Source: Bacillales bacterium
Lineage (GTDB): Bacteria > Bacillota > Bacilli > Bacillales > JAVBJX01
NCBI GenBank assembly: GCA_031546705.1
Contig: JAVBJX010000005.1
Location: 20,992-84,991 of the forward strand
Reading direction: 5' to 3'
DNA: 64,000 nt
Positions 1 through 64,000 of the stretch are shown here, piece by piece. Positions within the stretch are counted from its first letter, which is position 1, and every line of letters begins with the position of its first letter. A program made the translations under genes and the position numbers. Under the pieces are notes generated by a model. That model was given only the letters and a program-made list of their open reading frames with translations, made no database searches and had not been told where the DNA came from.

Positions 1-4
1 CAAA

Positions 5-1447
5 ATGAACCGTGAACAATTTATAAGTGAGTTAACAAGTGGGATAGTGGTCTTACCAGAGCCAGAGAGAAGTGAAATTCTTGCTGATTACGAACAACAT
101 TTTCAACTCGGACGGACAGAAGGTAGAAGTGAAGAGGAAATTATAGCGGAACTAGGTTCTCCAGATTCGATTATTCAAGACATTATGGAAGGTTTTAAAG
201 AAATTGCTGATGTGTGGGAGAGAACAGAAACAGTTAGCAAAAAAGAAAATATTCTCATTACGAATACAAGAGATGGCGATTCATATGTGCAAACGATTGA
301 TGTAGAAAAAACGAAAATAATCACTACTACAGATGAAGAGCCATTTTCAAGTAAATCAAGTATATTACGCTTTACTTTCCCACATATTTTTGGCATGGGT
401 ATTCCGTTAAAAAAAAGCAAATCATTTGACGTTGCACAAATAGAAGTACTTGATATGAACATATGTAATTCGGATGTTCAGTTTGTGCCAACCGATGAAA
501 TGGTGATGGTGGTTGATTTTGTAGGGAAATATCGGAAAAGAAGTTTAGAGGGAATGGAGTTTCGAATGGAACAACAAAATGAAAAATTAATCATTGCATT
601 TGATCGTCATGTGGATGGTAAGTTACAAATTACTGTTCCAAGAAAGAAATTCCGAGAATTATTCTTAAAAACAACTAGTGGAAATGTGTCCATGAATGAA
701 ATGAAACTTCAAACAATGAACACAAAAACAGCATCAGGAGATTTGAAACTGAACAAACTGGAAGCAGAAGAAATGTTTCTTCATACAACATCAGGAGATA
801 TATCTGCACATACAATCCAAGCAAATAGCTATAAAGTCCGTACTACATCAGGTGATATAGAGATGAATCATATGGAAAGCAATAGTATGAATGTAGAAAC
901 AGCATCAGGAGATTTACAAGGAAATGAAATAAAAGCAATGGAGTGTACAATTCAAACAGCATCTGGGGGACTTACTATTCACACCATAGATGGAGAAAAA
1001 ATAAAATTTCAAACGGCGTCAGGAGATATGAAACTAACGAATGCAAATGCCGAAAATATCCAACTTCAAGCTACATCAGGTGACCTACGGGTGACGAAAA
1101 TTTGTGCAACAAAAACAAGATTCCAAACATCAACAGGAGATATACATGTGAAAGAAATGGAAGGAGACATAGAAATACATAGTGTTTCTGGAGATAGCAT
1201 TCTTTTCTTAAAAGAAATAGCTCAAAACGTATTAGCTAATTCTGTTAGTGGTGAAGTGAAAATAAATGTGGAGAAGTCCCCAGAGTCTCTTGATGTTCAG
1301 TTCCAAAGTCGCTCAGGAGAAAGCAATATTAAGATACCAATGGAGTTTCAAAAAAAATCGGATCATGAAGTTCGAGGGAAAATTGGTGAAGGTGAGTATA
1401 AGATAAAAGTTTCTACACTATCAGGCGATTTTAAATTACATGGATAA
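5..1447 (+). CDS. DUF1700 (HAAS-type) N-terminal domain fused to DUF4097-type beta-strand repeat domain; no TM segment seen
   Basis: 480-aa ORF. The N-terminus (REQFISEL..LPEPERSEILADYEQHF..GRSEEEIIAELGSP) carries the DUF1700 signature. The C-terminal two thirds hold more than 12 copies of a ~20-aa repeat centred on T(S/A)SGD(I/L), as in DUF4097/LiaG-like proteins. Confidence 0.75.
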   Translation: MNREQFISELTSGIVVLPEPERSEILADYEQHFQLGRTEGRSEEEIIAELGSPDSIIQDIMEGFKEIADVWERTETVSKKENILITNTRDGDSYVQTIDVEKTKIITTTDEEPFSSKSSILRFTFPHIFGMGIPLKKSKSFDVAQIEVLDMNICNSDVQFVPTDEMVMVVDFVGKYRKRSLEGMEFRMEQQNEKLIIAFDRHVDGKLQITVPRKKFRELFLKTTSGNVSMNEMKLQTMNTKTASGDLKLNKLEAEEMFLHTTSGDISAHTIQANSYKVRTTSGDIEMNHMESNSMNVETASGDLQGNEIKAMECTIQTASGGLTIHTIDGEKIKFQTASGDMKLTNANAENIQLQATSGDLRVTKICATKTRFQTSTGDIHVKEMEGDIEIHSVSGDSILFLKEIAQNVLANSVSGEVKINVEKSPESLDVQFQSRSGESNIKIPMEFQKKSDHEVRGKIGEGEYKIKVSTLSGDFKLHG

Positions 1448-1470
1448 GTCAAGGTTAGGGAGGATTTTTT

Positions 1471-2037
1471 ATGAATCAGAAACAGTTTTTGGATGAATTA
1501 CGCATCCATTTGCAAGAATTACCAGAGGCAGACTTACACGAGATTCTTTTAGATTACGAGGAACATTTCAATATTGGACATTCAGAAGGTAGAAGTGAAG
1601 AAGAAATTGTTGAAGAACTAGGCACACCAGCATCTATTGCGGAAGATATCTGGAATGAACGAGAGCAAGACAGAAATAGTTTTAAAGAAAATGAATATGT
1701 CCAAACAGAACCAATTTTTGGTCAAAGAAAAGCTTCTTCTTCGATTTTCAAAACGATAGCTAAATCTATCTTTGTGATTTTTCCACTCTCTATTTTGGCT
1801 ATTGTTTGTGGAAGTGTATTTATTTCTTTATCATTTGCTTCCGTTGTTTTAATACTAAGTTCAATTGCCCAACTCGGTGCAATTATTTTTGATGCAAGTA
1901 ATGCTTTCTTGAAAGTTTGTGTTTCTATGGTTGCAGGTGGATTAGGTGTTCTTTTGGGTGTAGCAATGATTCGTGTATGGCAGTTTTTCCGTACATTTAT
2001 GCGTAATCGTTCGGACGGAGGGAGGAAAATAGCATGA
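1471..2037 (+). CDS. DUF1700 family membrane protein
   Basis: SD GGGAGG upstream of the ATG. Same N-terminal signature (KQFLDELRIHLQELPEADLHEILLDYEEHF..GRSEEEIVEELGTP), followed by a hydrophobic C-terminal half. Confidence 0.75.
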   Translation: MNQKQFLDELRIHLQELPEADLHEILLDYEEHFNIGHSEGRSEEEIVEELGTPASIAEDIWNEREQDRNSFKENEYVQTEPIFGQRKASSSIFKTIAKSIFVIFPLSILAIVCGSVFISLSFASVVLILSSIAQLGAIIFDASNAFLKVCVSMVAGGLGVLLGVAMIRVWQFFRTFMRNRSDGGRKIA

Positions 2038-3023
2038 AAAATTTAGTTTCAGTAGCAGTCATCGTTGTTATTCTTGGAGCAGTTGGGATAGGCATATTTT
2101 TTGCCACAAATTCAATTGACTCTATTCTAAAAACAGTAGAAAGCAAAAAAGAGTTTGATGCATCACAAATTCATCATATAAAAGTGGAAACATCATCTGC
2201 ACATGTGAATGTATTACCTACAAAGGAAGAAAAAATTATTGTTGATTTTCATGGAAAAGGAACGGACAATTCCTTAAACAAAGAAAAACTTCATGCGGAA
2301 CAAAAAGAGGATACACTAAATATTTCCGTTGACTCTTCTTTCTCTATTGGTATTAGCTATAAAAGTGTAACGGTAGATGTGTATATTCCGAATAAACTAT
2401 TGGAGACTGTTCACCTTGAAACATCTAGTGCTGATATAAATGTAAAAGATTTGCACGCTAATATAGTAGAGTTAGAAACAAGTTCAGGAGATGTAACAGT
2501 AAAGAATTTGAACCAGACGCAAACTGGGTTTATGATGAATGATACTTCTACAAAAAAAATATCAGTATATACGAGTTCTGCTGATATAGACATGCAAAAT
2601 GTACAAACGGGTGACTTTGAAGCAGAAACAAGTTCGGGCGATATACATGTGGCTGATGTGTCATCAAGTCCAAGTCAACCAATGAAACTAACTTCTAAAT
2701 CTGGAGATGTTGAAGGAACTAATTTAAAAGGAGATATATCTGCCATAACAAGTTCAGGAGATATTACACTCACACTTCCATCTATTGAACAAAATATTTC
2801 TGCTGAAACATCTAGCGGTGATGTAGAGATTAACGCAAATAAAATTAACTTTCTAGTAGTAGACTTTACAGCTTCATCTGGTGATGGTGTAATAGATGAT
2901 GAATTTAAACTAACACCGTTAAAACAACCAGAAAATGAAATTCATGGAAGGATTGGCACAGTAGGCGATTACTATTTAAATGTAAAAACACGCTCAGGAA
3001 ATTTTGATATTGTAAAAAATTAA
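2034..3023 (+). CDS. Membrane-anchored DUF4097 (LiaG-like) repeat protein
   Basis: ATGA start/stop overlap with the upstream gene. SD GGAGGGAGG. N-terminal TM helix, then repeated ETSS(A/G)D(I/V) units. Confidence 0.75.
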   Translation: MKNLVSVAVIVVILGAVGIGIFFATNSIDSILKTVESKKEFDASQIHHIKVETSSAHVNVLPTKEEKIIVDFHGKGTDNSLNKEKLHAEQKEDTLNISVDSSFSIGISYKSVTVDVYIPNKLLETVHLETSSADINVKDLHANIVELETSSGDVTVKNLNQTQTGFMMNDTSTKKISVYTSSADIDMQNVQTGDFEAETSSGDIHVADVSSSPSQPMKLTSKSGDVEGTNLKGDISAITSSGDITLTLPSIEQNISAETSSGDVEINANKINFLVVDFTASSGDGVIDDEFKLTPLKQPENEIHGRIGTVGDYYLNVKTRSGNFDIVKN

Positions 3024-3244
3024 AAGAAAAACAGAAGAAACTCAAAAGGAAAAAACTTTCGAATGGGTTTCTTTCTATTGAACAAGACACGAGCAATTTA
3101 TAGCATTTCCTACTCTGATGATTTTTCAGAGAACACTGCAGCAACTCAGTCCTAAGACTTATACAGAATCAAGCGGAAGGGCGTTATGAAAAATGTGTTA
3201 TTCAAGTAAGATAATGACAGTTACAAAAGAAAAGGGGTTGGAAC

Positions 3245-6200
3245 ATGAGTTTTTTTACAAGATTTAGTTTGAAAAATGCCGTAGCTGTGCTTATTATTTC
3301 GGCATTATTAATTGCTGGGGGAGTGTATTCCTTTTCTAAATTGAAAGTGGATTTATTTCCAAATATTGAGTTTCCGATTGTATCAGTCGAATTTATTTAT
3401 CCAGGGGCTTCACCAACAGATATTGATACGGAAGTTATTTCTAAAGTAGAAAGTCAGTTAAAAGGTATTGAAGGCGTGAAGAGTATGACTTCTTCCATCG
3501 CTGAAAATGTTGGTTTTATTAACTTAGAATTTCCTTTTGATACCGATTTGGACAAGGTGGAAAGACAAGTAGATACGATTATTAAAGAAGCAAAAATTCC
3601 AGACAATGCCGAGTCAGCAGTTAATCGTTTTTCATTTAGTATGATGCCAATTTACAATATTTCTTTATTTGCTAAAGGAGATACGAATTTACAAGCATTC
3701 TTAAATGATACGGTTATTCCAGAACTAAAAAAAGTTAATGGTGTAAACTCTGTATCCGTTGGTGGAAAGAAAGCAGAACTACTAGAAATCACCGTTGATA
3801 AAGACAAATTAGGGCAAGCGGGACTCAGTCTTTCACAAGTGAAAGAGCAAATTAACGAGAAATTTTTATCGTTCCCAGTTGGAGCAATGACAAGTAATTC
3901 AATGAAAATTCCTGTACGGGTGCAAGAAAAAATTGAAACGATTGATAAACTAAAAAATCTGCCACTATCATCACCAATTCCAAATGCAAAACCAGTGAAA
4001 TTAAGTGATGTAGCAATAATTGAAACAATCACAAAACAAACAGATTTAACTCGTTACAATCTCAAAGAATCTTTATCTATGGCAATTACAAAGAAACAAG
4101 ATGCCAATACAGTAGAAATATCTGAAAAAGTTATTGAAGTATTAGACAAATATAGTGACAAAATGAGTTACGCAATCGGGCTTGATTCAGCAAAGGAAAT
4201 TAAATCATCTGTTGATACATTAATGCGTGAAGGGTTACTAGGAGCATTATTTGCTTCACTTGCCGTACTCATCTTTTTACGAAACTTTAGAGCAACAATT
4301 ATTGCTATCATTTCGATTCCAATGTCTTTACTTATCTCAACGATTTTCTTACATCAATTAGATATTTCATTAAATATGATGACTCTTGGTGGGATGGCAG
4401 TTGCTGTTGGTCGAGTGGTCGATGACTCGATTGTTGTTATTGAAAATATTTTTAGACGGATTCGTAAATCAAAAGATGGTTTAAATAATGAGCTTATTCT
4501 CGATTCAACAAAAGAAATTTTACAAGCGATTACGTCATCAACGATTACAACTGTTGTCGTATTTTTACCACTCGGACTTGTTGGTGGACTTACAGGAAAA
4601 TTCTTTATGCCATTTGCTTTAACAATTGTTTTCTCCCTACTTGCTTCCTTACTTGTAGCGATTACGATTGTGCCAATTTTGGCTAGATTTTCATTCACTA
4701 AAGTGCCACCCGATGAAAAAGAAGGCACACTACAACTCACGTATGCCAAAGCAATTACGTGGTCATTACGTCATAAAGCAATCGTTTTAGTTTCATCTAT
4801 TGCCTTACTTGTTGGCTCATTCGCCATTGTTCCATCACTAGGATTTACGTTCATTCCGAATGAGGAACTAAAAACATTTACAGCAAGTATTCAATTACCA
4901 GCAGCAACAACGCTAGAAAAAACAAATGAAACTTCCTTAAAAGTAGAACAAATGCTAGATAAAGAGCCAGAAATTGCTGAAGTAACTGCAAGTATTGGCG
5001 GACGTGATCCAGCTACTTATGTTCCAAGTGAAAGTCAATCTAACTACTTTATTAATGTAAAAGAGGGAACAAAACTTACCGAATATCTTGCTACTCTTGG
5101 AAAGAAAATAGAAGACATCGCAGGAAATGGTGCAAAAGTTTCCTTGCAAGAACTACAAAATGGACCACCATCAAACAGTAATGTCACAATTGATTTGTAT
5201 TCTACCGATTTAGATGCACTACAAAAATCAGCAAAAGAAGTAGAAGAGTATCTACAAAAACGTGATGATTTGAAATATGTAACAAATAATTTCTCTGAGA
5301 AACAAAAACAACTTATTGTTAATATTGACCCAGAAAAAGCAGCTAAATACGGTGTATCAGGTTTCCAAATTCTAGGAACAATTGCTGACCAAACAAAAGC
5401 GGTTGATATGGGCATCTTAAAACTTGATGGAAAAGAAAGAACGGTTCAACTAGCTTATAATAAAGATGTAACATCGAAAAAACAACTAGAAGACACAATG
5501 ATTTTCACCAAGCTCGGACCAGTTAAAGTAACTGAAATGGCAACCATTGAAGAAGCAAATATCTTTACATCGATTCAAAAAAATGATGGAAAAGTATTTG
5601 CCCAAGTCACAGGTCAAGTGATTGGAAATGATGTGCAAGCAACCACAACGAAAGTCATTGAAGCTGTGAAAAATGATATTAAGCTACCAAGCAACGTTTC
5701 ATTTGAAGGTGGTGGCGGTAGTGACGAAACAATGGAGATGTTCCAGCAATTAGCAATGGCAATGGCAATTGCAGTTGGACTTGTCTACATCACAATGCTT
5801 GTAGCATTTGGTAAAGCAAGAATTCCATTTATTATTCTTTCATCACTAATCTTCGTGCCAATTGGCTCATTGCTTGGATTGTTCCTAGCAGGTGAACCAA
5901 TGTCAGTCAGTGTGATGATTGGACTCTTAATGCTAATAGGAATTGTAACAACCAATGCAATTGTATTAGTTGATAGAATCGGACAAAATCGTGAGAAAAA
6001 AGGAATGAAAATTCATGATGCACTTGTGGAAGCAGGGAAAACTCGTTTGCGTCCGATTTTAATGACGGCATTTGCAACGATTGCTGCACTCATTCCGCTT
6101 GCTTTAAGTTCATCATCTGGAACTTTAATTTCTAAAGGGCTGGCAATTACTGTTATTGGCGGATTAACTTCTTCCACATTATTAACACTGATTATTATTC

Positions 6201-6256
6201 CAGTTGTGTATGAGTTATTTTTCTTTCGTCAAGTGAAGAAAGAGAGATTAAAATAG
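3245..6256 (+). CDS. RND-family efflux transporter (AcrB/SwrC-like), 12-TM type
   Basis: 1003-aa ORF with good SD. Typical RND N-terminus (FTRFSLKNAVAVLIISALLIAGGVYS..L.VDLFPNIEFP) and two hydrophobic blocks separated by large soluble loops. Confidence 0.85.
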   Translation: MSFFTRFSLKNAVAVLIISALLIAGGVYSFSKLKVDLFPNIEFPIVSVEFIYPGASPTDIDTEVISKVESQLKGIEGVKSMTSSIAENVGFINLEFPFDTDLDKVERQVDTIIKEAKIPDNAESAVNRFSFSMMPIYNISLFAKGDTNLQAFLNDTVIPELKKVNGVNSVSVGGKKAELLEITVDKDKLGQAGLSLSQVKEQINEKFLSFPVGAMTSNSMKIPVRVQEKIETIDKLKNLPLSSPIPNAKPVKLSDVAIIETITKQTDLTRYNLKESLSMAITKKQDANTVEISEKVIEVLDKYSDKMSYAIGLDSAKEIKSSVDTLMREGLLGALFASLAVLIFLRNFRATIIAIISIPMSLLISTIFLHQLDISLNMMTLGGMAVAVGRVVDDSIVVIENIFRRIRKSKDGLNNELILDSTKEILQAITSSTITTVVVFLPLGLVGGLTGKFFMPFALTIVFSLLASLLVAITIVPILARFSFTKVPPDEKEGTLQLTYAKAITWSLRHKAIVLVSSIALLVGSFAIVPSLGFTFIPNEELKTFTASIQLPAATTLEKTNETSLKVEQMLDKEPEIAEVTASIGGRDPATYVPSESQSNYFINVKEGTKLTEYLATLGKKIEDIAGNGAKVSLQELQNGPPSNSNVTIDLYSTDLDALQKSAKEVEEYLQKRDDLKYVTNNFSEKQKQLIVNIDPEKAAKYGVSGFQILGTIADQTKAVDMGILKLDGKERTVQLAYNKDVTSKKQLEDTMIFTKLGPVKVTEMATIEEANIFTSIQKNDGKVFAQVTGQVIGNDVQATTTKVIEAVKNDIKLPSNVSFEGGGGSDETMEMFQQLAMAMAIAVGLVYITMLVAFGKARIPFIILSSLIFVPIGSLLGLFLAGEPMSVSVMIGLLMLIGIVTTNAIVLVDRIGQNREKKGMKIHDALVEAGKTRLRPILMTAFATIAALIPLALSSSSGTLISKGLAITVIGGLTSSTLLTLIIIPVVYELFFFRQVKKERLK

Positions 6257-6265
6257 TATCTAAGA

Positions 6266-6301
6266 AATCGTTTGCCTATAAAAAGGTGAACGATTTTTTT
6301 G
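6266..6301 (+). terminator. Putative intrinsic terminator after the RND gene
   Basis: AATCGTT..AACGATT 7-bp stem with a 16-nt loop, followed by a T-run. Confidence 0.45.
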
Positions 6302-6402
6302 TGGAAAAATTTGAGGATATTTTGTTGATATTATTTTTCTTTATGATATTATTTAGTTAAATACTTAATTAACTAATCATTGAATTGAAAGAGGTGATTT
6401 AT

Positions 6403-6663
6403 TTGAATGAAACATTTAAAGCATTATCTGATCCGACACGAAGAAAAATTCTTGAACTATTAAAAGAAAGTGATTTAACAGCTGGAGAAATTCATGAACA
6501 TTTTGATATGTCTAAGCCAAGTATTTCGCAACACTTAAAAATTCTTAAAAACGCTAGACTTGTTCATGACATCAAAAAGGGGCAGTTTGTGTGTTATTCC
6601 ATTAACACAACTGTACTTCAAGATTTAATTGGCTGGGCATATTCTGTTTCTAAATCAGAATAA
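6403..6663 (+). CDS. ArsR/SdpR-family winged-helix transcriptional repressor
   Basis: FKALSDPTRRKILELL..GEI...F.MSKPSISQHLKIL motif. I prefer the TTG at 6403 (6 nt after GAGGTG) over the track start at 6385. Confidence 0.8.
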   Translation: MNETFKALSDPTRRKILELLKESDLTAGEIHEHFDMSKPSISQHLKILKNARLVHDIKKGQFVCYSINTTVLQDLIGWAYSVSKSE

Positions 6664-6696
6664 AAAGAATCTAATACCTAAAAAGGAGAAATTAAG

Positions 6697-7335
6697 ATGA
6701 AAAAACATATTTTACCATTACTAATGATTATTACTTCATTCATTATGTGGGCATTTTTCTATAACAAATTACCTGCCGAGTTGCCAACTCATTGGAATGC
6801 AAGCGGTGAAGCGGATGGGTTTTCTTCCAAACTTACAACTTTTTTTATGTCTAATGGCATGATGGTTTTGATGTATGTTATGTTTCTGATTCTACCAAAA
6901 ATTGATCCGAAAAAGATAAATTACAAGTATTTTTCTAAAGGATATTCAAGCATTGTCATTGGGATTATGATTTTGTTTTTTGCGATTAATCTTGGAACTA
7001 TCTACATTGGTTTGGGGCATGAATTGAAAATGGAGCGTTTGATTGTTATTTTAATCGGTGTGTTATTTTTATTTGTTGGAAATTATATGCAACAAGTGAA
7101 ATCGAATTATTTTATGGGGATTCGTACACCATGGACATTAAGTAACGAAACCGTTTGGAACAAGACACATCGAGTAGGTTCAAAAGTATTTATGATTGCG
7201 GGGATTTTGATAATGGTGACAGTTTTCTTACCACCAAGCATGATGATATGGGCGATTATTACAATTGCTTTTCTTATGTCAGCTATACCAATTGTTTATT
7301 CTTATGTTTTGTATAAGAAAATTACTACAGAGTAG
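6697..7335 (+). CDS. SdpI/YhfL-family membrane (immunity-type) protein with DUF1648-like N-terminus
   Basis: 212 aa, multi-TM. LP..LPTHWNASGEADGF N-terminal motif and NY.MGIRTPWTL..E.VW..THR motif typical of the SdpI family. Directly follows an SdpR-like gene. Confidence 0.75.
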   Translation: MKKHILPLLMIITSFIMWAFFYNKLPAELPTHWNASGEADGFSSKLTTFFMSNGMMVLMYVMFLILPKIDPKKINYKYFSKGYSSIVIGIMILFFAINLGTIYIGLGHELKMERLIVILIGVLFLFVGNYMQQVKSNYFMGIRTPWTLSNETVWNKTHRVGSKVFMIAGILIMVTVFLPPSMMIWAIITIAFLMSAIPIVYSYVLYKKITTE

Positions 7336-7364
7336 ATCCTTCTTTCAGTGAAATAAAAAAAAAA

Positions 7365-7408
7365 GCAGTTATTTCTAGGCGTAGTGCTTAGAAGGTAACT
7401 GCTTTTTT
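7365..7408 (+). terminator. Intrinsic terminator after the sdpI-like gene
   Basis: Long imperfect stem GCAGTTATTTCTAGG..CTTAGAAGGTAACTGC followed by TTTTTT. Confidence 0.7.
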
Positions 7409-7523
7409 ATTTATAAATCAAATTATTTGTTTTTTTGCGAAATAACAACGTGAATACAACTTAATTCTGCTATAATTCATATAACGAAATATATAAACCA
7501 TTCGTTGAAATGGGGCGTTTCAT

Positions 7524-8243
7524 ATGACAAAAATTGCTTTGTGTGATGATAATCAACAATTTATGAAAAATATATCAGAACTAATCCATGATTGTATGAA
7601 GCAAGAAAAAATTAAAGTGAAATTATATTTATTTAACAGCGGAACAAACTTAATAAATGCCTATAAACAAACTGGAAATCTATTTGATATTGTACTTTTG
7701 GATATTGATATGCCAGATATGAATGGAATGGAAACAGCAAAATATATTCGTCAGTATGATGACCAGTGTATGTTAATATTTCTTACGTCTATGGACGATC
7801 AAGTGTATAAAGTATTTGAATTTAATACATTTCGCTTTATACGGAAAAAGTATTATGAAAAAGAACTACATGCTGCACTTTTGGATGCAATTAAATGTTT
7901 GGAAGAGAAAGAGATTAAGTATGAATTCAAAACAAAAGACGAAGTTGTCAAACTATCTACGAACGAAATATTGTATTTTGAGATGGTCAATAGAAATGTG
8001 GAAATGCATACTTTGCATCGGCCATATACACTTACAATGTCTATTTTCAAAGAAATATCGGATAAGTTTTCCGATAAAGGTTTTGTTAGTGTCTATAAAG
8101 GTGCTTTAGTAAATTTGAGATATATAAAAAGTGTAAAAAAGATGCAGATTGAGTTGGATAATGGGGAAGTTTTGGGTGTATCAAGACAAAGAATGGCGGA
8201 TGTGAAGAGAGCTTTTTTTGAGTTTGAAAGAGGTGAGTTTTGA
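7524..8243 (+). CDS. agrA: LytTR-family response regulator (AgrA-like)
   Basis: N-terminal receiver (IALCDDN..VLLDIDMPDMNG..IFLTS) and a C-terminal LytTR-type domain (..ILYFE...R.V..HT......SI.E....L....F...YKGALVNL..I). Confidence 0.8.
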   Translation: MTKIALCDDNQQFMKNISELIHDCMKQEKIKVKLYLFNSGTNLINAYKQTGNLFDIVLLDIDMPDMNGMETAKYIRQYDDQCMLIFLTSMDDQVYKVFEFNTFRFIRKKYYEKELHAALLDAIKCLEEKEIKYEFKTKDEVVKLSTNEILYFEMVNRNVEMHTLHRPYTLTMSIFKEISDKFSDKGFVSVYKGALVNLRYIKSVKKMQIELDNGEVLGVSRQRMADVKRAFFEFERGEF

Positions 8244-9547
8244 TGACTTTATTTTATCTTTCTTTTGAATATATTTTTGGTTTGCTAGAGTTTTTACTGT
8301 TGTATATGTTTTTCAGTTCTATTTTTCAAAAATATGACAGGCTAAAATCGTACTGGTATTTTCTAGTAATTTTTGGGATGTCAATTACTGTATTTTTAAT
8401 GTCTTCTATTCAGTTGTATTCGGTATATAAAAGTATAATAAGTACGATTTTAATGATTCTCTATTCCTTTTTATTTGATACTACTATAAAAAACCGCTTC
8501 TTTTATAGCTTTATGTTTATTGCAGTGCAAGTATTGTGCGAATTAACGATTATCCAATCCACCATATATTTTCTTGGAAACACAAGTGATAAATTAATTA
8601 TGAATATGACGATGGATCGAATAGTATTGACGTTTATTATTAAAACAGTCATGTTTATTTTGTTGAAATTAATTAGTGAATCAGTCACAAGAACAAATGA
8701 AATGTTACCAAAAAAATATTGGTTTCTTGTATTTGGATTATTTATTATTACAACAATTAATATGTTAGTTGTATTTGATATGAGTTTAAAAATCAAAGAA
8801 GAATCCCAAACTTCGCTATATCTAGTATTTATGTGTGCAAGTTTACTGATGATTGATATAGTGGTATACACCATGTTTGTTAAACTAAACACCTATTATT
8901 ACAATCAACAAATAGCGAATATGACAGCCATGCAATACAAGGCTACAGAGCAACATTTCATAGCAATAAAATTGTACAATGATGAAATGAGAAAAATCCA
9001 CCATGATTTCAATAATCATATCCAGTGTATGACAATTCTTATTCAAAATCAAAAAAATGAGGATTTGATAGATTATATTTTTGCACTGAAAGAGGGGTAT
9101 GAAAGAATACCAACTATTATAAGAACAGGAAATGAAATTGTGGATGCTGTGTTAAATCAAAAGAAAGTACAAGCTGAACAGAACCACATTGATTTTCAAG
9201 TGAAGGCGGTAGTTTCACCTGACATGAAGATAAACTCTACTGATTTAAGTGCATTATTATTTAATAGTTTAGATAATGCCATAGAAGCTAATCTAAAGAT
9301 TGCTAACAAAGATCAAAGAATGATAAAAATAAATATCGCTCCAAAAAAAGGCTATCTATATATTGATGTGACAAACTCTATGGTTACTTCAAAAAATTTT
9401 ACATTCCAAACAAGTAAATCGGATAAAAAAACTCATGGTTTAGGTTTAAAAATCATGAAAAACATTACAAAAAAATATAATGGCGACATTCATCATAAGA
9501 TAGAAGATGATGTTGTTATCCTGTCCATAGCTATTGAAATACTTTAA
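8243..9547 (+). CDS. agrC: Multi-TM GHKL sensor histidine kinase, HPK10/AgrC-like
   Basis: TGATG overlap with the regulator gene. Six or seven N-terminal TM helices. H-box KIHHDFNNH typical of AgrC-type kinases. C-terminal N-box and G-box (NSLDNAIEA ... KKTHGLGLKI). Confidence 0.8.
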   Translation: MTLFYLSFEYIFGLLEFLLLYMFFSSIFQKYDRLKSYWYFLVIFGMSITVFLMSSIQLYSVYKSIISTILMILYSFLFDTTIKNRFFYSFMFIAVQVLCELTIIQSTIYFLGNTSDKLIMNMTMDRIVLTFIIKTVMFILLKLISESVTRTNEMLPKKYWFLVFGLFIITTINMLVVFDMSLKIKEESQTSLYLVFMCASLLMIDIVVYTMFVKLNTYYYNQQIANMTAMQYKATEQHFIAIKLYNDEMRKIHHDFNNHIQCMTILIQNQKNEDLIDYIFALKEGYERIPTIIRTGNEIVDAVLNQKKVQAEQNHIDFQVKAVVSPDMKINSTDLSALLFNSLDNAIEANLKIANKDQRMIKINIAPKKGYLYIDVTNSMVTSKNFTFQTSKSDKKTHGLGLKIMKNITKKYNGDIHHKIEDDVVILSIAIEIL

Positions 9548-9560
9548 ATTTACCAATTTG

Positions 9561-9611
9561 ACAAAAAAACATACCAGTTCCACAAAAATCGACATAATAA
9601 ACAAATAATAT
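9561..9611 (+). promoter_or_regulatory. Candidate LytTR (AgrA-type) direct repeats overlapping the -35 position of a putative agrBD promoter
   Basis: ACAAAAA at 9561-9567 and again at 9582-9588, a 21-bp period. TAATAT -10 candidate at 9606-9611, 17 nt after the second repeat. Confidence 0.3.
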
Positions 9612-9646
9612 GTTACGCTTTCAACAAGTAAACGAGGTGTTTGAAA

Positions 9647-10240
9647 ATGCTAAGAAAACTTGCAGGAAGTGTAACTTTTTTATTGAAGAAAAATAGAATT
9701 ATAGAAAAAGAAGATTCTGAGATTTATTCTTATGGACTAGAGCTATTGATTTCTAATGGAATTACATTGTTAGCTATTGTAAGTACAGGAGCAATACTAA
9801 ATAAATTGGATTTAACATTTATCTTCCTACTAGTATTTTGTGGATTAAGGATTTTTACAGGTGGTTACCATGCAAAAAGTTTTTGGGGATGTTTTCTGAT
9901 TTCAAATATAACCTATCTAGTTATCATGATAGGTAGCTTATTAGTAGCTTCTTTAATACAAGGAGAATTAGGGCTTTTATTTACATTTGTTTCTTTATTA
10001 GTAATATATAATTTCGCTCCAGTAGAACATCAAAATAAACTGAAATCAGATTCTGATATTTTAAAAAATAGAGCATTTAGTAGACACATATCCATATATG
10101 TTTTAGGAATTTGTTTGCTGATGTACACATTAGGAGGAGTTTTTGAAAAATATGTATTTGTGATTGGCTGTTCGTTATTGGCTGTTGCCATTAACATAGT
10201 AGTTAGTTTGAACAATAAAGGAGGTGAGAAAAATGAGTGA
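9647..10240 (+). CDS. agrB: AgrB-family membrane endopeptidase (autoinducer-peptide maturation)
   Basis: Multi-TM protein with a GGYHAKSFWGC motif; the His and Cys are 7 residues apart, as for the AgrB catalytic pair. ATG at 9647 is preferred (7 nt after GAGGTG) over the TTG at 9641. Confidence 0.85.
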   Translation: MLRKLAGSVTFLLKKNRIIEKEDSEIYSYGLELLISNGITLLAIVSTGAILNKLDLTFIFLLVFCGLRIFTGGYHAKSFWGCFLISNITYLVIMIGSLLVASLIQGELGLLFTFVSLLVIYNFAPVEHQNKLKSDSDILKNRAFSRHISIYVLGICLLMYTLGGVFEKYVFVIGCSLLAVAINIVVSLNNKGGEKNE

Positions 10241-10394
10241 GTTAAAGAGAAGTATTTTAAAGTTAGTTGCAAAATCAGCAAAGAAGACAGCTTTATTTTC
10301 ACCGCATACCATGTCTTCGTACTTTACTTACGAACCGAAAATGCCAGAACAGTTAAGGGGAAAGTTGGAAATTAAAGAAGTAGGTGAAGAGTAG
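10233..10394 (+). CDS. agrD: AgrD-like autoinducing-peptide precursor (53 aa; not in the ORF track)
   Basis: ATG overlaps the agrB stop by 8 nt, with GGAGGTGAG upstream. Sequence: MSELKRSILKLVAKSAKKTALFSPHTMSSYFTYEPKMPEQLRGKLEIKEVGEE. It has an amphipathic basic N-helix, a short Ser-containing core and a conserved acidic YEPKxP..L recognition tail. Confidence 0.75.
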   Translation: MSELKRSILKLVAKSAKKTALFSPHTMSSYFTYEPKMPEQLRGKLEIKEVGEE

Positions 10395-10563
10395 TTTAAT
10401 ACGGTAGCTAGGAAGGATATGTTTAACATATCTCAATTACAATGAACACACGAATACAAATAAGAATTGGCTTTGAAAGACCTGACTAATTCAGGAGATA
10501 TCTTGATTCTTTTTTGTAGAATGTGAATGAAAATTATCATAATAAACTTAGGAGGTCACAATC

Positions 10564-10911
10564 ATGAAATTCGTAAAACGTTTAGTCGGTTCAGTTGTTT
10601 TATGTTCATCACTTTTTACTTTTGCTGGTAGTTTGTCTGCAAGTGCAAGTGGGATGGAAATACAGCCAAGGGTTGAAGCATGTCCAGTCTACGGTGCTCA
10701 TCAATATAATGGTCAGTCATCACTTTACCAAGACGGTACTAGGACAGCAATCAATTCAGTCTATAGGGGGACTGGATCAGATGGAGCTCCTGTATTTGAA
10801 AATTGCACAGAAACATTTGGAATCATGAAATATAAAAAAATCTGTGCTTGTGGTGATTACAAAGTAACTTATTCACATGACCAAATGCTAAAACATTCAA
10901 TTAAGCATTAA
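10564..10911 (+). CDS. Small secreted protein of unknown function (4 Cys in the mature part)
   Basis: Strong SD (AGGAGG). Sec signal peptide with an ASA-type cleavage site (..SLSASASG). No family recognised. Confidence 0.7.
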   Translation: MKFVKRLVGSVVLCSSLFTFAGSLSASASGMEIQPRVEACPVYGAHQYNGQSSLYQDGTRTAINSVYRGTGSDGAPVFENCTETFGIMKYKKICACGDYKVTYSHDQMLKHSIKH

Positions 10912-10925
10912 TAATTTTATTTAAC

Positions 10926-10965
10926 AGAAGTATTTCACAGGGTAAAATTATTGTGAAATACTTCT
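10926..10965 (+). terminator. Intrinsic terminator
   Basis: Perfect 14-bp stem AGAAGTATTTCACA..TGTGAAATACTTCT directly after the stop codon. Confidence 0.75.
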
Positions 10966-11251
10966 AATGTTATTTTATTAAGTATACAATGAAAGATTTT
11001 CAGAAAAATAATCAAAAAAATATAGACTCTACCCCAAAATCAATTCTTGACGAAATAGTATAAGGAAAAGTAATAAAAAAACATTTGAGTAGCTGTTACA
11101 TACAAACAAAGGATTATTTTTGGCATGTAACTGAAAAACATATGAGCTAATTTATGGCAAGAACAGATTTTAGGAAATACCCAAAATATATATACGAATA
11201 ATTTATTGAAATATTAGATATACACTAAAAAATACAAGGAGAACGAATACT

Positions 11252-13009
11252 ATGTCTAAAAGATTCCACAAAATTTTATCCATCCTTGCTTTATTTACAT
11301 TTACCATTTTAACTGGCTGTGAAATAACATTGTCATCTCTAAAAAATGAGCACTCAATTTCATCTATCCAAGAAACAATTGATTATTTATCTTCAGAAAA
11401 ACTAGAAGGACGTTTAGTTGGAACTAACGGAAATGAGGATGCAGGCAATTATTTGGCGGAGCAGTTCAAAAGTTTAAATCTTCTTCCGTATAGTGGAGAT
11501 AGTTTTCTAGTTCCATATAAGCAAGAAATATATGATACAGGTGAGCAGTCTTTACAATTAACAAAGAATAACCAAGTCACCACTTTTCAACATGAAAAAG
11601 ATTTTTTTGAAACCCATATTGGAAATGCGAATGTTATAGGAGAAGTGACAGTTGATAAGAAGCAACCAACAAAAAATAAAATCATTGCTATTGAAAATTT
11701 TAATGAGCTATCAAAAGATAGAAATCAAACAAAGCTTATATTTGTAAAGAGGAATCCTTTTATGAAAGTACCACGAATGACGCAAAGTAACACAACACCT
11801 ATGGTGCAAGTAAGTGAGGAGGTTTTTAAGCAATTAACAGAACCAAATGTGATAGTTACATATAAAAGTAACTGGTTGAAAAAAACAATCACAGCTAATA
11901 ATGTTATAGGAAAACTTTCAAATGGACATGACCATCCGCATGAGGAAGCCATTGTTATATCGGCTCACTTTGATGGTATTGGAAAAATAAATAATCAAAC
12001 AGTTAAAGGTACACTTGACAATGCAAGTGGCGTTGCTACATTATTAGATATTGTTCCAGAGTTATCAAAACTGGGAACTGACTATCATCGAGATATTATC
12101 ATTGTAGCTTTCAATGGAGAAGAATCAGGATTAAAAGGAAGTAAAGATTTTGTTGAGAACTTAAAATCTACATATAATCGTATAATGAATGTGAATATTG
12201 ATTGTGTGGGAACAAGTTATAAGGTGTCTGTTTTAGGAGAAGCAGAAAGTGAGTACACAAAGTTTACTTTAGATTATTTTAATCATCTTGTGAAACCAGA
12301 TTTTTATATGGAAATAGGTGACATGGTGAGCGATCACCAATCATTTTTAGATGCTGGATATGAAGGGATTACTTTTGGGACAGTACCAAATGAATACAAA
12401 CAGATTCACACGGTTAATGATAATCAACCAATTAATGTAAATATAGTGGAGAAACTAAGTGAAACCATTTCAAAATTTGTACAAAAATTAGAAGAAGCCG
12501 AATTTCCATCCCCACATGCTATAAAAAGTACAGCATTTGAAGATTGTTCTCAAATTAACAAACTAGTACAGAACATAAATGGATATATCTTAAAAACTTG
12601 TGAAGGAACAATCGCAGAGAATACACAAGGGAAAAAAGTACAAAATCTTTTTCTGGATTATGTAAAAGAAAAATTAGCCCTTTCACTTGATATTTGGAGA
12701 AATGAAGTGCCAAGTGTGGTAAATTCCAATGAGAAAAAATATGAGCCAATTCAACAAGGAGATTGGACATTTTATTTTCCGAAATTTCACCCTCATGTGG
12801 TATCATTCAAAAAGGGAAATGATGTTTTTTGGATATCTATTATGAATGGAAAAATCATGAAATTTAATAGTAATGGTAGTATTGCTTCAATTGCAGACGC
12901 TCTTTCACTTAAAAATACTGAACAGTTTATGAAGTGGTGGACAGATGAGAAGTTGGAAGAAAATGTGTCAAAGATTATTGAATCTATGAATAACCCATCG
13001 GTTAAGTAA
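11252..13009 (+). CDS. M28-family metallopeptidase lipoprotein with a C-terminal extension
   Basis: Lipobox LTGC. M28 motifs NVIGKL, ISAHFDG, DNASGVATLL, AFNGEESGLKGS and SDHQSF. About 170 extra C-terminal residues of unknown function. Confidence 0.8.
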   Translation: MSKRFHKILSILALFTFTILTGCEITLSSLKNEHSISSIQETIDYLSSEKLEGRLVGTNGNEDAGNYLAEQFKSLNLLPYSGDSFLVPYKQEIYDTGEQSLQLTKNNQVTTFQHEKDFFETHIGNANVIGEVTVDKKQPTKNKIIAIENFNELSKDRNQTKLIFVKRNPFMKVPRMTQSNTTPMVQVSEEVFKQLTEPNVIVTYKSNWLKKTITANNVIGKLSNGHDHPHEEAIVISAHFDGIGKINNQTVKGTLDNASGVATLLDIVPELSKLGTDYHRDIIIVAFNGEESGLKGSKDFVENLKSTYNRIMNVNIDCVGTSYKVSVLGEAESEYTKFTLDYFNHLVKPDFYMEIGDMVSDHQSFLDAGYEGITFGTVPNEYKQIHTVNDNQPINVNIVEKLSETISKFVQKLEEAEFPSPHAIKSTAFEDCSQINKLVQNINGYILKTCEGTIAENTQGKKVQNLFLDYVKEKLALSLDIWRNEVPSVVNSNEKKYEPIQQGDWTFYFPKFHPHVVSFKKGNDVFWISIMNGKIMKFNSNGSIASIADALSLKNTEQFMKWWTDEKLEENVSKIIESMNNPSVK

Positions 13010-13047
13010 CATAACGTGAGTTCAGCGAAATAAAAGGTGGAAAAATA

Positions 13048-13108
13048 AAAATCTATCCCAAATCTGTTAAAATAAGGTCACCGAAGCCAAACAGAAGGGA
13101 TAGATTTT
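13048..13108 (+). terminator. Hairpin with T-tract after the peptidase gene
   Basis: AAAATCTATCCC..GGGATAGATTTT 12-bp stem with a large loop. Confidence 0.4.
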
Positions 13109-13109
13109 T

Positions 13110-13184
13110 ATGCAAGAATTCTTACTACCTATTTTCTGTGATGTAGATGACTTTTATTTTACTGTCCTATTAGTTATACAATAA
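13110..13184 (+). mobile_element. Relic of an IS982-type transposase N-terminus (24 codons then a stop)
   Basis: MQEFLLPIFCDVDDFYFTVLLVIQ*. The IFCxVDDF motif is, from memory, the conserved N-terminal motif of IS982-family transposases. No DDE domain follows. Confidence 0.35.
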
Positions 13185-13224
13185 GGTGATGATTGCGACT
13201 CATATCCAATCATCACCTTATTGT
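13178..13224. repeat. Perfect 17-bp inverted repeat (not a canonical terminator)
   Basis: ACAATAAGGTGATGATT-N13-AATCATCACCTTATTGT. No U-tract follows it on either strand. Adjacent to the IS relic. Confidence 0.6.
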
Positions 13225-13258
13225 AAAAAATATTATATATGATTGGAGTGTATGACAA

Positions 13259-14244
13259 ATGAAGAAATACATCTTTCTTTTGTTTCTTCTTTTTTTGGTA
13301 GGATGTAACAAACAGGAAAATACACAGATTCTTTTACTGGAAAGTAACCTAGATCAAGTCAATTCCACATCGTATTTAAAAATACTGAACAGTAATTTGA
13401 ACTCTGTCAAAGATATACCTATTTCTGCTAATGGCTTAGAGAAATTGTATGTTGATAATGATAATATACATATTTTCGGAAAATACAATTCAAAAGCAAT
13501 TCAAATACACGAAGAAAAGGTATCAATTAAATCATCAGAATACCCACACCCACTAATTGAAAATTTTCTTGGTACAGGGAATATGATAGTATATAATTAT
13601 TATCAAAATAATTAAAATTACTATACTTATCAATTTATTTATAATAACAAACAGAAAAAGACACTTCGAGTAAAGGGAATACCTTATCATTGTCAAAGTA
13701 ATGGAAAGAATATTTATGTATATGTGAGGGATATGCAAAAACCTACAAGTCAACAATTTTCTGTAATAGAAATTAACTTCAATGAAGCAAAAATCCAAAG
13801 AACCCTTCCAATGGATGGAGAGTATATGATTGCTGACATGAAGTTTTATAATGACCATATGTATTTGCTAGTGAATGGGTTTGATAGTATTGAAGGAGAT
13901 GCGAAATTATTTATTTATAGATTACAGGATTTACAAAAAAAACAGTTGATTTTCTTGGTCAATATAACTCCAATATTTTTATCGAAAGCGGGTATATATA
14001 TATTCTTCAACTTGCGGGTGTAGATGAATCACATCTACTGAAATACAATAACAAACTAGAAACGGTCTTAAAAATGTATAAATTAGAGGGTAAAGTAAAT
14101 AAAGCTGTTTTACAGGAAGATGAATTAATCTTTGTTAGTACAAAAGATAGTAAAAAGAAATTGATTGTCTTGAATTTAAAGAACAGTAAAACTCAAGAAA
14201 CTTCTGTTCCTGATTTCACGCAAGATTTTGTTATTTGGAAGTAA
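13259..14244 (+). pseudogene. Decayed lipoprotein gene (one in-frame stop plus one frameshift)
   Basis: Lipobox LVGC. The reading frame continues through TAA at 13613-13615 in the same frame as ORF 13724..14023. It then shifts by one frame around the A8 run (13934-13941) and continues to the stop at 14242-14244 (..IESGYIYILQLAGVDESHLLKYNNKLETVLK...VIWK*). Confidence 0.65.
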
Positions 14245-14336
14245 ATATTCATGTAAATTTTCAAAATCAGTAAATTAATTTGTGATTATCTTGCTGTTTT
14301 AATTAAAATATGATGTAAGGGGATTAAAAAATAGTT

Positions 14337-14609
14337 ATGACTATATGTAAATATGGTTCTCTTATTTTATCTTTTACCTTTTTCTTTTGGTGGGTACATG
14401 AATTTTTACATGTTGGCCCTCCTTTTTCTTACAGTTTAGCCCCATACAGTATGTATGCATTGTACATTTCTATCTTATTATTTGGTATTTTTTTATACTG
14501 TACAAACAAATTTTCTTTAAAGAAAATTATACTCATACTTTTAATTATTGTTCTTGTGATTATTTTGTTCTTGCTATCTCTTGTTATAAGTGCTTTGATG
14601 GGTTCTTGA
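14337..14609 (+). CDS. Small hydrophobic membrane protein, unknown function
   Basis: 90-aa ORF with three hydrophobic stretches. Weak SD. Confidence 0.4.
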   Translation: MTICKYGSLILSFTFFFWWVHEFLHVGPPFSYSLAPYSMYALYISILLFGIFLYCTNKFSLKKIILILLIIVLVIILFLLSLVISALMGS

Positions 14610-15022
14610 TACTTGTCATTGTAATATTTTCAGTAAACTACAGAATTAGAATGAAATATTTATAAGTAAAAAATGTATAAATATTGATAAGTCAATTGGG
14701 TATCTTGAGAGTAAGTTATTACTTGAAGGATGCCCATTTTCAGAAGGTACAACCTTTGATTTTTACAATATATATATGGAGTCGATAAATCTATTAAAGA
14801 TCCCTATTGCCTTAAAAAAATATATACACAAAGAGATAGAATAATCCACAATAAAGAGAAGAATATAGGGAAAATCCTACTTGAAAACAAAATGGTAGAT
14901 ACAAAAAATCCGTATTTACTATCTGAAGAATTCTATACATATTTGTGATTTCATCCTCTTATTATTGAAATATGCTAATTGTTGTATATAATAAAGTTAT
15001 ACATACATAAGGGGTGATTGAT

Positions 15023-16039
15023 ATGACGGAAGAATATACAGCACTTGCAGAAGAAGTAACTCACAAAATGAAAGAAACGATAGAAGAACGAGAAAAACTC
15101 AAAGAACAATTAATAGAGTCAATAAATAGTGGAGTGACACAAGAAAATCTGATGAAATCTGTTATTCATGTTTATGAGCTGGAGAGTGCAAAGAAAAATA
15201 TTCCAACGATTGCAGAGAGTTTGAGAGAACTAGAGTTTTTTACACAACAAATAAATACCGTTTATTTACATTTAGGCTACCAAATGGATGGTGCATTGAA
15301 AGCAAAAGAAGTAGAGTTACAAGAAAAAAATAGTCTGATTGCAGATTTGCAAAACAAACAAGAAACAACATCAAAAGAACTAGTTGACTTAAATGGAAAT
15401 CATTCAGAACAGTCTCTGCATTTATCAAAAGTTGTCGGACAACTAAGACAATTAGAAGAACAACACGAAGAAATTACGCAAAATATGAAGAAACTAACAG
15501 AGGAATCTACGAAACTACAAGAACAACTCGAGAACTTACAAGCTGCTAACCAACAAGAAAAAGAAATAAATGAAAGACAATTAGAGCAACTAGAGAGAAT
15601 CAAACAACAAGCAAAAGAGCAATTAGAACAAGCAATTGAAAAAGCAAAAATTGAAAAAGATCGAACAGTTCTCAATATGCAAAAACAGTATCAAGTCCAA
15701 TTAGAAGAGTTGCGAACTACAAATCAACGGGTACAAAGAATCAATGAAACACAATCGGAGCAGTTAAAGAAGTTAGAAGAACAACGCAAAGAACAGTTAG
15801 AAGAAGCACAAGAAAAAATAGATCGAGCGTATGAGCAAGCAGACTTGGAAGCAGAAAAGGCAGAACTGGAAAAAGAAAGAATTATTCTCCATATGCAAAA
15901 ACAATATCAACAACAACTAGAAGAGTTACAAGCAACGCACTATCAAGAATTAATAAAACTGGTGGAAGAAAAAGTGAAGGAAACTGATGGGAAAAAGTCA
16001 TCAAAAAAATCAAAATCAGGGGATAAATCTAATAGATAA
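15023..16039 (+). CDS. Coiled-coil protein with an internal duplication and a Lys/Ser-rich tail
   Basis: ATG 8 nt after AGGGG. E/Q/K/L-rich heptad-like sequence throughout. No family recognised. Confidence 0.6.
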   Translation: MTEEYTALAEEVTHKMKETIEEREKLKEQLIESINSGVTQENLMKSVIHVYELESAKKNIPTIAESLRELEFFTQQINTVYLHLGYQMDGALKAKEVELQEKNSLIADLQNKQETTSKELVDLNGNHSEQSLHLSKVVGQLRQLEEQHEEITQNMKKLTEESTKLQEQLENLQAANQQEKEINERQLEQLERIKQQAKEQLEQAIEKAKIEKDRTVLNMQKQYQVQLEELRTTNQRVQRINETQSEQLKKLEEQRKEQLEEAQEKIDRAYEQADLEAEKAELEKERIILHMQKQYQQQLEELQATHYQELIKLVEEKVKETDGKKSSKKSKSGDKSNR

Positions 16040-16084
16040 ATTTTCAGAGATGGAAAATTGGCATCCAAATATTTCCAAAAACCA

Positions 16085-16113
16085 TTGACAAACAAAAAAG
16101 TCAATGTTAGGAT
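16085..16113 (+). promoter_or_regulatory. Putative sigma-A promoter of the bmrCD leader
   Basis: TTGACA-17 nt-TAGGAT, with TG at the extended -10 position. Confidence 0.4.
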
Positions 16114-16152
16114 GAAAAAGTGTTAAAAAATCAATTAAAGGAGGTTAGCGTC

Positions 16153-16218
16153 ATGAAAAATGTAAATGCTGTACAACAAATGAATATTCGACGTGATCTC
16201 CAACTAATAGTTGTCTAA
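16153..16218 (+). CDS. Leader peptide sORF (21 aa) upstream of bmrCD-like genes
   Basis: AAAGGAGG 8 nt upstream. Sequence MKNVNAVQQMNIRRDLQLIVV*. Codons RRDL (ACGTGATCT, 16191-16199) are complementary to the 5' arm of the first downstream terminator (AGATCACGT, 16243-16251). Confidence 0.5.
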   Translation: MKNVNAVQQMNIRRDLQLIVV

Positions 16219-16238
16219 AATTATTTCAGATAATTCAA

Positions 16239-16361
16239 GCATAGATCACGTTCCTTTCTAGGGCGTGGTGTGTGCTTTTTTAAAGCATGTCGCCTCTGTT
16301 GCGGTGTGCTTTTTTTGTGCTCACTAAAAGTGGAAAGGAAAATCATCCTTTCCGCTTTTTT
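16239..16361 (+). terminator. Three consecutive terminator-like hairpins (attenuator region)
   Basis: T1: 16239-16275 plus T6. T2: AGCATGTCGC..GCGGTGTGCT, 16284-16310, plus T7. T3: GGAAAGGA..TCCTTTCC, 16332-16353, plus GCTTTTTT. Confidence 0.65.
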
Positions 16362-16409
16362 GTACATATTGTTCTAAATGTAAAGGGTGAGAAATTTTTA
16401 GGGGGGATA

Positions 16410-16469
16410 ATGATGGCTAGATTTTTGATGTTTACGGTAATAGGAAAGGAAACACTTGATAGTGGTTAG
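16410..16469 (+). CDS. Possible second leader sORF (19 aa)
   Basis: AGGGGGG SD 3-6 nt before ATGATG. Sequence MMARFLMFTVIGKETLDSG*. Ends 36 nt before the bmrC-like start. Confidence 0.3.
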   Translation: MMARFLMFTVIGKETLDSG

Positions 16470-16505
16470 TGAATACAAATTTGAAAATTAAAAGGGGGCG
16501 ATAGG

Positions 16506-18251
16506 ATGTTTGCAATACTCGGGAAAATGAGTTGGTTTTTTAAACAGGAATGGAAAAGGTACACATTGGCAATTACATTTTTAGTTGCACTTGGTGTCAT
16601 GGAAGTAATTCCACCAAAAGTAATTGGAAATGCGATTGATAGCATTAATACAGGGGAAATGAATAGTGAAACATTAACGAAATATGTTACAGGATTTTTG
16701 TTGTTAACTGTTGTGATTTATTTAATGACGTATGTATTTGTACGGACGTTATTTGGTGGTTCATTTATAGTTGAGCGAATATTACGTTCTCGTTTGATGG
16801 GGCAATTATTAAAAATGACACCAACTTTTTATGAGAAAAACCGTACAGGCGATTTAATGGCGAGAGCAACAAATGATTTAAAAGCAATTGCACAAACAGC
16901 GGGATTTGGAATTTTAACCATGATTGACTCTAGTGTATATATGCTGACAATTGTTTGTACAATGGGCTTTACCATTAGTTGGAAGCTCACAATTATGTCG
17001 ATTTTACCATTACCAATTATGGCATTGGCAATGAATAAGTACGGAAAACATATTCATGAACGGTTTACAATTGCTCAAGATTCTTTTGGGGGATTGAATG
17101 ATTATGTACTGGAATCTGTGTCAGGCGTGCGAGTAATTCGTTCGTATGTGCAAGAAAAAGCAGACCATGCGAAATTTCATGCGATGACGGAAGATGTATT
17201 TAATAAAAACATGAACGTTGCACGAATTGATTCGTTATTTGATCCAACGATTAAATTATTGGTGGGCATTAGTTATTTAATTGGACTTGGCTTCGGGGCA
17301 TCACTCGTTTTTCGAGGGGAAATCACTTTAGGTGAACTTGTTTCTTTTAACGTATATTTAGGCATGATGATTTGGCCAATGTTTGCAGTTGGGGAATTAA
17401 TTAATGTCATGCAAAGAGGAAATGCTTCTTTTGACCGAGTGAATGATACATTGACGTATAAACAAGATGTAACAGACGTAGAAGAAACAGTTTCAGTGAC
17501 TATACCAGAAACAGTTGTTTTTAAAAACGTCACATTCCGTTATCCAACATCAACTGTCAATAATTTAGAAAATGTATCGCTTAATCTAACAAAAGGGCAG
17601 ACACTTGGCATTGTTGGTAGAACAGGGAGCGGAAAAACAACTTTGATCAGACAGTTACTGCGTGAATATCCACTTGGGACAGGTGACATTGAAATTTCTA
17701 ATGTGCCACTTCAAAAAATTGCCATTGATACGATTCAATCATGGCTTGGGTATGTACCGCAAGATCATGTGTTATTTTCAAGAACAGTACAAGAAAATAT
17801 TTTATTTGGAAATAAAAATGCACCAGATGTAAAGTTACAAAACGTCATTGATTTAAGTGCATTTCGTAATGATATTTCCATGCTTAATGAAGGATTAGAA
17901 ACACTTGTTGGTGAAAAAGGAGTTGCCTTGTCTGGTGGACAAAAACAACGGATTTCTATTGCACGGGCATTGTTAGTTGATCCAGAAATCTTAATTCTTG
18001 ATGATGCCTTGTCAGCTGTTGATGCGAAAACAGAGGCAACAATCATTGAAAATATCCGCAGAGAGCGTTCCAACAAAACAACACTCATTACAACCCATCG
18101 TTTATCAGCTGTGGAACATGCTGATTGGATTGTTGTATTAGATGACGGAAGGATTGTGGAAGAAGGAACGCACGAACAATTAATTAAAAATAATGGATGG
18201 TATAGCGAACAATATATCCGTCAACAAGTCAAACAAGCAGAGGAGGCGTAA
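16506..18251 (+). CDS. bmrC: Heterodimeric ABC multidrug exporter subunit (BmrC/YheI-like), degenerate ATP site
   Basis: 6-TM domain plus NBD. Walker A GRTGSGKTT, signature LSGGQKQR. Walker B is ILILDDALS, with Asp in place of the catalytic Glu. Size and pairing match B. subtilis YheI. Confidence 0.8.
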   Translation: MFAILGKMSWFFKQEWKRYTLAITFLVALGVMEVIPPKVIGNAIDSINTGEMNSETLTKYVTGFLLLTVVIYLMTYVFVRTLFGGSFIVERILRSRLMGQLLKMTPTFYEKNRTGDLMARATNDLKAIAQTAGFGILTMIDSSVYMLTIVCTMGFTISWKLTIMSILPLPIMALAMNKYGKHIHERFTIAQDSFGGLNDYVLESVSGVRVIRSYVQEKADHAKFHAMTEDVFNKNMNVARIDSLFDPTIKLLVGISYLIGLGFGASLVFRGEITLGELVSFNVYLGMMIWPMFAVGELINVMQRGNASFDRVNDTLTYKQDVTDVEETVSVTIPETVVFKNVTFRYPTSTVNNLENVSLNLTKGQTLGIVGRTGSGKTTLIRQLLREYPLGTGDIEISNVPLQKIAIDTIQSWLGYVPQDHVLFSRTVQENILFGNKNAPDVKLQNVIDLSAFRNDISMLNEGLETLVGEKGVALSGGQKQRISIARALLVDPEILILDDALSAVDAKTEATIIENIRRERSNKTTLITTHRLSAVEHADWIVVLDDGRIVEEGTHEQLIKNNGWYSEQYIRQQVKQAEEA

Positions 18252-18253
18252 CT

Positions 18254-20269
18254 ATGGTAGGAAAAAGATTAGTTCAGTACGCTCTCCATTTTAAATTTAT
18301 TATTATTGGAGCATTACTTATGTTGTCCGTTGCGGTTGGAGCAGAATTAACGGGGCCGTTTGTCGCAAAACGGATGATTGACCAACATATTCTTGGTATA
18401 GAGTACAAATGGTACGAGGTAGAGAAAAGTGAAGATGCTGTGCCATATGAAAATAAATGGTACAAACGTGAAGACCGTTTTTCAAGTGGAGAAAGTAAAG
18501 GTCATGAGATTCGTGTGCTTCAAGTCGGACGGAAATATTATTTTGTAGATAAAGCAATCAAATTTGATGGAGAGCGGTCAGTGAAAGACGAAACACTTTC
18601 TATTAAACGTGGGGAAGAAGTTGTTACGTATCAAGCAAACTTATTATCGAGTTCGGAGCTATACAAATTTTATGAACCAGAAGTATATCGGTTAATTAAA
18701 TTATTGTCTATTTATTTTGGATTGTTAGTGATTGCATCAGGTTTTCATTACGGGCAGCGATTTTTCTTGCAAAAATCTTCCAATCGTATTATTCAAAAAA
18801 TGCGTGATGATGTGTTTGGACATATTCAGACGTTACCGATTAATTACTTTGATAATTTGCCAGCAGGGAAAGTGGTTTCAAGAATTACAAATGATACCGA
18901 AGCTATTCGAGAGTTATATGTAACGGTTGTTTCTACTTTTTTTACGAGCATTATTTATATTACAGGGATTTTTATTGCCTTGTTTTTACTCAATGTAAAA
19001 ATGGCATCCATTTGTTTAATTCTTCTACCAATCTTAGTTATTTGGATTATCTTTTATCGGAAATATGCCGCACATTACAATCACATGATTCGTTCGAGAT
19101 TAAGTGATATTAATGGAATGATTAATGAATCGATTCAAGGGATGAAAATTATTCAAGCATTTCGCCGGCAATCAGAAACAAAAAGTGAATTTGAAGAAAT
19201 GAATGGCGATTACTTTAAGTATCAAAATAAAATGCTGACGTTAAATGCAACGATGGCATTCAACTTAGTAAGTGTGCTTCGTAACTTAGCATTTGTTGGG
19301 CTCATTTGGTATTTCGGCAATCTGTCTTTCGAGCCTGCGAGCGTCATTTCCATGGGAATGTTATATGCATTTGTTGATTATTTGAACCGTTTGTTCCAAC
19401 CAATCACTGGTATGATTAACCAGTTAGCTAACTTAGAACAAGCACGGGTAGCGGCAAGTCGTGTGTTTGAATTATTAGATGAACAAGGAATAGATGTTAG
19501 CGAAGAAAAAATGGACAGATACAAAGGCAATGTTATTTTTGATAATGTGTCATTTGCCTATAAAGAAGATGATTATGTATTAAAAAACATTCACTTTACC
19601 GCAAAACAAGGGGAAACAGTTGCCTTAGTTGGTCATACAGGCTCAGGAAAAAGTTCAATTATGAATTTACTTTTACGTTTTTATGATATTCAAAAAGGGA
19701 CAATTCTAATTGATGGTCAAGATATGTCGAAGTTGCCAAAACAAACAACAAGGAAGCATATGGCAATTGTCTTGCAAGATCCATTCTTATTCACAGGAAC
19801 AATCGCCACAAATGTGAGCTTAAATGATCCAGCTATTACTCGGGAGAAAGTAGATCAAGCACTCCGAGATGTTGGAGCAGAGCGACTACTTAAAAACTTA
19901 CCAAATGGATTTGATGAACCAGTGATTGAGAAGGGAAGCACATTATCGTCCGGGCAAAGACAACTCGTTTCATTTGCCAGAGCATTAGCATTTGATCCGG
20001 CAATTCTTGTATTAGATGAAGCTACCGCAAATATTGATACAGAAACCGAAGCAGTTATTCAAGATGCACTAGATGTACTCAAAAAAGGACGAACAACTTT
20101 TATTATTGCTCACCGACTTTCTACTATTAAAAATGCTGATCAAATTCTTGTGTTGGATAGAGGAGAAATTGTCGAGCGTGGTAATCATGATGAATTAATG
20201 AAAGCACACGAACGTTATTATCAAATGTATGAATTGCAACAAGGGAAGAAGTCAGAGTTAGCTGGGTAA
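18254..20269 (+). CDS. bmrD: Heterodimeric ABC multidrug exporter subunit (BmrD/YheH-like), consensus ATP site
   Basis: Extra ~100-aa extracytoplasmic insert after TM1, as in YheH. Walker A GHTGSGKSS, Walker B ILVLDEATA, non-canonical signature LSSGQRQ. Confidence 0.8.
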   Translation: MVGKRLVQYALHFKFIIIGALLMLSVAVGAELTGPFVAKRMIDQHILGIEYKWYEVEKSEDAVPYENKWYKREDRFSSGESKGHEIRVLQVGRKYYFVDKAIKFDGERSVKDETLSIKRGEEVVTYQANLLSSSELYKFYEPEVYRLIKLLSIYFGLLVIASGFHYGQRFFLQKSSNRIIQKMRDDVFGHIQTLPINYFDNLPAGKVVSRITNDTEAIRELYVTVVSTFFTSIIYITGIFIALFLLNVKMASICLILLPILVIWIIFYRKYAAHYNHMIRSRLSDINGMINESIQGMKIIQAFRRQSETKSEFEEMNGDYFKYQNKMLTLNATMAFNLVSVLRNLAFVGLIWYFGNLSFEPASVISMGMLYAFVDYLNRLFQPITGMINQLANLEQARVAASRVFELLDEQGIDVSEEKMDRYKGNVIFDNVSFAYKEDDYVLKNIHFTAKQGETVALVGHTGSGKSSIMNLLLRFYDIQKGTILIDGQDMSKLPKQTTRKHMAIVLQDPFLFTGTIATNVSLNDPAITREKVDQALRDVGAERLLKNLPNGFDEPVIEKGSTLSSGQRQLVSFARALAFDPAILVLDEATANIDTETEAVIQDALDVLKKGRTTFIIAHRLSTIKNADQILVLDRGEIVERGNHDELMKAHERYYQMYELQQGKKSELAG

Positions 20270-20304
20270 GTTGTGTTGCCGATTTATGATAGAAATAGTC
20301 ACAC

Positions 20305-20340
20305 TGGTGCTAGTTAGATGATAATTTCTAACTAGCACCA
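20305..20340 (+). terminator. 13-bp hairpin after bmrD (no clear U-tract)
   Basis: TGGTGCTAGTTAG-N10-CTAACTAGCACCA. Confidence 0.45.
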
Positions 20341-20424
20341 CAGGTAAACAATGCCAGAATTCAAAAAAATAACAGCAGAAAGGATGGCGAACTAGCTGAG
20401 TAATAGATTAGGGGAGGAAAAAGG

Positions 20425-21696
20425 ATGAGAAATTTATTTACACGCTTAAAGAAAATGGATCGAAATATATGGATTCAATTTTTTGGAGCGTCTTTAAGTA
20501 GTATAAGCATGTTTATGTTAATGCCGTTTTTTACATTGTATTTAAAAGATAAAACAGATTCACTTTTTCAAGTGGGAATAGTTATTGCGATTGAATCATT
20601 TGCTGCTGTTCTTGGTTCACTAATTGGTGGGCGGCTTGCCGATACGTATGGGCGAAAGCCAATGATGGTGTTTTCCATGTTTGGAAGTGCGGTTATTATG
20701 CTTGGATATATTGTTTTTGGTAATTTTCTTGCGTATACAATACTTAGTGCATTTTCGGGAATGTTGAATTCTTTTTATGGTCCAGCCGCATCAGCAATGA
20801 TAGCAGATGTGACGGAGAAAGAAGAGAGAACGGAAGCATATGGTTTAATGAGAATGGGTTGGAATATTGGTGCAGCAATTGGTCCACTTATTGGTGCAAT
20901 GATTATTTTTGTTCCAAAAGCATTGCTGTTTATGATTGCATCGGGGTCTTTATTTCTGTTTGCACTGGCATTACTGTTCTTGATTCGTGAAACAAAACCA
21001 GAGGTGCTTGAGAAGAATGAGGATGAGGAAGGCAATATGAACATGTCGGTGTTTCGGATTGTGCTTCAAGATAGAGTCTTATTTACATTTGTGGCGACTG
21101 GAATTATTATTTCGATGGGATTTTCAGTAGGAGAGGGAATGTTGCCACTTCACTTTGATAGAGAACTAGTCCATTTTACTGATAAACAAAATCCATTTCC
21201 ATATTTAATGTCTATGAATGGATTAATGGTTGTGTTATTGCAATTTGCGATTTCTGCATGGGCGAGTAATAAAAATAGTGGTTCGGTCATGTTGCTTGGA
21301 GCTAGTTTATTTGGAGTAGGATTACTTGGAATTGGCTGGTTGCCAAGATGGTTGGATGCATCAGGAGCAAGTTTTGCAGTGATGCTGATGGTTATGATGG
21401 TTGTGTATGCGGTATACACATTTGGAGAAATGGTCATGTCACCTGTACAAATGACTTTTGTTGCCAATATTGCTCCTGAACATTTGCGTGGAACATATAT
21501 GGGAGCAGCGAATTTACAGTGGATTATTGGTGGCGTATTTGGGCCATTACTTGGCGGATATTTATTTGACAGGTCGCTCGGAAATGTGTTGTTTACGATA
21601 CTTGGAATTGGAAGTTTAATTGCTGGGGTATTTTACGTATTGGTTGATCGTTATCATCAAAGAAAAGTCAAGGAAGCAGAAGAAGCGACTGCGTAA
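20425..21696 (+). CDS. MFS transporter (12-TM, drug:H+ antiporter-like)
   Basis: Motif A-like GGRLADTYGRKPMM between TM2 and TM3. Hydrophobic throughout. Confidence 0.8.
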   Translation: MRNLFTRLKKMDRNIWIQFFGASLSSISMFMLMPFFTLYLKDKTDSLFQVGIVIAIESFAAVLGSLIGGRLADTYGRKPMMVFSMFGSAVIMLGYIVFGNFLAYTILSAFSGMLNSFYGPAASAMIADVTEKEERTEAYGLMRMGWNIGAAIGPLIGAMIIFVPKALLFMIASGSLFLFALALLFLIRETKPEVLEKNEDEEGNMNMSVFRIVLQDRVLFTFVATGIIISMGFSVGEGMLPLHFDRELVHFTDKQNPFPYLMSMNGLMVVLLQFAISAWASNKNSGSVMLLGASLFGVGLLGIGWLPRWLDASGASFAVMLMVMMVVYAVYTFGEMVMSPVQMTFVANIAPEHLRGTYMGAANLQWIIGGVFGPLLGGYLFDRSLGNVLFTILGIGSLIAGVFYVLVDRYHQRKVKEAEEATA

Positions 21697-21820
21697 ATTA
21701 GGAGGATTTATATAGTAAGTCCTACTTTGAATAAAAACATTATATAGATCTGCTTTTTTCGGGAATGGTTATTTTGAGCGAGCAGTTTTATGTATTCTAT
21801 TTTGATAATCGAGTATTTTT

Positions 21821-21867
21821 AGGAGATTAGCGGAGAAAGATGCTAATCTCCTTCTATTATTTTTTTA
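21821..21867 (+). terminator. Intrinsic terminator after the MFS gene
   Basis: AGGAGATTAGC..GCTAATCTCCT stem followed by a T-rich run. Confidence 0.7.
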
Positions 21868-21876
21868 TTAAAAATC

Positions 21877-21944
21877 TTGACAATCTCTAAACAGTGGTAT
21901 AAAGTAAAAGTCAATAAATGACCAAATGGACAAAACAGTCATTT
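21877..21944 (+). promoter_or_regulatory. Promoter plus palindromic TetR-type operator (op1)
   Basis: TTGACA-17 nt-TAAAGT (or the TGgTATAAA extended -10), followed by AAATGACCAAATGGACAAAACAGTCATTT (21916-21944). Confidence 0.5.
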
Positions 21945-21965
21945 GTTGAAAGGAGGAACTTTGAA

Positions 21966-22541
21966 ATGCGTAAAAAACAAATTTTAGTAGCAGCAACAAA
22001 TTCTTTTACAATATTTGGTTATAAAGCAACAACGATTGAACAAATTTCTAAAATAGCAAATGTGGGTAAAGGAACTATTTATACGTATTTTAAAGATAAA
22101 GAAGAACTACTTGTAGAAATTATTTCTTCTATTATTAAGCAACTACAAAAAGAAGCAGAAGCAGTTATTAAGCAAGATGATTCTTTTACAACAAATTTTC
22201 ATCGAGTAGCTTATAAAATGATGGAAATCAGGAAAAAACATCAACTTATTACACAACTGAGACAAGAAGTAAATAACATGGGAACATCTATTGTTCAAAT
22301 AGAAATTAATCGATTGGAACAAGCAATTATGGTATTTGCTCGTACAAAGATTGAGGAAGCAATTGAGCAATGTCAAATCAAACCATGTGATCCAGAATTA
22401 ACAGCATTTATACTTCTAAAAATGTATGTTGCTCTAATTTTTGATTGGGAACAACAACATGAGCCACTTCCTGAAGAAAAGATTGAACAGTTGGTGGAAT
22501 TATATTTTTTACAAGGCTTGGCAGTAGTAGAGAACTCATGA
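21966..22541 (+). CDS. yhgD: TetR/AcrR-family transcriptional regulator (YhgD-like)
   Basis: HTH region FTIFGYKATTIEQISKIANVGKGTIYTYFKDKEEL. ATG at 21966 (AGGAGG 8 nt upstream) is preferred over 21918, which lies inside the operator. It precedes a YhgE/Pip gene, as in B. subtilis. Confidence 0.8.
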   Translation: MRKKQILVAATNSFTIFGYKATTIEQISKIANVGKGTIYTYFKDKEELLVEIISSIIKQLQKEAEAVIKQDDSFTTNFHRVAYKMMEIRKKHQLITQLRQEVNNMGTSIVQIEINRLEQAIMVFARTKIEEAIEQCQIKPCDPELTAFILLKMYVALIFDWEQQHEPLPEEKIEQLVELYFLQGLAVVENS

Positions 22542-22568
22542 ATGGGATGAGTATTTTTTTCATACATT

Positions 22569-22592
22569 ATGACCAAATGAATAAATCAGTCA
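22569..22592 (+). promoter_or_regulatory. Second copy of the operator-like motif (op2)
   Basis: ATGACCAAATGAATAAATCAGTCA shares ATGACCAAATG..A..A.CAGTCA with op1. It lies 16 nt before the yhgE-like start. Confidence 0.45.
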
Positions 22593-22607
22593 AATAGGAG
22601 AATTACG

Positions 22608-24905
22608 ATGTTAAAAAATGAATTAAAGAAAATATTTTCTAGCCCAAAAATCTTCATTCCGATTATTGCTGTGTTATTTATTCCAGTTTTGTATAGTGGG
22701 ATTTTACTATGGGCATTTTGGGATCCTTATGGCCAGTTAGATAAATTGCCTGTTGCTGTTGTCAATCAAGATGCTGGAACAACTTTTAATAACAAAACAT
22801 TAAATGTCGGACATGAATTAGTAACGAGTCTAAAGGACAATAAAAAATTTGCTTGGAAATTCGTCGATGAACAAACCGCACGTAAAGGGTTAGATGATGG
22901 TACATATTATATGGAACTAATCATCCCAAAAGATTTCTCAGCCAATGCGGCAACACTCAGTGATGAGAATCCAAAAAAATTAGAAATGATGTATATTCCA
23001 AATGGATCAAGAAACTTTGTCGCTACACAAATCGGTAGTTCGGCAATGGAGAAAGTGAAAGAAGAAGTTGCGAGTAATATATCTTCAACGTATGCAAAAG
23101 TGATGTTTGATAATATTCATATACTAGCAAATGGACTCGTAAATGCGTCTAGCGGAGCAGAAAAAATTTCTACTGGCATTCATTCGGCTTCAGATGGAAT
23201 GACTACACTTTCTAGTGGTGTATCAACTGCAAATAATGCTTCGGAGAAAATAGCAACTAATTTAGACATGTTGGCAACAAGCACAACTCAATTTAAACAA
23301 GGAATGAGTAGTGCCAAACAAGGATCACAACAACTACAAACAGGGTTAACTACATTAAATAATAGAGTACCACAGCTAATTACTGGGGAAAAGCAATTAT
23401 TACAAGGTGTGAACAAAGTAAAATCTGGTGCAATAACTATTCATGAAAAAATGAATCAAGTAGGAGACGGCTTACAACAATTAAATAAAAATATGCCTCT
23501 TCTAGTAAATGGAGCAACGGAAGCAAGTGATGGTGCTACAAAACTTGCGGGGGGTTTAACAAAATGGAATGAAGGTGCGACTACCACTTTAAATGGTGCA
23601 ACAAATGTAACGAACGGCTTACAACAATTAGTAGCAAAATTAACACAGTTACAATTGTCTTCAACTGATCCAGTCCAAAAAGCAACATATCAAACACTTC
23701 TGCAAAACACACAAGCTTTAGCAACTGGTAGTACACAAGTAGCTGGTGGAATAGCACAATTAACAAATTCTGCAACTCAGTTACAGCAAGGATCACAACA
23801 ACTTGCGACTGGTATTCAAACATTAGCAGAAAAACAACAACAAGTAGCAGGAGGTATTTCAAAACTTTCAACTGGACAACAGCAATTATTTACAGCAATG
23901 AATCAATTAGTAGCGGGTCAAACAAATATTTCAACCAATATGGGAATAGTTATTGGAAAAATGACCGAAATGCAAACGGGTGTGAACAAATTAACAACTG
24001 GTAGCAGAGAACTTGTAAATGGATTAACAAAACTCTCTAGTGGTGCAGTTGCACTTGAAAGTGGAGCAAAACAACTTGCTTCTGGGTCACATCAGTTATC
24101 AACTGGATTAATAAAATTAGTCGATGGAACAAGTCAACTTTCAACAGGCATGACGAAATTACAGACAGGAAGTAATGAACTACAAACAAAATTAGCTGAG
24201 GGGGCAAATGATGCTTCTAAAGTGAAAGCAACGGACAAAACATATGATATGTTTGCTAGACCTGTAGATTTACAAATCAATGATCTTCACAAAATACCGA
24301 ATTACGGAACAGGAATTACGCCATATTTTGCTTCTCTTGGTTTATTTGTTGGAGCATTATTATTAACGATTGTTTTTCCAGTACGTGAACCAGTTATTGT
24401 ACCGAAATCAGGGCTTCAATGGTTTTTTGGGAAATTTGGGGTGTTATTAATTGTTGGAGTGTTACAATCACTACTTTTAGATGCGATTTTGTTAATAGGA
24501 CTGGATTTGGATGTTCAAAATGTATTTTATTTCTTTCTAATGTCGCTAGTGACAAGTTTAACATTTTTAGCAATTGTTCAATTCCTAGTGACAATATTAG
24601 ATAATCCTGGTCGTTTCATTGCTATTATTTTACTGATTTTACAACTGGCAACGAGTGCCGGAACATTTCCATTAGAATTAGCTCCAGATGCACTCAAACC
24701 ATTACATGCATTTTTGCCAATGGCTTACTCAGTTGATGGATTTAGAGCAGTCATTTCCAGTGGAGATTTTTCGCAAATGTTTCATGATATGCTTATATTA
24801 GGTGTCTTTGCTGTAATTTGTATGGCTGGAACGATTGCTTACTTTGCAATGATGAAAAAAATTAAGTATACGAGAAGTTTGAAAGAAGAAGTAAGTACAT
24901 TATAG
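22608..24905 (+). CDS. yhgE: YhgE/Pip-family membrane protein (phage-infection-protein homologue)
   Basis: N-terminal TM plus PVAVVNQD motif. A long Q/T/L-rich repetitive extracytoplasmic region (L..G..QL..G repeats). C-terminal 5-TM ABC-2-like block. Confidence 0.85.
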   Translation: MLKNELKKIFSSPKIFIPIIAVLFIPVLYSGILLWAFWDPYGQLDKLPVAVVNQDAGTTFNNKTLNVGHELVTSLKDNKKFAWKFVDEQTARKGLDDGTYYMELIIPKDFSANAATLSDENPKKLEMMYIPNGSRNFVATQIGSSAMEKVKEEVASNISSTYAKVMFDNIHILANGLVNASSGAEKISTGIHSASDGMTTLSSGVSTANNASEKIATNLDMLATSTTQFKQGMSSAKQGSQQLQTGLTTLNNRVPQLITGEKQLLQGVNKVKSGAITIHEKMNQVGDGLQQLNKNMPLLVNGATEASDGATKLAGGLTKWNEGATTTLNGATNVTNGLQQLVAKLTQLQLSSTDPVQKATYQTLLQNTQALATGSTQVAGGIAQLTNSATQLQQGSQQLATGIQTLAEKQQQVAGGISKLSTGQQQLFTAMNQLVAGQTNISTNMGIVIGKMTEMQTGVNKLTTGSRELVNGLTKLSSGAVALESGAKQLASGSHQLSTGLIKLVDGTSQLSTGMTKLQTGSNELQTKLAEGANDASKVKATDKTYDMFARPVDLQINDLHKIPNYGTGITPYFASLGLFVGALLLTIVFPVREPVIVPKSGLQWFFGKFGVLLIVGVLQSLLLDAILLIGLDLDVQNVFYFFLMSLVTSLTFLAIVQFLVTILDNPGRFIAIILLILQLATSAGTFPLELAPDALKPLHAFLPMAYSVDGFRAVISSGDFSQMFHDMLILGVFAVICMAGTIAYFAMMKKIKYTRSLKEEVSTL

Positions 24906-25034
24906 GAATAGAGCCGTCTATTTTTCATAGGAAAAGCTATGAGAGGTAGGCGGTGTTTTTTTAATGTAAGTTGTTTTCGTAAAGATTGTTGCTCTTAATT
25001 TGAAAAGACACGTAATGAGTGTAATACTTGGTTA

Positions 25035-25526
25035 CTATTTTTTCATCCCTACTCTTACAAGTTGGCTGAACGGAATTTCCATTACATATCTTTTTGATGG
25101 ACAAAAAATAAACTGCTCCTCATCCAATAAATTGTCAAAACTAGCTATTACATTTTCTATCACTGTCTCAATTACAGGGTTCGAGCCAAAGGTAGTGGAA
25201 AATTTCTTCAAAAGATAAACCTGACTATTTTCAAAACCATGATTTTTAATAAATTTGGTAAGTTCCTCTGCATTTTCCACAATCTTTTTATTTCCCATTC
25301 TACTCCAATCAATTCTTCCATTCCCAGAAAAATCAAATGAATAGTATTTCGAGAATTCTTCATATAAAGTATCGCTTTCATATTCTTTCAAAACCACGAT
25401 GGTTTCTTTCAATATTAGTTCTTCGCAATATTCACTTGCAATCTGTTTATAAATTTCTTTTTCATCCCTTTCTTTTTCTTGTTGTAATTTTCGTTGTAAT
25501 CTTTTTTGTCTTTCTGTCCTGTCCAT
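25035..25526 (-). CDS. Hypothetical protein (charged N-terminal helix plus globular domain)
   Basis: 163-aa ORF with a good SD (AAGGAG). No family recognised. Confidence 0.55.
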   Translation of the reverse strand: MDRTERQKRLQRKLQQEKERDEKEIYKQIASEYCEELILKETIVVLKEYESDTLYEEFSKYYSFDFSGNGRIDWSRMGNKKIVENAEELTKFIKNHGFENSQVYLLKKFSTTFGSNPVIETVIENVIASFDNLLDEEQFIFCPSKRYVMEIPFSQLVRVGMKK

Positions 25527-25882
25527 AATATCTTAACTCCTTACTCTTTGAATGGTGATTTAATCGTTCTTGCTAAATCAAGACACAGTTTTACTTTTTA
25601 GGATTGAAATAGTTTTTGTTGTTCTTTTATTGGATAGTTTAGCGATATCTTTTAGGAAATTAATCATGTAAAAAGTCCCTTTGAACAGATTCTATGTTTC
25701 TATTATATATTCTGTCCAAAAGAACAATAATTAATACAAAAACAGCTTTAATGGCAGAGTATAAATAGGTGAAAATCTCAAAAAGATTTAATTTTTGCAT
25801 CTTTTTTAGTCGCTCTCCTAAAAATTATATAGTATAATACAAGAAATCATGTAGTAGAATGAACTTGATAGGAGGAGAATCA

Positions 25883-27394
25883 ATGAATATTGGTAGAAAT
25901 TTAACGATCAATACAAAAAGATATCCAAACAGGTGGGCTTTGACGTGTGAAGGTCGGACGTATACGTATGCACAATTAAATGAAAAAGTAAACAGTCTAG
26001 CAAATGGGTTACTAAAACAAGGATTTAAAAAAGGTGACAAAATTGCACTCTACATGAAAAACTCCGATGATTTTGTTATTGTATTTTATGCGATTATGAA
26101 AGCTGGTTGCGTAGCAGTACCAATAAATTTCCGTCTTGTGGCAACAGAAGCACGCTATATATTGGAGCAGTCTGAAAGCGTTATCATTTTCTGTGATGGA
26201 GAATTTGAAAAAGTAGTAGAGAATGCTAGTCAGTCTGTTTCTACATTGAAAAAAATAGTTGTTGTGTCTAATGAAAGTGAATATACAACCCTTGCCGAAA
26301 TGTATGCTTCTAATACAAATGAGCCAGATATTATTGTTGAACCTACGGATGATGCAGAAATTTTATATACATCAGGGACAACTGGACGACCAAAAGGTGC
26401 ATTATTCGACCATCAACGTATCGTAACATTAAATGCTATGCTAGCGATGGCTCTTGGATTTAGAGCGGAAGATCGTTTCTTACACATTGCTCCACTTTTT
26501 CATTGTGCCGCTTTAAATGTATTTCTGAATCCATTTATATGTGTTGGTGCAGGTCAAGTTATTCATCGTGATTTCAATCCTATTGCTGTACTCGAAACAA
26601 TTCAAGAATACAAGGTTACGAAATTTTTTGGTGTGCCTGCCATGTACAATGCTCTATTGCAAGTTCCAAATACAGCAGCTTATGATTTATCTTCTATTAC
26701 AAGTTGTATGTACGGAGCAGCTCCAATGGCTCCAGAGTTAATAAAAAAATGTATACAGTTACTTAAAACAGATCAGTTTTATAATATATGTGGTTTAACA
26801 GAGTCTGGTCCGACTGGAATAATTTTAAATCCAGAAGAACATAAGACAAAACTTGGTGCAGGTGGAAAGCCAATTCTTTATACCGAAGCCCGAGTAGTAA
26901 ATGATTTGATGGAAGATGTTCATCCGGGAGAAATTGGCGAATTTATTTTGCGTAGTCCATCCATTATGAAAGAGTATTATAGAAAGCCAGAGGAAACAGC
27001 AAAAACGTTTGTTGGTGATTGGCTCTTGACTGGTGATTTAGCAACGATTGATGAAGATGGATATATGACAATTGTTGACCGAAAGAAAGATATGATTATT
27101 TCAGGCGGTGAAAATGTCTATTCTGTTGAAGTAGAACAGGTGATGTATTATCATCCAAATGTCTTAGAAGTAGCAACGATTGGTGTGCCTGATGAGAAAT
27201 GGGGAGAAACAGTGGCTGTAGTTATTGTGACAAAAGATAAACAGCCAATTCCAATGGAAGAATTGCAAAGTTTTTGTAGAGAACATTTAGCAGGTTACAA
27301 AATTCCTAGAAAAGCATTTTTTGTCGATCAATTACCACGCAATGCTTCTGGAAAAATATTAAAATATAATTTACGGGATCAATTTACAAACTAA
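25883..27394 (+). CDS. AMP-dependent acyl-CoA synthetase/ligase
   Basis: ATG at 25883 after AGGAGGAG. Motifs ILYTSGTTGRPKG, YG..E, TGDLA..DEDGY..I.DRKKD.I.SGGENV and P..ASGKI.K. Confidence 0.85.
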   Translation: MNIGRNLTINTKRYPNRWALTCEGRTYTYAQLNEKVNSLANGLLKQGFKKGDKIALYMKNSDDFVIVFYAIMKAGCVAVPINFRLVATEARYILEQSESVIIFCDGEFEKVVENASQSVSTLKKIVVVSNESEYTTLAEMYASNTNEPDIIVEPTDDAEILYTSGTTGRPKGALFDHQRIVTLNAMLAMALGFRAEDRFLHIAPLFHCAALNVFLNPFICVGAGQVIHRDFNPIAVLETIQEYKVTKFFGVPAMYNALLQVPNTAAYDLSSITSCMYGAAPMAPELIKKCIQLLKTDQFYNICGLTESGPTGIILNPEEHKTKLGAGGKPILYTEARVVNDLMEDVHPGEIGEFILRSPSIMKEYYRKPEETAKTFVGDWLLTGDLATIDEDGYMTIVDRKKDMIISGGENVYSVEVEQVMYYHPNVLEVATIGVPDEKWGETVAVVIVTKDKQPIPMEELQSFCREHLAGYKIPRKAFFVDQLPRNASGKILKYNLRDQFTN

Positions 27395-27415
27395 AATATA
27401 GTTAGGGGAAATTGT

Positions 27416-28558
27416 ATGTACTCATTTGAAACAGAAGAACACCAACTATTCCGCAAAACATTCCACAGATTTTTAGAAAAAGAAGCAGTTCCATACTATG
27501 AACAATGGGAGAAAGATCACCTCATTCCACGGACATTTTGGGAAAAGTTGGGAGAGAATGGCTACCTTTGCCCAACAATTGACGAAAAATATGGTGGGGT
27601 GGAAGTTGATTGGGGCTTTGCGGCAATTATTCTTGATGAATTAGAGAGAGTTGGAGCAAGTATGATTGGCATTAGCTTGCATAATGAAATCGTTGTTCCA
27701 TATCTTACAAGTTATTGTACAGAAGAACAAAAGACACGTTGGCTACCAAAATGTGTGACTGGTGAAACAATTACGGCGATTGCTATGACTGAACCAGGAG
27801 CAGGTTCTGACCTTGCCAATATTCAAACGACCGCCATTCGTAATGGTGACCACTATATTGTGAATGGACAAAAAACATTTATTACAAATGGTATTCACGC
27901 CGATTTGGTTGTTGTTGCTTGTAAAACAGATCCATTTGCCACTCCAAAACATAAAGGAGTTAGTTTACTTGTTATTGAAAGAGGAATGGAAGGTTTTTCA
28001 AGAGGGCGAAAGCTAGAAAAAGTTGGGCTTCATGCCCAAGATACAGCTGAACTTTATTTTGAAGATTGCCGAGTACCAATAACCAATTTAATTGGTGAAG
28101 AAGGGCAAGGCTTTAAATATTTAATGGAAAAATTACAACAAGAACGCCTTGCTGTAGCAATTTCTGGACAAGCAGCTTCCGAGGAAATATTAGCAATGAC
28201 ATTGGATTATGTGAAAACAAGAGAAGCATTTGGGAAATCTATTTCCAAACTCCAAACAATCCAATTCAAAATTGCTGAAATGGCAACGCAAGTAGAAATC
28301 GGCAAAACATTTTTAGATTCATTAATTGTTGACCACATAGCTGGAAAAGATATTGTGACAAAAGTATCAATGGCAAAATGGTGGTTAACGGATATGGCAA
28401 GAACAATGGCAAGTGATAGTATGCAACTGCATGGTGGTTATGGTTATATGGAAGATTACAAGATTGCAAAGCGTTACCGTGATGTACCAGTTGCCGCTAT
28501 TTATGCAGGTACAAATGAAATTATGAAAGTGATTATTGCCAAAAATCTTGGACTATAG
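27416..28558 (+). CDS. Acyl-CoA dehydrogenase
   Basis: AMTEPGAGSD, ..NG.K.FITNG.. and C-terminal QLHGGYGYM..Y...R.YRD... I..GTNEI motifs. Confidence 0.85.
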   Translation: MYSFETEEHQLFRKTFHRFLEKEAVPYYEQWEKDHLIPRTFWEKLGENGYLCPTIDEKYGGVEVDWGFAAIILDELERVGASMIGISLHNEIVVPYLTSYCTEEQKTRWLPKCVTGETITAIAMTEPGAGSDLANIQTTAIRNGDHYIVNGQKTFITNGIHADLVVVACKTDPFATPKHKGVSLLVIERGMEGFSRGRKLEKVGLHAQDTAELYFEDCRVPITNLIGEEGQGFKYLMEKLQQERLAVAISGQAASEEILAMTLDYVKTREAFGKSISKLQTIQFKIAEMATQVEIGKTFLDSLIVDHIAGKDIVTKVSMAKWWLTDMARTMASDSMQLHGGYGYMEDYKIAKRYRDVPVAAIYAGTNEIMKVIIAKNLGL

Positions 28559-28567
28559 GAGGATACA

Positions 28568-28981
28568 ATGGAGTTTGAATTTCAAGTCGAGCAAGGAAAA
28601 ATTAAAGAACTGGCACTAGCTATCGGTGATAACAATCCGATTTATTATAGTATGGAAGCAGCAAAGGAAAAAGGTTTTCGTACCATCCCAGCACCACCGA
28701 CATTTCCAACTGTCATGGATATGTGGGGTGGAATGGACTTTGAACATCTTGTGAAAATGCTTGAAGTAAATCCTTTACACGTATTACACGGAGAACAAGA
28801 GTATGAGTATCACCAAATGATTTATGCAGGAGACTTCATTAAAGCAACAGTAAAAGTTATCAGCAGAAAAGCACGCATGGGCATGACTTTTATTATTATT
28901 GAAACAACGTATACAAGAGATGGCGAATGTGTCGTTATCGGACGTTCAACAGTAATTGAGCGAGGGGGAGATGCGAAATGA
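28568..28981 (+). CDS. MaoC-N/FAS1-like hotdog subunit of a two-component enoyl-CoA hydratase
   Basis: 137 aa with I.E.A.AIGD.NPIYY and PPTF motifs. Overlaps the next hotdog gene by 4 nt (ATGA). Confidence 0.7.
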   Translation: MEFEFQVEQGKIKELALAIGDNNPIYYSMEAAKEKGFRTIPAPPTFPTVMDMWGGMDFEHLVKMLEVNPLHVLHGEQEYEYHQMIYAGDFIKATVKVISRKARMGMTFIIIETTYTRDGECVVIGRSTVIERGGDAK

Positions 28982-29349
28982 GAGAATTACAACCAATCAT
29001 AAAAGAACAAATTACGCATACACAACTTGTTCGTTATGCTGGAGCATCTGGCGACTTTAATCCGATTCATACCGTTGTTCCAATTGCTGAAAAAGCAGGA
29101 CTATCTGGTGCGATTGCTCATGGAATGTTAGTAATGGGCATGGTTGGGCAAGCACTAACAACATGGTTTTCACCAGAACAATTAAGAAGTTTTCAAGTTC
29201 GCTTTGCAAAAATGACATTTCCTGGTGAACAATTGACAATTAATGGTAAAATAAATAAAGAGCAAGATGGACTACAAACAGGTGAATTATTTGTTGTGAA
29301 TGAAACAGGAGAAGTAAAATTAAAAGGCAAATTTACAGTTATTATTTAA
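28978..29349 (+). CDS. MaoC-like (R)-specific enoyl-CoA hydratase hotdog subunit
   Basis: YAGASGDFNPIHT....A...GL.G.IAHGM motif. Confidence 0.75.
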   Translation: MRELQPIIKEQITHTQLVRYAGASGDFNPIHTVVPIAEKAGLSGAIAHGMLVMGMVGQALTTWFSPEQLRSFQVRFAKMTFPGEQLTINGKINKEQDGLQTGELFVVNETGEVKLKGKFTVII

Positions 29350-29361
29350 GGAGGAAACAAC

Positions 29362-30168
29362 ATGTTAAAAGGACAATCAGCTATTGTCACAGGATCAGGA
29401 CGTGGCGTTGGACGGGCAGTTGCTTTAATGCTTGCTGAACATGGAGCAAAAGTAGTCATTTCTGATCGAGATTCCGCTCCAGCAGAAGAAGTTGTCGCAG
29501 AAATTAAAGCAAATGGCGGCGAAGCAATTGTTTTTGTAGGCGATGTCACAGCAAGCGATTTTGCAGAAGAAATTATGAAAAAAACAGCAGAAACATTTGG
29601 TGGCGTAAATATTTTAGTCAATAATGCTGGCTATACTTGGGATTCTCTTGTTCATAAAATGACCGATGAACAGTTCCAAGCAATGTTAGATATTCATTTA
29701 ATTGCACCATTTCGTTTGATTCGTGCGGCAACACCATATATGGTTGGTATGGCAAAACAAGAAATTGCAAACGGAATCATAACACATCGAAAAATTGTTA
29801 ATGTTTCCTCCGTTGCAGGTGTGATGGGGAATGTTGGACAAGCAAACTATTCATCGGCAAAAGCGGGTGTGATTGGTTTAACAAAAACAATGGCTCGGGA
29901 ATGGGGAGCATTTAATATTAACTGTAATGCCGTAGCATTTGGTTTAATTGATACCCGTTTAACGAGATCAAAAGAGCATGGTGAATCTATTGGCGAAGTT
30001 GCTTTAGGCATTCCAGAGAAAATTCGTACGATGTTTGAACAGATGACTCCACAAAAAAGGGCAGGGCTACCAGAAGAAGCAGCGGCAGGAATTTTCTACT
30101 TAGCTTCCCCACTTTCTAATTATGTAAATGGACAAGTATTGAATATTAATGGTGGGTTCTATACATAA
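29362..30168 (+). CDS. SDR-family oxidoreductase (FabG/3-hydroxyacyl-CoA dehydrogenase-like)
   Basis: TGSGRGVGRA cofactor motif, NNAG, S..YSSAKAG catalytic triad context. Confidence 0.85.
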   Translation: MLKGQSAIVTGSGRGVGRAVALMLAEHGAKVVISDRDSAPAEEVVAEIKANGGEAIVFVGDVTASDFAEEIMKKTAETFGGVNILVNNAGYTWDSLVHKMTDEQFQAMLDIHLIAPFRLIRAATPYMVGMAKQEIANGIITHRKIVNVSSVAGVMGNVGQANYSSAKAGVIGLTKTMAREWGAFNINCNAVAFGLIDTRLTRSKEHGESIGEVALGIPEKIRTMFEQMTPQKRAGLPEEAAAGIFYLASPLSNYVNGQVLNINGGFYT

Positions 30169-30364
30169 AATCTACAGAATGAGATAACATTTTTGCATGC
30201 TACAATAGGGAAGTAACTGCGTGTTAACAACAAAAAAAGGAGGATGAGACAATCATTTTTTGACTGTCCACCCTCCATTTGTGTTAGCTATTAAATTTTT
30301 GTTGTACTTTTCCAAATAAAGATTATAATAAGTATAAAATTAAAAAATATAAGAGGTATTTAAA

Positions 30365-30724
30365 ATGGACAATAATGCATTTTATACGATTCATAGAGTA
30401 TATCATTCAGATGACCAAACAGAAATGTTATTGAAAGTATCACAATCAGGTGGAGAGATAAAGGAGATACTTATCAAAGAAAATCCAGACATAATTGTCA
30501 AAAAAATGTCTGAAATTTCATCAGGTAGTCCACCTATTTTATTGGATTATCAAATTCGAGTGAGAGTGTTACAAAATATGGTTTTTGCAGTGGATGAAGA
30601 AAAACATTATACATTTAAAGCAGATCATATTCTTGAGATGCTAGTACGTGCCGTAAGTCTTCAATCAATAAGAAGAGAAAGCATTTCAACCATAGTAAGA
30701 GGATCTAGTGTCCCGATAAATTAA
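30365..30724 (+). CDS. Hypothetical protein
   Basis: 119-aa ORF with a moderate SD. No family recognised. Confidence 0.45.
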   Translation: MDNNAFYTIHRVYHSDDQTEMLLKVSQSGGEIKEILIKENPDIIVKKMSEISSGSPPILLDYQIRVRVLQNMVFAVDEEKHYTFKADHILEMLVRAVSLQSIRRESISTIVRGSSVPIN

Positions 30725-30766
30725 TGTAGATTGTTTATTATTTAAGTTAGTTCAAGTGATAGAAAA

Positions 30767-31759
30767 CTAACTAGGATAATAGTTTCTTATATTTGGAAAG
30801 TGAACGACAACCTTCGTATACTTTCCCTCTTCTGATGCAATCGACAGGGTGATCCCTAATTTCAGAGCTAATTGTTTTGCTAAATATAAGCCCATCCCCG
30901 TTGATTTAGCATGGCTTCTACCAGTAGAGCCTGTAAAACCCTTTTCAAATACTCTATTAATATCTTCTGTTTTAATGCCAATGCCTGTATCTTGAATGAG
31001 CAGGCGTTTTTCTTTTATATCTTCTTCTATTACAATAATAATTTCTCCATTTTCATCGGTGTATTTTAAAGAGTTGGTAATAATTTGATCAATAATAAAG
31101 GACATCCATTTAAAGTCACTATGAACGAAAGTATCAGAGTTGTCCATTTTAATACGGATCCGTTTTGTGATGAACATTTTCGCATATTTTTTTATACTAT
31201 GTTTTACTACTTTCTCTAATGAGAGTTCATCAATAAAATAATCTTTGGCAAATGAATCAATGCGAGAATAGTACAATGCTTGTTCAACATAATGGTCTAT
31301 CTTATCTAGCTCATCTTCAAATTTATCCACGATATAATCTATCGTTTTTGAATTACTATTTTCTATCAACAAACGACTTGCCGAAATAGGCAGTTTAATT
31401 TCATGAATCCATGACATAATAAAATCTTGATGCTCACTTTTTTCATCATAAAATATTTGTAGTTGTTCTAAGTGTTCATCGTGCAATTTTTTAAGAAGGG
31501 TATAATAAATTGTTTGTTCATTTGTTTGTGGATTTGGTAGCACAGAAAAATCAACAGTTTCGCAGAGTTTTTTATAGAAATTATTCCGCTGATAATAACC
31601 AATGATGAGATAGGTAACAATGAAACAAAAGCATCCAAAATTTGTATACAAAATATTATGTTGGGAACCAAAAAACATAACAAGTGAAACGAAACTCATG
31701 ATTATTGCGTACAGACAAAGGAAAAAACGCTTATCAAATAGATACTGTGTAAAACTCAT
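30767..31759 (-). CDS. BceS-type intramembrane-sensing histidine kinase
   Basis: Two N-terminal TM helices with almost no extracellular loop. H-box SWIHEIKLPIS. HATPase motifs NSLKYT, QDTGIGI, GMGLYL. Overlaps the regulator gene. Confidence 0.8.
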   Translation of the reverse strand: MSFTQYLFDKRFFLCLYAIIMSFVSLVMFFGSQHNILYTNFGCFCFIVTYLIIGYYQRNNFYKKLCETVDFSVLPNPQTNEQTIYYTLLKKLHDEHLEQLQIFYDEKSEHQDFIMSWIHEIKLPISASRLLIENSNSKTIDYIVDKFEDELDKIDHYVEQALYYSRIDSFAKDYFIDELSLEKVVKHSIKKYAKMFITKRIRIKMDNSDTFVHSDFKWMSFIIDQIITNSLKYTDENGEIIIVIEEDIKEKRLLIQDTGIGIKTEDINRVFEKGFTGSTGRSHAKSTGMGLYLAKQLALKLGITLSIASEEGKYTKVVVHFPNIRNYYPS

Positions 31760-32427
31760 GAAATGATATACCCTTGCCCTTTCTTTGTTGTAATGAATTG
31801 TTCTTTTCCGAGTTCATCTAGTTTTTTTCTAAGGCGTGTAATATTCACAGTCAATGTATTATCATCGACAAAACTTTCATCTTCCCAAAGGCTTCTCATA
31901 ATCTTTTCTCGACGAATAATAGTTCCTTGATTTTTGAGTAAAATATGTAGGATCGTAAACTCATTTTTGGTTAAATCGAGTTTTTTATCACCACAAAAAA
32001 CTTCCCAACCATTCAGATTTAGAACAATACCATTGTGTTCAATCACGCTAGAAGATGTATTTAAATAAGCATATGCTCTTCTAAGTAAGGCATGGATTTT
32101 TGCTAGTAAAACATCTGTGTGAAATGGCTTCTGAACAAAATCATCGCCTCCCATATTCATTGCCATAATCATATCCATTGGTGAATTTCTGGAGGAAAGA
32201 AAGATAATTGGTACTTTAGAAATCTCTCTAATTTTATTGCACCAGTGAAAGCCGTCAAACATTGGTAAGTTAATATCTAGTAGGAGAAGATGAGGATTTT
32301 CTTTGATAAAAATCGGTACTATTTGTTCGAATTCTGTTAAAGATACAACTTCAAATCCCCATTTTGTAAGCGTTTCGGCAACCATCTCCCGAATAGTGAC
32401 TTCATCTTCTATTATCATGATTTTCAT
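31756..32427 (-). CDS. OmpR-family response regulator (BceR-like)
   Basis: ATG at 32427 (GGAGGTG 6 nt upstream) is preferred over 32442. Receiver (MIIEDE..LLLDINLP) plus a winged-helix output domain (LT.NEF.IL..L......I..R..IM..LW). Confidence 0.85.
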   Translation of the reverse strand: MKIMIIEDEVTIREMVAETLTKWGFEVVSLTEFEQIVPIFIKENPHLLLLDINLPMFDGFHWCNKIREISKVPIIFLSSRNSPMDMIMAMNMGGDDFVQKPFHTDVLLAKIHALLRRAYAYLNTSSSVIEHNGIVLNLNGWEVFCGDKKLDLTKNEFTILHILLKNQGTIIRREKIMRSLWEDESFVDDNTLTVNITRLRKKLDELGKEQFITTKKGQGYIIS

Positions 32428-32498
32428 TTTTAACACCTCCATATCAATATATTTCTTCTACCGTATTAAATCAACTATTTCTCTTTTCAAAATGAATG

Positions 32499-32512
32499 TG
32501 ACAAAACTGTAA
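32499..32512 (+). promoter_or_regulatory. BceR-type binding site
   Basis: TGACAAAACTGTAA fits the TNACA-N4-TGTAA inverted repeat described for BceR-like regulators. It lies ~80 nt upstream of the ABC ATPase gene. Confidence 0.55.
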
Positions 32513-32592
32513 GGTAAGCAAACAGATTGTAAGATTGTTCGATGGATTGCCCTATTGATTCATTATAAAATAAATACAAGGAGGTATTAAAA

Positions 32593-33360
32593 ATGAAAAA
32601 AATTATAGAAGCAAAACAAATAAAAAAAGTGTATGGAGCAAAAGGGCAATTATTTACAGCATTAGATGGTGTTGATTTGAGTGTAATGGAAGGAGAGTTT
32701 GTTGGGATTATGGGGCCTTCTGGCTCAGGGAAAACAACACTTCTGAATGTACTAGCAACAATTGATCAGCCAACATCTGGTGAAATTATGATTGACGGAA
32801 CAAATATTCTAACAATGAAGGAAATGGAGTTATCTATGTTTCGGCGAGATAAATTAGGATTTATGTTTCAAGATTATAATTTGTTAGATACATTAACAGT
32901 GAAAGAAAATATTATTTTGCCACTAGCACTTGCAAAGATAAACATGAGTGAGATAGAAAAAAGAGTAGAAGAAATCGTAGATAAATTTGGTATTCAAGAG
33001 ATTTTGGAGAAATACCCGTATCAAGTTTCTGGGGGACAAAAGCAACGGACAGCCGCTTCACGTGCAATTATTTCACGCCCAAGTTTGATTTTAGCAGACG
33101 AACCAACAGGAGCATTAGATTCTAAATCGGCAACAGATTTATTAGAGAGTCTTAAAAATTTAAGTCAACAAGATAAAGCGACCATTTTAATGGTCACTCA
33201 TGACGCAGTAGCAGCGAGCTATTGTCAACGAGTTTTATTTATTAAAGACGGAATTATTTTTACAGAGCTTGTAAAAGGTGGAATGATTCGCAAAGAGTTT
33301 TTCGGAAAAATATTAGATGTTTTATCTGTCTTAGGTGGTGGGATTCATGACGTTATTTAG
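32593..33360 (+). CDS. BceA-type ABC ATPase
   Basis: Walker [10 protein letters not shown], signature VSGGQKQR, Walker B LILADEPTGALD. Confidence 0.9.
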   Translation: MKKIIEAKQIKKVYGAKGQLFTALDGVDLSVMEGEFVGIMGPSGSGKTTLLNVLATIDQPTSGEIMIDGTNILTMKEMELSMFRRDKLGFMFQDYNLLDTLTVKENIILPLALAKINMSEIEKRVEEIVDKFGIQEILEKYPYQVSGGQKQRTAASRAIISRPSLILADEPTGALDSKSATDLLESLKNLSQQDKATILMVTHDAVAASYCQRVLFIKDGIIFTELVKGGMIRKEFFGKILDVLSVLGGGIHDVI

Positions 33361-35278
33361 TGTTGCTTGGAAAAATATGAAAGGGGATATGCGAAGTTAT
33401 CTCCTATATTTCTTATCCATGTTATTTAGCGTGGTTGTGTATTATACATTTGTTTCATTAAAATATAGTACAGAAATTCAAAAAGGGCTGGAATCATCCG
33501 ACATCATGTCCTCGCTTTTTAACGGTGCATCTATTATCTTGATTGTATTTGTTTGTATTTTTATTTTGTATTCTAATTCTTTTTTTACAAAAAAACGAAA
33601 GAAAGAAGTTGGATTATATTCTTTACTTGGAGTGAAAAAAAGAACGATTGGTTTGATGCTTTTTTATGAAAGTATGGTGATTAGTTCCCTTGTTATTGTG
33701 GCAGGAATTTTTGTTGGAACATTATTATCCAAATTATTTTCGATGATGTTGTTGAAACTATTAGATATTAATATAGAAATTGGTATGAATTTTTCGTGGG
33801 CGGCTATTGTAAATACAGTTACAGTCTTTGCAATTATTACTTTATTTACATCTATTCAAGCGTATCGTTTGATTTACAGATTTCGTCTAATTGAATTATT
33901 TCAAGCAGAAAAGGAACGAGAAGAAGTCCCAACAGTTTCTACTATTTCCTCAGTAATAGCAGTTGTTTTAATTGGAATTGGTTATTGGCAACTATTGACC
34001 CCAATTGAATCAAATGCCCAATTTGGAAGAATTATGCTTATTGGTATACTATGTATGTTGATTGGTACATACTTGCTATTTCGTTCTCTACTTGTGTATA
34101 TGTTAAAAGCATTTCAAAAAAATAAATCTCGTTATTATCAAGGAACTCGCTTTATTAGTATTTCCCAACTTCTTTTTCGTGTTCGAGCAAATACAAAAGC
34201 ATTTACAATTATTGCTTTGTTAAATGGTATAGTCCTGTCCCTTTTTGGTGTGGTATATAGTCAGTATTATATATCTGAAAAAATGACAAAAGCGTTTGCT
34301 CCATTTAGTTATCAACATGTAGCTATGGACGAAGCATTTAATAAAAAGATAGCATCCATTATAGAGGAAGATAAAGAACACAAAGTTACAGGGAAGATAG
34401 ATATACCAGTCATTAAAGTATCTGGAACAGCAAGTGAAACGGTTTTAATACCACGCTACTTTGAAATTTCAAAAACACCAATTAAAGTTGTTTCAACAAG
34501 CACGTTTAATCAAGTATCATCTGCATTGCATCGAGAAACAACCGTTCACGTTGCTGACAATGAAGCAGTAGCAATTTTACCAGCAGCAACAAAATATACA
34601 CTTGCTCAGTATCAGGAACAACCACTTACATTGAAGTTACCGAAAGAAACCAAAACATTACACTTCAAAAGTCTAGTAGAAGATCGTGTTGCTAATTGGA
34701 GCTTTCCTGATTTCTATGTCATTGTGAGTGATAAATTATTTGCAGATATGTCTAAACAACTTCCAGTGATGACCTTACAATCATATGAAGTGGAAGAGGA
34801 AAAGACAGCAAAAATAACAGGAAATAATTTGAAAGAATTAGCAACAGAAGATAACCAACTAAGTAGCTTTTATGTAAAATATCGTGGGAATCTAGAATCT
34901 TCAGCTATTATATTGTTTGTTGCAGGTTTTGTTGGTTCTGTTTTTCTTATGGCAACAGGCAGTATTATTTATTTCAAACAATTAACAGAAGCCCATGCAG
35001 ACAAAAATCGCTACGAAATTTTAGCAAAGCTTGGGGTGGGGAAGAAAGAAATACGCATAGCTATTGCTAAACAAAATTTATTTACGTTTGCCTTACCACT
35101 TGGAGTTGGTGGCTTACACAGTGCCGTGCTATTAAAAATGGCATCAGGAATGTATTCGGATTTAATTGGTGTGAATCTTCTTATACCAATCATGATTTCC
35201 GTTAGTGCGTATTTTATTATTTATTGTGGATACTATGTGCTAACGACAACGAATTTTATTAAGATTGTGGAGAGCTGA
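33347..35278 (+). CDS. BceB-type FtsX-domain permease (10 TM with a large extracellular domain)
   Basis: About 640 aa with two FtsX-like 4-TM blocks flanking a ~200-aa soluble domain. ATG at 33347 follows AGGTGGTGGG. Confidence 0.85.
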   Translation: MTLFSVAWKNMKGDMRSYLLYFLSMLFSVVVYYTFVSLKYSTEIQKGLESSDIMSSLFNGASIILIVFVCIFILYSNSFFTKKRKKEVGLYSLLGVKKRTIGLMLFYESMVISSLVIVAGIFVGTLLSKLFSMMLLKLLDINIEIGMNFSWAAIVNTVTVFAIITLFTSIQAYRLIYRFRLIELFQAEKEREEVPTVSTISSVIAVVLIGIGYWQLLTPIESNAQFGRIMLIGILCMLIGTYLLFRSLLVYMLKAFQKNKSRYYQGTRFISISQLLFRVRANTKAFTIIALLNGIVLSLFGVVYSQYYISEKMTKAFAPFSYQHVAMDEAFNKKIASIIEEDKEHKVTGKIDIPVIKVSGTASETVLIPRYFEISKTPIKVVSTSTFNQVSSALHRETTVHVADNEAVAILPAATKYTLAQYQEQPLTLKLPKETKTLHFKSLVEDRVANWSFPDFYVIVSDKLFADMSKQLPVMTLQSYEVEEEKTAKITGNNLKELATEDNQLSSFYVKYRGNLESSAIILFVAGFVGSVFLMATGSIIYFKQLTEAHADKNRYEILAKLGVGKKEIRIAIAKQNLFTFALPLGVGGLHSAVLLKMASGMYSDLIGVNLLIPIMISVSAYFIIYCGYYVLTTTNFIKIVES

Positions 35279-35360
35279 AAAAATGAGAGTGGGACGAAAG
35301 GAGGCAAAACATCTCCAATCGTCCCAAACTAATGAAATGCATAATCCTGCAAAATTAATT
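35279..35360 (+). repeat. Copy A of the dispersed hairpin-plus-box intergenic repeat
   Basis: AAAAATGAGAGTGGGACGA..TCGTCCCA hairpin, then ..ATAATCCTGCAAAATTAATT. Shares 16 identical nt and the box with copy C (50650-50740). Confidence 0.6.
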
Positions 35361-35419
35361 ATAAATCTTTCAAGATAGCTTCCCATATAGTATAATATAG
35401 AAGATAATCAATCAGGTAG

Positions 35420-37804
35420 GTGCTAAAAATCAAAAATACAATAAGACGTAAAATACTTGTGTCTGTAATGATTCCATCACTTATTTTTACTTTAATAACT
35501 TCTATCTATATATTTCAAAAGATTTATAGTAACAAGGTAGATCAAGGTGCTATGGAAATAGAGAATATTATAGAGATTAACTCAGCTAAAATAGTAAGTA
35601 AGTTAGAAGCTATTAATCATATTATACTAATCACATCAAAATTAATAGGAGATTTGGATGCTACCTCAGTAGATGCTCGGCAACAAAGTAACAACGCTTT
35701 AAAATCTATGTTAGTAGATGAAAATATTTACAATGCGTGGATGGTTTTTGAGCCAAACGCATTTGATGGAAAGGATTTTAAACACACCAAAGACTATCCT
35801 GGTGCGTCTTCTGGACGTTTCTTAATGTCTTATATCGTGGTTGATGGTAAAATTGTTGTCTCTCAAAACCTCGATGAATCTACCCTTAACAATCCACAAC
35901 TAAGTGATTGGTATATTCATCCTAGAGATACTGGTAAGTCTATAGGTTATATTGAAAGAAAAAAGTTGAACAGTCACAATGATAAATTAAATGAAGCACC
36001 TATCAATACATTATCCTTGGTCAGTCCCATTTTTCGTCATGGAAAAGTAATTGGTTGCATAGGCGTAGATGTTACCTTTATGTTGCCCAATCATGTAGAT
36101 TCTAGGTTTGGTTATAACAATGCTTCTGTAAGCATGTTTTATCCTGATGGACGTGTGTTTTATTCACCAGACATGACATATACAAATGACAATGTTAGTA
36201 CCTTATTTAGTCATACTGATAAAATTAAAGAAGCTATGCATAAAGGTGAGCCTATATTTTTACACAATGAACACAACGGATTTTTAAACACAGATGCATT
36301 TACGTACTTTAAACCTATCAAAATAGACCTATTCAAAAAAAGCCTATATTTGCATGTTGCTATTCCTGAAACGGAGATTTTAGGAGATACCTTTAAAATG
36401 TTTGGTGTACTGGCAATATGTTTTATTGCTTTACTTTTCCTTTTTCTTTTATTACTTGCCTATGTGGTTGGTCAAATCACCAAACCCATCAATTCTATCG
36501 CTTTAGCTACTGATGCTATTTCATTGGGGCTTTTAGAAACCGAGATACCTGTTTCAACAAAAGCAATCCATGAAATTGATTCCCTATCTCGCACACTACG
36601 CAAAATAGTAGAACAGTTCCAAGTTTATCAAATCATGCAGGAAAAATACCAATTAAACCAGTTTTTAGACGCATCATTAATGGAAGTAATAAAGAATTCC
36701 AAAAACATAAATGTAACATTTGCAGGAATATGTTCCACCTTACAACTATTTTATTGGAACAAAGTTAGAATAGTAGTGCTAGTTGATAATCGACCTATCT
36801 TCACAGATAGTTTGAGTGATTTTTATTATCACTATTTGCTTGCACCCTTGGTACAGAATAGGAAGTTAACTTTTTTCAATTCGTTTTCTTTAGCACAACA
36901 CAAACTTACATTCTTTGAAAAAGATGTAGTATCTATCTGTGTCGTAACTCTTGAAAAAAATGAAACATTTATCGGATACATCATATTAGAAAATACCAAT
37001 ATAACACAATCACTTTCTATTACTGATGAAACTGCCTTGCTTCATGTACAACAAGTCTTAGCATATTGGCTTTTAGATATAGATATCTCACAAATTTCTC
37101 TTGGGCTTGAGAAGGTTTATAATGATGAAATTTCATTAGACATATATCAAGGAGTATTATCACCAAAAAGTATAGAACCAGAAATTTTATATGAAGATCC
37201 ATTACTAAACGTAGCACAAAAAATAGAGGGGCTAGATATAGCAGATGCTATCAGTGCTGTTGGTGGGATGCAAGAAATCGTTAGCAAATCGCTAAAACTT
37301 ACAGCCAGATTGTTGCCTGATTTTATACACACTGTTTCTGAATTGCTAGCTTTGGAAGATTTTAAAAATTTCGCAATACAGATTCACGGTATGAAAGGTT
37401 CATTAAAAAATATACGTGCTAATAAATTAAGTAAATTAGCGAATGACCTTGAACGAGCTGCATATGAAAGTAATTTTGATTATTGTAAGCAACAATTTCC
37501 GACCTTTCTTACTGCTGTTTCAGCTTTTAGTGATGAGTTAAATGCAATTATGATTGAAGATGATGTAGTTAAAAAAGCAGGCGATCAGCAATTACTTATA
37601 TCGGTTCTTGAAAATGCACAAAGTGCAGCCGATGATTTTGAAAGTACGGTTGCCCTTGCATACATGAGTTCTATTTCTGCGTATACTTTCGGTAAAACAG
37701 AAGATATATTAATAGAAAAGATTTGTAACGCATTAGAAGAATTTGATTGCGATATGGCAATCACTCACATTTTATCTTTAAAGGAGCTTTTACCATGGAT
37801 ATAA
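35420..37804 (+). CDS. Membrane sensor with a Cache-like extracytoplasmic domain, HAMP-like linker, GAF-like domain and C-terminal HPt domain (no kinase domain)
   Basis: TM1 (ILVSVMIPSLIFTLITSIYIF), ~300-aa periplasmic-type region, TM2 (FGVLAICFIALLFLFLLLLAYVV). HPt helix AIQIHGMKGSLKNIRANKLSKLANDLE near the C-terminus. The start (GTG at 35420) is uncertain. Confidence 0.65.
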   Translation: MLKIKNTIRRKILVSVMIPSLIFTLITSIYIFQKIYSNKVDQGAMEIENIIEINSAKIVSKLEAINHIILITSKLIGDLDATSVDARQQSNNALKSMLVDENIYNAWMVFEPNAFDGKDFKHTKDYPGASSGRFLMSYIVVDGKIVVSQNLDESTLNNPQLSDWYIHPRDTGKSIGYIERKKLNSHNDKLNEAPINTLSLVSPIFRHGKVIGCIGVDVTFMLPNHVDSRFGYNNASVSMFYPDGRVFYSPDMTYTNDNVSTLFSHTDKIKEAMHKGEPIFLHNEHNGFLNTDAFTYFKPIKIDLFKKSLYLHVAIPETEILGDTFKMFGVLAICFIALLFLFLLLLAYVVGQITKPINSIALATDAISLGLLETEIPVSTKAIHEIDSLSRTLRKIVEQFQVYQIMQEKYQLNQFLDASLMEVIKNSKNINVTFAGICSTLQLFYWNKVRIVVLVDNRPIFTDSLSDFYYHYLLAPLVQNRKLTFFNSFSLAQHKLTFFEKDVVSICVVTLEKNETFIGYIILENTNITQSLSITDETALLHVQQVLAYWLLDIDISQISLGLEKVYNDEISLDIYQGVLSPKSIEPEILYEDPLLNVAQKIEGLDIADAISAVGGMQEIVSKSLKLTARLLPDFIHTVSELLALEDFKNFAIQIHGMKGSLKNIRANKLSKLANDLERAAYESNFDYCKQQFPTFLTAVSAFSDELNAIMIEDDVVKKAGDQQLLISVLENAQSAADDFESTVALAYMSSISAYTFGKTEDILIEKICNALEEFDCDMAITHILSLKELLPWI

Positions 37805-38811
37805 AAGACATAGGAATACAACAACTTAACAAGATACCGGGTGTTTTACTTCCTTCCGACCTTTCAGTAATCAAATTTGAGGAAGTATCAAAAAACATGG
37901 AGCAGTTAATCGATCTTATGCCAATATTTTCTTCTAATTTACAAGAAGCTTTTATAGCCAATAATGAATCAAATTTTATGCAAAGTATAAAAGAAGGCAT
38001 TTCTCTGCTCTCAGCTGTATATGCTAGAAAATTAATCATTGATTTAGAAAAAATAATAAGTTACTTCAAAACTGGAGACAGAGAGGTCTGCGAAATATTT
38101 TTAGAGAAATTTATTTCAGAATTATTTACTTTGTCAATTGATATGCAAAAAGTTATGCATACCTCTATAGATTCAAAAGAAGCAATACTAAAAACTTCTA
38201 ATCAACTATTTAAATTTACAGCGATTCTCTCAGATTTGTCAGCAGTGAAATATTTAATAGACAATGTTGAGTTTGGACGAGCATTTGAAATGCTAAATGA
38301 TATACATGCTGTTGCATTCTTAACGCAGACATCTATGGCAAAACTTCATTTAAAAACCTATCGTCAAGAAGAAGCACTAGAATCAATACAAAGTTTAATA
38401 GATGAATTTACGCAAAAAATTGTGGAGACTAAAATAAGCAAATCTGACAGTAAGAAAAAAATATTGGCAGTTGATGATAGACCAGAAATTTTAATGGTAT
38501 TGTCTGAAGTTCTTAAAGATGATTATCACGTACTTTGTGTACCTTCAAGCGAGACTGCTCTTAAGGTCTTGGACAAACACGAGATTAGCTTATTTATATT
38601 AGATATAGGAATGCCAAATATGAATGGGATAGAACTTGCGAAACGTATTAAGTCTACATCAAAGTTTAAAGAAGTTCCGATTGTTTTTCTAACGGGTAAC
38701 GCCACAAGAGATTATTTACATCAAGCAATCCATGCAGGTGCAGCAGATTTCATTGTTAAACCTATCGTACAAGAAAATATTATTTATAGAGTGCAACAAT
38801 TATTAAATTAA
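37795..38811 (+). CDS. Response-regulator receiver protein with an N-terminal helical (HPt-like, His-less) domain and no output domain
   Basis: ATG 8 nt after AAGGAG; overlaps the upstream gene by 10 nt. Complete receiver: AVDDRPE, FILDIGMPNMNG, FLTG, VKP. Confidence 0.75.
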   Translation: MDIKDIGIQQLNKIPGVLLPSDLSVIKFEEVSKNMEQLIDLMPIFSSNLQEAFIANNESNFMQSIKEGISLLSAVYARKLIIDLEKIISYFKTGDREVCEIFLEKFISELFTLSIDMQKVMHTSIDSKEAILKTSNQLFKFTAILSDLSAVKYLIDNVEFGRAFEMLNDIHAVAFLTQTSMAKLHLKTYRQEEALESIQSLIDEFTQKIVETKISKSDSKKKILAVDDRPEILMVLSEVLKDDYHVLCVPSSETALKVLDKHEISLFILDIGMPNMNGIELAKRIKSTSKFKEVPIVFLTGNATRDYLHQAIHAGAADFIVKPIVQENIIYRVQQLLN

Positions 38812-38825
38812 TGTGGCGGTGACCT

Positions 38826-39818
38826 ATGAAACATTTGTTTGTAATAAATCCCTTGGCTGGAAATGTAAAAGGTCAGCAAAAAGAGATTATTAACATGATA
38901 GATAGTTTTTTTGAGAACTATAAAAACATAGAGTACCACATACACGTTACACGATGGAGTCGTGACACTGTAGGGTTTGTACGTAGATTTTTACTCAATG
39001 AAAAAGAAATAGTGAGGATATACGCCGTTGGTGGGAGTGGAACACTTTTTGAAACCATAAACGGTTCAATTGGTATGCCAAATGTTCAAATTGCCTGCTA
39101 TCCGCTTGGCTATACCAATTCATTTATTAGGTATTTTGGTGATGACAAGAAGCATTTGTTTTTATCTCTTAGAAATCTAGTTTTTTCTGAAACCATACCA
39201 ATAGATGTGATTCGTTGTGGTAGACACTATGCAGTTTCTTTTTCTGCCATCGGCTTAGAGTCTGGAAGTACCCGTGATATACATATGATCAATAAAAACA
39301 AGCAAAACGCTAAGGGCTATTTATTTAGGGAACTGTTATCCTTAAAAAAATTTGTTTCTAACCATCAACAGTACACAATCACGCCTATTGGTGGGGGCGA
39401 TTCATCAGAATTAAATGAAGTTTTTGTTTCTGGTTACATGCTCATGCCTAGTAATAAGAAAGCTACTGATCTTACAGCACTTGTCGTAGCTAATGCTCCC
39501 TACTATAGTAAATCGTTTGCTACAATGCATGCACATCCAAACGATGCTATGATAGATATCTATATGACAAAAAAAAGGCATGCTTGGAAAATAGTATCAA
39601 CTAACTTAACTGGCAGTCACCAGAAATTATCTGATCATCTATCCCATTTTAGTGGAACAAGTTTAAAAGTTGTATCTGATACGGTTATGTGTATTTCTAT
39701 AGATGGTGAACTGTTTTTCGAAACTTCGATAGACTATCAAATTATACCTTACGCTATTGATTTTGTGTGTCCAAGAGGCATTGATATTGCCAGTATATAT
39801 GAATCAATAAATGATTAG
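38826..39818 (+). CDS. Divergent diacylglycerol/lipid kinase catalytic-domain protein (YegS/BmrU/DgkB family)
   Basis: [12 protein letters not shown] start. GGSGT in place of [13 protein letters not shown] in place of PxGTGNDF, and a C-terminal ISIDGE motif. Confidence 0.6.
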
Positions 39819-39828
39819 GAGGGCTTGT

Positions 39829-42246
39829 ATGATTTCTATATTTCCAAAAGGAGAAAATAGCAAAGAACGAAACTATAATGCAGAAATCTCTGCTGTATTT
39901 ATAGTTTGGTTTTTTGTAATCGCAAGTGTCATATACGGCTATTTCTTTGTAGATGGTATATATTGGATTATGCGGCTAGTATTCGGTATGATTGCGGGTA
40001 TCACCGTCACTATTATGAATAGACTCAAAGTTAATGTGGGCATTGTTTCTTGGTTTGTACCTTTCATGTTGATACTGTGTGAAACCTCTGTTGCCTTATC
40101 TATTGGTGGGGATAGGTTATATTTTTTAGTTGCGTTGTGCAGTACCTATGTTTCATTGCTCTATAACAGAGGAAACGGACTACTGCTGTTTCTGGGTTTG
40201 ACAAACACTTTGATTGTTATATGCATGTTTGTTTTTGGAAAAAATTTGCTTGATCAAAATGCTACGTTTATTGATCAAGTTATGGAATTTATGACTTTTA
40301 ATCTAGGAAATATCATTTCATATTTCATCTGTTTATTTTGGGAAGCACATTCTCGAAAAGCAGAACGAAAGAGTAACACATTTGAAATTATCATGAATAC
40401 TACGCCTAACTTTATGGTGGTCATTGATGAAAATGCCAAAGTAGATTATGTAAGCCAATCTCTAACAAGTTGGCTTAATATCCCCTCAAGGGAGTACGCC
40501 AAAAAAATACCTCTTATGGATTTGTTTTCATCTGGGGAATTGATCGTTTTATTTCAAGAACTAATGGAATCTAATCAAATGGTAGCCAAAAACTTCGAGA
40601 TAACAATAGATGACGAAAAGCAATGGTTTGCGATGCAATCATCACCTATGCAAAAAGATAAAGTCAGTCGTTTTTTTGAGTGGCATGACATAACTCCAAT
40701 CATGACTGCAAAAAACGAAGCTGAGGTAGCAACTCGTGCTAAAAGCGATTTTTTAGCAAACATGAGTCATGAAATAAGAACGCCAATGAACGCCATCACT
40801 GGAATGACAGAGCTTATGATGTTAACAGATTTAAACAGAGAACAACTAGATTATGCGTTGGCTATAAAACATTCAGCGGACTCCTTACTTAAGATTATCA
40901 ATGATATTTTAGATTTTTCGAAAATTGATGCACATAAGATGGAGATTATCAATGTACCCTTTGATTTTTCATCATTGATTAATGATACCATTAACATTGT
41001 TGGACTAAAGGCACATTCTTCTAATAATACATTTACTGTTTTTATTTCAAAAGATATGCCCCCAATGATTAATTGCGATGAACTTAGGCTTAAGCAAGTG
41101 TTGTTGAATATTTTAAATAATGCAATAAAATTTACCTCAAAAGGACATATTTCTTTTGAGTGTTTGCCAGAATTTTTGGATAGTGGGAAACTGAAAGTAA
41201 ATTTTATCATTAAAGATACCGGTATAGGAATCAAGCCTGAGGATATAGACAAACTTTTTAGTGAGTTTTCGCAGTTAGATACAAGAAAAAATCGTAACAT
41301 TGTGGGAACGGGTTTAGGGTTAGCTATTAGTCGATCGTTGGTTCGATTAATGGGTGGTGAATTTGGTGTGAGTAGTGAATATGGTAAAGGCTCAACATTT
41401 TCTTTTTATATTATTTGCGATACTTATAACACAGAAAACACCATACACATATCTACTCCAGAGATATATAATATACTTTGTTATGAGTCAAATGTATATC
41501 ATTACCAAGTTCTCAACAAGATGTTGATTGACTTAGGAGTGAATTTTCAAATAACAAATGAATATGCTGAATTTGATTCGAAACTAAACAGTGATACATA
41601 CACCCATGTTTTATTTGAAAAAAATGCACTGAAAATTGTACTTGATTATAGCAAAACTTTGCCAGCGGATAAGTTACCAAAGTTTGTTATGACAAAAAAT
41701 ATGCAAGATCGAATGGAACACTTAGATTTAAACACGGGGATTTTAAATAAACCATTGGTTACATCTAGCTTAATCAACTTTATACTTGGACATCAACTTG
41801 ATAACATATACTACAAAGAAAAAGAAATGCTCTTAGGGGGATTTGAAACCAATAATGTCCATGTCTTATTGGTAGATGATAACTCTGTAAATCTTCTGGT
41901 GGGTCAAGGACTTTTGAACAAGTACAAAATTAAAGTAGTTACTGCATCAGGAGGGCAAGAAGCTATTGATAAAGTACAAACTCACGATTTTGATATAGTA
42001 TTTATGGATCACATGATGCCTGGTATAGACGGAATAGATGCTACAAAAATAATTCGAGCTATGGGTGGACGTTATGAAAGTGTGCCAATTATCGCATTGT
42101 CAGCAAACGCTATTATTGGCGTGAGAGAATTGTACTTAGAAGCTGGCATGAACGACTTTGTTTCTAAGCCAATTGATATACGTAACTTACACGAAGTGCT
42201 ACTGAAATATATTCCATCAGAAAAAATCGTTAGACTAGAAAAATAA
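39829..42246 (+). CDS. Hybrid sensor histidine kinase (multi-TM, PAS, HisKA, HATPase_c, REC)
   Basis: ATG 5 nt after AGGAGGG. H-box [17 protein letters not shown]-box LNNAIKFT, G-boxes DTGIGI and [10 protein letters not shown]-terminal receiver [24 protein letters not shown]. Confidence 0.85.
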
Positions 42247-42328
42247 CTATTCAGACCTACCAGAATAGTTATTTTGATAGGTCTGAACAGTTATTTTTAT
42301 GAATTTTAAAGATTAAAAAAACATGTAT

Positions 42329-42868
42329 TTATTTTCCAACATCCTCTTTCGCACTTCTTCCCTCAAAAAACAATACAGCTTCATCCGCTTCACAGGCTTT
42401 TGCTGTTAGTTGTGTAGGTGTAATTTTGAAAATAGTTGTTTTACTGCCAAAACCTGAACGATACTTCTCGATAAATGTTTTTGATAATGGTGTATCAAAA
42501 TAATTTGGGACATATTTATCAATCATTGCTTGCATTGCTTTTGTTCCTTCACCTAAATCGACTTGTTCTACTGTTCCAGAAATTATTACACTCATGTACA
42601 CTGTACCAATATTGGCAGGAACAGGGTGAGCAATTGTTCCGTAGTCTTCTCCTACAGTAAAGCAAACATGATTATTTTTTGCCATCATGTCATTTTTTCT
42701 TCCTGTATCTGCTCCGTGAAAATAAATAAAGCCATTTCGCCAAACAAAATTGACTGGAATCACGTACGGTATATTTTCATTTGCCATTCCAAGAAATCCC
42801 ACTTTTGCTTGTGCTAGAAATTCATCCATTTTTTGTTGATCTGTACATTCATTTTTAGCATATCTCAT
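42329..42868 (-). CDS. Pyridoxamine 5'-phosphate oxidase-family FMN-binding protein (Nim-like)
   Basis: ..VGFLGMA.EN.PYV.PVNFV...G.IYFHGA..G.K motif pattern. 179 aa. Confidence 0.7.
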   Translation of the reverse strand: MRYAKNECTDQQKMDEFLAQAKVGFLGMANENIPYVIPVNFVWRNGFIYFHGADTGRKNDMMAKNNHVCFTVGEDYGTIAHPVPANIGTVYMSVIISGTVEQVDLGEGTKAMQAMIDKYVPNYFDTPLSKTFIEKYRSGFGSKTTIFKITPTQLTAKACEADEAVLFFEGRSAKEDVGK

Positions 42869-42995
42869 TTTTTTCCCCCAATATATATTTGTTTAATGAT
42901 TGTGCTAAAATTATAACATATTTTAAAAGTTTGAGATATTGGGAGGAGTCTTATAATTTTTATTGTAAGATTTTAAAATTCTCACTGCATTATCA

Positions 42996-43024
42996 TTGAC
43001 AGTATACATGCTACACTTTATTAT
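42996..43024 (+). promoter_or_regulatory. Sigma-A-type promoter of the amino-acid ABC operon
   Basis: TTGACA-17 nt-TATTAT. Confidence 0.55.
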
Positions 43025-43073
43025 GATAAAGGTAATGAAATTAGTTACAACAAAATGAATAGGGGGTTTTTGT

Positions 43074-43874
43074 GTGAGGAAGTTATTTATGGTTCTTTTG
43101 TTACTACTAGTGTCGGTGGTTGCTATCGGTTGTAGTAAGGAAGCAGAGCCTAAAAAAAATAGCAGTGCAACAGGCTTATTAGTGGATGTGAAAGCCAAAG
43201 GAGAATTAGTAGTTGGAACAGAGGGTACCTATGCACCATTTACTTTTCATGATTCTACTGGGAAATTAGCTGGTTTTGATGTGGAAATTGCGGAAGAAGT
43301 GGCGAAACGTCTTGGAGTAAAAGCAACATTTGTAGAAGCACCATGGGATGCATTATTTGCAGGATTAGATTCCAAACGTACAGATGTAATTTTTAATGAA
43401 GTTGGCATTAAACCAGAAAGACAAGAGAAATACGATTTTTCTGATGGATATATTGTGTCACGTGCGGTAGTTGTAACAAAAAAAGGAAATACAGAAGTCA
43501 AGACTTTTGAAGATTTGAAAGGGAAAAAATCAGCACAATCTTTAACATCAAACTATGGAAAAATGGCTAAAAGTTATGGAGCAGAAATTGTTGCTGTAGA
43601 TAGTTTTAATATTGGAATGGATTTACTTATATCAGGGCGTGTAGATACGTTATTAAATGACAAATTATCCATTCTTGATTACTTAAAACAAAAACCAGAT
43701 GCACCAATTCAAATTGTTGCAACAGCAAAAGACGGACAGCCAAGTGCGGCTATGTTCCGTAAAGATGGCGGAGAGATTGTTACGGAAGTGAATAAAGCAT
43801 TAAAGGCAATGAAAGATGATGGTACATACTTAAAAATTTCAGAGAAATGGTTTGGCGAAGATGTATCTAAGTAG
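43074..43874 (+). CDS. Polar amino-acid (cystine/glutamine-type) ABC transporter substrate-binding lipoprotein
   Basis: Lipobox AIGC. Family-3 SBP motifs [16 protein letters not shown] and W..L...L.S.R.D. Confidence 0.85.
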
Positions 43875-44607
43875 TATTATTCCAAACCAAGAGCTCTTGA
43901 TAAATTCCCTCCTTCCTTTAGTGAAGGGGGCTTTGTTGTATACAATTCCACTTGCAGTGATTACGTTTATTTTGGGTTTGATTCTTGCGTTATTAACAGC
44001 AGTTGCTAGAATTGCGGAAATTAGACCATTAGAATGGATAAATAGGATATTACCAGTACCAGCATTTTTGCAACCTTTGTTTCGCATTAAGCTACTTGAA
44101 TGGATCGCAAGAGTGTATGTTTCGATTATTCGTGGGACACCATTACTTGTACAATTGTTTATTATCTTTTATGGATTGCCAAGTGTCGGAATTACTTTGG
44201 ACACTTTTCCAGCAGCTATTATTGGTTTTTCACTTAATGTTGGGGCGTACTCTTCTGAAATTATTCGTGCTGCCATTCTAGCCGTTCCAAAAGGTCAGTG
44301 GGAAGCTGGTTATTCGATTGGGATGTCTTATACAACGATACTTAGAAGAATTATTTTCCCACAAGCGATGCGTATTTCTGTTCCACCACTTTCTAATTCT
44401 TTTATTGGACTCATAAAAGATACGTCACTTGCCTCGGTCATTCTGGTAACAGAAATGTTTCGAAAAGCACAAGAAATTGCGGCAAGTTCTTATACGGTTT
44501 TACCAATCTACATAGAAGCGGCACTCATTTATTGGGTTATTTGTTTTGTTTTATCTATTATACAAGGACGCATGGAAGAACGGCTAAACCGTTATCATGC
44601 TCGCTAG
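43852..44607 (+). CDS. Polar amino-acid ABC permease (HisM/YecS/TcyB-like) with a 22-codon insertion
   Basis: [15 protein letters not shown] and the EAA loop (GQWEAG.S.GMS....R.I.PQA). Start at 43852 or 43861. Confidence 0.85.
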
Positions 44608-44617
44608 GGGGAATAAG

Positions 44618-45358
44618 ATGATAGAAATGCAAAACATCAAAAAAAGTTTTGGAAAACTAGAAGTGTTAAAAGGAATTAATTTGTCCGTAGCTAAAGGGAA
44701 AGTAATCGTTATTATTGGCCCATCTGGTTCAGGAAAAACAACTTTGCTTCGTTGTTTGAATGTATTAGATACACCAACAAGTGGAATGGTGACAATCGGT
44801 TCAATGACACTTGATTTTTCAAAAAAAATCCCAGCAAAAGAACTTGGTATATTTCGGAGACAAACAGGGATGGTTTTCCAAAGTTATAATCTTTTTCCGC
44901 ATATGACGGTGTTAGAAAACGTTACAGAAGGTCCAATCATTGTCAAAAAAGAAGCAAAAGATAAGGCTCATCAAAAAGGATCTTCAATGCTTGTAAAAGT
45001 TGGACTTGCTGATAAATTAAATGATTATCCATTTCAATTATCAGGTGGTCAACAACAACGGGTTGGAATTGCAAGAGCGTTAGCAATGGAACCAAATGTG
45101 ATGCTATTTGATGAACCAACCTCCGCCCTTGATCCAGAACTTGTGGGAGACGTATTAAAAGTAATGAAAGATTTAGCAAATGAAGGAATGACAATGGTTG
45201 TTGTGACACACGAAATGCGATTTGCTCGTGATGTAGCGGATGAAGTGATTTTTATGGATAATGGTGTGGTGGTGGAAAAAGGAACACCTGAACAAATATT
45301 CACGAATCCACAACATGAACGGACGAAGCAATTTTTACAGAAAATACAAGAGAAATGA
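44618..45358 (+). CDS. Polar amino-acid ABC transporter ATPase
   Basis: ATG after GGGGGAATAAG. Walker [32 protein letters not shown]. Confidence 0.9.
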
Positions 45359-45362
45359 AAAA

Positions 45363-45407
45363 AATCCCGAATCGGTGTAACACGCATACCGATTCGGGAT
45401 TTTTTTG
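45363..45407. terminator. Bidirectional terminator between the ABC operon and the SASP gene
   Basis: ATCCCGAATCGGT..ACCGATTCGGGAT flanked by an A-run and a T-run. Confidence 0.8.
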
Positions 45408-45464
45408 AAGCAATTGTATGTGATTTGAATATAGTCAAACCTATTTTCTTTTGTTGCCTATTCC

Positions 45465-45665
45465 TTACTGTGTATAACCGCCAAGTTGGCGTTCAGCGAG
45501 TTCTACTAAACGTTTTGTAATCTCTCCGCCAACAGAGCCATTTGCTCTAGCAGTTGTTTCAGGACCTAATGTTACGCCGAACTCAGAAGCAATTTCATAT
45601 TTCATTTGCTCAATTGCCTGTTCTGCTCCATACGTAGAACCAGATGTTGATTGTGTTTTTCTCAA
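45465..45665 (-). CDS. Alpha/beta-type small acid-soluble spore protein
   Basis: [43 protein letters not shown] is the canonical alpha/beta SASP sequence. TTG start 10 nt after AGGAG. Its position near yheA resembles sspB in B. subtilis. Confidence 0.9.
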
Positions 45666-45891
45666 AATGAATCATCTCCTAAATGCAAATTTGGTGGGTT
45701 TGATGGATTTGCACCATATATGTATGAACATCGCCTGCTTTGGCAAAACCCATTAGTAGATTGTTATTAAGTAGTTTGAGAATTTCTTTCTGAAATATAC
45801 ATAGATATATGTAGTAAATTTTTCCATTAAAAAGTTCTATCCGTGTATATTTTTTGTATAATAAACTGGATGATAACAAGGGGGCGGAATA

Positions 45892-46239
45892 ATGAGTGGA
45901 AATTTGTATGATATTGCCTATGATTTAGAGAAAGAAATTCGCCAAAGTGCAGAGTATCAACAGCTACAACAAGCCTATGCAGAAATAACACAGGAAGAAA
46001 CGAGCCGTAACTTATTTACAAAGTTTCGTGATTTTCAACTGAAGTTTCATGAACGGCAAATGGCAGGGGAACAAATCAATCAAGAAGAAATGATGATGGC
46101 AGGGCAACTTCTTTTGCAAGCACAACAATATCCAAAAATTGTTAAAATTATGGAATTGGAACAGCGGCTTAGTTTTCTAATTGCGGAAGTAAATAAAATT
46201 GCAATGAAACCGCTAGAGGAATTGTATTCTTCTTTGTAA
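45892..46239 (+). CDS. yheA: YlbF/YmcA-like UPF0342 protein (YheA-like)
   Basis: 115 aa. Y..A..L...I..S.EY..L..A.......E....F..F......Q pattern of the YheA/YmcA/YlbF family. Good SD. Confidence 0.7.
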   Translation: MSGNLYDIAYDLEKEIRQSAEYQQLQQAYAEITQEETSRNLFTKFRDFQLKFHERQMAGEQINQEEMMMAGQLLLQAQQYPKIVKIMELEQRLSFLIAEVNKIAMKPLEELYSSL

Positions 46240-46423
46240 TAGTAGTTAAGGTGAGAAATTGAAATAAAAAATATCAATAAGATTGAGAAAATGTTGTTTT
46301 AAAGGTTAGCAGTTTCACTTATTGTACGGAAAGTTCATTGTCTAATTAAAAATTTTCTCCTAACCTTTTTCCGCACAATTTTATAAACTGTTATAAGCGA
46401 AATCAATCGTTTAACAAGACTTT

Positions 46424-46508
46424 AAATTTTCAGGATTATAGCAACCATTCAATTACTGAGGTTGGGGCAATCGGGGTGTTTTTTACCCCTTTTGTTCCAA
46501 CCTCATTC
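46424..46508 (-). repeat. Copy D of the hairpin-plus-box repeat (minus orientation)
   Basis: The reverse complement reads GAATGAGGTTGGAAC..hairpin..CCAACCTC..AATGGTTGCTATAATCCTGAAAATTTA. Confidence 0.55.
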
Positions 46509-46580
46509 TTATTTTTCATTTGACCATTTAATATAAAAATGATATCATTATGATACAGAAAATTAAAGGGAGTGAAAAAA

Positions 46581-47492
46581 GTGAAAGAGAAAAAAGCGTG
46601 GAAAATGAATGGATATTTAGGGATATTAGTTATTCTTTTTTTATTTGTTTATGGGATATTTTCGATAGTCTATACACTTGTATCAACAGGAGATACAGAT
46701 GGTTATTTGGATGGTTCTGAAATAGGAAGTTCGCTATCCATTCCAATGATTATTGTTAGTATTCTTGCTATCTTTGTAGGAATTGTACTTATCACAGGAG
46801 TTATTGTTGTTCAGCCAAATCAAGCGTATGTTCTTACTTTTTTTGGTCATTATGTTGGCACGGTGAGAGATAGTGGGATTTTTTTAACAATCCCATTAGT
46901 AACAAGAAAAAAAGTATCATTACGTGTTCGTAATTTCAATAGTAAAATGTTAAAAGTAAATGATGTAGATGGAAGTCCAATTGAAATTGCGGCTGTTGTT
47001 GTATTTAAAGTAATTGATTCGGCTAAAGCAGTTTTTGATGTAGAAAAATATGAAGAATTTGTTGAGATTCAAAGTGAAACAGCACTCCGTCATGTGTCCA
47101 CAAAGTATCCTTATGACAACCAAGATGATCTGAGAATATCATTGCGTGGCAGTGCAGATGAAGTTTCAAATGAATTAACAAACGAGTTGCAAAATCGTTT
47201 GCAAGTGGCAGGAGTAGAAGTAATCGAAGCCCGTCTGACACATCTTGCGTACTCTACAGAAATTGCTAGTGCAATGCTCCAACGTCAACAAGCATCAGCA
47301 ATTATTTCTGCACGTCAAAAAATTGTGGAAGGGGCAGTTGGTATGGCACAAATGGCGATTGAAAAACTTGCTAATGATGGAACGCTTGAGTTAGATGATG
47401 AGCGGAAAATGGCAATGATTAATAATTTAATGGTGGCAATTGTATCTGACAAGGGAGCACAACCAGTCATCAATACAGGTAGCTTATATTAA
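46581..47492 (+). CDS. SPFH/band-7 (stomatin/prohibitin-like) membrane protein
   Basis: Two N-terminal TM helices, then V.PN.A.V...FG.Y.G......G...IP... and an SPFH-type core. Start is ambiguous: GTG at 46572 or 46581, or ATG at 46605. Confidence 0.75.
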
Positions 47493-47493
47493 A

Positions 47494-47658
47494 ATGAAAA
47501 AAAAAGGATTTCCTCTCCGAATTGATCCGAAACTATATGAGGCGTTAGAGGCATGGGCAAAGGATGAGTTTCGTAGCGTCAATTCTCATATTGAATTTCT
47601 ACTTAGAGAATCGGTCAAAAAAGCTAAACGACTAAAAAAGGAAGAGAGTGAAAAATAA
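47494..47658 (+). CDS. Small ribbon-helix-helix (Arc/MetJ-like) protein
   Basis: [44 protein letters not shown]. The beta-strand plus two-helix pattern is typical of the RHH fold. The ATG lies 1 nt after the SPFH stop. Confidence 0.6.
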
Positions 47659-47756
47659 TGTTTCAAAAAAATAATCATGGGAAGATAATAATGGAAATTA
47701 TTTCAATTGTTGTTGTGATTATAGGGATTTATTTTTCTATCTCTTCGCATCTTTAA
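47658..47756 (+). CDS. Possible 32-aa single-TM micro-protein
   Basis: TAATG stop/start overlap with the RHH gene. Sequence [32 protein letters not shown]. Confidence 0.25.
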   Translation: MFQKNNHGKIIMEIISIVVVIIGIYFSISSHL

Positions 47757-47821
47757 CGGTCTTTTTTACCCCCCTTTATCATACGATAAGAGAAGTTTAC
47801 GAGGTGAGGGGGAGAAAATCA

Positions 47822-48688
47822 ATGATGAGACTGCTCGCCATTAATATTGACGGAACACTTCTAAAAAGCAATGGACGTTTACAGAGTGCAACCATTGAAG
47901 CAATTAATTTTGTTCAGAAGAAAGATGTTGTCATTACACTGCTCACAAAACGGAATTTTCTATCAGCACGAAAAGTCGCAAAAGCATTAAAAATAAATGC
48001 CCCAATTATTGCTTTTCAAGGAGCAATTGTAGGAACATCATTAGAAGCAAAAATGAGAGATGCCAGTTTAGATACAGAAAAAACATTTAATATCATTCAG
48101 GTGTTAGAAAATCTTCAGTGTAATATTCGTTTATTTCACGAGCGGTATTCCTTAGGAAATCGAAAAAGAATTAGACGAAAGCTCTTTCAAAAAACTGTTA
48201 TCGAATCCAGTGATCCATTCATTTATCCAACTCAATTTGTTGATTCTATTGGTGGTATCCTTCGAGATGATCCGATTCCAGCAGCAAAAATAGATGCATA
48301 TTTTGCAGATGAATATGAATTACAGCGAGCCAAATTACTGATTGAGCAATCATTTAAAAATGTAGAAGTAAAAAAGCATCCACACCATCGTCTTGAAATT
48401 GTAAATGTAAGTGCAACTAAATTAGAAGGACTTCATTGTCTTACAAAACATTTGGATATAGAAATGAAAGAATGTGTAGTAATTGGTGATGATTATGATG
48501 ACATTCCTGCAATTGAAGCAGCTGGTCTAGGAGTAGCTATGGAAAATTCACCGAAAGAAGTAAAATTTGCGGCAGATTGGGTGACACGCTCTAACAATCA
48601 ACTTGGTGTTGCGTATATGATTAAAGAATATTTCCGTAAGCAACAGCGGGTTGCTTTTTTGCGGAATGTGAATGTGTTAAAAAGATAA
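47822..48688 (+). CDS. Cof-type HAD-IIB family protein with an atypical motif I
   Basis: ATG after GGGGGAG. LLAINIDGTLL where DxDGTLL is expected. C-terminal GDDYDDIP..AGLGVAM.N. Confidence 0.75.
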   Translation: MMRLLAINIDGTLLKSNGRLQSATIEAINFVQKKDVVITLLTKRNFLSARKVAKALKINAPIIAFQGAIVGTSLEAKMRDASLDTEKTFNIIQVLENLQCNIRLFHERYSLGNRKRIRRKLFQKTVIESSDPFIYPTQFVDSIGGILRDDPIPAAKIDAYFADEYELQRAKLLIEQSFKNVEVKKHPHHRLEIVNVSATKLEGLHCLTKHLDIEMKECVVIGDDYDDIPAIEAAGLGVAMENSPKEVKFAADWVTRSNNQLGVAYMIKEYFRKQQRVAFLRNVNVLKR

Positions 48689-48694
48689 AACGAA

Positions 48695-48756
48695 AACGCA
48701 TGAGTTTGGGACAGTCGGTGAAAAAACACTGTGATTGTCTCAAACTCTCTTTTTGT
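48695..48756 (+). terminator. Terminator hairpin; copy E of the repeat-family hairpin
   Basis: ATGAGTTTGGGACAGTC..GATTGTCTCAAACTC plus a T-run. The 5' part resembles the AATGAGAGTGGGAC of copies A and C. Confidence 0.7.
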
Positions 48757-48850
48757 TTTAACATAATGAATTGTTTTCAAGTCAAATAAATAAAAGATTG
48801 CCCATTTACAGAAAAAATATGATAAAATAAACTATGTTGAAAGGAGTGGT

Positions 48851-49219
48851 ATGATGGACATGCCTATTTTTAAAGGATCATCTAAGCAAGCAAGACTGTG
48901 TGAAATGTATTACAAAGATATTATTAAACCATTGAGCGAAGAATTGGCTACTGTAGAAATCGAAGAATTGGCTAAACCGATTGTAGAAGCAGCGTTGAAT
49001 GAAGTGGATACCCAAATTCTTGTTCCTTATTATGTAGATATTCATGCAACTGTAGAAAAATACGGATACAAGATGTCAAAAAGACATGTATTTCATGTGT
49101 TTAATCGTCTGTTATTAGCTACGGAACAGCGGTGGAAATATGAAGATATGAACACAAGAGCACAAACGAAAAAAGCGATTCAACAATTGAGTGTAGAACT
49201 AGGAAAAATAGTTTATTAA
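48851..49219 (+). CDS. Hypothetical protein
   Basis: 122-aa ORF with a good SD (AAAGGAGTGG). No family recognised. Confidence 0.55.
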   Translation: MMDMPIFKGSSKQARLCEMYYKDIIKPLSEELATVEIEELAKPIVEAALNEVDTQILVPYYVDIHATVEKYGYKMSKRHVFHVFNRLLLATEQRWKYEDMNTRAQTKKAIQQLSVELGKIVY

Positions 49220-49375
49220 AATGAGTGAGGCTGTGATGAAAAGGGTGTTTTTCACTGCTTTTATCACAGCCTCATGAACTAAACTACGCATCCGCTGTGC
49301 GTTCACCTACGGCGAGGCTAAAGCCCTATATTGGAAATAAATGGTTGCCAAAATCCTATAAAATCAACATTTTGA
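49218..49375 (+). repeat. Copy B of the hairpin-plus-box repeat (with a GC-rich 45-nt insert)
   Basis: AAAATGAGTGAGGCTGTGATGAAAAG..CTTTTATCACAGCCTCA hairpin (49226-49274), then the GGTTGCCAAAATCCT box (49343-49357). An inverted partial copy (AAAAATGAGTGAAGATGGGACGAGG on the minus strand) lies at 49406-49430. Confidence 0.6.
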
Positions 49376-49470
49376 TAAACTATCCATTTAAAAAACATCA
49401 AAAAACCTCGTCCCATCTTCACTCATTTTTTTGTATGTTACTAATACATATTTATCTAAAAATGTAATAC

Positions 49471-50586
49471 CTACTTTAAATTCTCAGGATTCAATGGTTC
49501 TAATTCAGGGATAACAAAACGTCCGTCTTTGCGGATTAATACATCATCAAAGTAAATTTCTCCACCACCATATTCAGGGCGTTGAATCATAACTAAATCC
49601 CAATGAACACTTGATTTATTTCCATTCCAAGCTGTATCATATGCTTGTCCTGGTGTGAAGTGGAAACTTCCATCAATTTTTTCGTCAAATAAAATATCCA
49701 TCATTGGATGTTGAATGTATGGATTTACCCCAATCGCAAATTCCCCAACATATCTTGCACCTTCATCTGAATTAAACACTTTGTTAATACGTTCTGTGTC
49801 ATTTGCTGTAGCTTCAACAATTTTTCCATCTTTAAATGTTAATTTTACATTTTCATAAGTAAAGCCTTGGTATGGAGATGGGGCGTTGTAAGAAATCACA
49901 CCATTCACAGAATCTCTCACAGGTGCAGTGAATACTTCACCATCTGGAATATTAAATTCACCTGCACATTTGACAGATGGAATATCTTTGATAGAGAATG
50001 ATAAATCTGTTCCAACACCAGTGAGGCGAACTTTATCAGTTCGATCCATTAAAGCAGAAAGAGCATCCATAGCTTTATCCATTTTGCTGTAATCTAAATT
50101 ACATACTTGGAAATAAAAATCTTCAAATGCTTCTGTACTCATTTTTGCAAGTTGGGCCATAGAAGATGTTGGGTAACGAAGGACAACCCACTTTGTATTT
50201 GGTACACGATGTTTTTGGTGAACATCTGCCCAAATTGTTTTGTAGTATGTTTTCATATTTTCAGACGGTACATCCGACTGTTCTGTAATATTATCTCCCG
50301 CACGAAGTCCGATATAAGCATCCATGTTTTCCATGACGTTTGCTTCAAATGAAGCCATTGTTTCGTAATGTTCTTCTGTAGCTCCCATAAGTAGAGAACG
50401 ATCAATTTGATGGTCTTTCAAAGAAACGAATGGGTAACCACCTGCGGCATATGCTTCTTTTACAAGTTCAATTACAAGTTCCCGTTGTAAACCAAAGTTT
50501 TCGATTAGAACTTTTTCGCCTTTTTGCAAGCGAATGGAATAATTAATTAGATTTTTTGCTAACTGATTAATACGAGGGTCTTTCAT
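49471..50586 (-). CDS. M29-family aminopeptidase (AmpS/PepS-like), paralogue 1
   Basis: 371 aa. KDPRI..LAKNLINYS..LQKGEKVLIE N-terminus and HWD..M C-terminal region typical of M29 thermophilic metalloproteases. Confidence 0.8.
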   Translation of the reverse strand: MKDPRINQLAKNLINYSIRLQKGEKVLIENFGLQRELVIELVKEAYAAGGYPFVSLKDHQIDRSLLMGATEEHYETMASFEANVMENMDAYIGLRAGDNITEQSDVPSENMKTYYKTIWADVHQKHRVPNTKWVVLRYPTSSMAQLAKMSTEAFEDFYFQVCNLDYSKMDKAMDALSALMDRTDKVRLTGVGTDLSFSIKDIPSVKCAGEFNIPDGEVFTAPVRDSVNGVISYNAPSPYQGFTYENVKLTFKDGKIVEATANDTERINKVFNSDEGARYVGEFAIGVNPYIQHPMMDILFDEKIDGSFHFTPGQAYDTAWNGNKSSVHWDLVMIQRPEYGGGEIYFDDVLIRKDGRFVIPELEPLNPENLK

Positions 50587-50649
50587 TTGTATTCCTCCTC
50601 TTTATTGTATGTAACATGGTTATTTTAACAGATAGTGTATGGAAAGAGC

Positions 50650-50740
50650 AAAAATGAGAGTGGGAAAATAGAGGCAAAAAACACCTCTATTTTCCCACTC
50701 TTGTGTTTAGGTTTGGTTGCCAAAATCCTGAAAAATTAAT
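50650..50740 (+). repeat. Copy C of the hairpin-plus-box repeat
   Basis: Perfect 18-bp stem AGAGTGGGAAAATAGAGG-N9-CCTCTATTTTCCCACTCT (50657-50701), then GGTTGCCAAAATCCTGAAAAATTAAT (50715-50740). Confidence 0.65.
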
Positions 50741-50821
50741 GTTTTAATGAAATAATCCTAAATACTAAAAACCCTTGAAAAAGACTTCTTTCTCACACTC
50801 AAAATAAATTTTCTCGAATAA

Positions 50822-51940
50822 TTACTTCAAATTCTCAGGATTTAATGGCTCTAACTCTGGAATAACAAAAAGTCCATCTTTGCGGATTAACACATCATCA
50901 AAATAAATTTCTCCACCGCCATATTCAGGACGTTGAATCATCACTAAATCCCAGTGAACAGTTGATTTGTTTCCGTTGTAAGCATCATCATATGCAGCAC
51001 CGGGTGTGAAATGGAAACTTCCAGCGATTTTTTCATCAAATAAAATATCCATCATTGGATTTAGAATGTAAGGGTTTACCCCAATCGCAAATTCTCCAAC
51101 AAATCTCGCACCCTCATCTGTATCAAATATTTTATTAATGCGTTCTGTATCATTTGCCGTTGCTTCAACAATTTTTCCATCTTTAAATGTTAATTTTACA
51201 TTCTCATAAGTAAATCCTTGGTATGGAGATGGCGTATTGTAAGAAATAACGCCATTAACAGAAGTCTTCACAGGTGCAGTGAATACTTCACCGTCTGGAA
51301 TATTAACCTCTCCTGCACACTTAATTGCTGGAATATCTTTAATCGAGAATGTTAAATCTGTTCCAACACCAACAAGACGGACTTTATCCGTGTTATTCAT
51401 AAGCGTTACAAGGGCATCCATTGCTTTGTCCATCTTACTGTAATCTAAATTACACACTTGGAAATAAAAATCTTCAAATGCTTCTGTGCTCATTTTTGCG
51501 AGTTGAGCCATTGAAGATGTTGGATAACGAAGTACGACCCATTTTGTATGTGGCACACGTTGTTTGAAATGAACTCTTTCAGCAACAGTTTGTCCATGAA
51601 TTTTCATCTTTTCGGAAGGAACATCGGCTGTTTCTGTAATATTATTTCCAGAACGGAGCCCGATATAAGCATTCATTTCTTTCATGACATTTAATTCGAA
51701 GTCAGCAATCGTGTCGAAGTGTTCTGGTGTTGCCTCCATCAGTAAAGCACGATTTATTTGTGCGTCTTTTAGAGAAACGAATGGATAACCACCTACAGCA
51801 TACGCTTCTTTCACAAGTTCGATAACAAGTTCACGTTCAAGTCCTGTATTTTCAATTAGAACTTTTTCACCTTTTTGTAAACGGACAGAGTAGTTAATTA
51901 AATTTTTTGCTAGAATCGTAATGCGAGGATCTTTCATCAT
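50822..51940 (-). CDS. M29-family aminopeptidase (AmpS/PepS-like), paralogue 2
   Basis: 372 aa. Collinear with paralogue 1, with long identical stretches (for example WVVLRYPTSSMAQLAKMSTEAFEDFYFQVCNLDYSKMDKAMDAL). Confidence 0.8.
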   Translation of the reverse strand: MMKDPRITILAKNLINYSVRLQKGEKVLIENTGLERELVIELVKEAYAVGGYPFVSLKDAQINRALLMEATPEHFDTIADFELNVMKEMNAYIGLRSGNNITETADVPSEKMKIHGQTVAERVHFKQRVPHTKWVVLRYPTSSMAQLAKMSTEAFEDFYFQVCNLDYSKMDKAMDALVTLMNNTDKVRLVGVGTDLTFSIKDIPAIKCAGEVNIPDGEVFTAPVKTSVNGVISYNTPSPYQGFTYENVKLTFKDGKIVEATANDTERINKIFDTDEGARFVGEFAIGVNPYILNPMMDILFDEKIAGSFHFTPGAAYDDAYNGNKSTVHWDLVMIQRPEYGGGEIYFDDVLIRKDGLFVIPELEPLNPENLK

Positions 51941-52102
51941 TTAGACCTTCTTTCATAAGTTAATTGCTAGTACATTATTATTTTACACGAAAATCTTAAA
52001 AATATTTAACAAAAAGGTTGCAGAAATTCCGACAAATTGAGAGAATAGTAATTGGATAGATTTTATTTTAAGTTGATGACAAGGAGGTTTTGCAAAAAGA
52101 AT

Positions 52103-52549
52103 ATGGAAAATATTTTGTATTTTAGTGCAGGAATTGTGGCAGTAGCTTTTTTGATTCTAGCAGTTGTTCTCTCTCAAACACTTCGTTCTGTACAAAAAGT
52201 GCTTGGAAGAGTAGAAAAAACGATGAAAAGTTTAGAGAAACAAGTGAAAGGTATAACTACCGAAACAACAGGAATATTAGGTAATGTGAATGAGATTACG
52301 GATGATGTCCGTAAAAAAGTGGACGCATTAAATTCTGTTGTTGAAGTAGTAGGCGAAGTTGGAGAAACGGTACGATCTTTGAATAAGTCTATTCGTCGTG
52401 CTTCTGATACAATGTTAGATAAGGCTAACGAAAATCCAGACAGATTAATTAAGGCTGTTCATTGGGGTAGCGCGGTTTCTAGTATATGGTCAAAGTGGAA
52501 AAAAAGAAAGAAATCAAAAGCAAAAAGAAAGGAAGAGAAAAATGGGTAA
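52103..52549 (+). CDS. ytxG: DUF948 (YtxG-like) membrane-anchored general-stress-type protein
   Basis: N-terminal TM (AGIVAVAFLILAVVL), then a coiled L..V...L......L...V pattern. The ATG at 52103 is preferred over the track start. Followed by a YtxH-like gene, as in B. subtilis. Confidence 0.65.
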   Translation: MENILYFSAGIVAVAFLILAVVLSQTLRSVQKVLGRVEKTMKSLEKQVKGITTETTGILGNVNEITDDVRKKVDALNSVVEVVGEVGETVRSLNKSIRRASDTMLDKANENPDRLIKAVHWGSAVSSIWSKWKKRKKSKAKRKEEKNG

Positions 52550-52979
52550 AAAAAATTGTAGTAGTGGTTGTAGCAGTTGTGGATTTGTAGCAGGATTAGT
52601 AGTAGGTGGAATTGCTGGAGCAGCGGCAATATTCTTTTCAGGTAGAAAAGGGCAACGTCTAGCAAAAGAATATGGTCAAAAAGGTTTGCAATGGACGCAA
52701 GATGCAAGTGGAAAAAGCAGACAATGGGCACAGGAAACAGGTGAAAAAGGTAAAGCTTGGACACAAGAAACAGGTGAAAAAAGCAAACAATGGGTACAAG
52801 TAACAACTGAAAAAGGCAAACACTGGGTACAAACATCTAATGTCAAAGATGTTGCTGACCAATTGAAACAAAAAGTAACAGATTTAACGGAAAAAGTGGT
52901 TGAGCTTTCTGAAGAAGTAAAGAAAAAAGTGTCAAAAAATAAAGATGAAGATTCAGAAGAAGTTAAAGAGAAAGAATAA
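52542..52979 (+). CDS. ytxH: YtxH-like protein with 11-aa tandem repeats
   Basis: G-rich TM (GFVAGLVVGGIAGAAAIFF), then four copies of GK..W.QETGEK and a charged tail. Confidence 0.65.
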   Translation: MGKKNCSSGCSSCGFVAGLVVGGIAGAAAIFFSGRKGQRLAKEYGQKGLQWTQDASGKSRQWAQETGEKGKAWTQETGEKSKQWVQVTTEKGKHWVQTSNVKDVADQLKQKVTDLTEKVVELSEEVKKKVSKNKDEDSEEVKEKE

Positions 52980-53034
52980 AAATAGCAAAAAATCGAAACA
53001 GTTGCAGATTTTTAGTGAAACTGTTTAAAAAATA

Positions 53035-53075
53035 AAAAGCTCTAAAATCCTTTTTTATTGGATTTTGGAGCTTTT
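53035..53075. terminator. Bidirectional terminator
   Basis: AAAAGCTCTAAAATCC-N9-GGATTTTGGAGCTTTT between convergent genes. Confidence 0.8.
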
Positions 53076-53079
53076 TATG

Positions 53080-55260
53080 TTAAACGGTTTCTGTCTCTTC
53101 CATCACTTCATCATCTGCCATTTTCCAAGTAATATCAATTTCATCACCAGGTGCTAGTTGTTCATGAAAAGCTGCTGAAGAACCGTTACGTAATAATTCA
53201 AAAGTTGTTGTTTTGTCTTTGGGAAAATCAACTTGTACGGTGCTAAAAATATCTTGGACAATGAATGGTTCTTGCTTTTTTTCTACTGTTGTAATGGAGT
53301 CCCCAAAAGAGAGAATGGAGTCTTCGGATAATCGTTCATCTTGTCTATACCATTCTGTAGATGATTTTGTTAATGTAAGTTGCTCACCATTATAAATAAC
53401 TGGAATCGAATAGGAAAGTCGCATTTGTCGTTCTTCAGCAACATCTTTCACAGTTGGTACAGTCGTTCTTGTAATGAGAATAACATCATTATGTTCAAAA
53501 GTGGAGAAGGGTTTTACTTCTTTACCATTCCGATGAATACATCCTGAAAATTCTTTAAGTTCCACTTGTCTTTTATTCATATGAATAATTAACGGTTGTA
53601 AATGGTTGAGAAGATCAGCAATCCCAATTTGTTTTAATAGATCTTCAATTGTTTTTGGCATAGATAATTCAATGACATCTCGGTCTTGAATAAATACATC
53701 TGGTGTTGCCTTTTTTCCATTAAGTAATATAGTTGCTTCAATTACATAGGTTGTACCGTTTATTTTTACGGTTTTTGTTGGAATGACATCAATCAACTCT
53801 TTTAATTGAATTGGGAGTGTACCGCCATCTAATCCTTTTTCTACCGTGATAGAATCTTCTGCTCGAACGAGGTCTTCAAAGGTTGTTATTTTTCCGTTTT
53901 TTAAAATAACGGGAGCTTTCCCGTATTGTCCAGGAAAAGAAATTGTTTCGCCATTAAATGTAACAACGGTTGCCATTCCTGGTCTTCCGTATAGCTTGTT
54001 CATTTGCACACCAGCGGCAAGCACACAGTCACCAATGGTTAATGTTTTCATATCAAATAAACGGATTTGTTGGTCATTCACATAGACTGAAATATATTGC
54101 ACAGGGCTTTGTTTAGAAGCGATGGCAATTCCAACCGGTGTAACAAGTTCAGGGCGGCGTTTTACGTCCTCAGATACTTCTTGGAGCTTTTGGATAGCAT
54201 CAATGCCTCGAATAGCGACACGATTTTCAGGGAGCTTCATTTTTTCTGCTAAACGTCTTGGGATTTCTGGAGTTAAACTGCCACCACCAATAAGCATAAT
54301 TGCTTTTGGGGCAATATTATTATTAAGTGTAAGGATTTCTTCACTAATCGAAGAAGCGAGTTTTTCAATGGTTGGATCAATTGACTCCATTACTTCTGCT
54401 TTAGGGATTTCCATTTCAAAACCTAAAATATCAGTAATTGTCACAGATTCACACGTATTAAGTTGCTTCTTTACATTCTCAGCAAGTGGAAAATCAAGCA
54501 AATAATGGTCGCTAATTGCTTCGGTAATTTCATCTCCAGCAATTGGAACCATTCCATAAGCAACAATTGCTCCACTATCTGTAATGGCAATATCTGATGT
54601 TCCTGCCCCAATATCAACCAGTGCGACATTTAAACGACGCATAGTTGGAGGAATGAGAACATTTAATGCGGCGATTGGTTCAAGTGTTAAGGCATCCATT
54701 TCTAAATCAGCACGTTGCAATGAAGCAATTAACGATTCAACAACAAGCCGAGGTAAAAATGTGGCAATCACTTCAACGGTAGCTTCTGTTCCTTGTTGAT
54801 CAATTAAACTCCCAATTTCTTCTCCATCAATTCGATAACGCATGACGGAATAGCCAACACAATAGTAGTGACAGCTTTGTCCAGCTTGATGTTTTTTTGC
54901 TAACGCTGTTTGTGCTTGTTGCACAGCACTCAATTCCAAATGAACAATATCATCTTGGGTAATCATTGGCTTTCCAAGAACACTAATACTTAAAGTCGAT
55001 CGTTCTGTTTTTAATGCCCGACCTGCCGCAGCTACGCAAACTTTTTTTAATGGACCGTGTACTTCTTCTAGTTCCGCTTTGATTTTTGAGATAACATTTG
55101 CTACAGCAAGTACGTCATGAATTTGTCCATCTACCATTGCTCTTTCGTCATGCTCTTGCACAAGCATACTTGCTAGTTCATATTTATCATCTGTTTTTTT
55201 GAGAATAATACCAACAACAGAACGTGTTCCTATATCCAATGCAAAAATTGTTTCGCTCAT
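53080..55260 (-). CDS. FtsA/PilM-like actin-fold ATPase fused to ~330 aa of repeated beta-grasp-like modules
   Basis: N-terminus: FALDIGTRSVVG (phosphate 1), VALVDIGAGTSDIA (phosphate 2), LIGGGS (adenosine). The C-terminal half has 5-6 repeats of the pattern (V/I)..NG.......(L/F)..(G)D.I... Confidence 0.7.
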   Translation of the reverse strand: MSETIFALDIGTRSVVGIILKKTDDKYELASMLVQEHDERAMVDGQIHDVLAVANVISKIKAELEEVHGPLKKVCVAAAGRALKTERSTLSISVLGKPMITQDDIVHLELSAVQQAQTALAKKHQAGQSCHYYCVGYSVMRYRIDGEEIGSLIDQQGTEATVEVIATFLPRLVVESLIASLQRADLEMDALTLEPIAALNVLIPPTMRRLNVALVDIGAGTSDIAITDSGAIVAYGMVPIAGDEITEAISDHYLLDFPLAENVKKQLNTCESVTITDILGFEMEIPKAEVMESIDPTIEKLASSISEEILTLNNNIAPKAIMLIGGGSLTPEIPRRLAEKMKLPENRVAIRGIDAIQKLQEVSEDVKRRPELVTPVGIAIASKQSPVQYISVYVNDQQIRLFDMKTLTIGDCVLAAGVQMNKLYGRPGMATVVTFNGETISFPGQYGKAPVILKNGKITTFEDLVRAEDSITVEKGLDGGTLPIQLKELIDVIPTKTVKINGTTYVIEATILLNGKKATPDVFIQDRDVIELSMPKTIEDLLKQIGIADLLNHLQPLIIHMNKRQVELKEFSGCIHRNGKEVKPFSTFEHNDVILITRTTVPTVKDVAEERQMRLSYSIPVIYNGEQLTLTKSSTEWYRQDERLSEDSILSFGDSITTVEKKQEPFIVQDIFSTVQVDFPKDKTTTFELLRNGSSAAFHEQLAPGDEIDITWKMADDEVMEETETV

Positions 55261-55381
55261 AAGTAGTCCCCTCTTAAATTCATATAATGGAAAAAATAGT
55301 ATAGATAGGCTTATAATAAACTTTGGTTACTAAAACTTTAACATATTTTTGCGTTTAGTTAAATATGGAAGGAAGAATATA

Positions 55382-56434
55382 ATGAATCATACATTAGATG
55401 AACTTAGAAAACGGATAGATGAAATCAATTTACAGATGCTACAACTGCTCAGTGAACGTGGGAAACTTGTTCAAGAAATCGGTAAAGCAAAGGAAGCACA
55501 AGGGTTGTTCAAATATGATCCGATTCGAGAGAGAACAATGCTTGACTTAATTGCCGAATATAATGATGGACCGTATGAAACAGCTACATTACAACATATT
55601 TTTAAAGAAATTTTTAAAATGAGCTTAGATATTCAGCAATCGGATAAAAAATTACTCGTATCACGCAAAAGAAAACAAGAAGATACAATTATTGATATAA
55701 AGGGAAAATTAATTGGTGATGGAAAATCATACTTTATTGTGGGGCCTTGCTCAGTTGAAAGTTACGAACAAGTAGCAGAAGTTGCAAAAGTAGTAAAAGA
55801 AAATGGTTTGAAATTACTTCGAGGTGGAGCATTTAAACCACGCACTTCTCCCTATGATTTTCAGGGACTTGGGGTAGAAGGACTACAAATTTTGCGAAGT
55901 GTTGCGGATGAATTTGATTTAGCAGTTGTTAGTGAAATTATTAGTTCGTCTGATGTGGAAATGGCACTTGATTATGTCGATGTTATTCAAATTGGGGCAA
56001 GAAATATGCAGAATTTTGATTTGCTCAAAGCAGTTGGACAAGTGCAGAAACCAGTCCTCTTAAAACGGGGGTTAGCGGCAACACTCGAAGAATTTATTTA
56101 TGCAGCGGAATATATTATGTCACAAGGAAATGAACAAATTATTCTTTGTGAAAGAGGTATTCGGACATATGAACGAGCTACACGAAATACATTAGATATT
56201 TCAGCTGTTCCGATTTTGAAGCAAGAAACACATTTGCCAGTATTTGTAGATGTGACACATGCAACTGGTCGGAGAGATATTCTCTTACCTTGTGCAAAGG
56301 CGGCTCTTGCTATTGGAGCAGATGGTGTAATGATAGAAGTCCATCCAGATCCAGCCGTTGCCTTATCTGATTCAATGCAACAAATAGATATTCCAACATT
56401 TCAAACGTTTATAAGAGAATTGTATAGAATGTGA
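55382..56434 (+). CDS. aroA: Bifunctional chorismate mutase / 3-deoxy-7-phosphoheptulonate (DAHP) synthase
   Basis: N-terminal CM domain ([32 protein letters not shown]) plus a KDO8PS-like DAHPS core ([34 protein letters not shown]). Immediately upstream of ccpA, as in Bacillus. Confidence 0.9.
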
Positions 56435-56535
56435 CAATTTGTTTAGATATATTCTAAATTTTATGTAAAACTATTTTTTTTCGCTCTACAATGTCGTATG
56501 ATAGTGTTGTACAATTGTTTGAAGGAGGTAGGACA

Positions 56536-57525
56536 ATGAATGTAACTATTTACGATGTTGCACATGAAGCAAGAGTATCCATGGCAACGGTTTCAAGAGT
56601 AGTGAATGGAAACCCAAATGTTAAACCATCTACAAGAAAAAAAGTGCTAGATGCTATCGAAAAGCTAGATTATCGTCCAAATGCCGTTGCTCGTGGACTC
56701 GCAAGTAAAAAAACAACGACAGTTGGTGTAATTATACCTGATATTTCCTCTGTTTTTTTTGCGGAGTTAGCTAGAGGAATTGAAGATATTGCAACTATGT
56801 ACAACTATAATATTATTTTGTGTAATTCAGATGAAAGCAAAGAGAAAGAAATTCGTCTGTTAGATGCACTTCTTCGCAAACAAGTGGATGGGATTGTATT
56901 TATGGGAAGTTGTGTAACAAAGGAACATGTAGTGGAATTTAAAAGATCACCAGTGCCAATTGTTTTGGCGGCTACGATTGAAGAAGACCAAACAATGCCA
57001 TCTGTTAATATTAACTATGAACAGGCGGCGTATGAAGCGGTGAAGTTTCTAGTGAAAAAAGGGCATACATCTATTGGATGTGTCCTTGGACTGATGAGTG
57101 ATCCTGTTGGGCAATTAAAGTTACAAGGATATAAAAGAGCATTACAAGAGGCTTCTATAGTATCTGATGAGCAACTTATTTTTGAAGGTGATTATACATA
57201 TGATTCGGGACTCGAAGCATACGAAAAGTTATCTGAGTTACAGCCAACGGCGATTTTTGTAACAACCGATGAAATGGCATTAGGTGTTGTGCACAGTGCT
57301 CAAGATAATGGTGTGCATGTTCCAGAACAATTAGAAGTGATAGGTTTTGATAACACAAGACTCGCTATGATGGTTCGTCCTAAGTTATCAACAGTTGCCC
57401 AACCAATGTACGATATTGGAGCAGTAGCTATGCGGCTTTTGACGAAGTATATGAACAAAGAAGCAGTGAAGAATCATATTGTTGTATTGCCGTACAGAAT
57501 TGAGTATCGGCAGTCTACGAAGTGA
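56536..57525 (+). CDS. ccpA: Catabolite control protein A (LacI family)
   Basis: [63 protein letters not shown] is near-identical to the B. subtilis CcpA N-terminus. ATG after GAAGGAGG. Confidence 0.95.
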
Positions 57526-57546
57526 AAATTTCTACTAACCCATACA

Positions 57547-57594
57547 AAAAATATCTGATAAAATCAAGAGGAAAAGATTTTATTAGATATTTTT
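57547..57594. terminator. Bidirectional terminator between ccpA and acuC
   Basis: AAATATCTGATAAAATC-N10-GATTTTATTAGATATTT (17-bp stem with one G-U pair) followed by a T-run. Confidence 0.75.
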
Positions 57595-57731
57595 GTTTTT
57601 CAGAAATTTATCATCTCAGCTTCATCGGTGTTTTAAAAATGGATATCAAATATACAATTAAAAAAAGAAAAATAATAATTCCTATGGATGCCCCCCATAT
57701 AAACTACTATTTTTCTTCATAATTACCATCC

Positions 57732-58886
57732 TCATTTTTTCTGAATCGAATACAACGCTTTCATCACCGTCTGAGCATTCTTTTCTTCAATCTCCGCTTT
57801 TCTAGGAATTGGTTCATAAATAGATGGACCATCATTAAATGACAACGGTAATGGATGAGCCGATTTTTCTTGCCATTCCTCTAACCAACTTGTTGGAATT
57901 GGTTTGTTTGCTAAGTGCATTTGTTCACTCATCTCCAACCAAACAAGTGCCCATGCTCTAGGAACAACACGCCATATATCATAGCCACCACCACCAACAG
58001 CAACCCAGCGTCCATTACAATATTTGTGAGCAAGCTCATGAGCAAGTTTTGGGATTTCGTAATATGTTTTCATGGTTGATGAAAGATGTGTAAGTGGATC
58101 GTAATAATGAGCATCCGCTCCATTTTGAGTCAAAATAATATCAGGGCGGAAAAATTCCATTACAGCATTCATGGATTCTCTATAGGCATATAAAAACGAA
58201 TCATCTTCTGTAAAAGCATCTAAAGGCACATTAAAAGAATAACCGTAACCATCCCCTTGCCCTCTTTCTGTGACGTTGCCCGTACCGGGAAATAAGTAGC
58301 GTCCTGTTTCGTGAATAGAAAGGGTACAAATAGATGGATCATCATAGAAAGACCATTGAATACCATCTCCGTGATGAGCATCTGTATCAATGTATAAGGC
58401 ACGTAGTCCATATTTTTGGTTGATATATTTAAGAGCTACAGAACAGTCGTTATATATACAAAATCCCGATGCTTTCCCCCTAAATCCGTGATGTAATCCT
58501 CCACCAAAATTAACCGCATGTTCAGCTTCACCACTCATCACTAAATCAACAGCAGTTAATGTACCACCAACAAGCAATGCACAAGCTTCATGCATATTTT
58601 TAAATATTGGTGTATCTTCTGTACCAACTCCATAACTTTGCCCTTGTTCATTCGATAATTGACCGTGTCCAGCTCGTGTAATTGCTTGAATATAATCACG
58701 ATCATGTACAAGAGCCAGCTCTTCGTCCGTTGCCATGCGTGGGGCAACGATGTCTTCATCACATACAGCATTTATTTTTTTTAGCAAATCAAGTGTAACA
58801 GTAGGGCGTATTTGATTGAATGGATGTTCATCATGAAAATAATAATCTTCATAACGTGGAGAATGGACGTACTTTACTCGTTTCAT
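57732..58886 (-). CDS. acuC: Acetoin-utilisation protein AcuC (class I HDAC-like protein deacetylase)
   Basis: HPFNQ.R, GGLHH, YID.DAHHGDG and HE.G.YLFPGTG motifs. ATGA overlap with the acuB stop sets the start at 58886. Confidence 0.85.
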   Translation of the reverse strand: MKRVKYVHSPRYEDYYFHDEHPFNQIRPTVTLDLLKKINAVCDEDIVAPRMATDEELALVHDRDYIQAITRAGHGQLSNEQGQSYGVGTEDTPIFKNMHEACALLVGGTLTAVDLVMSGEAEHAVNFGGGLHHGFRGKASGFCIYNDCSVALKYINQKYGLRALYIDTDAHHGDGIQWSFYDDPSICTLSIHETGRYLFPGTGNVTERGQGDGYGYSFNVPLDAFTEDDSFLYAYRESMNAVMEFFRPDIILTQNGADAHYYDPLTHLSSTMKTYYEIPKLAHELAHKYCNGRWVAVGGGGYDIWRVVPRAWALVWLEMSEQMHLANKPIPTSWLEEWQEKSAHPLPLSFNDGPSIYEPIPRKAEIEEKNAQTVMKALYSIQKK

Positions 58887-59524
58887 GGTGTAAGCTCCGG
58901 AAAGTGTGGCCAAACGACTTCATAACCAGCTTCTTTTAAATGATTAATAGTAGCTATCGGATTAATTGTTTGAATTCGGAATCTAAGTAAACGATGGATA
59001 TTATCTTGATCTGGATAAAGGAACACGCTCAAAATATTAACATTATGTTCTGTTAATATAGAAGATACAGTACTTAATGTTCCAAGTTGATCTGGAACTC
59101 TGACAATTAATTGAGAACCAGGTTGATCAACTCCAGTCATTTTAATATACAAACGTAATAGGTCAGTGTCTGTGAGTATGCCAACAAGCACACCTTCACT
59201 TACAACTGGAACTCCTGGTAAATGGTGTTCATAAAACATGGCAGCTGCATCTTCTACGAAATCAAGTGGATGAGCGACAAGGGTGGGAGCCATAATCGCA
59301 CTTAGTGGTTTTTGCCAATCGTCATTTGTTGTAGTTTCATCGAAAATAGAGGGACTAGCATCACGAACATTTCGAGATGAAACCATTCCAAGTACACCAT
59401 TGTTATCATCAACAATTGGAATCAAACGAATGCGGTGCTTTCTTAATTCTTTTACTGCTTCTTCAATCGTATTTGTAGCTTTTAAAGTAATGACTTTTTT
59501 ACTCATTAATTCTTCAACAAGCAT
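58883..59524 (-). CDS. acuB: AcuB (tandem CBS plus ACT domain protein)
   Basis: Two CBS motifs (V.ELM.K.VITL......EA......H.I...P.VD..) and a C-terminal ACT-like region. Position between acuA and acuC. Confidence 0.85.
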   Translation of the reverse strand: MLVEELMSKKVITLKATNTIEEAVKELRKHRIRLIPIVDDNNGVLGMVSSRNVRDASPSIFDETTTNDDWQKPLSAIMAPTLVAHPLDFVEDAAAMFYEHHLPGVPVVSEGVLVGILTDTDLLRLYIKMTGVDQPGSQLIVRVPDQLGTLSTVSSILTEHNVNILSVFLYPDQDNIHRLLRFRIQTINPIATINHLKEAGYEVVWPHFPELTP

Positions 59525-59535
59525 GACTATTCCTC

Positions 59536-60168
59536 CTAGAACATAAATCGATTTGTAAACCTAAGTCTGTCAAATTTCTGAACATCTATAAGATTAATTC
59601 GACTTCCAATACGTGCCATTAAACAATTAGCGGGGTGGGAACAAATTTCAGGGTCATCTGTCGCAAAATAAACAAGACCGCCAGCATTCATCATTTTCTC
59701 CATCATGTCACGATATTTCCAAACATTTAAACCTGTTCTTTTTAAATCCCAGTGCCAATAATACTCTGTTGTAATAATAATATAATCTTCCATTGCATCA
59801 TCTAGCATGGCTAACTTCAGCATATTTTTACCGATGTTACCGCCACGATAAGATGGTGCAACTTCAATTGCACCAAGCTCTATTAAATTTTCCATATTTC
59901 CTGATGACCAACTTTCTAATGGATCAGGATAGAGATAGGTTGTGTAACCGATAATCATATCTTCATCTCGGACAATAATAATCCGTCCTTCAGGTAATGC
60001 GGCAATTTCAATAAGTGCTGCTTGTTGCTCCTTCGGCTGACGAAAAGCTGTTAGTTCTGGATGCATTTCATAGGTTGCTAGAACATCAGGAGAAATTGGA
60101 CCTTCTATAAACACTTTCCAGTTATCCGTTTTTATTTCCTGAGAGTAATATGTTTTTTTATGCTCCAT
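59536..60168 (-). CDS. acuA: AcuA (GNAT acetyltransferase acting on acetyl-CoA synthetase)
   Basis: 210 aa with a GNAT core (IE.GAIEVAP.YRG..IGK.ML). Divergent from acsA, as in B. subtilis. Confidence 0.85.
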   Translation of the reverse strand: MEHKKTYYSQEIKTDNWKVFIEGPISPDVLATYEMHPELTAFRQPKEQQAALIEIAALPEGRIIIVRDEDMIIGYTTYLYPDPLESWSSGNMENLIELGAIEVAPSYRGGNIGKNMLKLAMLDDAMEDYIIITTEYYWHWDLKRTGLNVWKYRDMMEKMMNAGGLVYFATDDPEICSHPANCLMARIGSRINLIDVQKFDRLRFTNRFMF

Positions 60169-60334
60169 ACTTTCACTCCTTAAAATATAATCAACACAAA
60201 TACTACTATTATTTAAGTATACTATAAATTTTCTTTTAAGTTAAAAATTCCCTATCGAATCTACAATTAATTTTTGGGAATAGTGCTATTAATGAATCAA
60301 ATAAACAATTTTCCAGACTTAAATAATTAAAAAA

Positions 60335-60376
60335 TTGAAAAATAAATAAAAAAGTAGTATAATGAAAGCGGTTTAA
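60335..60376 (+). promoter_or_regulatory. acsA promoter with an overlapping cre (CcpA) site
   Basis: TTGAAA (60335-60340)-17 nt-TATAAT (60358-60363). TGAAAGCGGTTTAA (60363-60376) fits WTGNAANCGNWNNCW with one mismatch. Confidence 0.55.
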
Positions 60377-60401
60377 TAAATACACTAGGGGGGTAAAAGA
60401 C

Positions 60402-62120
60402 ATGACAAAAGAAATATTATCAGTTGTTCAAGGGAATTATAATTTAAAAGATTACGATGAAATGTATCAGAATTTTAATTGGAAAGATACAGAGAAACAT
60501 TTTTCGTGGTACACAACCGGAAAAGTAAATGCGGCCTATGAAGCAATTGACCGTCATGTTGAAACAGAAAAAAAAGATAAGGTAGCCCTATATTATCAAG
60601 ATGCTTCAAGAAAAGAAAAATACACATTTACAGACATGAAGAAGATGTCTAATAAAGCGGGAAATGTTCTGAAAGATAAGGCTGGTGTGAAAAAAGGAGA
60701 TCGTGTCTTCGTTTTTATGTCACGTACACCAGAATTATATTTTGCTGTACTCGGTGCAATAAAAATTGGAGCGATTGTTGGTCCGCTTTTTGAAGCATTT
60801 ATGGAAGGTGCTGTTCGTGATCGCTTGGAAGATAGTGGAGCGAAAGTAATTGTGACAACGAAAGAATTATTACCACGTATTCCTGTGGCGAGTTTACCCG
60901 ACTTACAAAAAGTTGTTCTTGTAGGTAGTGATGTAGAGGAAACGGATGTTCAAGTTGACTTTATGAAACATTTTCAAACGGCAAGCGACGAATTGGAAAT
61001 TACGTGGATGGAGCGAACTGATGGATTAATCTTACATTATACATCTGGTTCAACCGGAAAACCAAAAGGTGTTTTGCATGTTCATAATGCAATGATTCAA
61101 CAATATCAAACAGCAAAATGGGTAATGGATTTTCAAGAAAATGATGTATACTGGTGTACTGCCGATCCGGGTTGGGTAACAGGAACAGCATACGGAATTT
61201 TCGGTCCTTGGCTAACAGGTACAACAAATGTGATTGTAGGTGGCAGGTTTAGCCCAGAAGGATGGTACAAAGCAATTGAAGATTACAAAGTAACTGTTTG
61301 GTACAGTGCTCCGACAGCATTTCGGATGTTGATGGGTGCTGGTGATGAAGTCTTAAAGAAATTTGACCTATCTTCACTACGTCATGTATTAAGTGTTGGT
61401 GAGCCACTGAATCCAGAAGTTGTTCGTTGGGGTCATAAAGTATTTGACCGCCGTATCCACGATACATGGTGGATGACGGAAACAGGAGCACAACTTATTT
61501 GTAACTATCCATGTATGGATGTTAGACCAGGATCTATGGGCAAGCCAATTCCAGGTGTTATTGCAGCAATTGTTGATGACCGAGGAAATGAACTTCCTCC
61601 AAATCGCATGGGTAACTTAGCGATTAAAAAAGATTGGCCTTCGATGATGCATACTATCTGGAATAACCAAGAGAAGTTTGAATCTTATTTTATGCCGGGT
61701 GATTGGTATGTGTCTGGAGATTCAGCATTTGAAGATGAAGATGGATATTTTTGGTTCCAAGGTCGTGTCGATGATGTCATTATGACTGCTGGTGAGCGTG
61801 TTGGTCCATTTGAGGTAGAAAGCAAACTAATTGAACATCCAGCTGTTGCTGAAGCGGGTGTTATTGGTAAACCAGATCCTATTCGTGGAGAAATTATTAA
61901 GGCATTTATTGCATTGCGTGAGGGGTACGAACCTTCAGAAGCATTGATGGAAGAAATTAGAACATTTGTCAAAACTGGACTTGCGGCTCACGCTGCTCCA
62001 AGAGAAATTGAATTCCGTGACAAATTGCCAAAAACACGAAGCGGGAAAATTATGCGCCGTGTATTGAAATCATGGGAATTAAATTTGCCAACAGGTGATT
62101 TATCAACGATGGAAGATTAA
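60402..62120 (+). CDS. acsA: Acetyl-CoA synthetase
   Basis: 572 aa. YTSGSTGKPKGV, W..D.GW.TG, TGD....DEDGY.WF.GR.DDVI...G.R.GP.E.E, PKTRSGKIMRR. Confidence 0.9.
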   Translation: MTKEILSVVQGNYNLKDYDEMYQNFNWKDTEKHFSWYTTGKVNAAYEAIDRHVETEKKDKVALYYQDASRKEKYTFTDMKKMSNKAGNVLKDKAGVKKGDRVFVFMSRTPELYFAVLGAIKIGAIVGPLFEAFMEGAVRDRLEDSGAKVIVTTKELLPRIPVASLPDLQKVVLVGSDVEETDVQVDFMKHFQTASDELEITWMERTDGLILHYTSGSTGKPKGVLHVHNAMIQQYQTAKWVMDFQENDVYWCTADPGWVTGTAYGIFGPWLTGTTNVIVGGRFSPEGWYKAIEDYKVTVWYSAPTAFRMLMGAGDEVLKKFDLSSLRHVLSVGEPLNPEVVRWGHKVFDRRIHDTWWMTETGAQLICNYPCMDVRPGSMGKPIPGVIAAIVDDRGNELPPNRMGNLAIKKDWPSMMHTIWNNQEKFESYFMPGDWYVSGDSAFEDEDGYFWFQGRVDDVIMTAGERVGPFEVESKLIEHPAVAEAGVIGKPDPIRGEIIKAFIALREGYEPSEALMEEIRTFVKTGLAAHAAPREIEFRDKLPKTRSGKIMRRVLKSWELNLPTGDLSTMED

Positions 62121-62139
62121 TAGATTTAGATAAAAGAAG

Positions 62140-62178
62140 AGGATAAATTAATCAGGGGGGCCCCGATTAATCTATCCT
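62140..62178. terminator. Bidirectional terminator between acsA and the PBP gene
   Basis: AGGATAAATTAATCAGGGG/CCCCGATTAATCTATCCT, an ~18-bp stem with one bulge. Confidence 0.7.
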
Positions 62179-62186
62179 TTCTGCGT

Positions 62187-64000
62187 TTAGTGTGTATTTG
62201 GAATTGGATTAGTTGGATCCACTTCTGGAATTATTGGAACAGTTGGATCTGGTTCTGGTTCTGGTTCTGGTTCTTTACCTGGATCATCTGGTTCTGGCTT
62301 AGTTGGAACTACTGGTATTTCCTCTATTTTTTTCACATTGTTAGATGGAGATGACTCTCTTCCTGCAATGTCAACAGCTACAACATAATAAGTACCAGTC
62401 TTTATGGTATAAGAAAATGATGCATTGGTTTGAATGCTTGTTACTAAACTAAAGGAACTTTTTTCATCACTCGCACGATATACTCGGTAACCAATGACAT
62501 CAGAATCAGTAGATGCTGACCATTGAATCGTGTTATTTGATTGTCTGAGTATAAGCGAGCCTGGTTTTTTTCCGTTCTCTTTTAATTCTTTTACGCTAGA
62601 GAATGAGCCGTTTACGAACTGTTTGTCTTTACCAATTTTTAATTGAGACATATCATCTAGGTTTTTGATATTAAGAAATTCTAGCAAGTCATTGCTAATG
62701 CCAATTCCTCCAGACCCACTTGTATGGACAAACTCTCTTGGTGTTTGTTCAAGTGGTGCGTATTTTTCTCCGTGTGCAAGGACATAGCTGCTTGAACCAC
62801 CGCTTGTTAAGAAAGTATCGACTTTTTTTGGTGTGTATTTAGAATTATAAATATCACTAGTTACTAGTCCAGCAGCACTACAGGCATCTGATGGTCTTAA
62901 ACCAGAAACCATACAATAAGAACGGTGAACAATATTTCCAGGCATTTCAAATCGTTTTTTTGGTCCAATAAGTTTTGGATCAATAGTATAGCTAGCATTG
63001 ATTAATTTTGCCCAAAACATTTGTGTTCGTTGGCTGTAGGTATATCCTTTATAATCTCTAATTTTTGCTGGTGTATCGTAACCAAACCAAACGCCAAAAG
63101 TGACACTTGGGTTAGTGGCAACGAACCATGCATCTTTTTGGTCTTGACTCGTTCCTGATTTTCCAGCCCAATCTGCAGAAAAGTCTAATTTACGTTTGGC
63201 TGTTCCTCCTGTTCCTTGTGTGAGAACACCTCGCATGACATCAACTGCTAAATAGTTCGTTTGTGGAGAGAAAACAGGTATTGCTGTAGTTTTGTGTTGA
63301 TAAATAGTAGTACCATCATTGGCAACAATTTTATCAATTAAATAAGCATCAATAAATTTTCCACCGTTTCCAAATGTAGTATAGGCATTTATATTTTCTT
63401 CAATAGTCACACCATGTGTTGCTCCGCCAAGTGAAAGGGAAACATTTTCTGATTCATTGTCATCAATGCTTGTAATTCCCATTTTTCTAAGAAAGGAAAT
63501 GGGATGTTTATCCATAATGTCCATGTATGCACGTACAGTGGAGACATTGTATGATTTTTGTAACGAAACACGGGCTGAAACAAGTCCATGATAACTTCTA
63601 TCAAAGTTTTTTGGACGATATACTTGACCGCCAGCTCGAATGGCTAAATCAACATCTGCTAAAACAGTTCCTGGCTGTATTTTCCCAAGTTCCATTCCGG
63701 GAGCATAGACAAGCAGTGGTTTCATTGTTGATCCGTTGGAACGGTAGGCTTGTGTCGCATGATTTAAATTTTCTCTTGTATAATTACGTCCACCAACAAA
63801 ACTAATAATCTTCCCTGTTTGGTTTTCAATGAGTATTGCGGCTGCTTCTAGCGGTTTTTTTACAGAAACCATTTTTTTCGTATCAGGGTCTTTTACTGTC
63901 GCCGTAACGTCTTGTCCATAATATGGAAATTTCTTTACTTCTTCTTGCATTTTATCGTAAATCTTCTTGTTGATTGTTGTATAAATTTTATAACCATTTT
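62187..64000 (-). CDS. Class A penicillin-binding protein (transpeptidase plus Fn3-like domain plus Pro/Glu-rich tail); 5' end outside the window
   Basis: The reading frame stays open upstream of the listed Met to the window edge (..GYKIYTTINKKIYDKMQEE..). Transpeptidase motifs STMK, SYN and KSGTS. C-terminal Fn3-like segment and PEPEPEPDP tail. Confidence 0.85.
   Translation of the reverse strand, partial: NGYKIYTTINKKIYDKMQEEVKKFPYYGQDVTATVKDPDTKKMVSVKKPLEAAAILIENQTGKIISFVGGRNYTRENLNHATQAYRSNGSTMKPLLVYAPGMELGKIQPGTVLADVDLAIRAGGQVYRPKNFDRSYHGLVSARVSLQKSYNVSTVRAYMDIMDKHPISFLRKMGITSIDDNESENVSLSLGGATHGVTIEENINAYTTFGNGGKFIDAYLIDKIVANDGTTIYQHKTTAIPVFSPQTNYLAVDVMRGVLTQGTGGTAKRKLDFSADWAGKSGTSQDQKDAWFVATNPSVTFGVWFGYDTPAKIRDYKGYTYSQRTQMFWAKLINASYTIDPKLIGPKKRFEMPGNIVHRSYCMVSGLRPSDACSAAGLVTSDIYNSKYTPKKVDTFLTSGGSSSYVLAHGEKYAPLEQTPREFVHTSGSGGIGISNDLLEFLNIKNLDDMSQLKIGKDKQFVNGSFSSVKELKENGKKPGSLILRQSNNTIQWSASTDSDVIGYRVYRASDEKSSFSLVTSIQTNASFSYTIKTGTYYVVAVDIAGRESSPSNNVKKIEEIPVVPTKPEPDDPGKEPEPEPEPDPTVPIIPEVDPTNPIPNTH

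What the first reader, a model, noticed from the sequence alone, without database searches (positions are those of the whole stretch)
7524..10394. agr-type quorum-sensing locus with the non-canonical order agrA-agrC-agrB-agrD
A LytTR regulator, an HPK10/AgrC-type kinase (H-box HHDFNNH), an AgrB homologue (GGYHAKSFWGC) and a small AgrD-like ORF lie on one strand. There are start/stop overlaps at the regulator/kinase junction and at the agrB/agrD junction. The staphylococcal and listerial paradigm is agrBDCA. Here the two-component pair comes first and a 93-nt gap with its own candidate promoter precedes agrBD. The locus is very AT-rich, ATA-rich, and bounded by terminators (7365-7408 and 10926-10965), which is consistent with an accessory module.
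Basis: partly seen in the sequence, partly recalled or inferred. Interest (0 to 1): 0.65.

Follow-up and report, generated by a model that had tools for sequence, protein, structure and literature searches.

The report
Ordinary clostridial-style agr quorum-sensing locus
This is a real, intact peptide quorum-sensing (agr-type) gene set, but its regulator-kinase-first gene order is the usual one among its nearest relatives, so it is a divergent new member of a known kind, not a new arrangement.

Summary
All four gene calls hold. They are a LytTR response regulator (7524-8243), an AgrC-type HPK10 kinase (8243-9547), AgrB (9647-10240; PF04647, E 1.8e-37) and a 53-aa AgrD (10233-10394; TIGR04223, 31.8 bits against a cut-off of 19). 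The start/stop overlaps, the gap before agrB and both flanking terminators are confirmed.

The order A-C-B-D is not special. 16 of 28 named genomes carrying the nearest AgrB relatives have the same order on one strand. All are Clostridia or allied MAGs, at 39% identity or less. The closest AgrB among 1.84 billion representatives (41%) has it too.

In the window and in 9 of 18 such loci, a 20-21-bp-spaced direct repeat lies about 90-140 nt before agrB. This has the geometry of a LytTR box. The likely wiring is therefore agrAC from its own promoter and an AgrA-activated agrBD promoter.

AgrD has no cysteine. A serine sits five residues before the conserved YEPKxP tail, as in 12 of 21 relatives, which predicts a lactone ring S-S-Y-F-T.

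The host backbone looks Bacillaceae-like and has no close sequenced relative. The agr genes are rich in the rare codons ATA and AGA.

An orphan secreted 115-aa protein gene lies downstream.

The parts
7353..7414 (.). Strong hairpin terminator closing the upstream sdpR/sdpI-like operon. It is the left boundary of the module.
   Evidence: Inverted repeat of 19 nt. RNA fold -28.2 kcal/mol, z -7.9, 0 of 200 shuffles.
7468..7476 (+). Candidate extended -10 promoter element TGCTATAAT for agrA-agrC. No LytTR-type repeat lies nearby.
   Evidence: It is the only TGnTATAAT in 7301-11300. No direct repeats were found in 7330-7560. The function is inferred.
7524..8243 (+). agrA-like response regulator (239 aa): receiver domain (acidic pair D8/D9, predicted phospho-acceptor D60) plus a LytTR DNA-binding domain.
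   Evidence: PF00072 8.2e-17 and PF04397 3.3e-15. It is 42% identical to the regulator of the closest locus, L034. It scores only 31.5 bits against the staphylococcal AgrA equivalog, whose cut-off is 400.
8243..9547 (+). agrC-like HPK10 sensor kinase (434 aa from ATG 8243; alternative TTG 8240). It has about 7 TM helices in residues 1-213, an H-box at 253-259, N-box NSLDNA and G-box HGLG.
   Evidence: PF14501 HATPase_c_5 1.4e-18. The only PDB hit is S. aureus AgrC 6e52. Hydropathy. Motifs. RBS AGAGGTGAG lies before the ATG.
9546..9587 (+). Two tandem 21-nt repeats, AAATTTACCAATTTGACAAAA and AAACATACCAGTTCCACAAAA. The core boxes are at 9552-9560 and 9573-9581. This is the predicted AgrA (LytTR) binding site of the agrBD promoter.
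   Evidence: the repeat finder family D1, 76% identity, spacing 21. The pattern is unique in the window and occurs in 0 of 100 shuffles. 4 of 300 shuffles reach its score, and the same position and spacing recur in 9 of 18 related loci. The boxes resemble those of L006/L007, ACCATTTAGACA.
9606..9611 (+). Candidate -10 hexamer TAATAT. It lies 24 nt after the promoter-proximal box and has no good -35, as expected for an activator-dependent promoter.
   Evidence: Sequence inspection. Inferred, not demonstrated.
9647..10240 (+). agrB (197 aa from ATG 9647, RBS GAGGTG at 9634-9639; alternative TTG 9641). It is the membrane peptidase/cyclase, with the His75/Cys82 pair in GGYHAKSFWGC.
   Evidence: PF04647 1.8e-37. 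H75 and C82 are invariant in alignment A1. The nearest relative among 1.84 billion representatives is 41% identical.
10233..10394 (+). agrD (53 aa), the autoinducer precursor with no cysteine. Predicted ring S28-S29-Y30-F31-T32, with cleavage before Y33-E-P-K-M-P-E-Q-L.
   Evidence: TIGR04223 31.8 bits against a cut-off of 19. Ser aligns with the ring Cys or Ser of the relatives at position -5 from the [FYH][EQ]P motif. It is 49% identical to the L034 AgrD.
10564..10911 (+). Orphan 115-aa secreted protein gene with a signal peptide and 4 Cys in the mature part. It lies inside the terminator-bounded module and is a possible output or co-transcribed gene.
   Evidence: No Pfam or NCBIfam hit. No homologue found. 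One N-terminal hydrophobic segment. An RNA-library contig identical to 10371-10878 exists. No convincing terminator lies between agrD and this gene. The AF2 model has low confidence, pLDDT 57.8.
10922..10968 (+). Terminator with a 14-bp perfect stem. It is the right boundary of the module.
   Evidence: RNA fold -18.8 kcal/mol, z -5.9, 0 of 200 shuffles.

Best explanation
This is a complete, intact agr-type autoinducing-peptide quorum-sensing system of the clostridial 'agrAC then agrBD' architecture. It sits in a Bacillaceae-like chromosome.

Shown here:
- All four proteins match their families.
- The AgrB catalytic His/Cys pair is present.
- The receiver Asp and the kinase H, N and G boxes are present.
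- The gene pairs are translationally coupled.
- A 21-bp-spaced direct repeat sits in front of agrBD, at the same place as in relatives.

Inferred mechanism:
1. agrA-agrC are transcribed from their own promoter (TGCTATAAT at 7468-7476). With no terminator after agrC, read-through gives basal agrBD expression.
2. AgrB removes the AgrD tail before Y33 and closes a five-residue ring from Ser28 to Thr32. The product is a lactone autoinducer, not a thiolactone, and its N-terminal tail is unknown.
3. The exported peptide is sensed by the polytopic domain of AgrC, which phosphorylates AgrA on Asp60.
4. AgrA~P binds the repeats at 9546-9587 and boosts agrBD only. The positive feedback therefore acts on signal production and not on the receptor pair.
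5. The 115-aa secreted protein gene downstream probably shares the same transcript or is another output.
For: - Family matches.
- Invariant H75/C82 in AgrB.
- Kinase motifs and TM count.
- Overlaps and ribosome-binding sites.
- The repeat is unique in the window, is a 21-nt tandem, and is reached by 4 of 300 shuffles. Equivalent repeats lie 86-141 nt before agrB in L006, L007, L010, L011, L013, L015, L017, L020 and L026. In L034 and L037, 21-bp-spaced repeats were seen by eye in the printed gap sequences, not scored.
- No such repeat lies before agrA or before the 115-aa gene.
- Same order and coupling in the closest locus, L034: regulator 42%, kinase 28%, AgrB 41%, AgrD 49% identical.
- Ser at ring position -5 in 12 of 21 related AgrDs, Cys in 7.
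- Terminators occur only at the two ends.
- An RNA contig crosses the agrD/115-aa intergenic region.
- Serine-ring AIPs are known: S. pseudintermedius, E. faecalis GBAP, and one predicted for C. difficile agr2 (PMC12312760).
Against: - There are no functional data at all.
- In the one metatranscriptome that contains this organism (acsA fully covered), no contig covers 6004-10370. That span includes all of agrA, agrC and agrB and most of agrD. Expression of the agr genes is therefore not shown. These are assembled contigs, so absence is weak evidence.
- That same gap argues against simple co-transcription of agrBD with the 115-aa gene at equal levels.
- The proposed -10 and the agrAC promoter are only sequence matches. 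The consensus scan found no more promoter-like sites than in shuffles.
- The window's repeat is imperfect (16 of 21).
- The cleavage site and ring size rest on alignment with relatives whose peptides are themselves mostly uncharacterised.
Confidence: 0.78

Rival explanations
1. Single-operon reading. All four genes, and perhaps the 115-aa gene, are made only from the promoter upstream of agrA. The 21-nt repeat in the gap is either not a regulatory site or a chance feature. Any autoinduction would then act elsewhere or not at all.
For: There is no terminator between agrC and agrB. The gap is short, at 93-99 nt. The window's repeat is only 76% identical. Promoter-like matches in the region are no more frequent than in shuffles.
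Against: The ACCARTT-N14-ACCARTT pair is unique in 64 kb and absent from 100 shuffles. Repeats with the same spacing and the same distance from agrB recur in 9 of 18 related loci. Several of those also have a terminator hairpin, read by eye, between agrC and the repeats (L012, L013, L016, L026). This shows that two transcription units are the family norm.
Confidence: 0.1
2. The A-C-B-D order is a distinctive, new arrangement that marks a special accessory module of this lineage.
For: The order differs from the staphylococcal and listerial agrBDCA. The agr genes are rich in ATA and AGA relative to backbone genes. The AgrB has no relative above 41% identity.
Against: The same order is found in 16 of 28 named genomes with the nearest AgrBs and in L005, L034 and L037. 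The literature already lists C. difficile agr2 with the two-component genes first and notes split clostridial operons. GC3 is not different from the backbone.
Confidence: 0.04
3. Silent or decaying locus, or an 'eavesdropping' receptor. The genes are intact by chance or only partly used, for example AgrAC sensing foreign peptides. The system does not run a self-induced circuit in this host.
For: Rare-codon richness fits weak expression or foreign origin.
Against: All four frames are open, with conserved catalytic and phosphotransfer residues, good ribosome-binding sites and coupled starts. Quorum-sensing genes are typically low at low density, and contig absence is weak evidence.
Confidence: 0.08

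Closest known systems
Clostridioides difficile agr2 locus (strain R20291) and similar clostridial agr loci
   Same: It is a complete four-gene agr set. It is written in the literature with the two-component genes first: 'agrACBD', PMC4885068; 'agrC2A2B2D2', PMC12274312. The predicted AIP ring begins with Ser-Ser: NSA[SSWVA] (PMC12312760), against [SSYFT] here. AgrB relatives of the window are clostridial, including a C. difficile chromosome at 37% identity and phage CDMH1.
   Different: Sequence identity is low, at 41% or less to any AgrB. The host here has a Bacillaceae-like backbone. The literature is inconsistent about the exact agr2 order (the primer writes agrB2D2C2A2), and I could not check it directly. 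The C. difficile locus I retrieved (L014) is the C-B-D type without an adjacent regulator.
Staphylococcus aureus agrBDCA / RNAIII
   Same: The four protein families are the same. AgrB has the His/Cys pair. The kinase is HPK10 type, and its only PDB match is S. aureus AgrC. The regulator is LytTR type and binds paired repeats with a 21-bp period. The ring has five residues.
   Different: - The gene order is reversed.
- The autoinduced promoter probably drives only agrBD, not all four genes.
- No divergent RNAIII-like gene is present (no Rfam hit in the window).
- The ring nucleophile is serine, not cysteine.
- Scores against the staphylococcal equivalog models are far below cut-off: AgrA 31.5 against 400, AgrC 27.5 against 500, AgrB 26.3 against 282.
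Clostridium acetobutylicum agrBD + agrCA
   Same: Signal-production genes and sensing genes form separate transcription units (PMC12312760).
   Different: There agrBD precedes agrCA and the kinase comes before the regulator. The ring has six residues with Cys ([CVLVTL]).
Serine-lactone autoinducers: S. pseudintermedius AIP RIPT[STGFF] and E. faecalis GBAP QN[SPNIFGQWM] (fsr locus)
   Same: Ser replaces Cys as the ring nucleophile, giving a lactone (PMC12312760, PMC8251862).
   Different: The loci are different, with different order and ring size (9 residues in GBAP). Only the chemistry is analogous, and here it is predicted, not shown.
Listeria monocytogenes agrBDCA
   Same: By my recollection of the Listeria AgrD sequence, its tail (YEPKSP) matches the window's YEPKMP. 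The primer lists the AIP as A[CFMFV] (PMC12312760), which puts cleavage just before the Tyr, as predicted here.
   Different: Canonical order, Cys ring, and an AgrB that is not among the nearest relatives found here.

Membership tests
agr-type (AgrBDCA-family) peptide quorum sensing | AgrB-family membrane peptidase with the conserved His and Cys | tested here: met
   PF04647 1.8e-37, 128.9 bits against a cut-off of 23. H75 and C82 are invariant in alignment A1.
agr-type (AgrBDCA-family) peptide quorum sensing | Small AgrD precursor adjacent to agrB that matches the cyclic-lactone autoinducer model | tested here: met
   TIGR04223 31.6-31.8 bits against a cut-off of 19. It overlaps the agrB stop by 8 nt.
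agr-type (AgrBDCA-family) peptide quorum sensing | Ring-forming Cys or Ser five residues before the conserved acidic/Pro tail | tested here: met
   Ser28 lies at -5 from YEPKMP. The same column is Ser in 12 and Cys in 7 of 21 related AgrDs.
agr-type (AgrBDCA-family) peptide quorum sensing | HPK10-type kinase with a polytopic N-terminal sensor and a GHKL HATPase_c_5 domain | tested here: met
   PF14501 1.4e-18. About 7 TM segments. H, N and G boxes. The only PDB hit is S. aureus AgrC 6e52.
agr-type (AgrBDCA-family) peptide quorum sensing | LytTR-family response regulator | tested here: met
   PF00072 plus PF04397 3.3e-15.
agr-type (AgrBDCA-family) peptide quorum sensing | Paired direct repeats with a period of about 21 bp at an agr promoter (autoinduction site) | tested here: met
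   9546-9587. Binding itself was not tested.
agr-type (AgrBDCA-family) peptide quorum sensing | Production of a cyclic peptide and density-dependent autoinduction | not testable with these tools
   This needs peptide chemistry and reporter assays. The RNA data show no agr transcripts.
Staphylococcal agr orthologues (NCBIfam equivalogs AgrA NF046049, AgrC NF046015, AgrB NF002210) | Score above the curated equivalog cut-offs | tested here: not met
   31.5 against 400, 27.5 against 500 and 26.3 against 282. It belongs to the broad family, not to the staphylococcal subfamily.
Staphylococcal agr orthologues | Divergent RNAIII effector RNA next to the operon | tested here: not met
   No Rfam family reaches its gathering score anywhere in the window.
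Clostridial 'agrAC | agrBD' architecture | Regulator, then kinase, then repeat-bearing gap, then agrB, then agrD, all on one strand | tested here: met
   The window matches 16 of 28 named genomes plus L005, L034 and L037. Repeats are significant in 9 of 18 loci.

The most novel reading that the evidence does not exclude
A clostridial-type, serine-lactone agr system was captured by a so far unsampled Bacillaceae-like lineage that lives in an invertebrate gut. It was wired so that only signal synthesis is autoinduced. Its main local output would be an orphan secreted, cysteine-containing 115-aa protein with no detectable relatives, possibly a new density-controlled effector or toxin-like factor.
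Probability: 0.15. Interest if true: 0.45.

Novelty: new member of a known kind. Interest (0 to 1): 0.25.

Why it matters
The practical value is modest. The locus adds a very divergent agr system: no AgrB relative exceeds 41% identity among 1.84 billion cluster representatives. The host is a poorly sampled Bacillaceae-like gut bacterium.

The comparison made here is probably more useful than the locus itself. It supports three general points:
- In this large, mostly clostridial branch of the agr family, regulator-kinase-first order is the norm.
- The LytTR boxes sit between agrC and agrB, so feedback acts on signal production only.
- Serine is at least as common as cysteine at the ring position, so lactone autoinducers may be much less 'rare' than the staphylococcal literature suggests.

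These points are testable by peptide chemistry. They do not overturn any current view.

Tried and rejected
I could not count agr loci or look for further LytTR boxes in the whole genome, nor compare relatives by taxonomy. The fetch from genomes was reported shut as well.
- Exact look-up of the window's AgrB found no contig on record.
- The listing of cluster members showed that five window proteins, including AcsA, are singletons at 90% identity. No congeneric comparison is therefore possible.
- A Bacillaceae-like backbone is inferred only from aroA-ccpA...acsA gene content and order. The evidence is CcpA TIGR01481 at 514 bits, AcsA PRK04319 at 1014 bits and my knowledge of the B. subtilis map. 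The three ORFs between them gave no NCBIfam hit, so calling them acuCBA is a guess from size and position.
- LytTR-type repeats were sought before agrA and before the 115-aa gene, and none was found. A relaxed two-box scan of the window gave only weaker hits inside coding regions.
- The 115-aa protein has no family hit and no homologue. Its single-sequence AlphaFold model is too poor (pLDDT 57.8) to justify a fold search, so none was run.
- An RNA-run search with agrBD alone found nothing.
- Compositional evidence for horizontal transfer is mixed: GC3 is the same as the backbone, but ATA and AGA are enriched. I therefore do not claim transfer.
- Plasmid and phage collections hold only clostridial AgrB relatives at about 40% identity or less, so there is no sign that this locus is on a known mobile element.
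- The literature gives the C. difficile agr2 order inconsistently (agrACBD, agrC2A2B2D2, agrB2D2C2A2). I rely on my own synteny counts for this point, not on those names.
Full report
**Observation.**
- *Regulator:* 7524-8243 has a receiver domain (PF00072, 8.2e-17) and a LytTR domain (PF04397, 3.3e-15).
- *Kinase:* 8240/8243-9547 has the GHKL domain typical of AgrC-like kinases (PF14501 HATPase_c_5, 1.4e-18). Its only match among solved structures is the S. aureus AgrC kinase module 6e52. A hydropathy scan gives about seven membrane segments in the first 213 residues. The H-box HHDFNNH (253-259), N-box NSLDNA and HGLG are present.
- *AgrB:* 9641/9647-10240 matches PF04647 at 1.8e-37. The GGYH...C motif (His75, Cys82) is invariant among relatives.
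- *AgrD:* the small ORF passes the TIGR04223 model (31.6-31.8 bits, cut-off 19).

The likely starts are ATG 8243, ATG 9647 and ATG 10233. Each follows a GAGGTG-type ribosome-binding site. The regulator/kinase and agrB/agrD junctions overlap, as claimed. The flanking terminators fold far better than shuffles: 7353-7414 at z -7.9 and 10922-10968 at z -5.9. Neither the agrC-agrB gap nor the agrD-downstream gap holds a convincing terminator.

**Internal promoter region.** The gap after agrC begins with two tandem 21-nt units (9546-9587, AAATTTACCAATTTGACAAAA / AAACATACCAGTTCCACAAAA). The pair ACCARTT-N14-ACCARTT occurs once in the 64-kb window and in none of 100 shuffles. The 21-bp period is the geometry known for AgrA-type LytTR regulators (established knowledge). 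A TAATAT hexamer follows at 9606-9611 without a good -35, as expected for an activator-dependent promoter (inference). No such repeat lies before agrA, where a TGCTATAAT extended -10 stands at 7468-7476, or before the downstream gene.

**Relatives and gene order.** The AgrB is very isolated.
- A word-indexed search found nothing above 36% identity.
- An exhaustive HMMER search of 1.84 billion representatives found 5,750 family members, but the best is only 41% identical.
- That best hit (L034, a 25.6% GC metagenomic contig) has the same layout: a 238-aa LytTR regulator, a 437-aa kinase overlapping it by 4 nt, a gap that begins with repeats read by eye as 21-bp-spaced, then AgrB and an overlapping 45-aa AgrD.
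- Of the next hits, L037 is again A-C-B-D, L036 is an orphan agrBD, and two contigs are too short to judge.
- A pattern scan of one genome per species returned 28 loci. All are from Clostridia, Erysipelotrichales or similar MAGs, at 39% identity or less.
- tblastn with the window's proteins shows regulator-kinase-AgrB on one strand in 16 of them. The rest are divergent, convergent, B-first or C-B-A variants.
- Plasmid and phage collections hold only clostridial relatives, including C. difficile phage CDMH1 with agrC-agrB.

The literature already writes the C. difficile agr2 locus as 'agrACBD' or 'agrC2A2B2D2'. It also states that clostridial agrBD and agrCA can be separate operons. The order is therefore non-canonical only against the staphylococcal textbook case.

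**Conserved wiring.** In the 200 nt before agrB of 18 A-C-B loci, nine carry a 20-21-bp-spaced direct repeat that at most 13 of 300 shuffles reach (most reach it 0-2 times). The repeat lies 86-141 nt before the agrB start. The window's repeat lies 96 nt before agrB, and 4 of 300 shuffles reach it. The boxes of L006/L007 (ACCATTTAGACA) resemble the window's. Several relatives also show a terminator hairpin, read by eye, between agrC and the boxes. I read this as a family-wide design: agrAC forms one unit, agrBD forms a second, AgrA-activated unit, and the positive feedback falls on signal synthesis alone. In the window the missing terminator allows read-through for a basal signal.

**The peptide.** AgrD (MSELKRSILKLVAKSAKKTALFSPHTMSSYFTYEPKMPEQLRGKLEIKEVGEE) has no cysteine. 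I anchored 21 related AgrDs on the conserved [FYH][EQ]P..P tail. The residue five positions upstream is Ser in 12 (including the window, L034, L036 and L037), Cys in 7, and ambiguous in 2. This places the ring at S28-S-Y-F-T32 with cleavage before Tyr33 and predicts a lactone. Serine rings are known in S. pseudintermedius and E. faecalis GBAP and are predicted for C. difficile agr2 (NSA[SSWVA]). They are called rare in the clostridial AIP literature. In this branch of the family they are not rare.

**Host and origin.** The window carries aroA, ccpA (TIGR01481, 514 bits) and a Bacillus-type acsA (PRK04319, 1014 bits), in an order reminiscent of B. subtilis (the map is from my own knowledge). 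Earlier notes on this genome also call it Bacillus-like. Five window proteins, including AcsA, are singletons at 90% identity, so no close genome exists for comparison.

The agr genes have the same GC3 as the backbone. They use ATA for 35-41% of Ile codons, against 3-19% in backbone genes, and they use more AGA. This fits either foreign origin or weak expression, and I do not decide between them. Genome mining has already reported agrD genes in Bacillaceae (PMC12180512).

**Expression.** One invertebrate-gut metatranscriptome (X1) holds every sampled word of acsA. It also holds error-free contigs for several window genes. Within the module, only 10371-10878 is covered: the last codons of agrD, the intergenic region and most of the 115-aa gene. 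Nothing covers 6004-10370. The 115-aa gene is therefore expressed in vivo, while agr transcripts were not assembled. Contigs cannot show absence, strand or 5' ends. The 115-aa product has a signal peptide and four Cys, no family, no homologue and only a low-confidence model.

**Verdict.** The claimed oddity of the order is not, because it is the common layout of the clade to which this locus belongs. It is a new, highly divergent member of a known kind.

Noticed in passing
window 10564-10911: Orphan 115-aa secreted protein with a signal peptide and 4 Cys. It has no Pfam or NCBIfam hit and no homologue among 5.8 billion clusters. It lies between agrD and the module's terminator. An RNA-library contig identical to 10371-10878 shows it is transcribed in an invertebrate-gut metatranscriptome, while the agr genes are not seen there.
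   Followed up: partly
window 6385-7335: An SdpR-family autorepressor (NF033789, 131.5 bits against a cut-off of 100) and an SdpI-family membrane protein (PF13630 plus DUF1648) form a pair directly upstream of the agr module. No sdpABC-like toxin genes are nearby.
   Followed up: partly
related loci L001, L005, L010, L011, L014, L015, L017, L019, L034, L036, L037: In this mostly clostridial AgrB clade the predicted ring residue of AgrD is serine more often than cysteine (12 against 7 of 21). Lactone-type autoinducers may therefore be common in gut Clostridia, although they are described as rare.
   Followed up: partly
locus L025, about 75-215 nt upstream of its agrB: An AgrD-like ORF (...NSACSWFFHQPKVP...) lies before agrB, not after it. 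This gives an A-C-D-B order in a Lachnospiraceae MAG, another permutation within the same clade.
   Followed up: no
window, whole (metatranscriptome run X1): An invertebrate-gut metatranscriptome contains error-free contigs of several window genes: the RND pump at 3423-5845, acsA in full, and the ABC transporters. This points to the organism's habitat and offers a small expression survey.
   Followed up: partly
window 11252-13009, 35420-42246 and 22608-27394: The M28 peptidase, the hybrid-kinase island and an ABC-2/AMP-ligase block share the raised ATA share of Ile codons (0.26-0.33) seen in the agr genes. This suggests several accessory or weakly expressed blocks in this window.
   Followed up: no

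Follow-up and report, generated by a model that had tools for sequence, protein, structure and literature searches.

A predicted Ser-type AgrD precursor encoded by a short reading frame beside agrB in a Bacillales bacterium

Results

On sequence evidence, the 53-codon open reading frame at positions 10233-10394 (plus strand, as are all features described here) of the 64-kb stretch of DNA analysed in full, hereafter the window, is a real gene that encodes a predicted new member of the AgrD family with Ser in place of the ring-forming Cys. The gene belongs to a complete agr-type module on one strand, consisting of a LytTR regulator, an AgrC-like kinase, AgrB and AgrD, and it is probably a functional agrD, the precursor of a cyclic autoinducing peptide (AIP) of an agr-type quorum-sensing circuit.

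A 53-aa AgrD-family precursor overlaps the agrB stop codon

The frame runs from ATG to TAG and translates to MSELKRSILKLVAKSAKKTALFSPHTMSSYFTYEPKMPEQLRGKLEIKEVGEE, a 53-aa peptide free of Cys, in agreement with an earlier note on this DNA that had called attention to it as an unlisted ORF. The Shine-Dalgarno sequence GGAGGTGAG at 10220-10228, 4 nt before the ATG, and the 8-nt overlap with the TGA of agrB (10238-10240), both named in the same note, are evident in the DNA itself. A GTG in the same frame, at 10224, would give a 56-aa version; however, it falls within the Shine-Dalgarno sequence and homologues begin at the ATG position, making ATG 10233 the likely start. At 53 aa and overlapping the agrB stop, the product has the size (about 40-60 aa) and the placement beside agrB of a small agr precursor, laid out as a leader (residues 1-22), a conserved SPHTM segment (23-27), a core (28-32) and a charged tail (33-53). 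Over leader residues 1-18 the helical hydrophobic moment is 0.54, a value matched by 2% of shuffles and weaker in windows shifted by 3-4 residues.

Alignment to AgrD family profiles, a check that the note had proposed, gave a match to NCBIfam TIGR04223 (quorum_AgrD, the AgrD family of cyclic lactone autoinducer peptides) with E 1.2e-7 and a score of 31.8 bits, well over the curated threshold of 19, with residues 7-42 aligned to profile positions 2-37 of 38. Together with the adjoining AgrB and the AgrC-like kinase and LytTR regulator upstream, this match bears out the proposal of an AgrD-like precursor. The Pfam library returned nothing for the peptide at E <= 1. The Pfam AgrD model, presumably PF05931, is built around staphylococcal sequences, so the miss is no argument against membership in the broader AgrD family. 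Selection on the frame could also be assessed. Seven Tissierella-type copies share the 15-codon block SPxTMSVFYFYEPKM, whose sole amino-acid change is at position x; of its 14 conserved codons, 8 differ between copies and do so only synonymously, a pattern that indicates purifying selection acting on the agrD reading frame, as judged from these codons. The locus illustrates that a length cut-off in annotation can hide the key gene of a quorum-sensing system.

The upstream genes complete an agr-type module

The module begins with an AgrA-like response regulator of 239 aa (7524-8243), whose receiver and LytTR domains are recognised by Pfam (Response_reg, E 8.2e-17; LytTR, E 3.3e-15). Its stop overlaps by 4 nt the start of a 435-aa AgrC-like sensor histidine kinase (8240-9547; HATPase_c_5 of the GHKL type, E 1.4e-18), which matches the NCBIfam AgrC model weakly and carries about seven hydrophobic segments within residues 1-214, so that the Pfam domains and hydrophobic segments together describe a polytopic AgrC-type kinase paired with a LytTR regulator. 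The membrane peptidase/cyclase gene agrB follows at 9647-10240 (PF04647, E 1.8e-37), encoding 197 aa from ATG 9647, which is preceded by GAGGTG 7 nt ahead; TTG 9641 is an alternative in-frame start. AgrB has six hydrophobic segments, and the residues G72, G73, H75 and C82 of its GG.H......C motif are invariant across nine AgrBs with a His-to-Cys spacing of 7. By this matching spacing we take H75 and C82 to correspond to the catalytic H77 and C84 of S. aureus AgrB.

An invariant Ser occupies the ring-Cys column

All members of the nine-member AgrD subfamily to which the precursor belongs share an SPxTM-S-xxxx-YEPKMP frame in which S23, P24, T26, M27 and S28 as well as Y33, E34, P35, K36 and M37 are invariant, and every member lacks Cys in or before the core. 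A MAFFT alignment with canonical AgrDs pairs S28 with their ring Cys and P38 with their conserved Pro, and both correspondences hold also against the Cys-type AgrDs found beside the nearest AgrB relatives. P38 sits 10 residues after the ring nucleophile, with the Pro column kept in all aligned AgrDs, and S28 lies five residues before the predicted AgrB cleavage site. [quoted passage not shown] In the window Ser28 is encoded by TCT, which a single substitution would turn into TGT, and we count this against the main reading; the relatives use TCA, from which no single substitution leads to a Cys codon, and this we count in its favour.

The predicted ring is encoded at 10314-10328 (S28-S29-Y30-F31-T32; TCT TCG TAC TTT ACT), with S28 as the predicted nucleophile and T32 as the predicted acyl donor, and is followed at 10329-10346 by YEPKMP, the conserved beginning of the C-terminal tail that AgrB is predicted to remove. 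The calculated cyclic [M+H]+ is 586.2508 for SSYFT and, as N-terminal residues are added one by one, 717.2912 (MSSYFT), 818.3389 (TMSSYFT), 955.3978 (HTMSSYFT), 1052.4506 (PHTMSSYFT) and 1139.4826 (SPHTMSSYFT). The note had offered two candidate rings, S-S-Y-F-T and S-Y-F-T-Y; conservation favours the former, since S28 is invariant in the nine members and S29 is Val in the other eight, and the latter is disfavoured on the same count. The note gives the Listeria AgrD tail as YEPKSP, its Y directly following CFMFV, and this precedent of a cut directly before Y-E-P-K would also favour the S-S-Y-F-T ring; the YEPKSP tail itself was not found in the literature text. The Listeria AIP core is CFMFV, and mass spectrometry (MS) puts the C-terminus of its ring at V (PMC4916163). 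A C-terminal Thr is unusual for the ring, an observation that we also count against the main reading. Characterised AIPs, to our knowledge, end in F, M, L, V or W.

Relatives are few and those that can be placed belong to Tissierella

Among billions of proteins we identified eight AgrD relatives, with every placeable one coming from Tissierella and all eight encoded by homologous small ORFs that adjoin agr genes in other genomes. An exhaustive phmmer search of 1.84 billion representatives recovered just two relatives at E < 1e-3, while a profile search of a 5.8-billion protein set yielded nine clusters including the window's own, a singleton. No exact match to the peptide was found in public assemblies, scans of JGI metagenomes with the AgrD profile and with AgrB produced no closer relatives, and searches of PDB sequences with AgrB and the AgrD profile gave nothing meaningful. 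In a plasmid collection searched in DNA and protein modes, the sole match was a 122-nt stretch of a LytTR gene from Clostridium butyricum, and a plasmid origin is not indicated.

Identity of the homologues to the window AgrD is 35-46% in alignments and reaches 52% in local BLAST. Two of them, WP_277719464 and WP_277719468 from Tissierella sp. Yu-01, carry the NCBI name 'cyclic lactone autoinducer peptide'; the Tissierella copies are computationally annotated and uncharacterised, and those from metagenome-assembled genomes (MAGs) bear no product name. The Yu-01 and MAG loci share with the window the AgrD subfamily pattern SPxTM-S-xxxx-YEPKM and the lack of a core Cys, and the Yu-01 regulator, kinase and AgrB are 47%, 35% and 36% identical to their window counterparts. 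Their hosts and gene orders differ, however: the window derives from Bacillaceae and is arranged regulator-kinase-agrB-agrD with an overlapping stop and start, whereas the relatives are from Tissierellia and have agrD first, followed by a secreted-protein gene, in several copies with agrB further downstream. The core SVFYF is common to the relatives and SSYFT is unique to the window, so that the two differ at four ring positions out of five, between conserved processing flanks; likewise, the sensor part of the kinase is 26% identical to that of Yu-01 as against 43.5% for the kinase part. Such greater divergence of core and sensor than of flanks and kinase core is the classic pattern of agr specificity divergence.

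A predicted direct-repeat operator precedes agrB, whose start lies in a predicted leader hairpin

Directly after the kinase stop codon, a predicted LytTR operator at 9551-9584 consists of the 13-nt direct repeats TACCAATTTGACA and TACCAGTTCCACA, spaced at a start-to-start period of 21 bp and thereby fitting the arrangement of a direct-repeat pair upstream of agrBD (about 9 bp with a 12-bp spacer, 21-bp period). In three Tissierella loci this box pair, as TACCAGTTTNACA N8 TACCAGTTTNACA, lies ahead of agrD or agrB; the operator pattern drawn from these loci occurs a single time in the 64-kb window, with 2 mismatches over 24 positions, and 0 times in 100 shuffles. Given this placement, the reporter fragment 9561-9611 suggested in the earlier note would cut the first box. 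Apart from Tissierella, a scan of species genomes for the operator produced two Flavobacterium matches; we examined one of them, which proved to be a 21-nt tandem repeat within an ORF and unrelated, and regard it as chance.

Downstream of the boxes, RNA folding predicts a leader stem-loop at 9612-9681, with arms at 9612-9622 and 9665-9675 and an inner stem followed by U6, that encloses the agrB Shine-Dalgarno sequence and start codon. The fold reaches -23.4 kcal/mol (z -4.2), and 0 of 200 shuffles were as stable. An equivalent hairpin and U-run follow each box-pair promoter of the Tissierella loci, giving a consensus of 18 pairs, 7 of them with compensatory changes, such that the loci and the window share both the operator and the leader hairpin. 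A sigma-70 promoter scan found sites no more numerous than in shuffles. Rfam identified no RNA family in the window and no RNAIII-like element, and agrB is preceded by the end of the kinase gene, in the same orientation, rather than by a divergent RNAIII-type RNA. Such an RNA is a staphylococcal feature that is not defining elsewhere, and the fsr system lacks RNAIII (PMC12312760).

A predicted secreted-protein gene lies downstream

A candidate co-transcribed output gene at 10564-10911 encodes a 115-aa protein with a signal peptide and five Cys that has no significant match in Pfam or NCBIfam. A 508-nt contig from an invertebrate-gut metatranscriptome is identical to 10371-10878, spanning the last agrD codons into the 115-aa gene. 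This is the only RNA data set found with this DNA; it may itself contain DNA, and of agrD it reaches no more than the final 24 nt. For agrB-agrD no RNA runs were listed, and RNA coverage of agrB or most of agrD was not found. Between agrD and the next gene a terminator scanner found none, the AT-rich structure there being weak (z -1.6). The Tissierella loci, too, have a gene for a signal-peptide protein after agrD; the secreted proteins downstream in the window and in Tissierella have no Pfam family and no detectable mutual similarity.

Discussion

The organisation of the locus suggests a mechanism along the lines of known agr systems. The putatively amphipathic N-terminal leader would hold the 53-aa precursor at the membrane, where AgrB, through its predicted catalytic His75 and Cys82, would cut after Thr32, release the tail YEPKMPEQ...EE and keep the Thr32 carbonyl as an acyl-enzyme. 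Attack by the side-chain oxygen of Ser28 would then give the five-residue macrolactone S-S-Y-F-T, and some protease may trim the leader to an exocyclic N-terminal tail of some length. We infer that the frame is translated and that the mature peptide, with this lactone and N-terminus, would be secreted and detected by the AgrC-like kinase (8240-9547), a polytopic protein that would then phosphorylate the LytTR regulator (7524-8243). Binding of the regulator to the direct repeats at 9551-9584 would activate agrB-agrD and establish a positive feedback loop, and the regulon would probably include the downstream secreted-protein gene.

The gene and the AgrB step may be as proposed and the mature signal nevertheless not a lactone, an outcome that we consider unlikely. 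It could be cyclo(SSYFT), which has the same mass, if the leader were cut right before Ser28 to leave a free amine for an O-to-N shift, or a linear peptide after ester hydrolysis. Ser esters are well known to undergo O-to-N acyl migration at neutral pH. In addition, thiolactone AIPs of Clostridia that lack a tail rearrange to lactams (PMC8251862; PMC11953309), PMC8251862 explicitly leaves open what becomes of Ser lactones without a tail, and the AIPs of Listeria and L. plantarum, whose precursor tails resemble that of the window, are tail-less pentapeptides (PMC4916163). However, the strictly conserved SPxTM before Ser28 could equally be an exocyclic tail that blocks the shift. A doubtful further reading puts such a rearrangement alongside a role for the leader structure: a tail-less Ser lactone could shift spontaneously to a homodetic cyclic pentapeptide, and the conserved post-promoter hairpin and U-run may act as a built-in attenuator or insulator. 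If so, the hairpin could stop transcription that runs on from the kinase gene, or damp the feedback, and AgrB would be a Cys-independent primer of head-to-tail peptide cyclisation. We know of no such hairpin regulatory layer described for agr systems.

The S28-T32 lactone must also be weighed against a different ring, formed by Ser29 with a cut after Tyr33 (S-Y-F-T-Y) or by Thr26 with seven residues. Thr26 is likewise invariant, a Tyr end would supply the usual hydrophobic C-terminus, and rings of other sizes exist, with 6 residues in C. acetobutylicum and 9 in the gelatinase biosynthesis-activating pheromone GBAP (PMC4916163). Yet a residue that is Val in all eight relatives cannot be the family nucleophile, and it is S28, not T26 or S29, that stands in the Cys column at a spacing of 10 to the Pro. 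The end of the Listeria ring at V by MS (PMC4916163), if Y-E-P-K follows it directly as in the note, argues in the same direction, and a different ring is highly improbable. It also appears quite improbable that the AgrD homologue is out of use, as a silent or decaying copy, untranslated or unprocessed, in a horizontally acquired island. The locus is indeed 26-32% G+C between flanks of 34-38%, its relatives belong to another bacterial class (Tissierella) with no close relative found, and RNA coverage was not found for agrB or most of agrD; but all four genes are intact with their catalytic and phospho-transfer motifs, the Shine-Dalgarno sequence, overlapping stop and start and operator are preserved, and every family-invariant residue of the processing flanks is retained. 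Finally, the ORF is short and AT-rich DNA gives many small ORFs, but a non-coding chance ORF is effectively refuted by the above-cut-off HMM match, the synteny with agrB, the eight homologues and the synonymous-only pattern.

The main reading, a Ser28-Thr32 lactone, has counterparts among known systems. In Listeria monocytogenes, as predicted for the window, a five-residue ring (CFMFV, confirmed in PMC4916163) is made by an agrB/D/C/A system; its ring is a Cys thiolactone, its operon order is agrBDCA, and phmmer detects no similarity between the two AgrDs beyond the tail motif. The Listeria precursor is about 53 aa, and the Y-E-P-K-x-P tail after the ring, to which the note drew attention, would be common to both. 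Ser lactones themselves are established in S. pseudintermedius and E. faecalis GBAP and predicted in Hungateiclostridium (Clostridium) thermocellum (PMC12312760, PMC8251862, PMC3673130), so that the view in the note of Ser-type rings as rare stands in that they are uncommon and does not extend to their being new. Experimental precedent also exists for Ser-to-lactone cyclisation of the AgrB type (PMC12312760, PMC3673130), and the window peptide presents Ser at the ring position with no alternative core Cys.

The S. pseudintermedius/intermedius AIP resembles the window prediction most directly in having Ser for the ring Cys in a five-residue AgrB-made macrolactone (PMC12312760, PMC3673130), but it is a nonapeptide with a four-residue exocyclic tail, encoded by an agrBDCA operon with RNAIII, and its core and leader are unrelated to those of the window. 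In S. pseudintermedius, putting Cys in place of the Ser reduced activity (PMC3673130). GBAP (FsrD/FsrB) shares with the window a Ser lactone, predicted in our case, in an agr-type system without RNAIII and with regulation via the LytTR regulator only (PMC12312760); it has a nine-residue ring in an 11-mer as against the predicted five-residue ring, and fsrD is described either as lying within fsrB in another frame (PMC3673130) or as part of an fsrBDCA locus (PMC12312760), whereas the window agrD is a separate gene with an 8-nt overlap. The H. thermocellum AIP, like the window prediction, uses a Ser nucleophile in a non-staphylococcal Firmicute; it is tail-less and raises the same question of lactone survival (PMC8251862).

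The finding leaves knowledge of agr systems unchanged in kind, as the Ser variant is uncommon and already known. What it contributes is a complete agr module of the Ser type whose predicted signal, the SSYFT ring, is unique. With the Tissierella copies, it makes up a small AgrD subfamily that is exclusively Ser-based and has an operator that can be recognised. This subfamily offers a compact test bed for how AgrB handles Ser versus Cys and for the fate of tail-less Ser lactones. As a minor observation on the organism, the acetyl-CoA synthetase of the host is at most 81% identical to that of any species representative, and the host appears to be an invertebrate-gut bacterium that is related to Bacillus and has been poorly sampled.

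A Cys-free member of the AgrD family

The 53-codon ORF that the earlier note placed at 10233-10394 (+), here called agrD, runs from ATG to TAG and translates exactly as given there, into a peptide that indeed lacks Cys. The Shine-Dalgarno sequence described for it, GGAGGTGAG, is present at 10220-10228, 4 nt 5' of the ATG, and the TGA of the upstream ORF at 10238-10240 accounts for the reported 8-nt overlap. Position 10233 is the likely start, because an alternative in-frame GTG at 10224 falls inside the Shine-Dalgarno sequence and the homologs begin at the position of this ATG.

The peptide has no match in Pfam; among AgrD family profiles, to which the earlier note had proposed an alignment, NCBIfam TIGR04223 ("AgrD family cyclic lactone autoinducer peptide") matches residues 7-42 at 31.8 bits (E 1.2e-7), above the curated cut-off of 19 bits. 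agrD is a singleton in a collection of 5.8 billion proteins and is absent from the assembly index by exact look-up. Run exhaustively against 1.84 billion representatives, phmmer found only two relatives, and genome scanning and a profile-based search brought the number to eight. Every relative that can be placed comes from Tissierella, and the two from Tissierella sp. Yu-01 already carry the NCBI name "cyclic lactone autoinducer peptide". The frame SPxTM-S-xxxx-YEPK(M/I)(P/S) is common to all family members, which are also free of Cys up to the end of the core (the five predicted ring residues), and S23, P24, T26, M27, S28 and Y33-M37 are invariant in a seven-sequence alignment; M37 is replaced by Ile in P0015, a 44-aa family member outside that alignment. 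Among the seven Tissierella-type copies, synonymous variation affects 8 of the 14 conserved codons of the SPxTM-to-YEPKM block and the sole amino acid change is at position x, which argues that the frame is under purifying selection. The ring Ser is encoded by TCA in the relatives, not one step from a Cys codon, and by TCT in the window. A different small ORF kept at homologous loci would, by the earlier note, have counted against agrD; these loci keep the agrD ORF itself. By the available tests agrD falls within the AgrD family and, judged by its sequence, belongs to the Ser-using minority. Annotation pipelines would name the gene, and its nearest relatives, although uncharacterized, are annotated already; agrD has a unique core and an unusual host.

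The agr-type module and its predicted signal

The same-strand neighbors of agrD make up a complete agr-type module comprising a regulator with receiver and LytTR domain matches (7524-8243, +), a GHKL/HATPase_c_5 kinase (8240-9547, +) whose first 214 residues contain about seven hydrophobic segments, and an AgrB (9647-10240, +; PF04647, E 1.8e-37). G72, G73, H75 and C82 are invariant across nine aligned AgrBs, and the His-to-Cys spacing of seven is that of the catalytic H77/C84 in S. aureus AgrB. So far as these tests reach, agrD belongs to an agr-type circuit. Homology to the Yu-01 locus extends over the entire module, with identities of 47% for the regulator, 35% for the kinase and 36% for AgrB; the kinase is less similar in its membrane sensor part (26% identity) than in its kinase part (43.5%). 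SVFYF is the core in every Tissierella copy and SSYFT the core in the window, such that four of the five ring positions differ and the processing flanks are retained. A diverged core together with a diverged kinase sensor part is the pattern usually left when a signal-receptor pair diverges.

Two rings had been put forward earlier, S-S-Y-F-T and S-Y-F-T-Y. We used MAFFT to align the agrD family with the Cys-type AgrDs adjoining the nearest AgrB relatives (Konateibacter, PPCSGIF-HQPKRP; Lachnospiraceae A4, NQCCMWFL-GQDEIP) and with the canonical AgrDs of S. aureus I and II, S. epidermidis I, Listeria, and L. plantarum (LamD). S28 falls in the ring-Cys column, favoring S-S-Y-F-T, and P38 in a conserved Pro column 10 residues on in all sequences; S29, the first residue of S-Y-F-T-Y, is Val in 8 of 8 relatives, and that ring is disfavored. 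In the Listeria precursor, the Y-E-P-K-x-P tail presumably starts directly after CFMFV. Mass spectrometry has identified CFMFV as the cyclic autoinducing peptide (AIP) of Listeria (PMC4916163). Because of the S28 and P38 column matches, the Val at position 29 of the relatives and the Listeria analog, the best prediction is an S28-S-Y-F-T32 ring with cleavage before Y33, a point of doubt being that Thr is unusual as an AIP C-terminus.

In the mechanism we infer, AgrB would cut after T32 to form an acyl-enzyme that the Ser28 oxygen would resolve into a five-residue macrolactone, and some protease would trim the agrD leader; the kinase would then sense the peptide and phosphorylate the regulator, which would switch on the promoter at a pair of repeats (boxes) upstream of agrB. 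Ser-lactone precedents are the five-residue ring of S. pseudintermedius and the nine-residue ring of E. faecalis GBAP (PMC12312760, PMC3673130), and a Ser-type AIP without a tail has been predicted for H. thermocellum (PMC8251862); agrD is unrelated in sequence to the characterized Ser-lactone peptides. In the absence of an exocyclic tail, an O-to-N acyl shift could plausibly yield a homodetic cyclopeptide of the same mass, the analogous S-to-N shift being documented and the Ser case explicitly left open (PMC8251862; PMC11953309).

Predicted operator and leader stem-loop

Directly 3' of the kinase stop codon, at 9551-9584, is a pair of 13-nt direct repeats, TACCAATTTGACA and TACCAGTTCCACA, whose period is 21 bp, and the box pair TACCAGTTTNACA N8 TACCAGTTTNACA also occurs upstream of agrD or agrB in Tissierella loci. 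AgrA/LytTR sites are built from a 9-bp repeat and a 12-bp spacer. The Tissierella-derived pattern matches the 64-kb window once, at 9551-9584 with 2 mismatches in 24 positions, and gave 0 matches in 100 shuffles; from this we infer a putative autoinduction promoter for agrB-agrD at the boxes. The exact pattern also matches two Flavobacterium contigs, L101 (Flavobacterium sp. H122, 7689-7722) and L099 (3408-3441). The L101 match is a chance resemblance unrelated to agr, formed by a 21-nt tandem repeat, GACAAGCTCAGCTACCAGTTC, in three copies inside an ORF.

Approximately 25 nt 3' of every box-pair promoter in this agr subfamily is a strong stem-loop followed by a U-run. The window copy (9612-9675, +; z -4.2; U6 at 9676-9681) contains two G-U pairs and therefore works only as + strand RNA. 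Its Tissierella equivalents (z -3.6 to -6.4) lie at 3285-3372, 5816-5905 and 7645-7734 in locus L086, 5570-5659 and 8474-8563 in L088, 5907-5996 in L089, and 755-849 in L090, and Tissierella agrB genes without boxes are also without the hairpin. Both the window copy and the one at the Yu-01 agrB enclose the Shine-Dalgarno sequence and start codon of agrB. Of the 18 consensus pairs, 7 show compensatory changes, and Rfam has no match for the structure, which could be a 5' stabilizer or an attenuator, or could insulate against read-through coming from the kinase gene. This conserved leader element, the Ser-only AgrD subfamily and the lactone-versus-lactam question lend the locus some experimental value.

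Host and genomic context

The window also encodes a DAHP-synthase/chorismate-mutase fusion, an AcuC-like deacetylase and an acetyl-CoA-synthetase-like protein (55349-62120). The host appears to be an unsampled Bacillaceae lineage, since no species representative among 185,579 exceeds 81% identity to the acetyl-CoA-synthetase-like gene, whose best matches all come from Bacillaceae (Domibacillus, Anoxybacillus, Neobacillus and others). In contrast, the relatives of the agr module are in Tissierella. G+C content is 26-32% over 6000-15000, a region spanning an SdpI-like gene, the agr module, an M28 peptidase and several small lipoprotein/membrane ORFs, versus 34-38% on both flanks; we noticed no mobility genes there. 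The low G+C fits horizontal acquisition of a possible island but falls short of proof. After the SdpI-like gene, a 19-nt inverted repeat at 7353-7414 (95% complementary, 24-nt loop, flanking A and T runs) is likely a bidirectional terminator that bounds the agr transcription units on their upstream side.

A 508-nt contig from one invertebrate-gut metatranscriptome is identical to 10371-10878, a span made up of the final 24 nt of agrD, the spacer and the greater part of a gene (10564-10911, +) for a 115-aa signal-peptide protein with 5 Cys and no family assignment. This suggests that transcription runs through the end of agrD into the 115-aa gene, although DNA carry-over is possible and the contig has no bearing on agrD translation; the match makes expression of the 115-aa gene probable and its co-transcription with agrD possible. 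No RNA runs spanning agrB-agrD are listed.

Each agrD copy at the Tissierella loci precedes a gene whose 220-335-aa product carries a signal peptide (L086 3420-4304 and 6001-7119; L088 5665-6836; L089 6001-7235; L090 858-1754), and these proteins have no Pfam family and no detectable mutual similarity. Tissierella genomes hold several agrD paralogs, all with the SVFYF core, which is unusual as AIP cores are normally hypervariable. Elsewhere in the window are two tandem paralogous M29 aminopeptidase genes (49471-51940, -; 371 and 372 aa) and a cluster at 35420-42246 (+) encoding a 794-aa protein without a Pfam family, a receiver-domain protein and an 811-aa hybrid histidine kinase/receiver.

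Follow-up and report, generated by a model that had tools for sequence, protein, structure and literature searches.

A four-gene operon in a 64-kb stretch of Bacillales DNA (the window, meaning the whole stretch that was analysed) is best read as a probably acquired, Firmicute-type variant of a conserved phosphorelay module, in which a lipid-kinase-like protein, C, is the partner of a hybrid histidine kinase, D, and a receiver protein, B, replaces the REC-HD-GYP regulator; we give this reading a probability of about 0.6. As judged from sequence comparisons, the recurring core of the module consists of a sensor-HPt protein, A, the degenerate DAGK_cat/YegS-like C and the multi-TM hybrid kinase D. 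In the window the four ORFs (A, B, C and D) form a set reading in one direction at 35420-42246, with coordinates that reproduce those of a preliminary description, and constitute a single operon. The features are as follows.

35287..35326, minus strand: upstream terminator-like hairpin (-22.1 kcal/mol, z -4.6; U-run after the hairpin on the minus strand)
35420..37804, plus strand: gene A, 794 aa, membrane sensor-HPt protein (ORF, Pfam, profiles)
Protein A, N-terminal part, residues: TM1 12-30; dCache ~40-320; TM2 328-346; HAMP 349-397 (domain and profile searches)
Protein A, C-terminal part, residues: GAF-like ~405-560; HPt ~600-715; helical extension to 794 (domain searches, profiles, Foldseek)
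37385..37387, plus strand: codon of A His656 (IQIHGMKGS), the predicted phospho-accepting HPt histidine (invariance in 22 members)
37795..38811, plus strand: gene B, 338 aa, His-less HPt-like module and receiver (ORF, Pfam, hhalign)
38826..39818, plus strand: gene C, 330 aa, DAGK_cat/YegS-like with degenerate motifs (ORF, Pfam, motif comparison)
39030-39044, plus strand: GGSGT of C in place of GGDGT (motif comparison)
39702-39710, plus strand: DGE motif of C, kept (motif comparison)
39829..42246, plus strand: gene D, 805 aa, hybrid histidine kinase (ORF, Pfam, H-box position)
42239..42297, both strands: downstream palindrome, 59 nt, bidirectional terminator-like (A- and T-runs flank both sides)

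The genes are packed as the preliminary description had stated. The genes have ribosome-binding sites. Reading the junctions from the sequence, the ATG of B (37795) is preceded 8 nt upstream by AAAGGAG, and B begins 10 nt before the end of A (stop codon 37802-37804). B and the ATG of C (38826) are 14 nt apart, and a TAGGAGG overlapping the stop codon of C is followed, after a 10-nt intergenic gap, by the ATG of D (39829). Searches against Pfam and NCBIfam detected no DNA-binding, GGDEF or EAL domain in A, B, C or D, as had been remarked earlier, and a classical output domain is missing from all of them.

A search for conserved gene neighbourhoods of the DAGK-like gene, over a sample of 8 loci fetched via homologous proteins and further ones from genome species representatives, recovered the C-then-D order in 31 non-redundant loci: wherever the contig reaches that far, the gene immediately after a homologue of C encodes a D-type hybrid kinase, the two being separated by a short gap or overlapping slightly. 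These loci belong to spirochaetes, Zoogloeaceae, Synergistaceae and Clostridia (lineages as named in the records), and an A-type sensor-HPt gene lies upstream in most of them. An RpfG-like REC-HD-GYP regulator with HD and HHE..GYP motifs is present in 17 loci, positioned upstream of A; domain searches found no such regulator in the window operon. The regulator beside the C-D pair may be of the REC-HD-GYP type, of the B type, or not visible at all, as in three loci (L083, L084 and L090) where no regulator gene adjoins A-C-D. B lies between A and C in the window and in loci L001 and L088, and the pairing of a B-type module with a receiver is seen in just four loci. The window island is therefore no isolated case but a rare, Firmicute-type form of a module with REC-HD-GYP as its usual regulator, so that the module family as a whole does possess a recognisable output. 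C stands beside D in all related loci regardless of the regulator type, and the synteny thus favours a partnership between C and D over control of C by B.

The sequence of C is compatible with such a role. It matches DAGK_cat in Pfam at 38.9 bits (gathering score 23.6) and YegS_C at 20 bits, which does not reach the gathering score of 27; BmrU and DAG kinases are its best matches among solved structures (E 2.5e-5), and its score against the NCBIfam lipid kinase family TIGR00147, 64.1 bits, falls under the cut-off of 118.65. The GGDG motif is described as ATP-binding (PMC10331486). In C the GGDGT motif reads GGSGT and the ND motif reads NS, with D99 replaced by Ser; its closest orthologue has GGTGT at the former site. 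Of the kinase-linked homologues of C, 4 of 33 retain the GGDG aspartate, versus 54 of 55 of the unlinked ones, and the position is variously T, S, N, M or V in the linked subfamily. Likewise, G12, N75, G97, D99 and GGG229-231 are lost solely in the kinase-linked group. Of these positions, D99, G97, G12 and GGG229-231, which represent the GxGND motif, the NPxxG glycine and the GGG loop of domain 2, are at least 98% conserved in the unlinked relatives; in the window protein D99 has become Ser, G97 has become Thr and GGG229-231 is lost, with G12 being variable. Linked and unlinked homologues alike retain D127 and D293-G-E295; these acidic residues of the interdomain cleft are invariant (D127 and D293) or at least 90% conserved (E295) over 43 sequences. 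The motif degeneracy is thus specific to the kinase-linked subfamily, and C probably does not work as a conventional lipid kinase that depends on ATP. Having lost the aspartates of GGDG and ND along with further positions fixed in its unlinked relatives, it would be neither a plain lipid kinase nor an obvious enzymatic output; some catalysis may persist, as D127, D293 and the nearly invariant E295 are retained. The DAGK_cat/YegS-like assignment of the preliminary description stands, and its lipid-kinase reading is weakened by the loss of the two aspartates; its implication that C is the enzyme-like output partner is disfavoured, given the nucleotide-motif loss in the linked subfamily and the pairing of C with D alongside any regulator. 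The retention of GGDG in four kinase-linked homologues also counts against the preferred reading.

Protein A has the architecture proposed for it, namely TM, Cache-like, TM, HAMP, GAF-like and HPt, with no kinase domain. The Pfam matches of the window protein are Hpt at 20.9 bits (gathering score 24.6), MCP-like PDC at 19.7 and HAMP at 18.2, the Hpt and HAMP matches both being under their gathering scores. A profile of three orthologues retrieves dCache ligand-binding domains among solved structures with E 4e-9, and over the 22 members of the family HAMP is detected in 22, Hpt in 17, GAF_2 in 5 and GAF in 3, the GAF matches being weak; GAF reaches 33 bits in larger relatives. H656 and K659 are invariant across these 22 members at identities down to 20%, and the HPt module has the phospho-accepting histidine in 122 of 123 copies. 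HptB, AHP2 and LuxU head the profile search of solved structures with the HPt region, and HPt domains head the Foldseek matches of a model of residues 401-794 (3myf, TM-score 0.83-0.85), whose mean pLDDT is 48, the HPt part alone reaching 66-81. Domain searches of A and its family yielded no HisKA or HATPase remnant, the middle domain being GAF-like. Two relatives, P0136 and P0143, combine dCache, HAMP, GAF, HisKA, HATPase, REC and Hpt; what A has in common with these unorthodox kinases is its sensor region at the N-terminus (profile positions 4-627) and its HPt at the C-terminus, but it lacks the HisKA, HATPase and REC core, which D, with a multi-TM input region of its own, would supply in trans. 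In this respect A resembles an unorthodox sensor kinase from which the kinase and receiver core has been lost. The dCache matches among solved structures include TlpQ, McpU, PacA and McpX. The dCache_1AM amine motif comprises R103, D133, W155, F188, Y189, M215, S217 and D235 of PctD (PMC10589655). Candidate equivalents in A, taken from alignments within its own family, are R87 and D119, at least 90% conserved, and the invariant Y165 in the 22-member family, together with W164 and D217, which are invariant only among three close orthologues.

The assignment of D as a multi-TM, PAS, HisKA, HATPase, REC hybrid kinase is borne out by HisKA at 72.2 bits, HATPase_c at 91.1 and Response_reg at 90.3, the PAS match being weak (20 bits); five above-threshold TM segments, two of them overlapping, lie within residues 23-136. 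His314 is in the H-box SHEIRTP (codon 40768-40770) and Asp727 in FMDHMMPG (codon 42007-42009), with DD at the end of strand 1; a domain search of D found no HPt domain. Every component of a His-Asp-His-Asp relay is present, as previously noted, the phospho-accepting residues being His314 and Asp727 of D, His656 of A and Asp270 of B. We infer that D would autophosphorylate on His314 and transfer the phosphoryl group to Asp727 of its own receiver, from which it would pass to His656 of A and then to Asp270 in the receiver of B.

In B, the receiver (residues 223-333; Response_reg 92 bits) is complete, with DD227-228, D270 (codon 38602-38604), T300 and K322 present. Residues 1-215 match no Pfam family, and residues 8-204 form an HPt-like module in which Lys66 occupies the histidine position. 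This N-domain aligns with the profile of the 123-sequence module in hhalign with a probability of 96.7% (E 3.4e-10, 189 collinear columns), and at 89.7% (E 1.9e-6) in a second comparison of smaller alignments; in AlphaFold models the helix lengths of the N-domain and of the A module agree. The histidine position is K, N, E and K in four B orthologues. These profile and model comparisons indicate that the N-domain of B is a homologue of the HPt-plus-extension module of A without the histidine; conclusions on B rest on a thin alignment, because B-type regulators are known from four loci. The earlier view of B as a helical N-domain with a complete receiver is thus retained for both parts and refined for the first.

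The codon usage of the island differs from the rest of the window, as had been claimed, with fractions of 0.42 vs 0.19 for ATA, 0.44 vs 0.72 for CCA and 0.22 vs 0.08 for ACC; the summed chi-square is 247 (df 41, p 3e-31), which ranks first among 79 contiguous gene runs of comparable size; the highest-scoring run without overlap to the island has 106. Neither GC (0.33 vs 0.34) nor GC3, which had also been put forward for comparison, distinguishes the island from the rest of the window. The nearest homologues come from Eubacteriales MAGs at 52-62% identity; the AcsA of the host is Bacillaceae-like and at most 81% identical to that of any species representative. Codon deviation and the Eubacteriales MAG relatives together make horizontal acquisition likely, as first suggested. 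The codon deviation may partly reflect low expression. No mobility genes are seen flanking the island. Downstream, the palindrome previously noted as a hairpin has folding energies of -28.2 kcal/mol (z -8.7) on one strand and -32.2 kcal/mol (z -10.5) on the other and lies between the convergent genes D and a PNPOx-like gene (42329-42868, minus strand). Upstream, the island had been described as bounded by a copy of a repeat. The hairpin at 35287-35326 does have a related copy at 50643-50703, and with an element at 50650-50740 it shares a 16-nt left flank (AAAAATGAGAGTGGGA, identical at 50650), the hairpin architecture and the following 17-mer, but it is not an exact repeat, and no clear mobile-element boundary emerges; on the opposite strand it instead has the form and orientation of a terminator.

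Several other readings of C can be weighed against a partnership with D. It is unlikely, if by no means negligible, that C works as an active lipid kinase and provides the relay with its physiological output, being switched by phosphorylated B or A and altering membrane lipids. This would suit its being the sole enzyme-like protein of the operon, the conservation of D127 and the DGE motif, and the four proteins having no other output domain; however, the GGDG aspartate gives way to T, S, N, M or V in members of the linked subfamily, four more motif positions that do not vary in unlinked relatives are gone as well, C pairs with D under REC-HD-GYP, B-type or no visible regulators, and its 64 bits compare with a lipid kinase cut-off of 118.65. 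The selective degeneracy of the donor site, with acceptor-side cleft residues retained, and the usual location of the C gene directly 3' of the HPt-carrying gene could also fit a phosphotransferase fed by the phospho-histidine of the A HPt rather than by ATP, acting on a lipid or small molecule such that the relay ends in a metabolite. In PTS-dependent dihydroxyacetone kinases, a phospho-histidine protein has taken the place of ATP as the donor. We consider this highly improbable: to our knowledge no fusion or interaction joins DAGK_cat and HPt domains, B separates A from C in the window, L001 and L088, and a pseudoenzyme that has lost its function is a simpler explanation. DAGK_cat genes are common in Firmicutes, and a housekeeping DgkB/YegS-type gene might have come to lie fortuitously between unrelated two-component genes; this is barely credible, being already contradicted by the synteny, with the C-then-D order in 31 non-redundant loci of distant lineages (as named in the records) and the 54 unlinked homologues forming a separate group that keeps GGDG.

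The role of B also admits another interpretation, whereby it is a phosphate sink or competitor docking on the receiver of D, as in the AHP6 type, and the real output is a regulator elsewhere that is phosphorylated by the HPt of A. B has no effector domain and its HPt-like domain has no histidine, no regulator gene lies beside A-C-D in L083, L084 and L090, and pseudo-HPt proteins have been reported from plant phosphorelays. Against this, B is translationally coupled within the operon and fills the slot of the true output regulator of the relatives, though theirs sit upstream of A; further, a view limited to 64 kb of the genome allows no orphan regulator to be named. We regard this alternative as decidedly doubtful.

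The module resembles several known systems in part. In the Rcs system of Enterobacteria, RcsC is a hybrid kinase, RcsD a membrane HPt protein and RcsB a DNA-binding regulator; common to both is a His-Asp-His-Asp relay with an HPt-less hybrid kinase and a separate, kinase-inactive inner-membrane protein with an extracytoplasmic domain and a C-terminal HPt. In contrast, RcsD has a degenerate kinase-like region where A has dCache, HAMP and GAF-like domains, RcsB binds DNA (FixJ-type) whereas B has a His-less HPt-like domain and no DNA-binding domain, and Rcs has no DAGK-like component; no sequence relationship between the two was found, the resemblance being one of logic. The Rpf/DSF system of Xanthomonas comprises the signal synthase RpfF, the hybrid kinase RpfC and the REC-HD-GYP regulator RpfG. 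Here too the gene of a multi-TM hybrid kinase adjoins that of a lipid-related enzyme fold, and a REC-HD-GYP regulator accompanies 17 relatives of the module; RpfF binds the receiver domain of RpfC, and PDB entry 3m6m is among the Foldseek matches. However, RpfF has the crotonase fold, unlike C with its DAGK_cat fold and degenerate nucleotide site, RpfC has its own HPt, which in the module resides on the separate sensor protein A, and the window copy is without the HD-GYP regulator. Plant pseudo-HPt proteins of the AHP6 type, taken to act through competition or docking, share with the N-domain of B an HPt fold without the phospho-accepting histidine; the bacterial domain continues into additional helices and is joined to a receiver that looks functional. 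The likeness is at the level of the HPt fold. A precedent for a partnership of this kind comes from Staphylococcus aureus, in which the polytopic GdpS, a signalling-family membrane protein, recruits the soluble DAGK_cat protein DgkB to the membrane via a catalytically dispensable cytoplasmic domain (PMC11962490). DgkB, with its motifs intact, is essential and active as a diacylglycerol kinase, and GdpS is a 5TMR_LYT-GGDEF protein rather than a histidine kinase and is not part of a phosphorelay.

In the preferred reading, that of an acquired module variant built around the C-D pair, A would add a second, extracytoplasmic input to the relay through its dCache domain, comparable to RcsD in Rcs. 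B would substitute for the RpfG-like REC-HD-GYP regulator of most relatives, its His-less HPt-like domain probably working via protein-protein contacts such as docking on a receiver domain. With its nucleotide-site residues lost, its cleft kept and its gene always placed before D, C most likely partners the kinase in a regulatory or lipid-binding role, and may serve as a co-sensor or as an accessory recruited to the membrane. The island would thus be a probably acquired copy of a conserved, so far undescribed and uncharacterised module that always couples a hybrid kinase with a lipid-kinase-like protein whose ATP-binding motifs are gone.

The four genes follow one another closely on the forward strand of the window, between a hairpin and a palindrome, and according to the ORF listing and the junctions read directly they are laid out as follows:

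35287-35326, hairpin upstream of A
35420-37804, + strand, A, sensor-HPt protein of 794 aa
37747-38811 as ORF, likely start 37795, + strand, B, helical N-domain plus receiver, 338 aa
38826-39818, + strand, C, DAGK_cat/YegS-like protein, 330 aa
39811-42246 as ORF, likely start 39829, + strand, D, multi-TM hybrid histidine kinase, 805 aa
42239-42297, palindrome of 59 nt between D and a convergent PNPOx-like gene

The tight packing reported in the preliminary description is fully recovered. The ATG of B, with AAAGGAG 8 nt upstream, lies within A, the two genes overlapping by 10 nt, B and C are separated by 14 nt, and the stop codon of C falls inside a TAGGAGG, with the ATG of D 6 nt past that ribosome-binding site and a gap of 10 nt between the two genes. 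Judged from the sequence, A-B-C-D is an operon-like arrangement with predicted translational coupling. The public gene call for A (P0001, 778 aa) starts at Met17; as the preceding segment IKxxIRRKIL (window 35420-35470) is kept in both orthologues of A, translation more likely begins at the GTG at 35420 or close to it.

The gene product that sets this system apart is C. It matches DAGK_cat with 38.9 bits, above the Pfam gathering score, and aligns with BmrU and the soluble DAG kinases, so that the homology to lipid kinases proposed earlier stands. The assignment as a canonical lipid kinase does not, since C scores 64 bits against an NCBIfam lipid kinase cut-off of 118.65 bits and has GGSGT in place of GGDGT (the closest orthologue has GGTGT). 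GGDG is described as ATP-binding in this superfamily (PMC10331486). Using loci taken from species-representative genomes and from protein look-ups, we compared C homologues with a hybrid kinase directly downstream (linked) and those without one (unlinked), reading the catalytic roles of single residues from family conservation together with the statement on GGDG in PMC10331486. The GGDG aspartate is kept in 4/33 linked versus 54/55 unlinked homologues, the sole unlinked exception lying at a contig end. Likewise, conservation among unlinked homologues is at least 94% for G12, N75, G97, D99 and the loop GGG229-231 (at least 98% for all but N75), and these positions are degenerate in the linked group only; D127 and D293-G-E295 are kept in both. 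The linked proteins have Thr, Ser, Asn, Met or Val at the position of the aspartate, which suggests a side chain free of the ancestral constraint. C is thus probably not a conventional ATP-dependent lipid kinase, and the conserved residues of its cleft make ligand binding or some altered chemistry possible.

The island is not the only one of its kind. A check of gene neighbourhoods found the order C-then-D in 31 non-redundant linked loci, that is, in all of them where the contig extends far enough. About 100 homologues of C were recovered at 35-45% identity, and those with a source name come from Synergistaceae, Oscillospiraceae, Treponema, Spirochaetales, Zoogloeaceae and MAGs of Betaproteobacteria. 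Orthologues of A found by word-index search number only two (55% and 52% identity): the contig of the latter, titled Eubacteriales, keeps the full order A-B-C-D (locus L001), and that of the former (L002) carries A and B and then ends. An exhaustive profile search raised the A-type proteins to about 25 full-length representatives. In the related loci the A-type gene usually lies directly upstream of C, and a regulator gene is often found upstream of A; these regulators combine a receiver with HD_5 in 10/10 scanned and carry HD and HHE..GYP motifs in 17/17 inspected, which marks them as RpfG-like. The kinase has its own HPt module in five more distant loci (L086, L087, L108, L111 and L113), two of which, L086 and L111, retain GGDG.

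With the C-then-D pair constant and the regulator variable, C is most likely a partner of D (or A) and not a target acted on by B. We propose that it is a kinase-bound regulatory or lipid-binding partner. A bolder alternative is that C has exchanged its phosphoryl donor, taking the phosphate from the phospho-histidine of the relay's HPt domain instead of ATP and phosphorylating a membrane lipid or small molecule. The conserved cleft would allow some altered chemistry of this kind, and a phosphorylated metabolite would then be the direct end of the relay; we regard this donor swap as a long shot. In a milder form of the idea, likewise undescribed, C would be a lipid-binding pseudokinase through which the hybrid kinase D gains a lipid-sensing input.

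The family is concentrated in metagenome-assembled genomes, many of them presumably from termite and millipede guts, to go by the isolate names. One of the carriers, Treponema primitia ZAS-10 (L113, 3790-12891), is a named strain. Its cluster comprises a REC-HD-GYP gene, a C homologue whose motif reads GGNR and a hybrid kinase fused to an HPt module, and is adjoined by a second, divergently oriented kinase with the HPt module and a stand-alone HPt-module protein of 249 aa. Experiments may be feasible in this strain, and the locus could serve as an experimental system.

The domain layout first suggested for D was borne out, Pfam and NCBIfam models finding HisKA, HATPase_c and the receiver, with a weak PAS match, and a hydropathy scan giving five TM segments above threshold (two of them overlapping) in residues 23-136. 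Between HATPase_c and the receiver, residues ~545-680 (window 41450-41860) display receiver-like alternating strands and helices ending in NKP, are devoid of the acidic pocket and matched no family model; this segment may be a pseudo-receiver.

The layout of A also proved right, chiefly at the level of the family: on the window protein alone all Pfam and NCBIfam calls are below threshold. Hydropathy gives two TM segments, and a profile built from three sequences picks out solved chemoreceptor ligand-binding domains of the dCache type (E 4e-9). In a set of 22 full-length members of the family, HAMP scores in 22/22 and Hpt in 17/22, PDC or dCache models match many, and GAF models match a minority, weakly; all 22 share H656 and K659. 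Two larger relatives (P0136 and P0143) comprise dCache, HAMP, GAF (33 bits), HisKA, HATPase, REC and Hpt, and A looks like such an unorthodox sensor kinase minus its kinase and receiver core. The HPt domain with its helical extension makes up the C-terminal 205 residues of A; representative proteins yield 122 near-full-length matches to it, and the phospho-accepting histidine is present in 122/123 copies. Its best solved relatives by profile are HptB, AHP2, LuxU and a Shewanella HPt, and the AlphaFold model of A(401-794), with a pLDDT of 48 overall and 66-81 over the HPt part, has HPt domains as its best Foldseek matches (3myf, TM-score 0.83-0.85). The extension of ~90 residues (the unit spanning A residues 590-794, window 37187-37801) ends in a conserved LExxDYD-like motif. 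The ~205-aa unit is widespread: many hybrid kinases end in it, and it also exists as stand-alone proteins. In the proteins scanned Pfam matched the HPt part only.

As to the input of A, the best solved matches of its dCache domain (residues ~40-320, window 35420-36400) include the amine-sensing chemoreceptor domains TlpQ, McpU, PacA and McpX. Candidate equivalents of the published amine motif are R87, D119 and Y165, conserved across the 22-member family, and W164 and D217, conserved among three close orthologues. A small amine may thus be the ligand. The plasmid collection yielded no matches other than those of the Cache domain to chemoreceptors.

B has, as first described, an all-helical N-domain (AlphaFold pLDDT 72) and a complete receiver (92 bits in Pfam and NCBIfam, with DD227-228, D270, T300 and K322 all in place); what had gone unrecognized is that the N-domain is itself related to the HPt module. 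Residues 1-215 match no Pfam family, Foldseek with full-length B returned receiver domains only, none for the N-domain, and a word-index search with the N-domain gave one orthologue only. An initial profile comparison with A from three-sequence alignments was not significant (1.2%, E 0.044), and homology was not accepted on that basis. Deeper profiles changed this: hhalign of four B orthologues against the 123-sequence module profile gave a probability of 96.7% (E 3.4e-10) over 189 collinear columns, equating B residues 8-204 with A residues 596-790, and a second run with smaller alignments from an alignment tool gave 89.7% (E 1.9e-6). In the AlphaFold models the helices of the N-domain of B measure 27, 17, 16, 27 and then 21, 10, 12 and 26 residues, nearly the same as those in the HPt and extension of A (27, 17, 15, 29 and then 19, 11, 12 and 12). 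As the four orthologues have Lys, Asn, Glu and Lys in place of the phospho-accepting histidine, B joins a complete receiver to an HPt-like module without the histidine. Such regulators were found only in the window, L001, L002 and the related locus L088; metagenomes scanned with the B alignment yielded generic receivers and no further B-type locus.

Following the domain logic of known phosphorelays, the phosphoryl group would pass from His314 to Asp727 of D, on to His656 of A and finally to Asp270 of B, and the dCache domain of A would supply a second input. The His-less module of B probably acts by docking on a receiver domain, and B itself may be either an output or a phosphate sink. These functional statements on the module are predictions.

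The horizontal acquisition proposed for the island appears likely. Its GC and GC3 match those of the backbone, and its codon choice deviates: synonymous codons for Ile, Pro, Thr and Asn each differ from the backbone (p < 1e-5), and the summed chi-square of 247 ranks first among 79 contiguous runs of comparable size, with 106 for the next non-overlapping run. Nearby accessory genes, such as the BceAB-like ones, have backbone-like codon usage. The host is a divergent member of Bacillaceae, its AcsA being at most 81% identical to that of any species representative, and the nearest relatives of all four island genes are in Clostridia MAGs; Bacilli-labelled records among 80 loci are restricted to L128 and L150, both of the unlinked GGDG type. 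With identities of only 52-62% to the nearest relatives and no mobile-element scar found, any such transfer was not recent. The island is flanked by a BceRS/BceAB-like module, the PNPOx-like gene and an amino-acid ABC transporter, with no mobility genes among the flanking genes. A search for an empty insertion site found neither a close relative of the flanking permease nor a near relative of the host among the species representatives. The BceRS/BceAB-like module directly upstream (30767-35278) comprises a histidine kinase, an OmpR-type regulator, an ABC ATPase and a 647-aa FtsX-type permease, for which a scan of genome species representatives gave no close relatives. Elsewhere, GC falls to 0.26-0.30 over several kb at 7000-15000 (window mean 0.34), which may be another foreign or unusual segment. 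The window matched no Rfam family, and PADLOC gave no meaningful match and hence no sign of a defence system.

Of the boundaries described for the island, the downstream one is the 59-nt palindrome; the upstream hairpin has no copy in the window, whether exact or with up to 3 mismatches. Looser blastn and alignment uncovered a related element near 50650 that the search with ≤3 mismatches had missed. The hairpins upstream of A (35279-35360) and downstream of an M29 aminopeptidase gene (50643-50760; also 49342-49382) have in common an identical 16-nt flank, compensatory stem changes and, after these, a AATCCTGnAAAATTAAT stretch, and both are in minus-strand terminator orientation. From the copy at 35287 it is 7 kb to the nearest minus-strand gene, the PNPOx-like gene past the island; the island could perhaps have inserted between a gene and its terminator. 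The M29 (thermophilic metalloprotease/aminopeptidase) genes are tandem paralogs on the minus strand (49471-50586 and 50822-51940), with DNA identity of 77-86% over 300-nt stretches and a similar downstream element after each.

Multistep phosphorelays are well known, and parts of this one have parallels. A, a dCache-HAMP-GAF sensor that has kept only its HPt domain, shows RcsD-like logic outside Enterobacteria. A precedent for the partner role proposed for C is the Rpf system, whose hybrid kinase RpfC is bound by a lipid-signal enzyme and whose regulator is a REC-HD-GYP protein. A further precedent is the membrane recruitment of a DAGK_cat protein in S. aureus, where GdpS recruits soluble DgkB to the membrane (PMC11962490). 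Full-text literature searches turned up neither an account of a DAGK-like protein paired with a hybrid kinase, HPt protein and HD-GYP regulator nor any bacterial pseudo-HPt-receiver fusions. We could find no described counterpart of three features: a DAGK_cat protein with a degenerate nucleotide site as the obligate neighbour of a hybrid histidine kinase in distant lineages, a dCache-HAMP-GAF sensor retaining only HPt, and a His-less HPt-like module fused to a receiver.

For annotation, the kinase-linked subfamily of C should not default to the name 'diacylglycerol kinase'. REC-HD-GYP regulators are generally taken to degrade c-di-GMP, and it is in such a regulator that the relay would end in most carriers. 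If C is a lipid-binding co-sensor, the module would connect a phosphorelay to the state of membrane lipids and to an extracellular ligand, which is possibly an amine.
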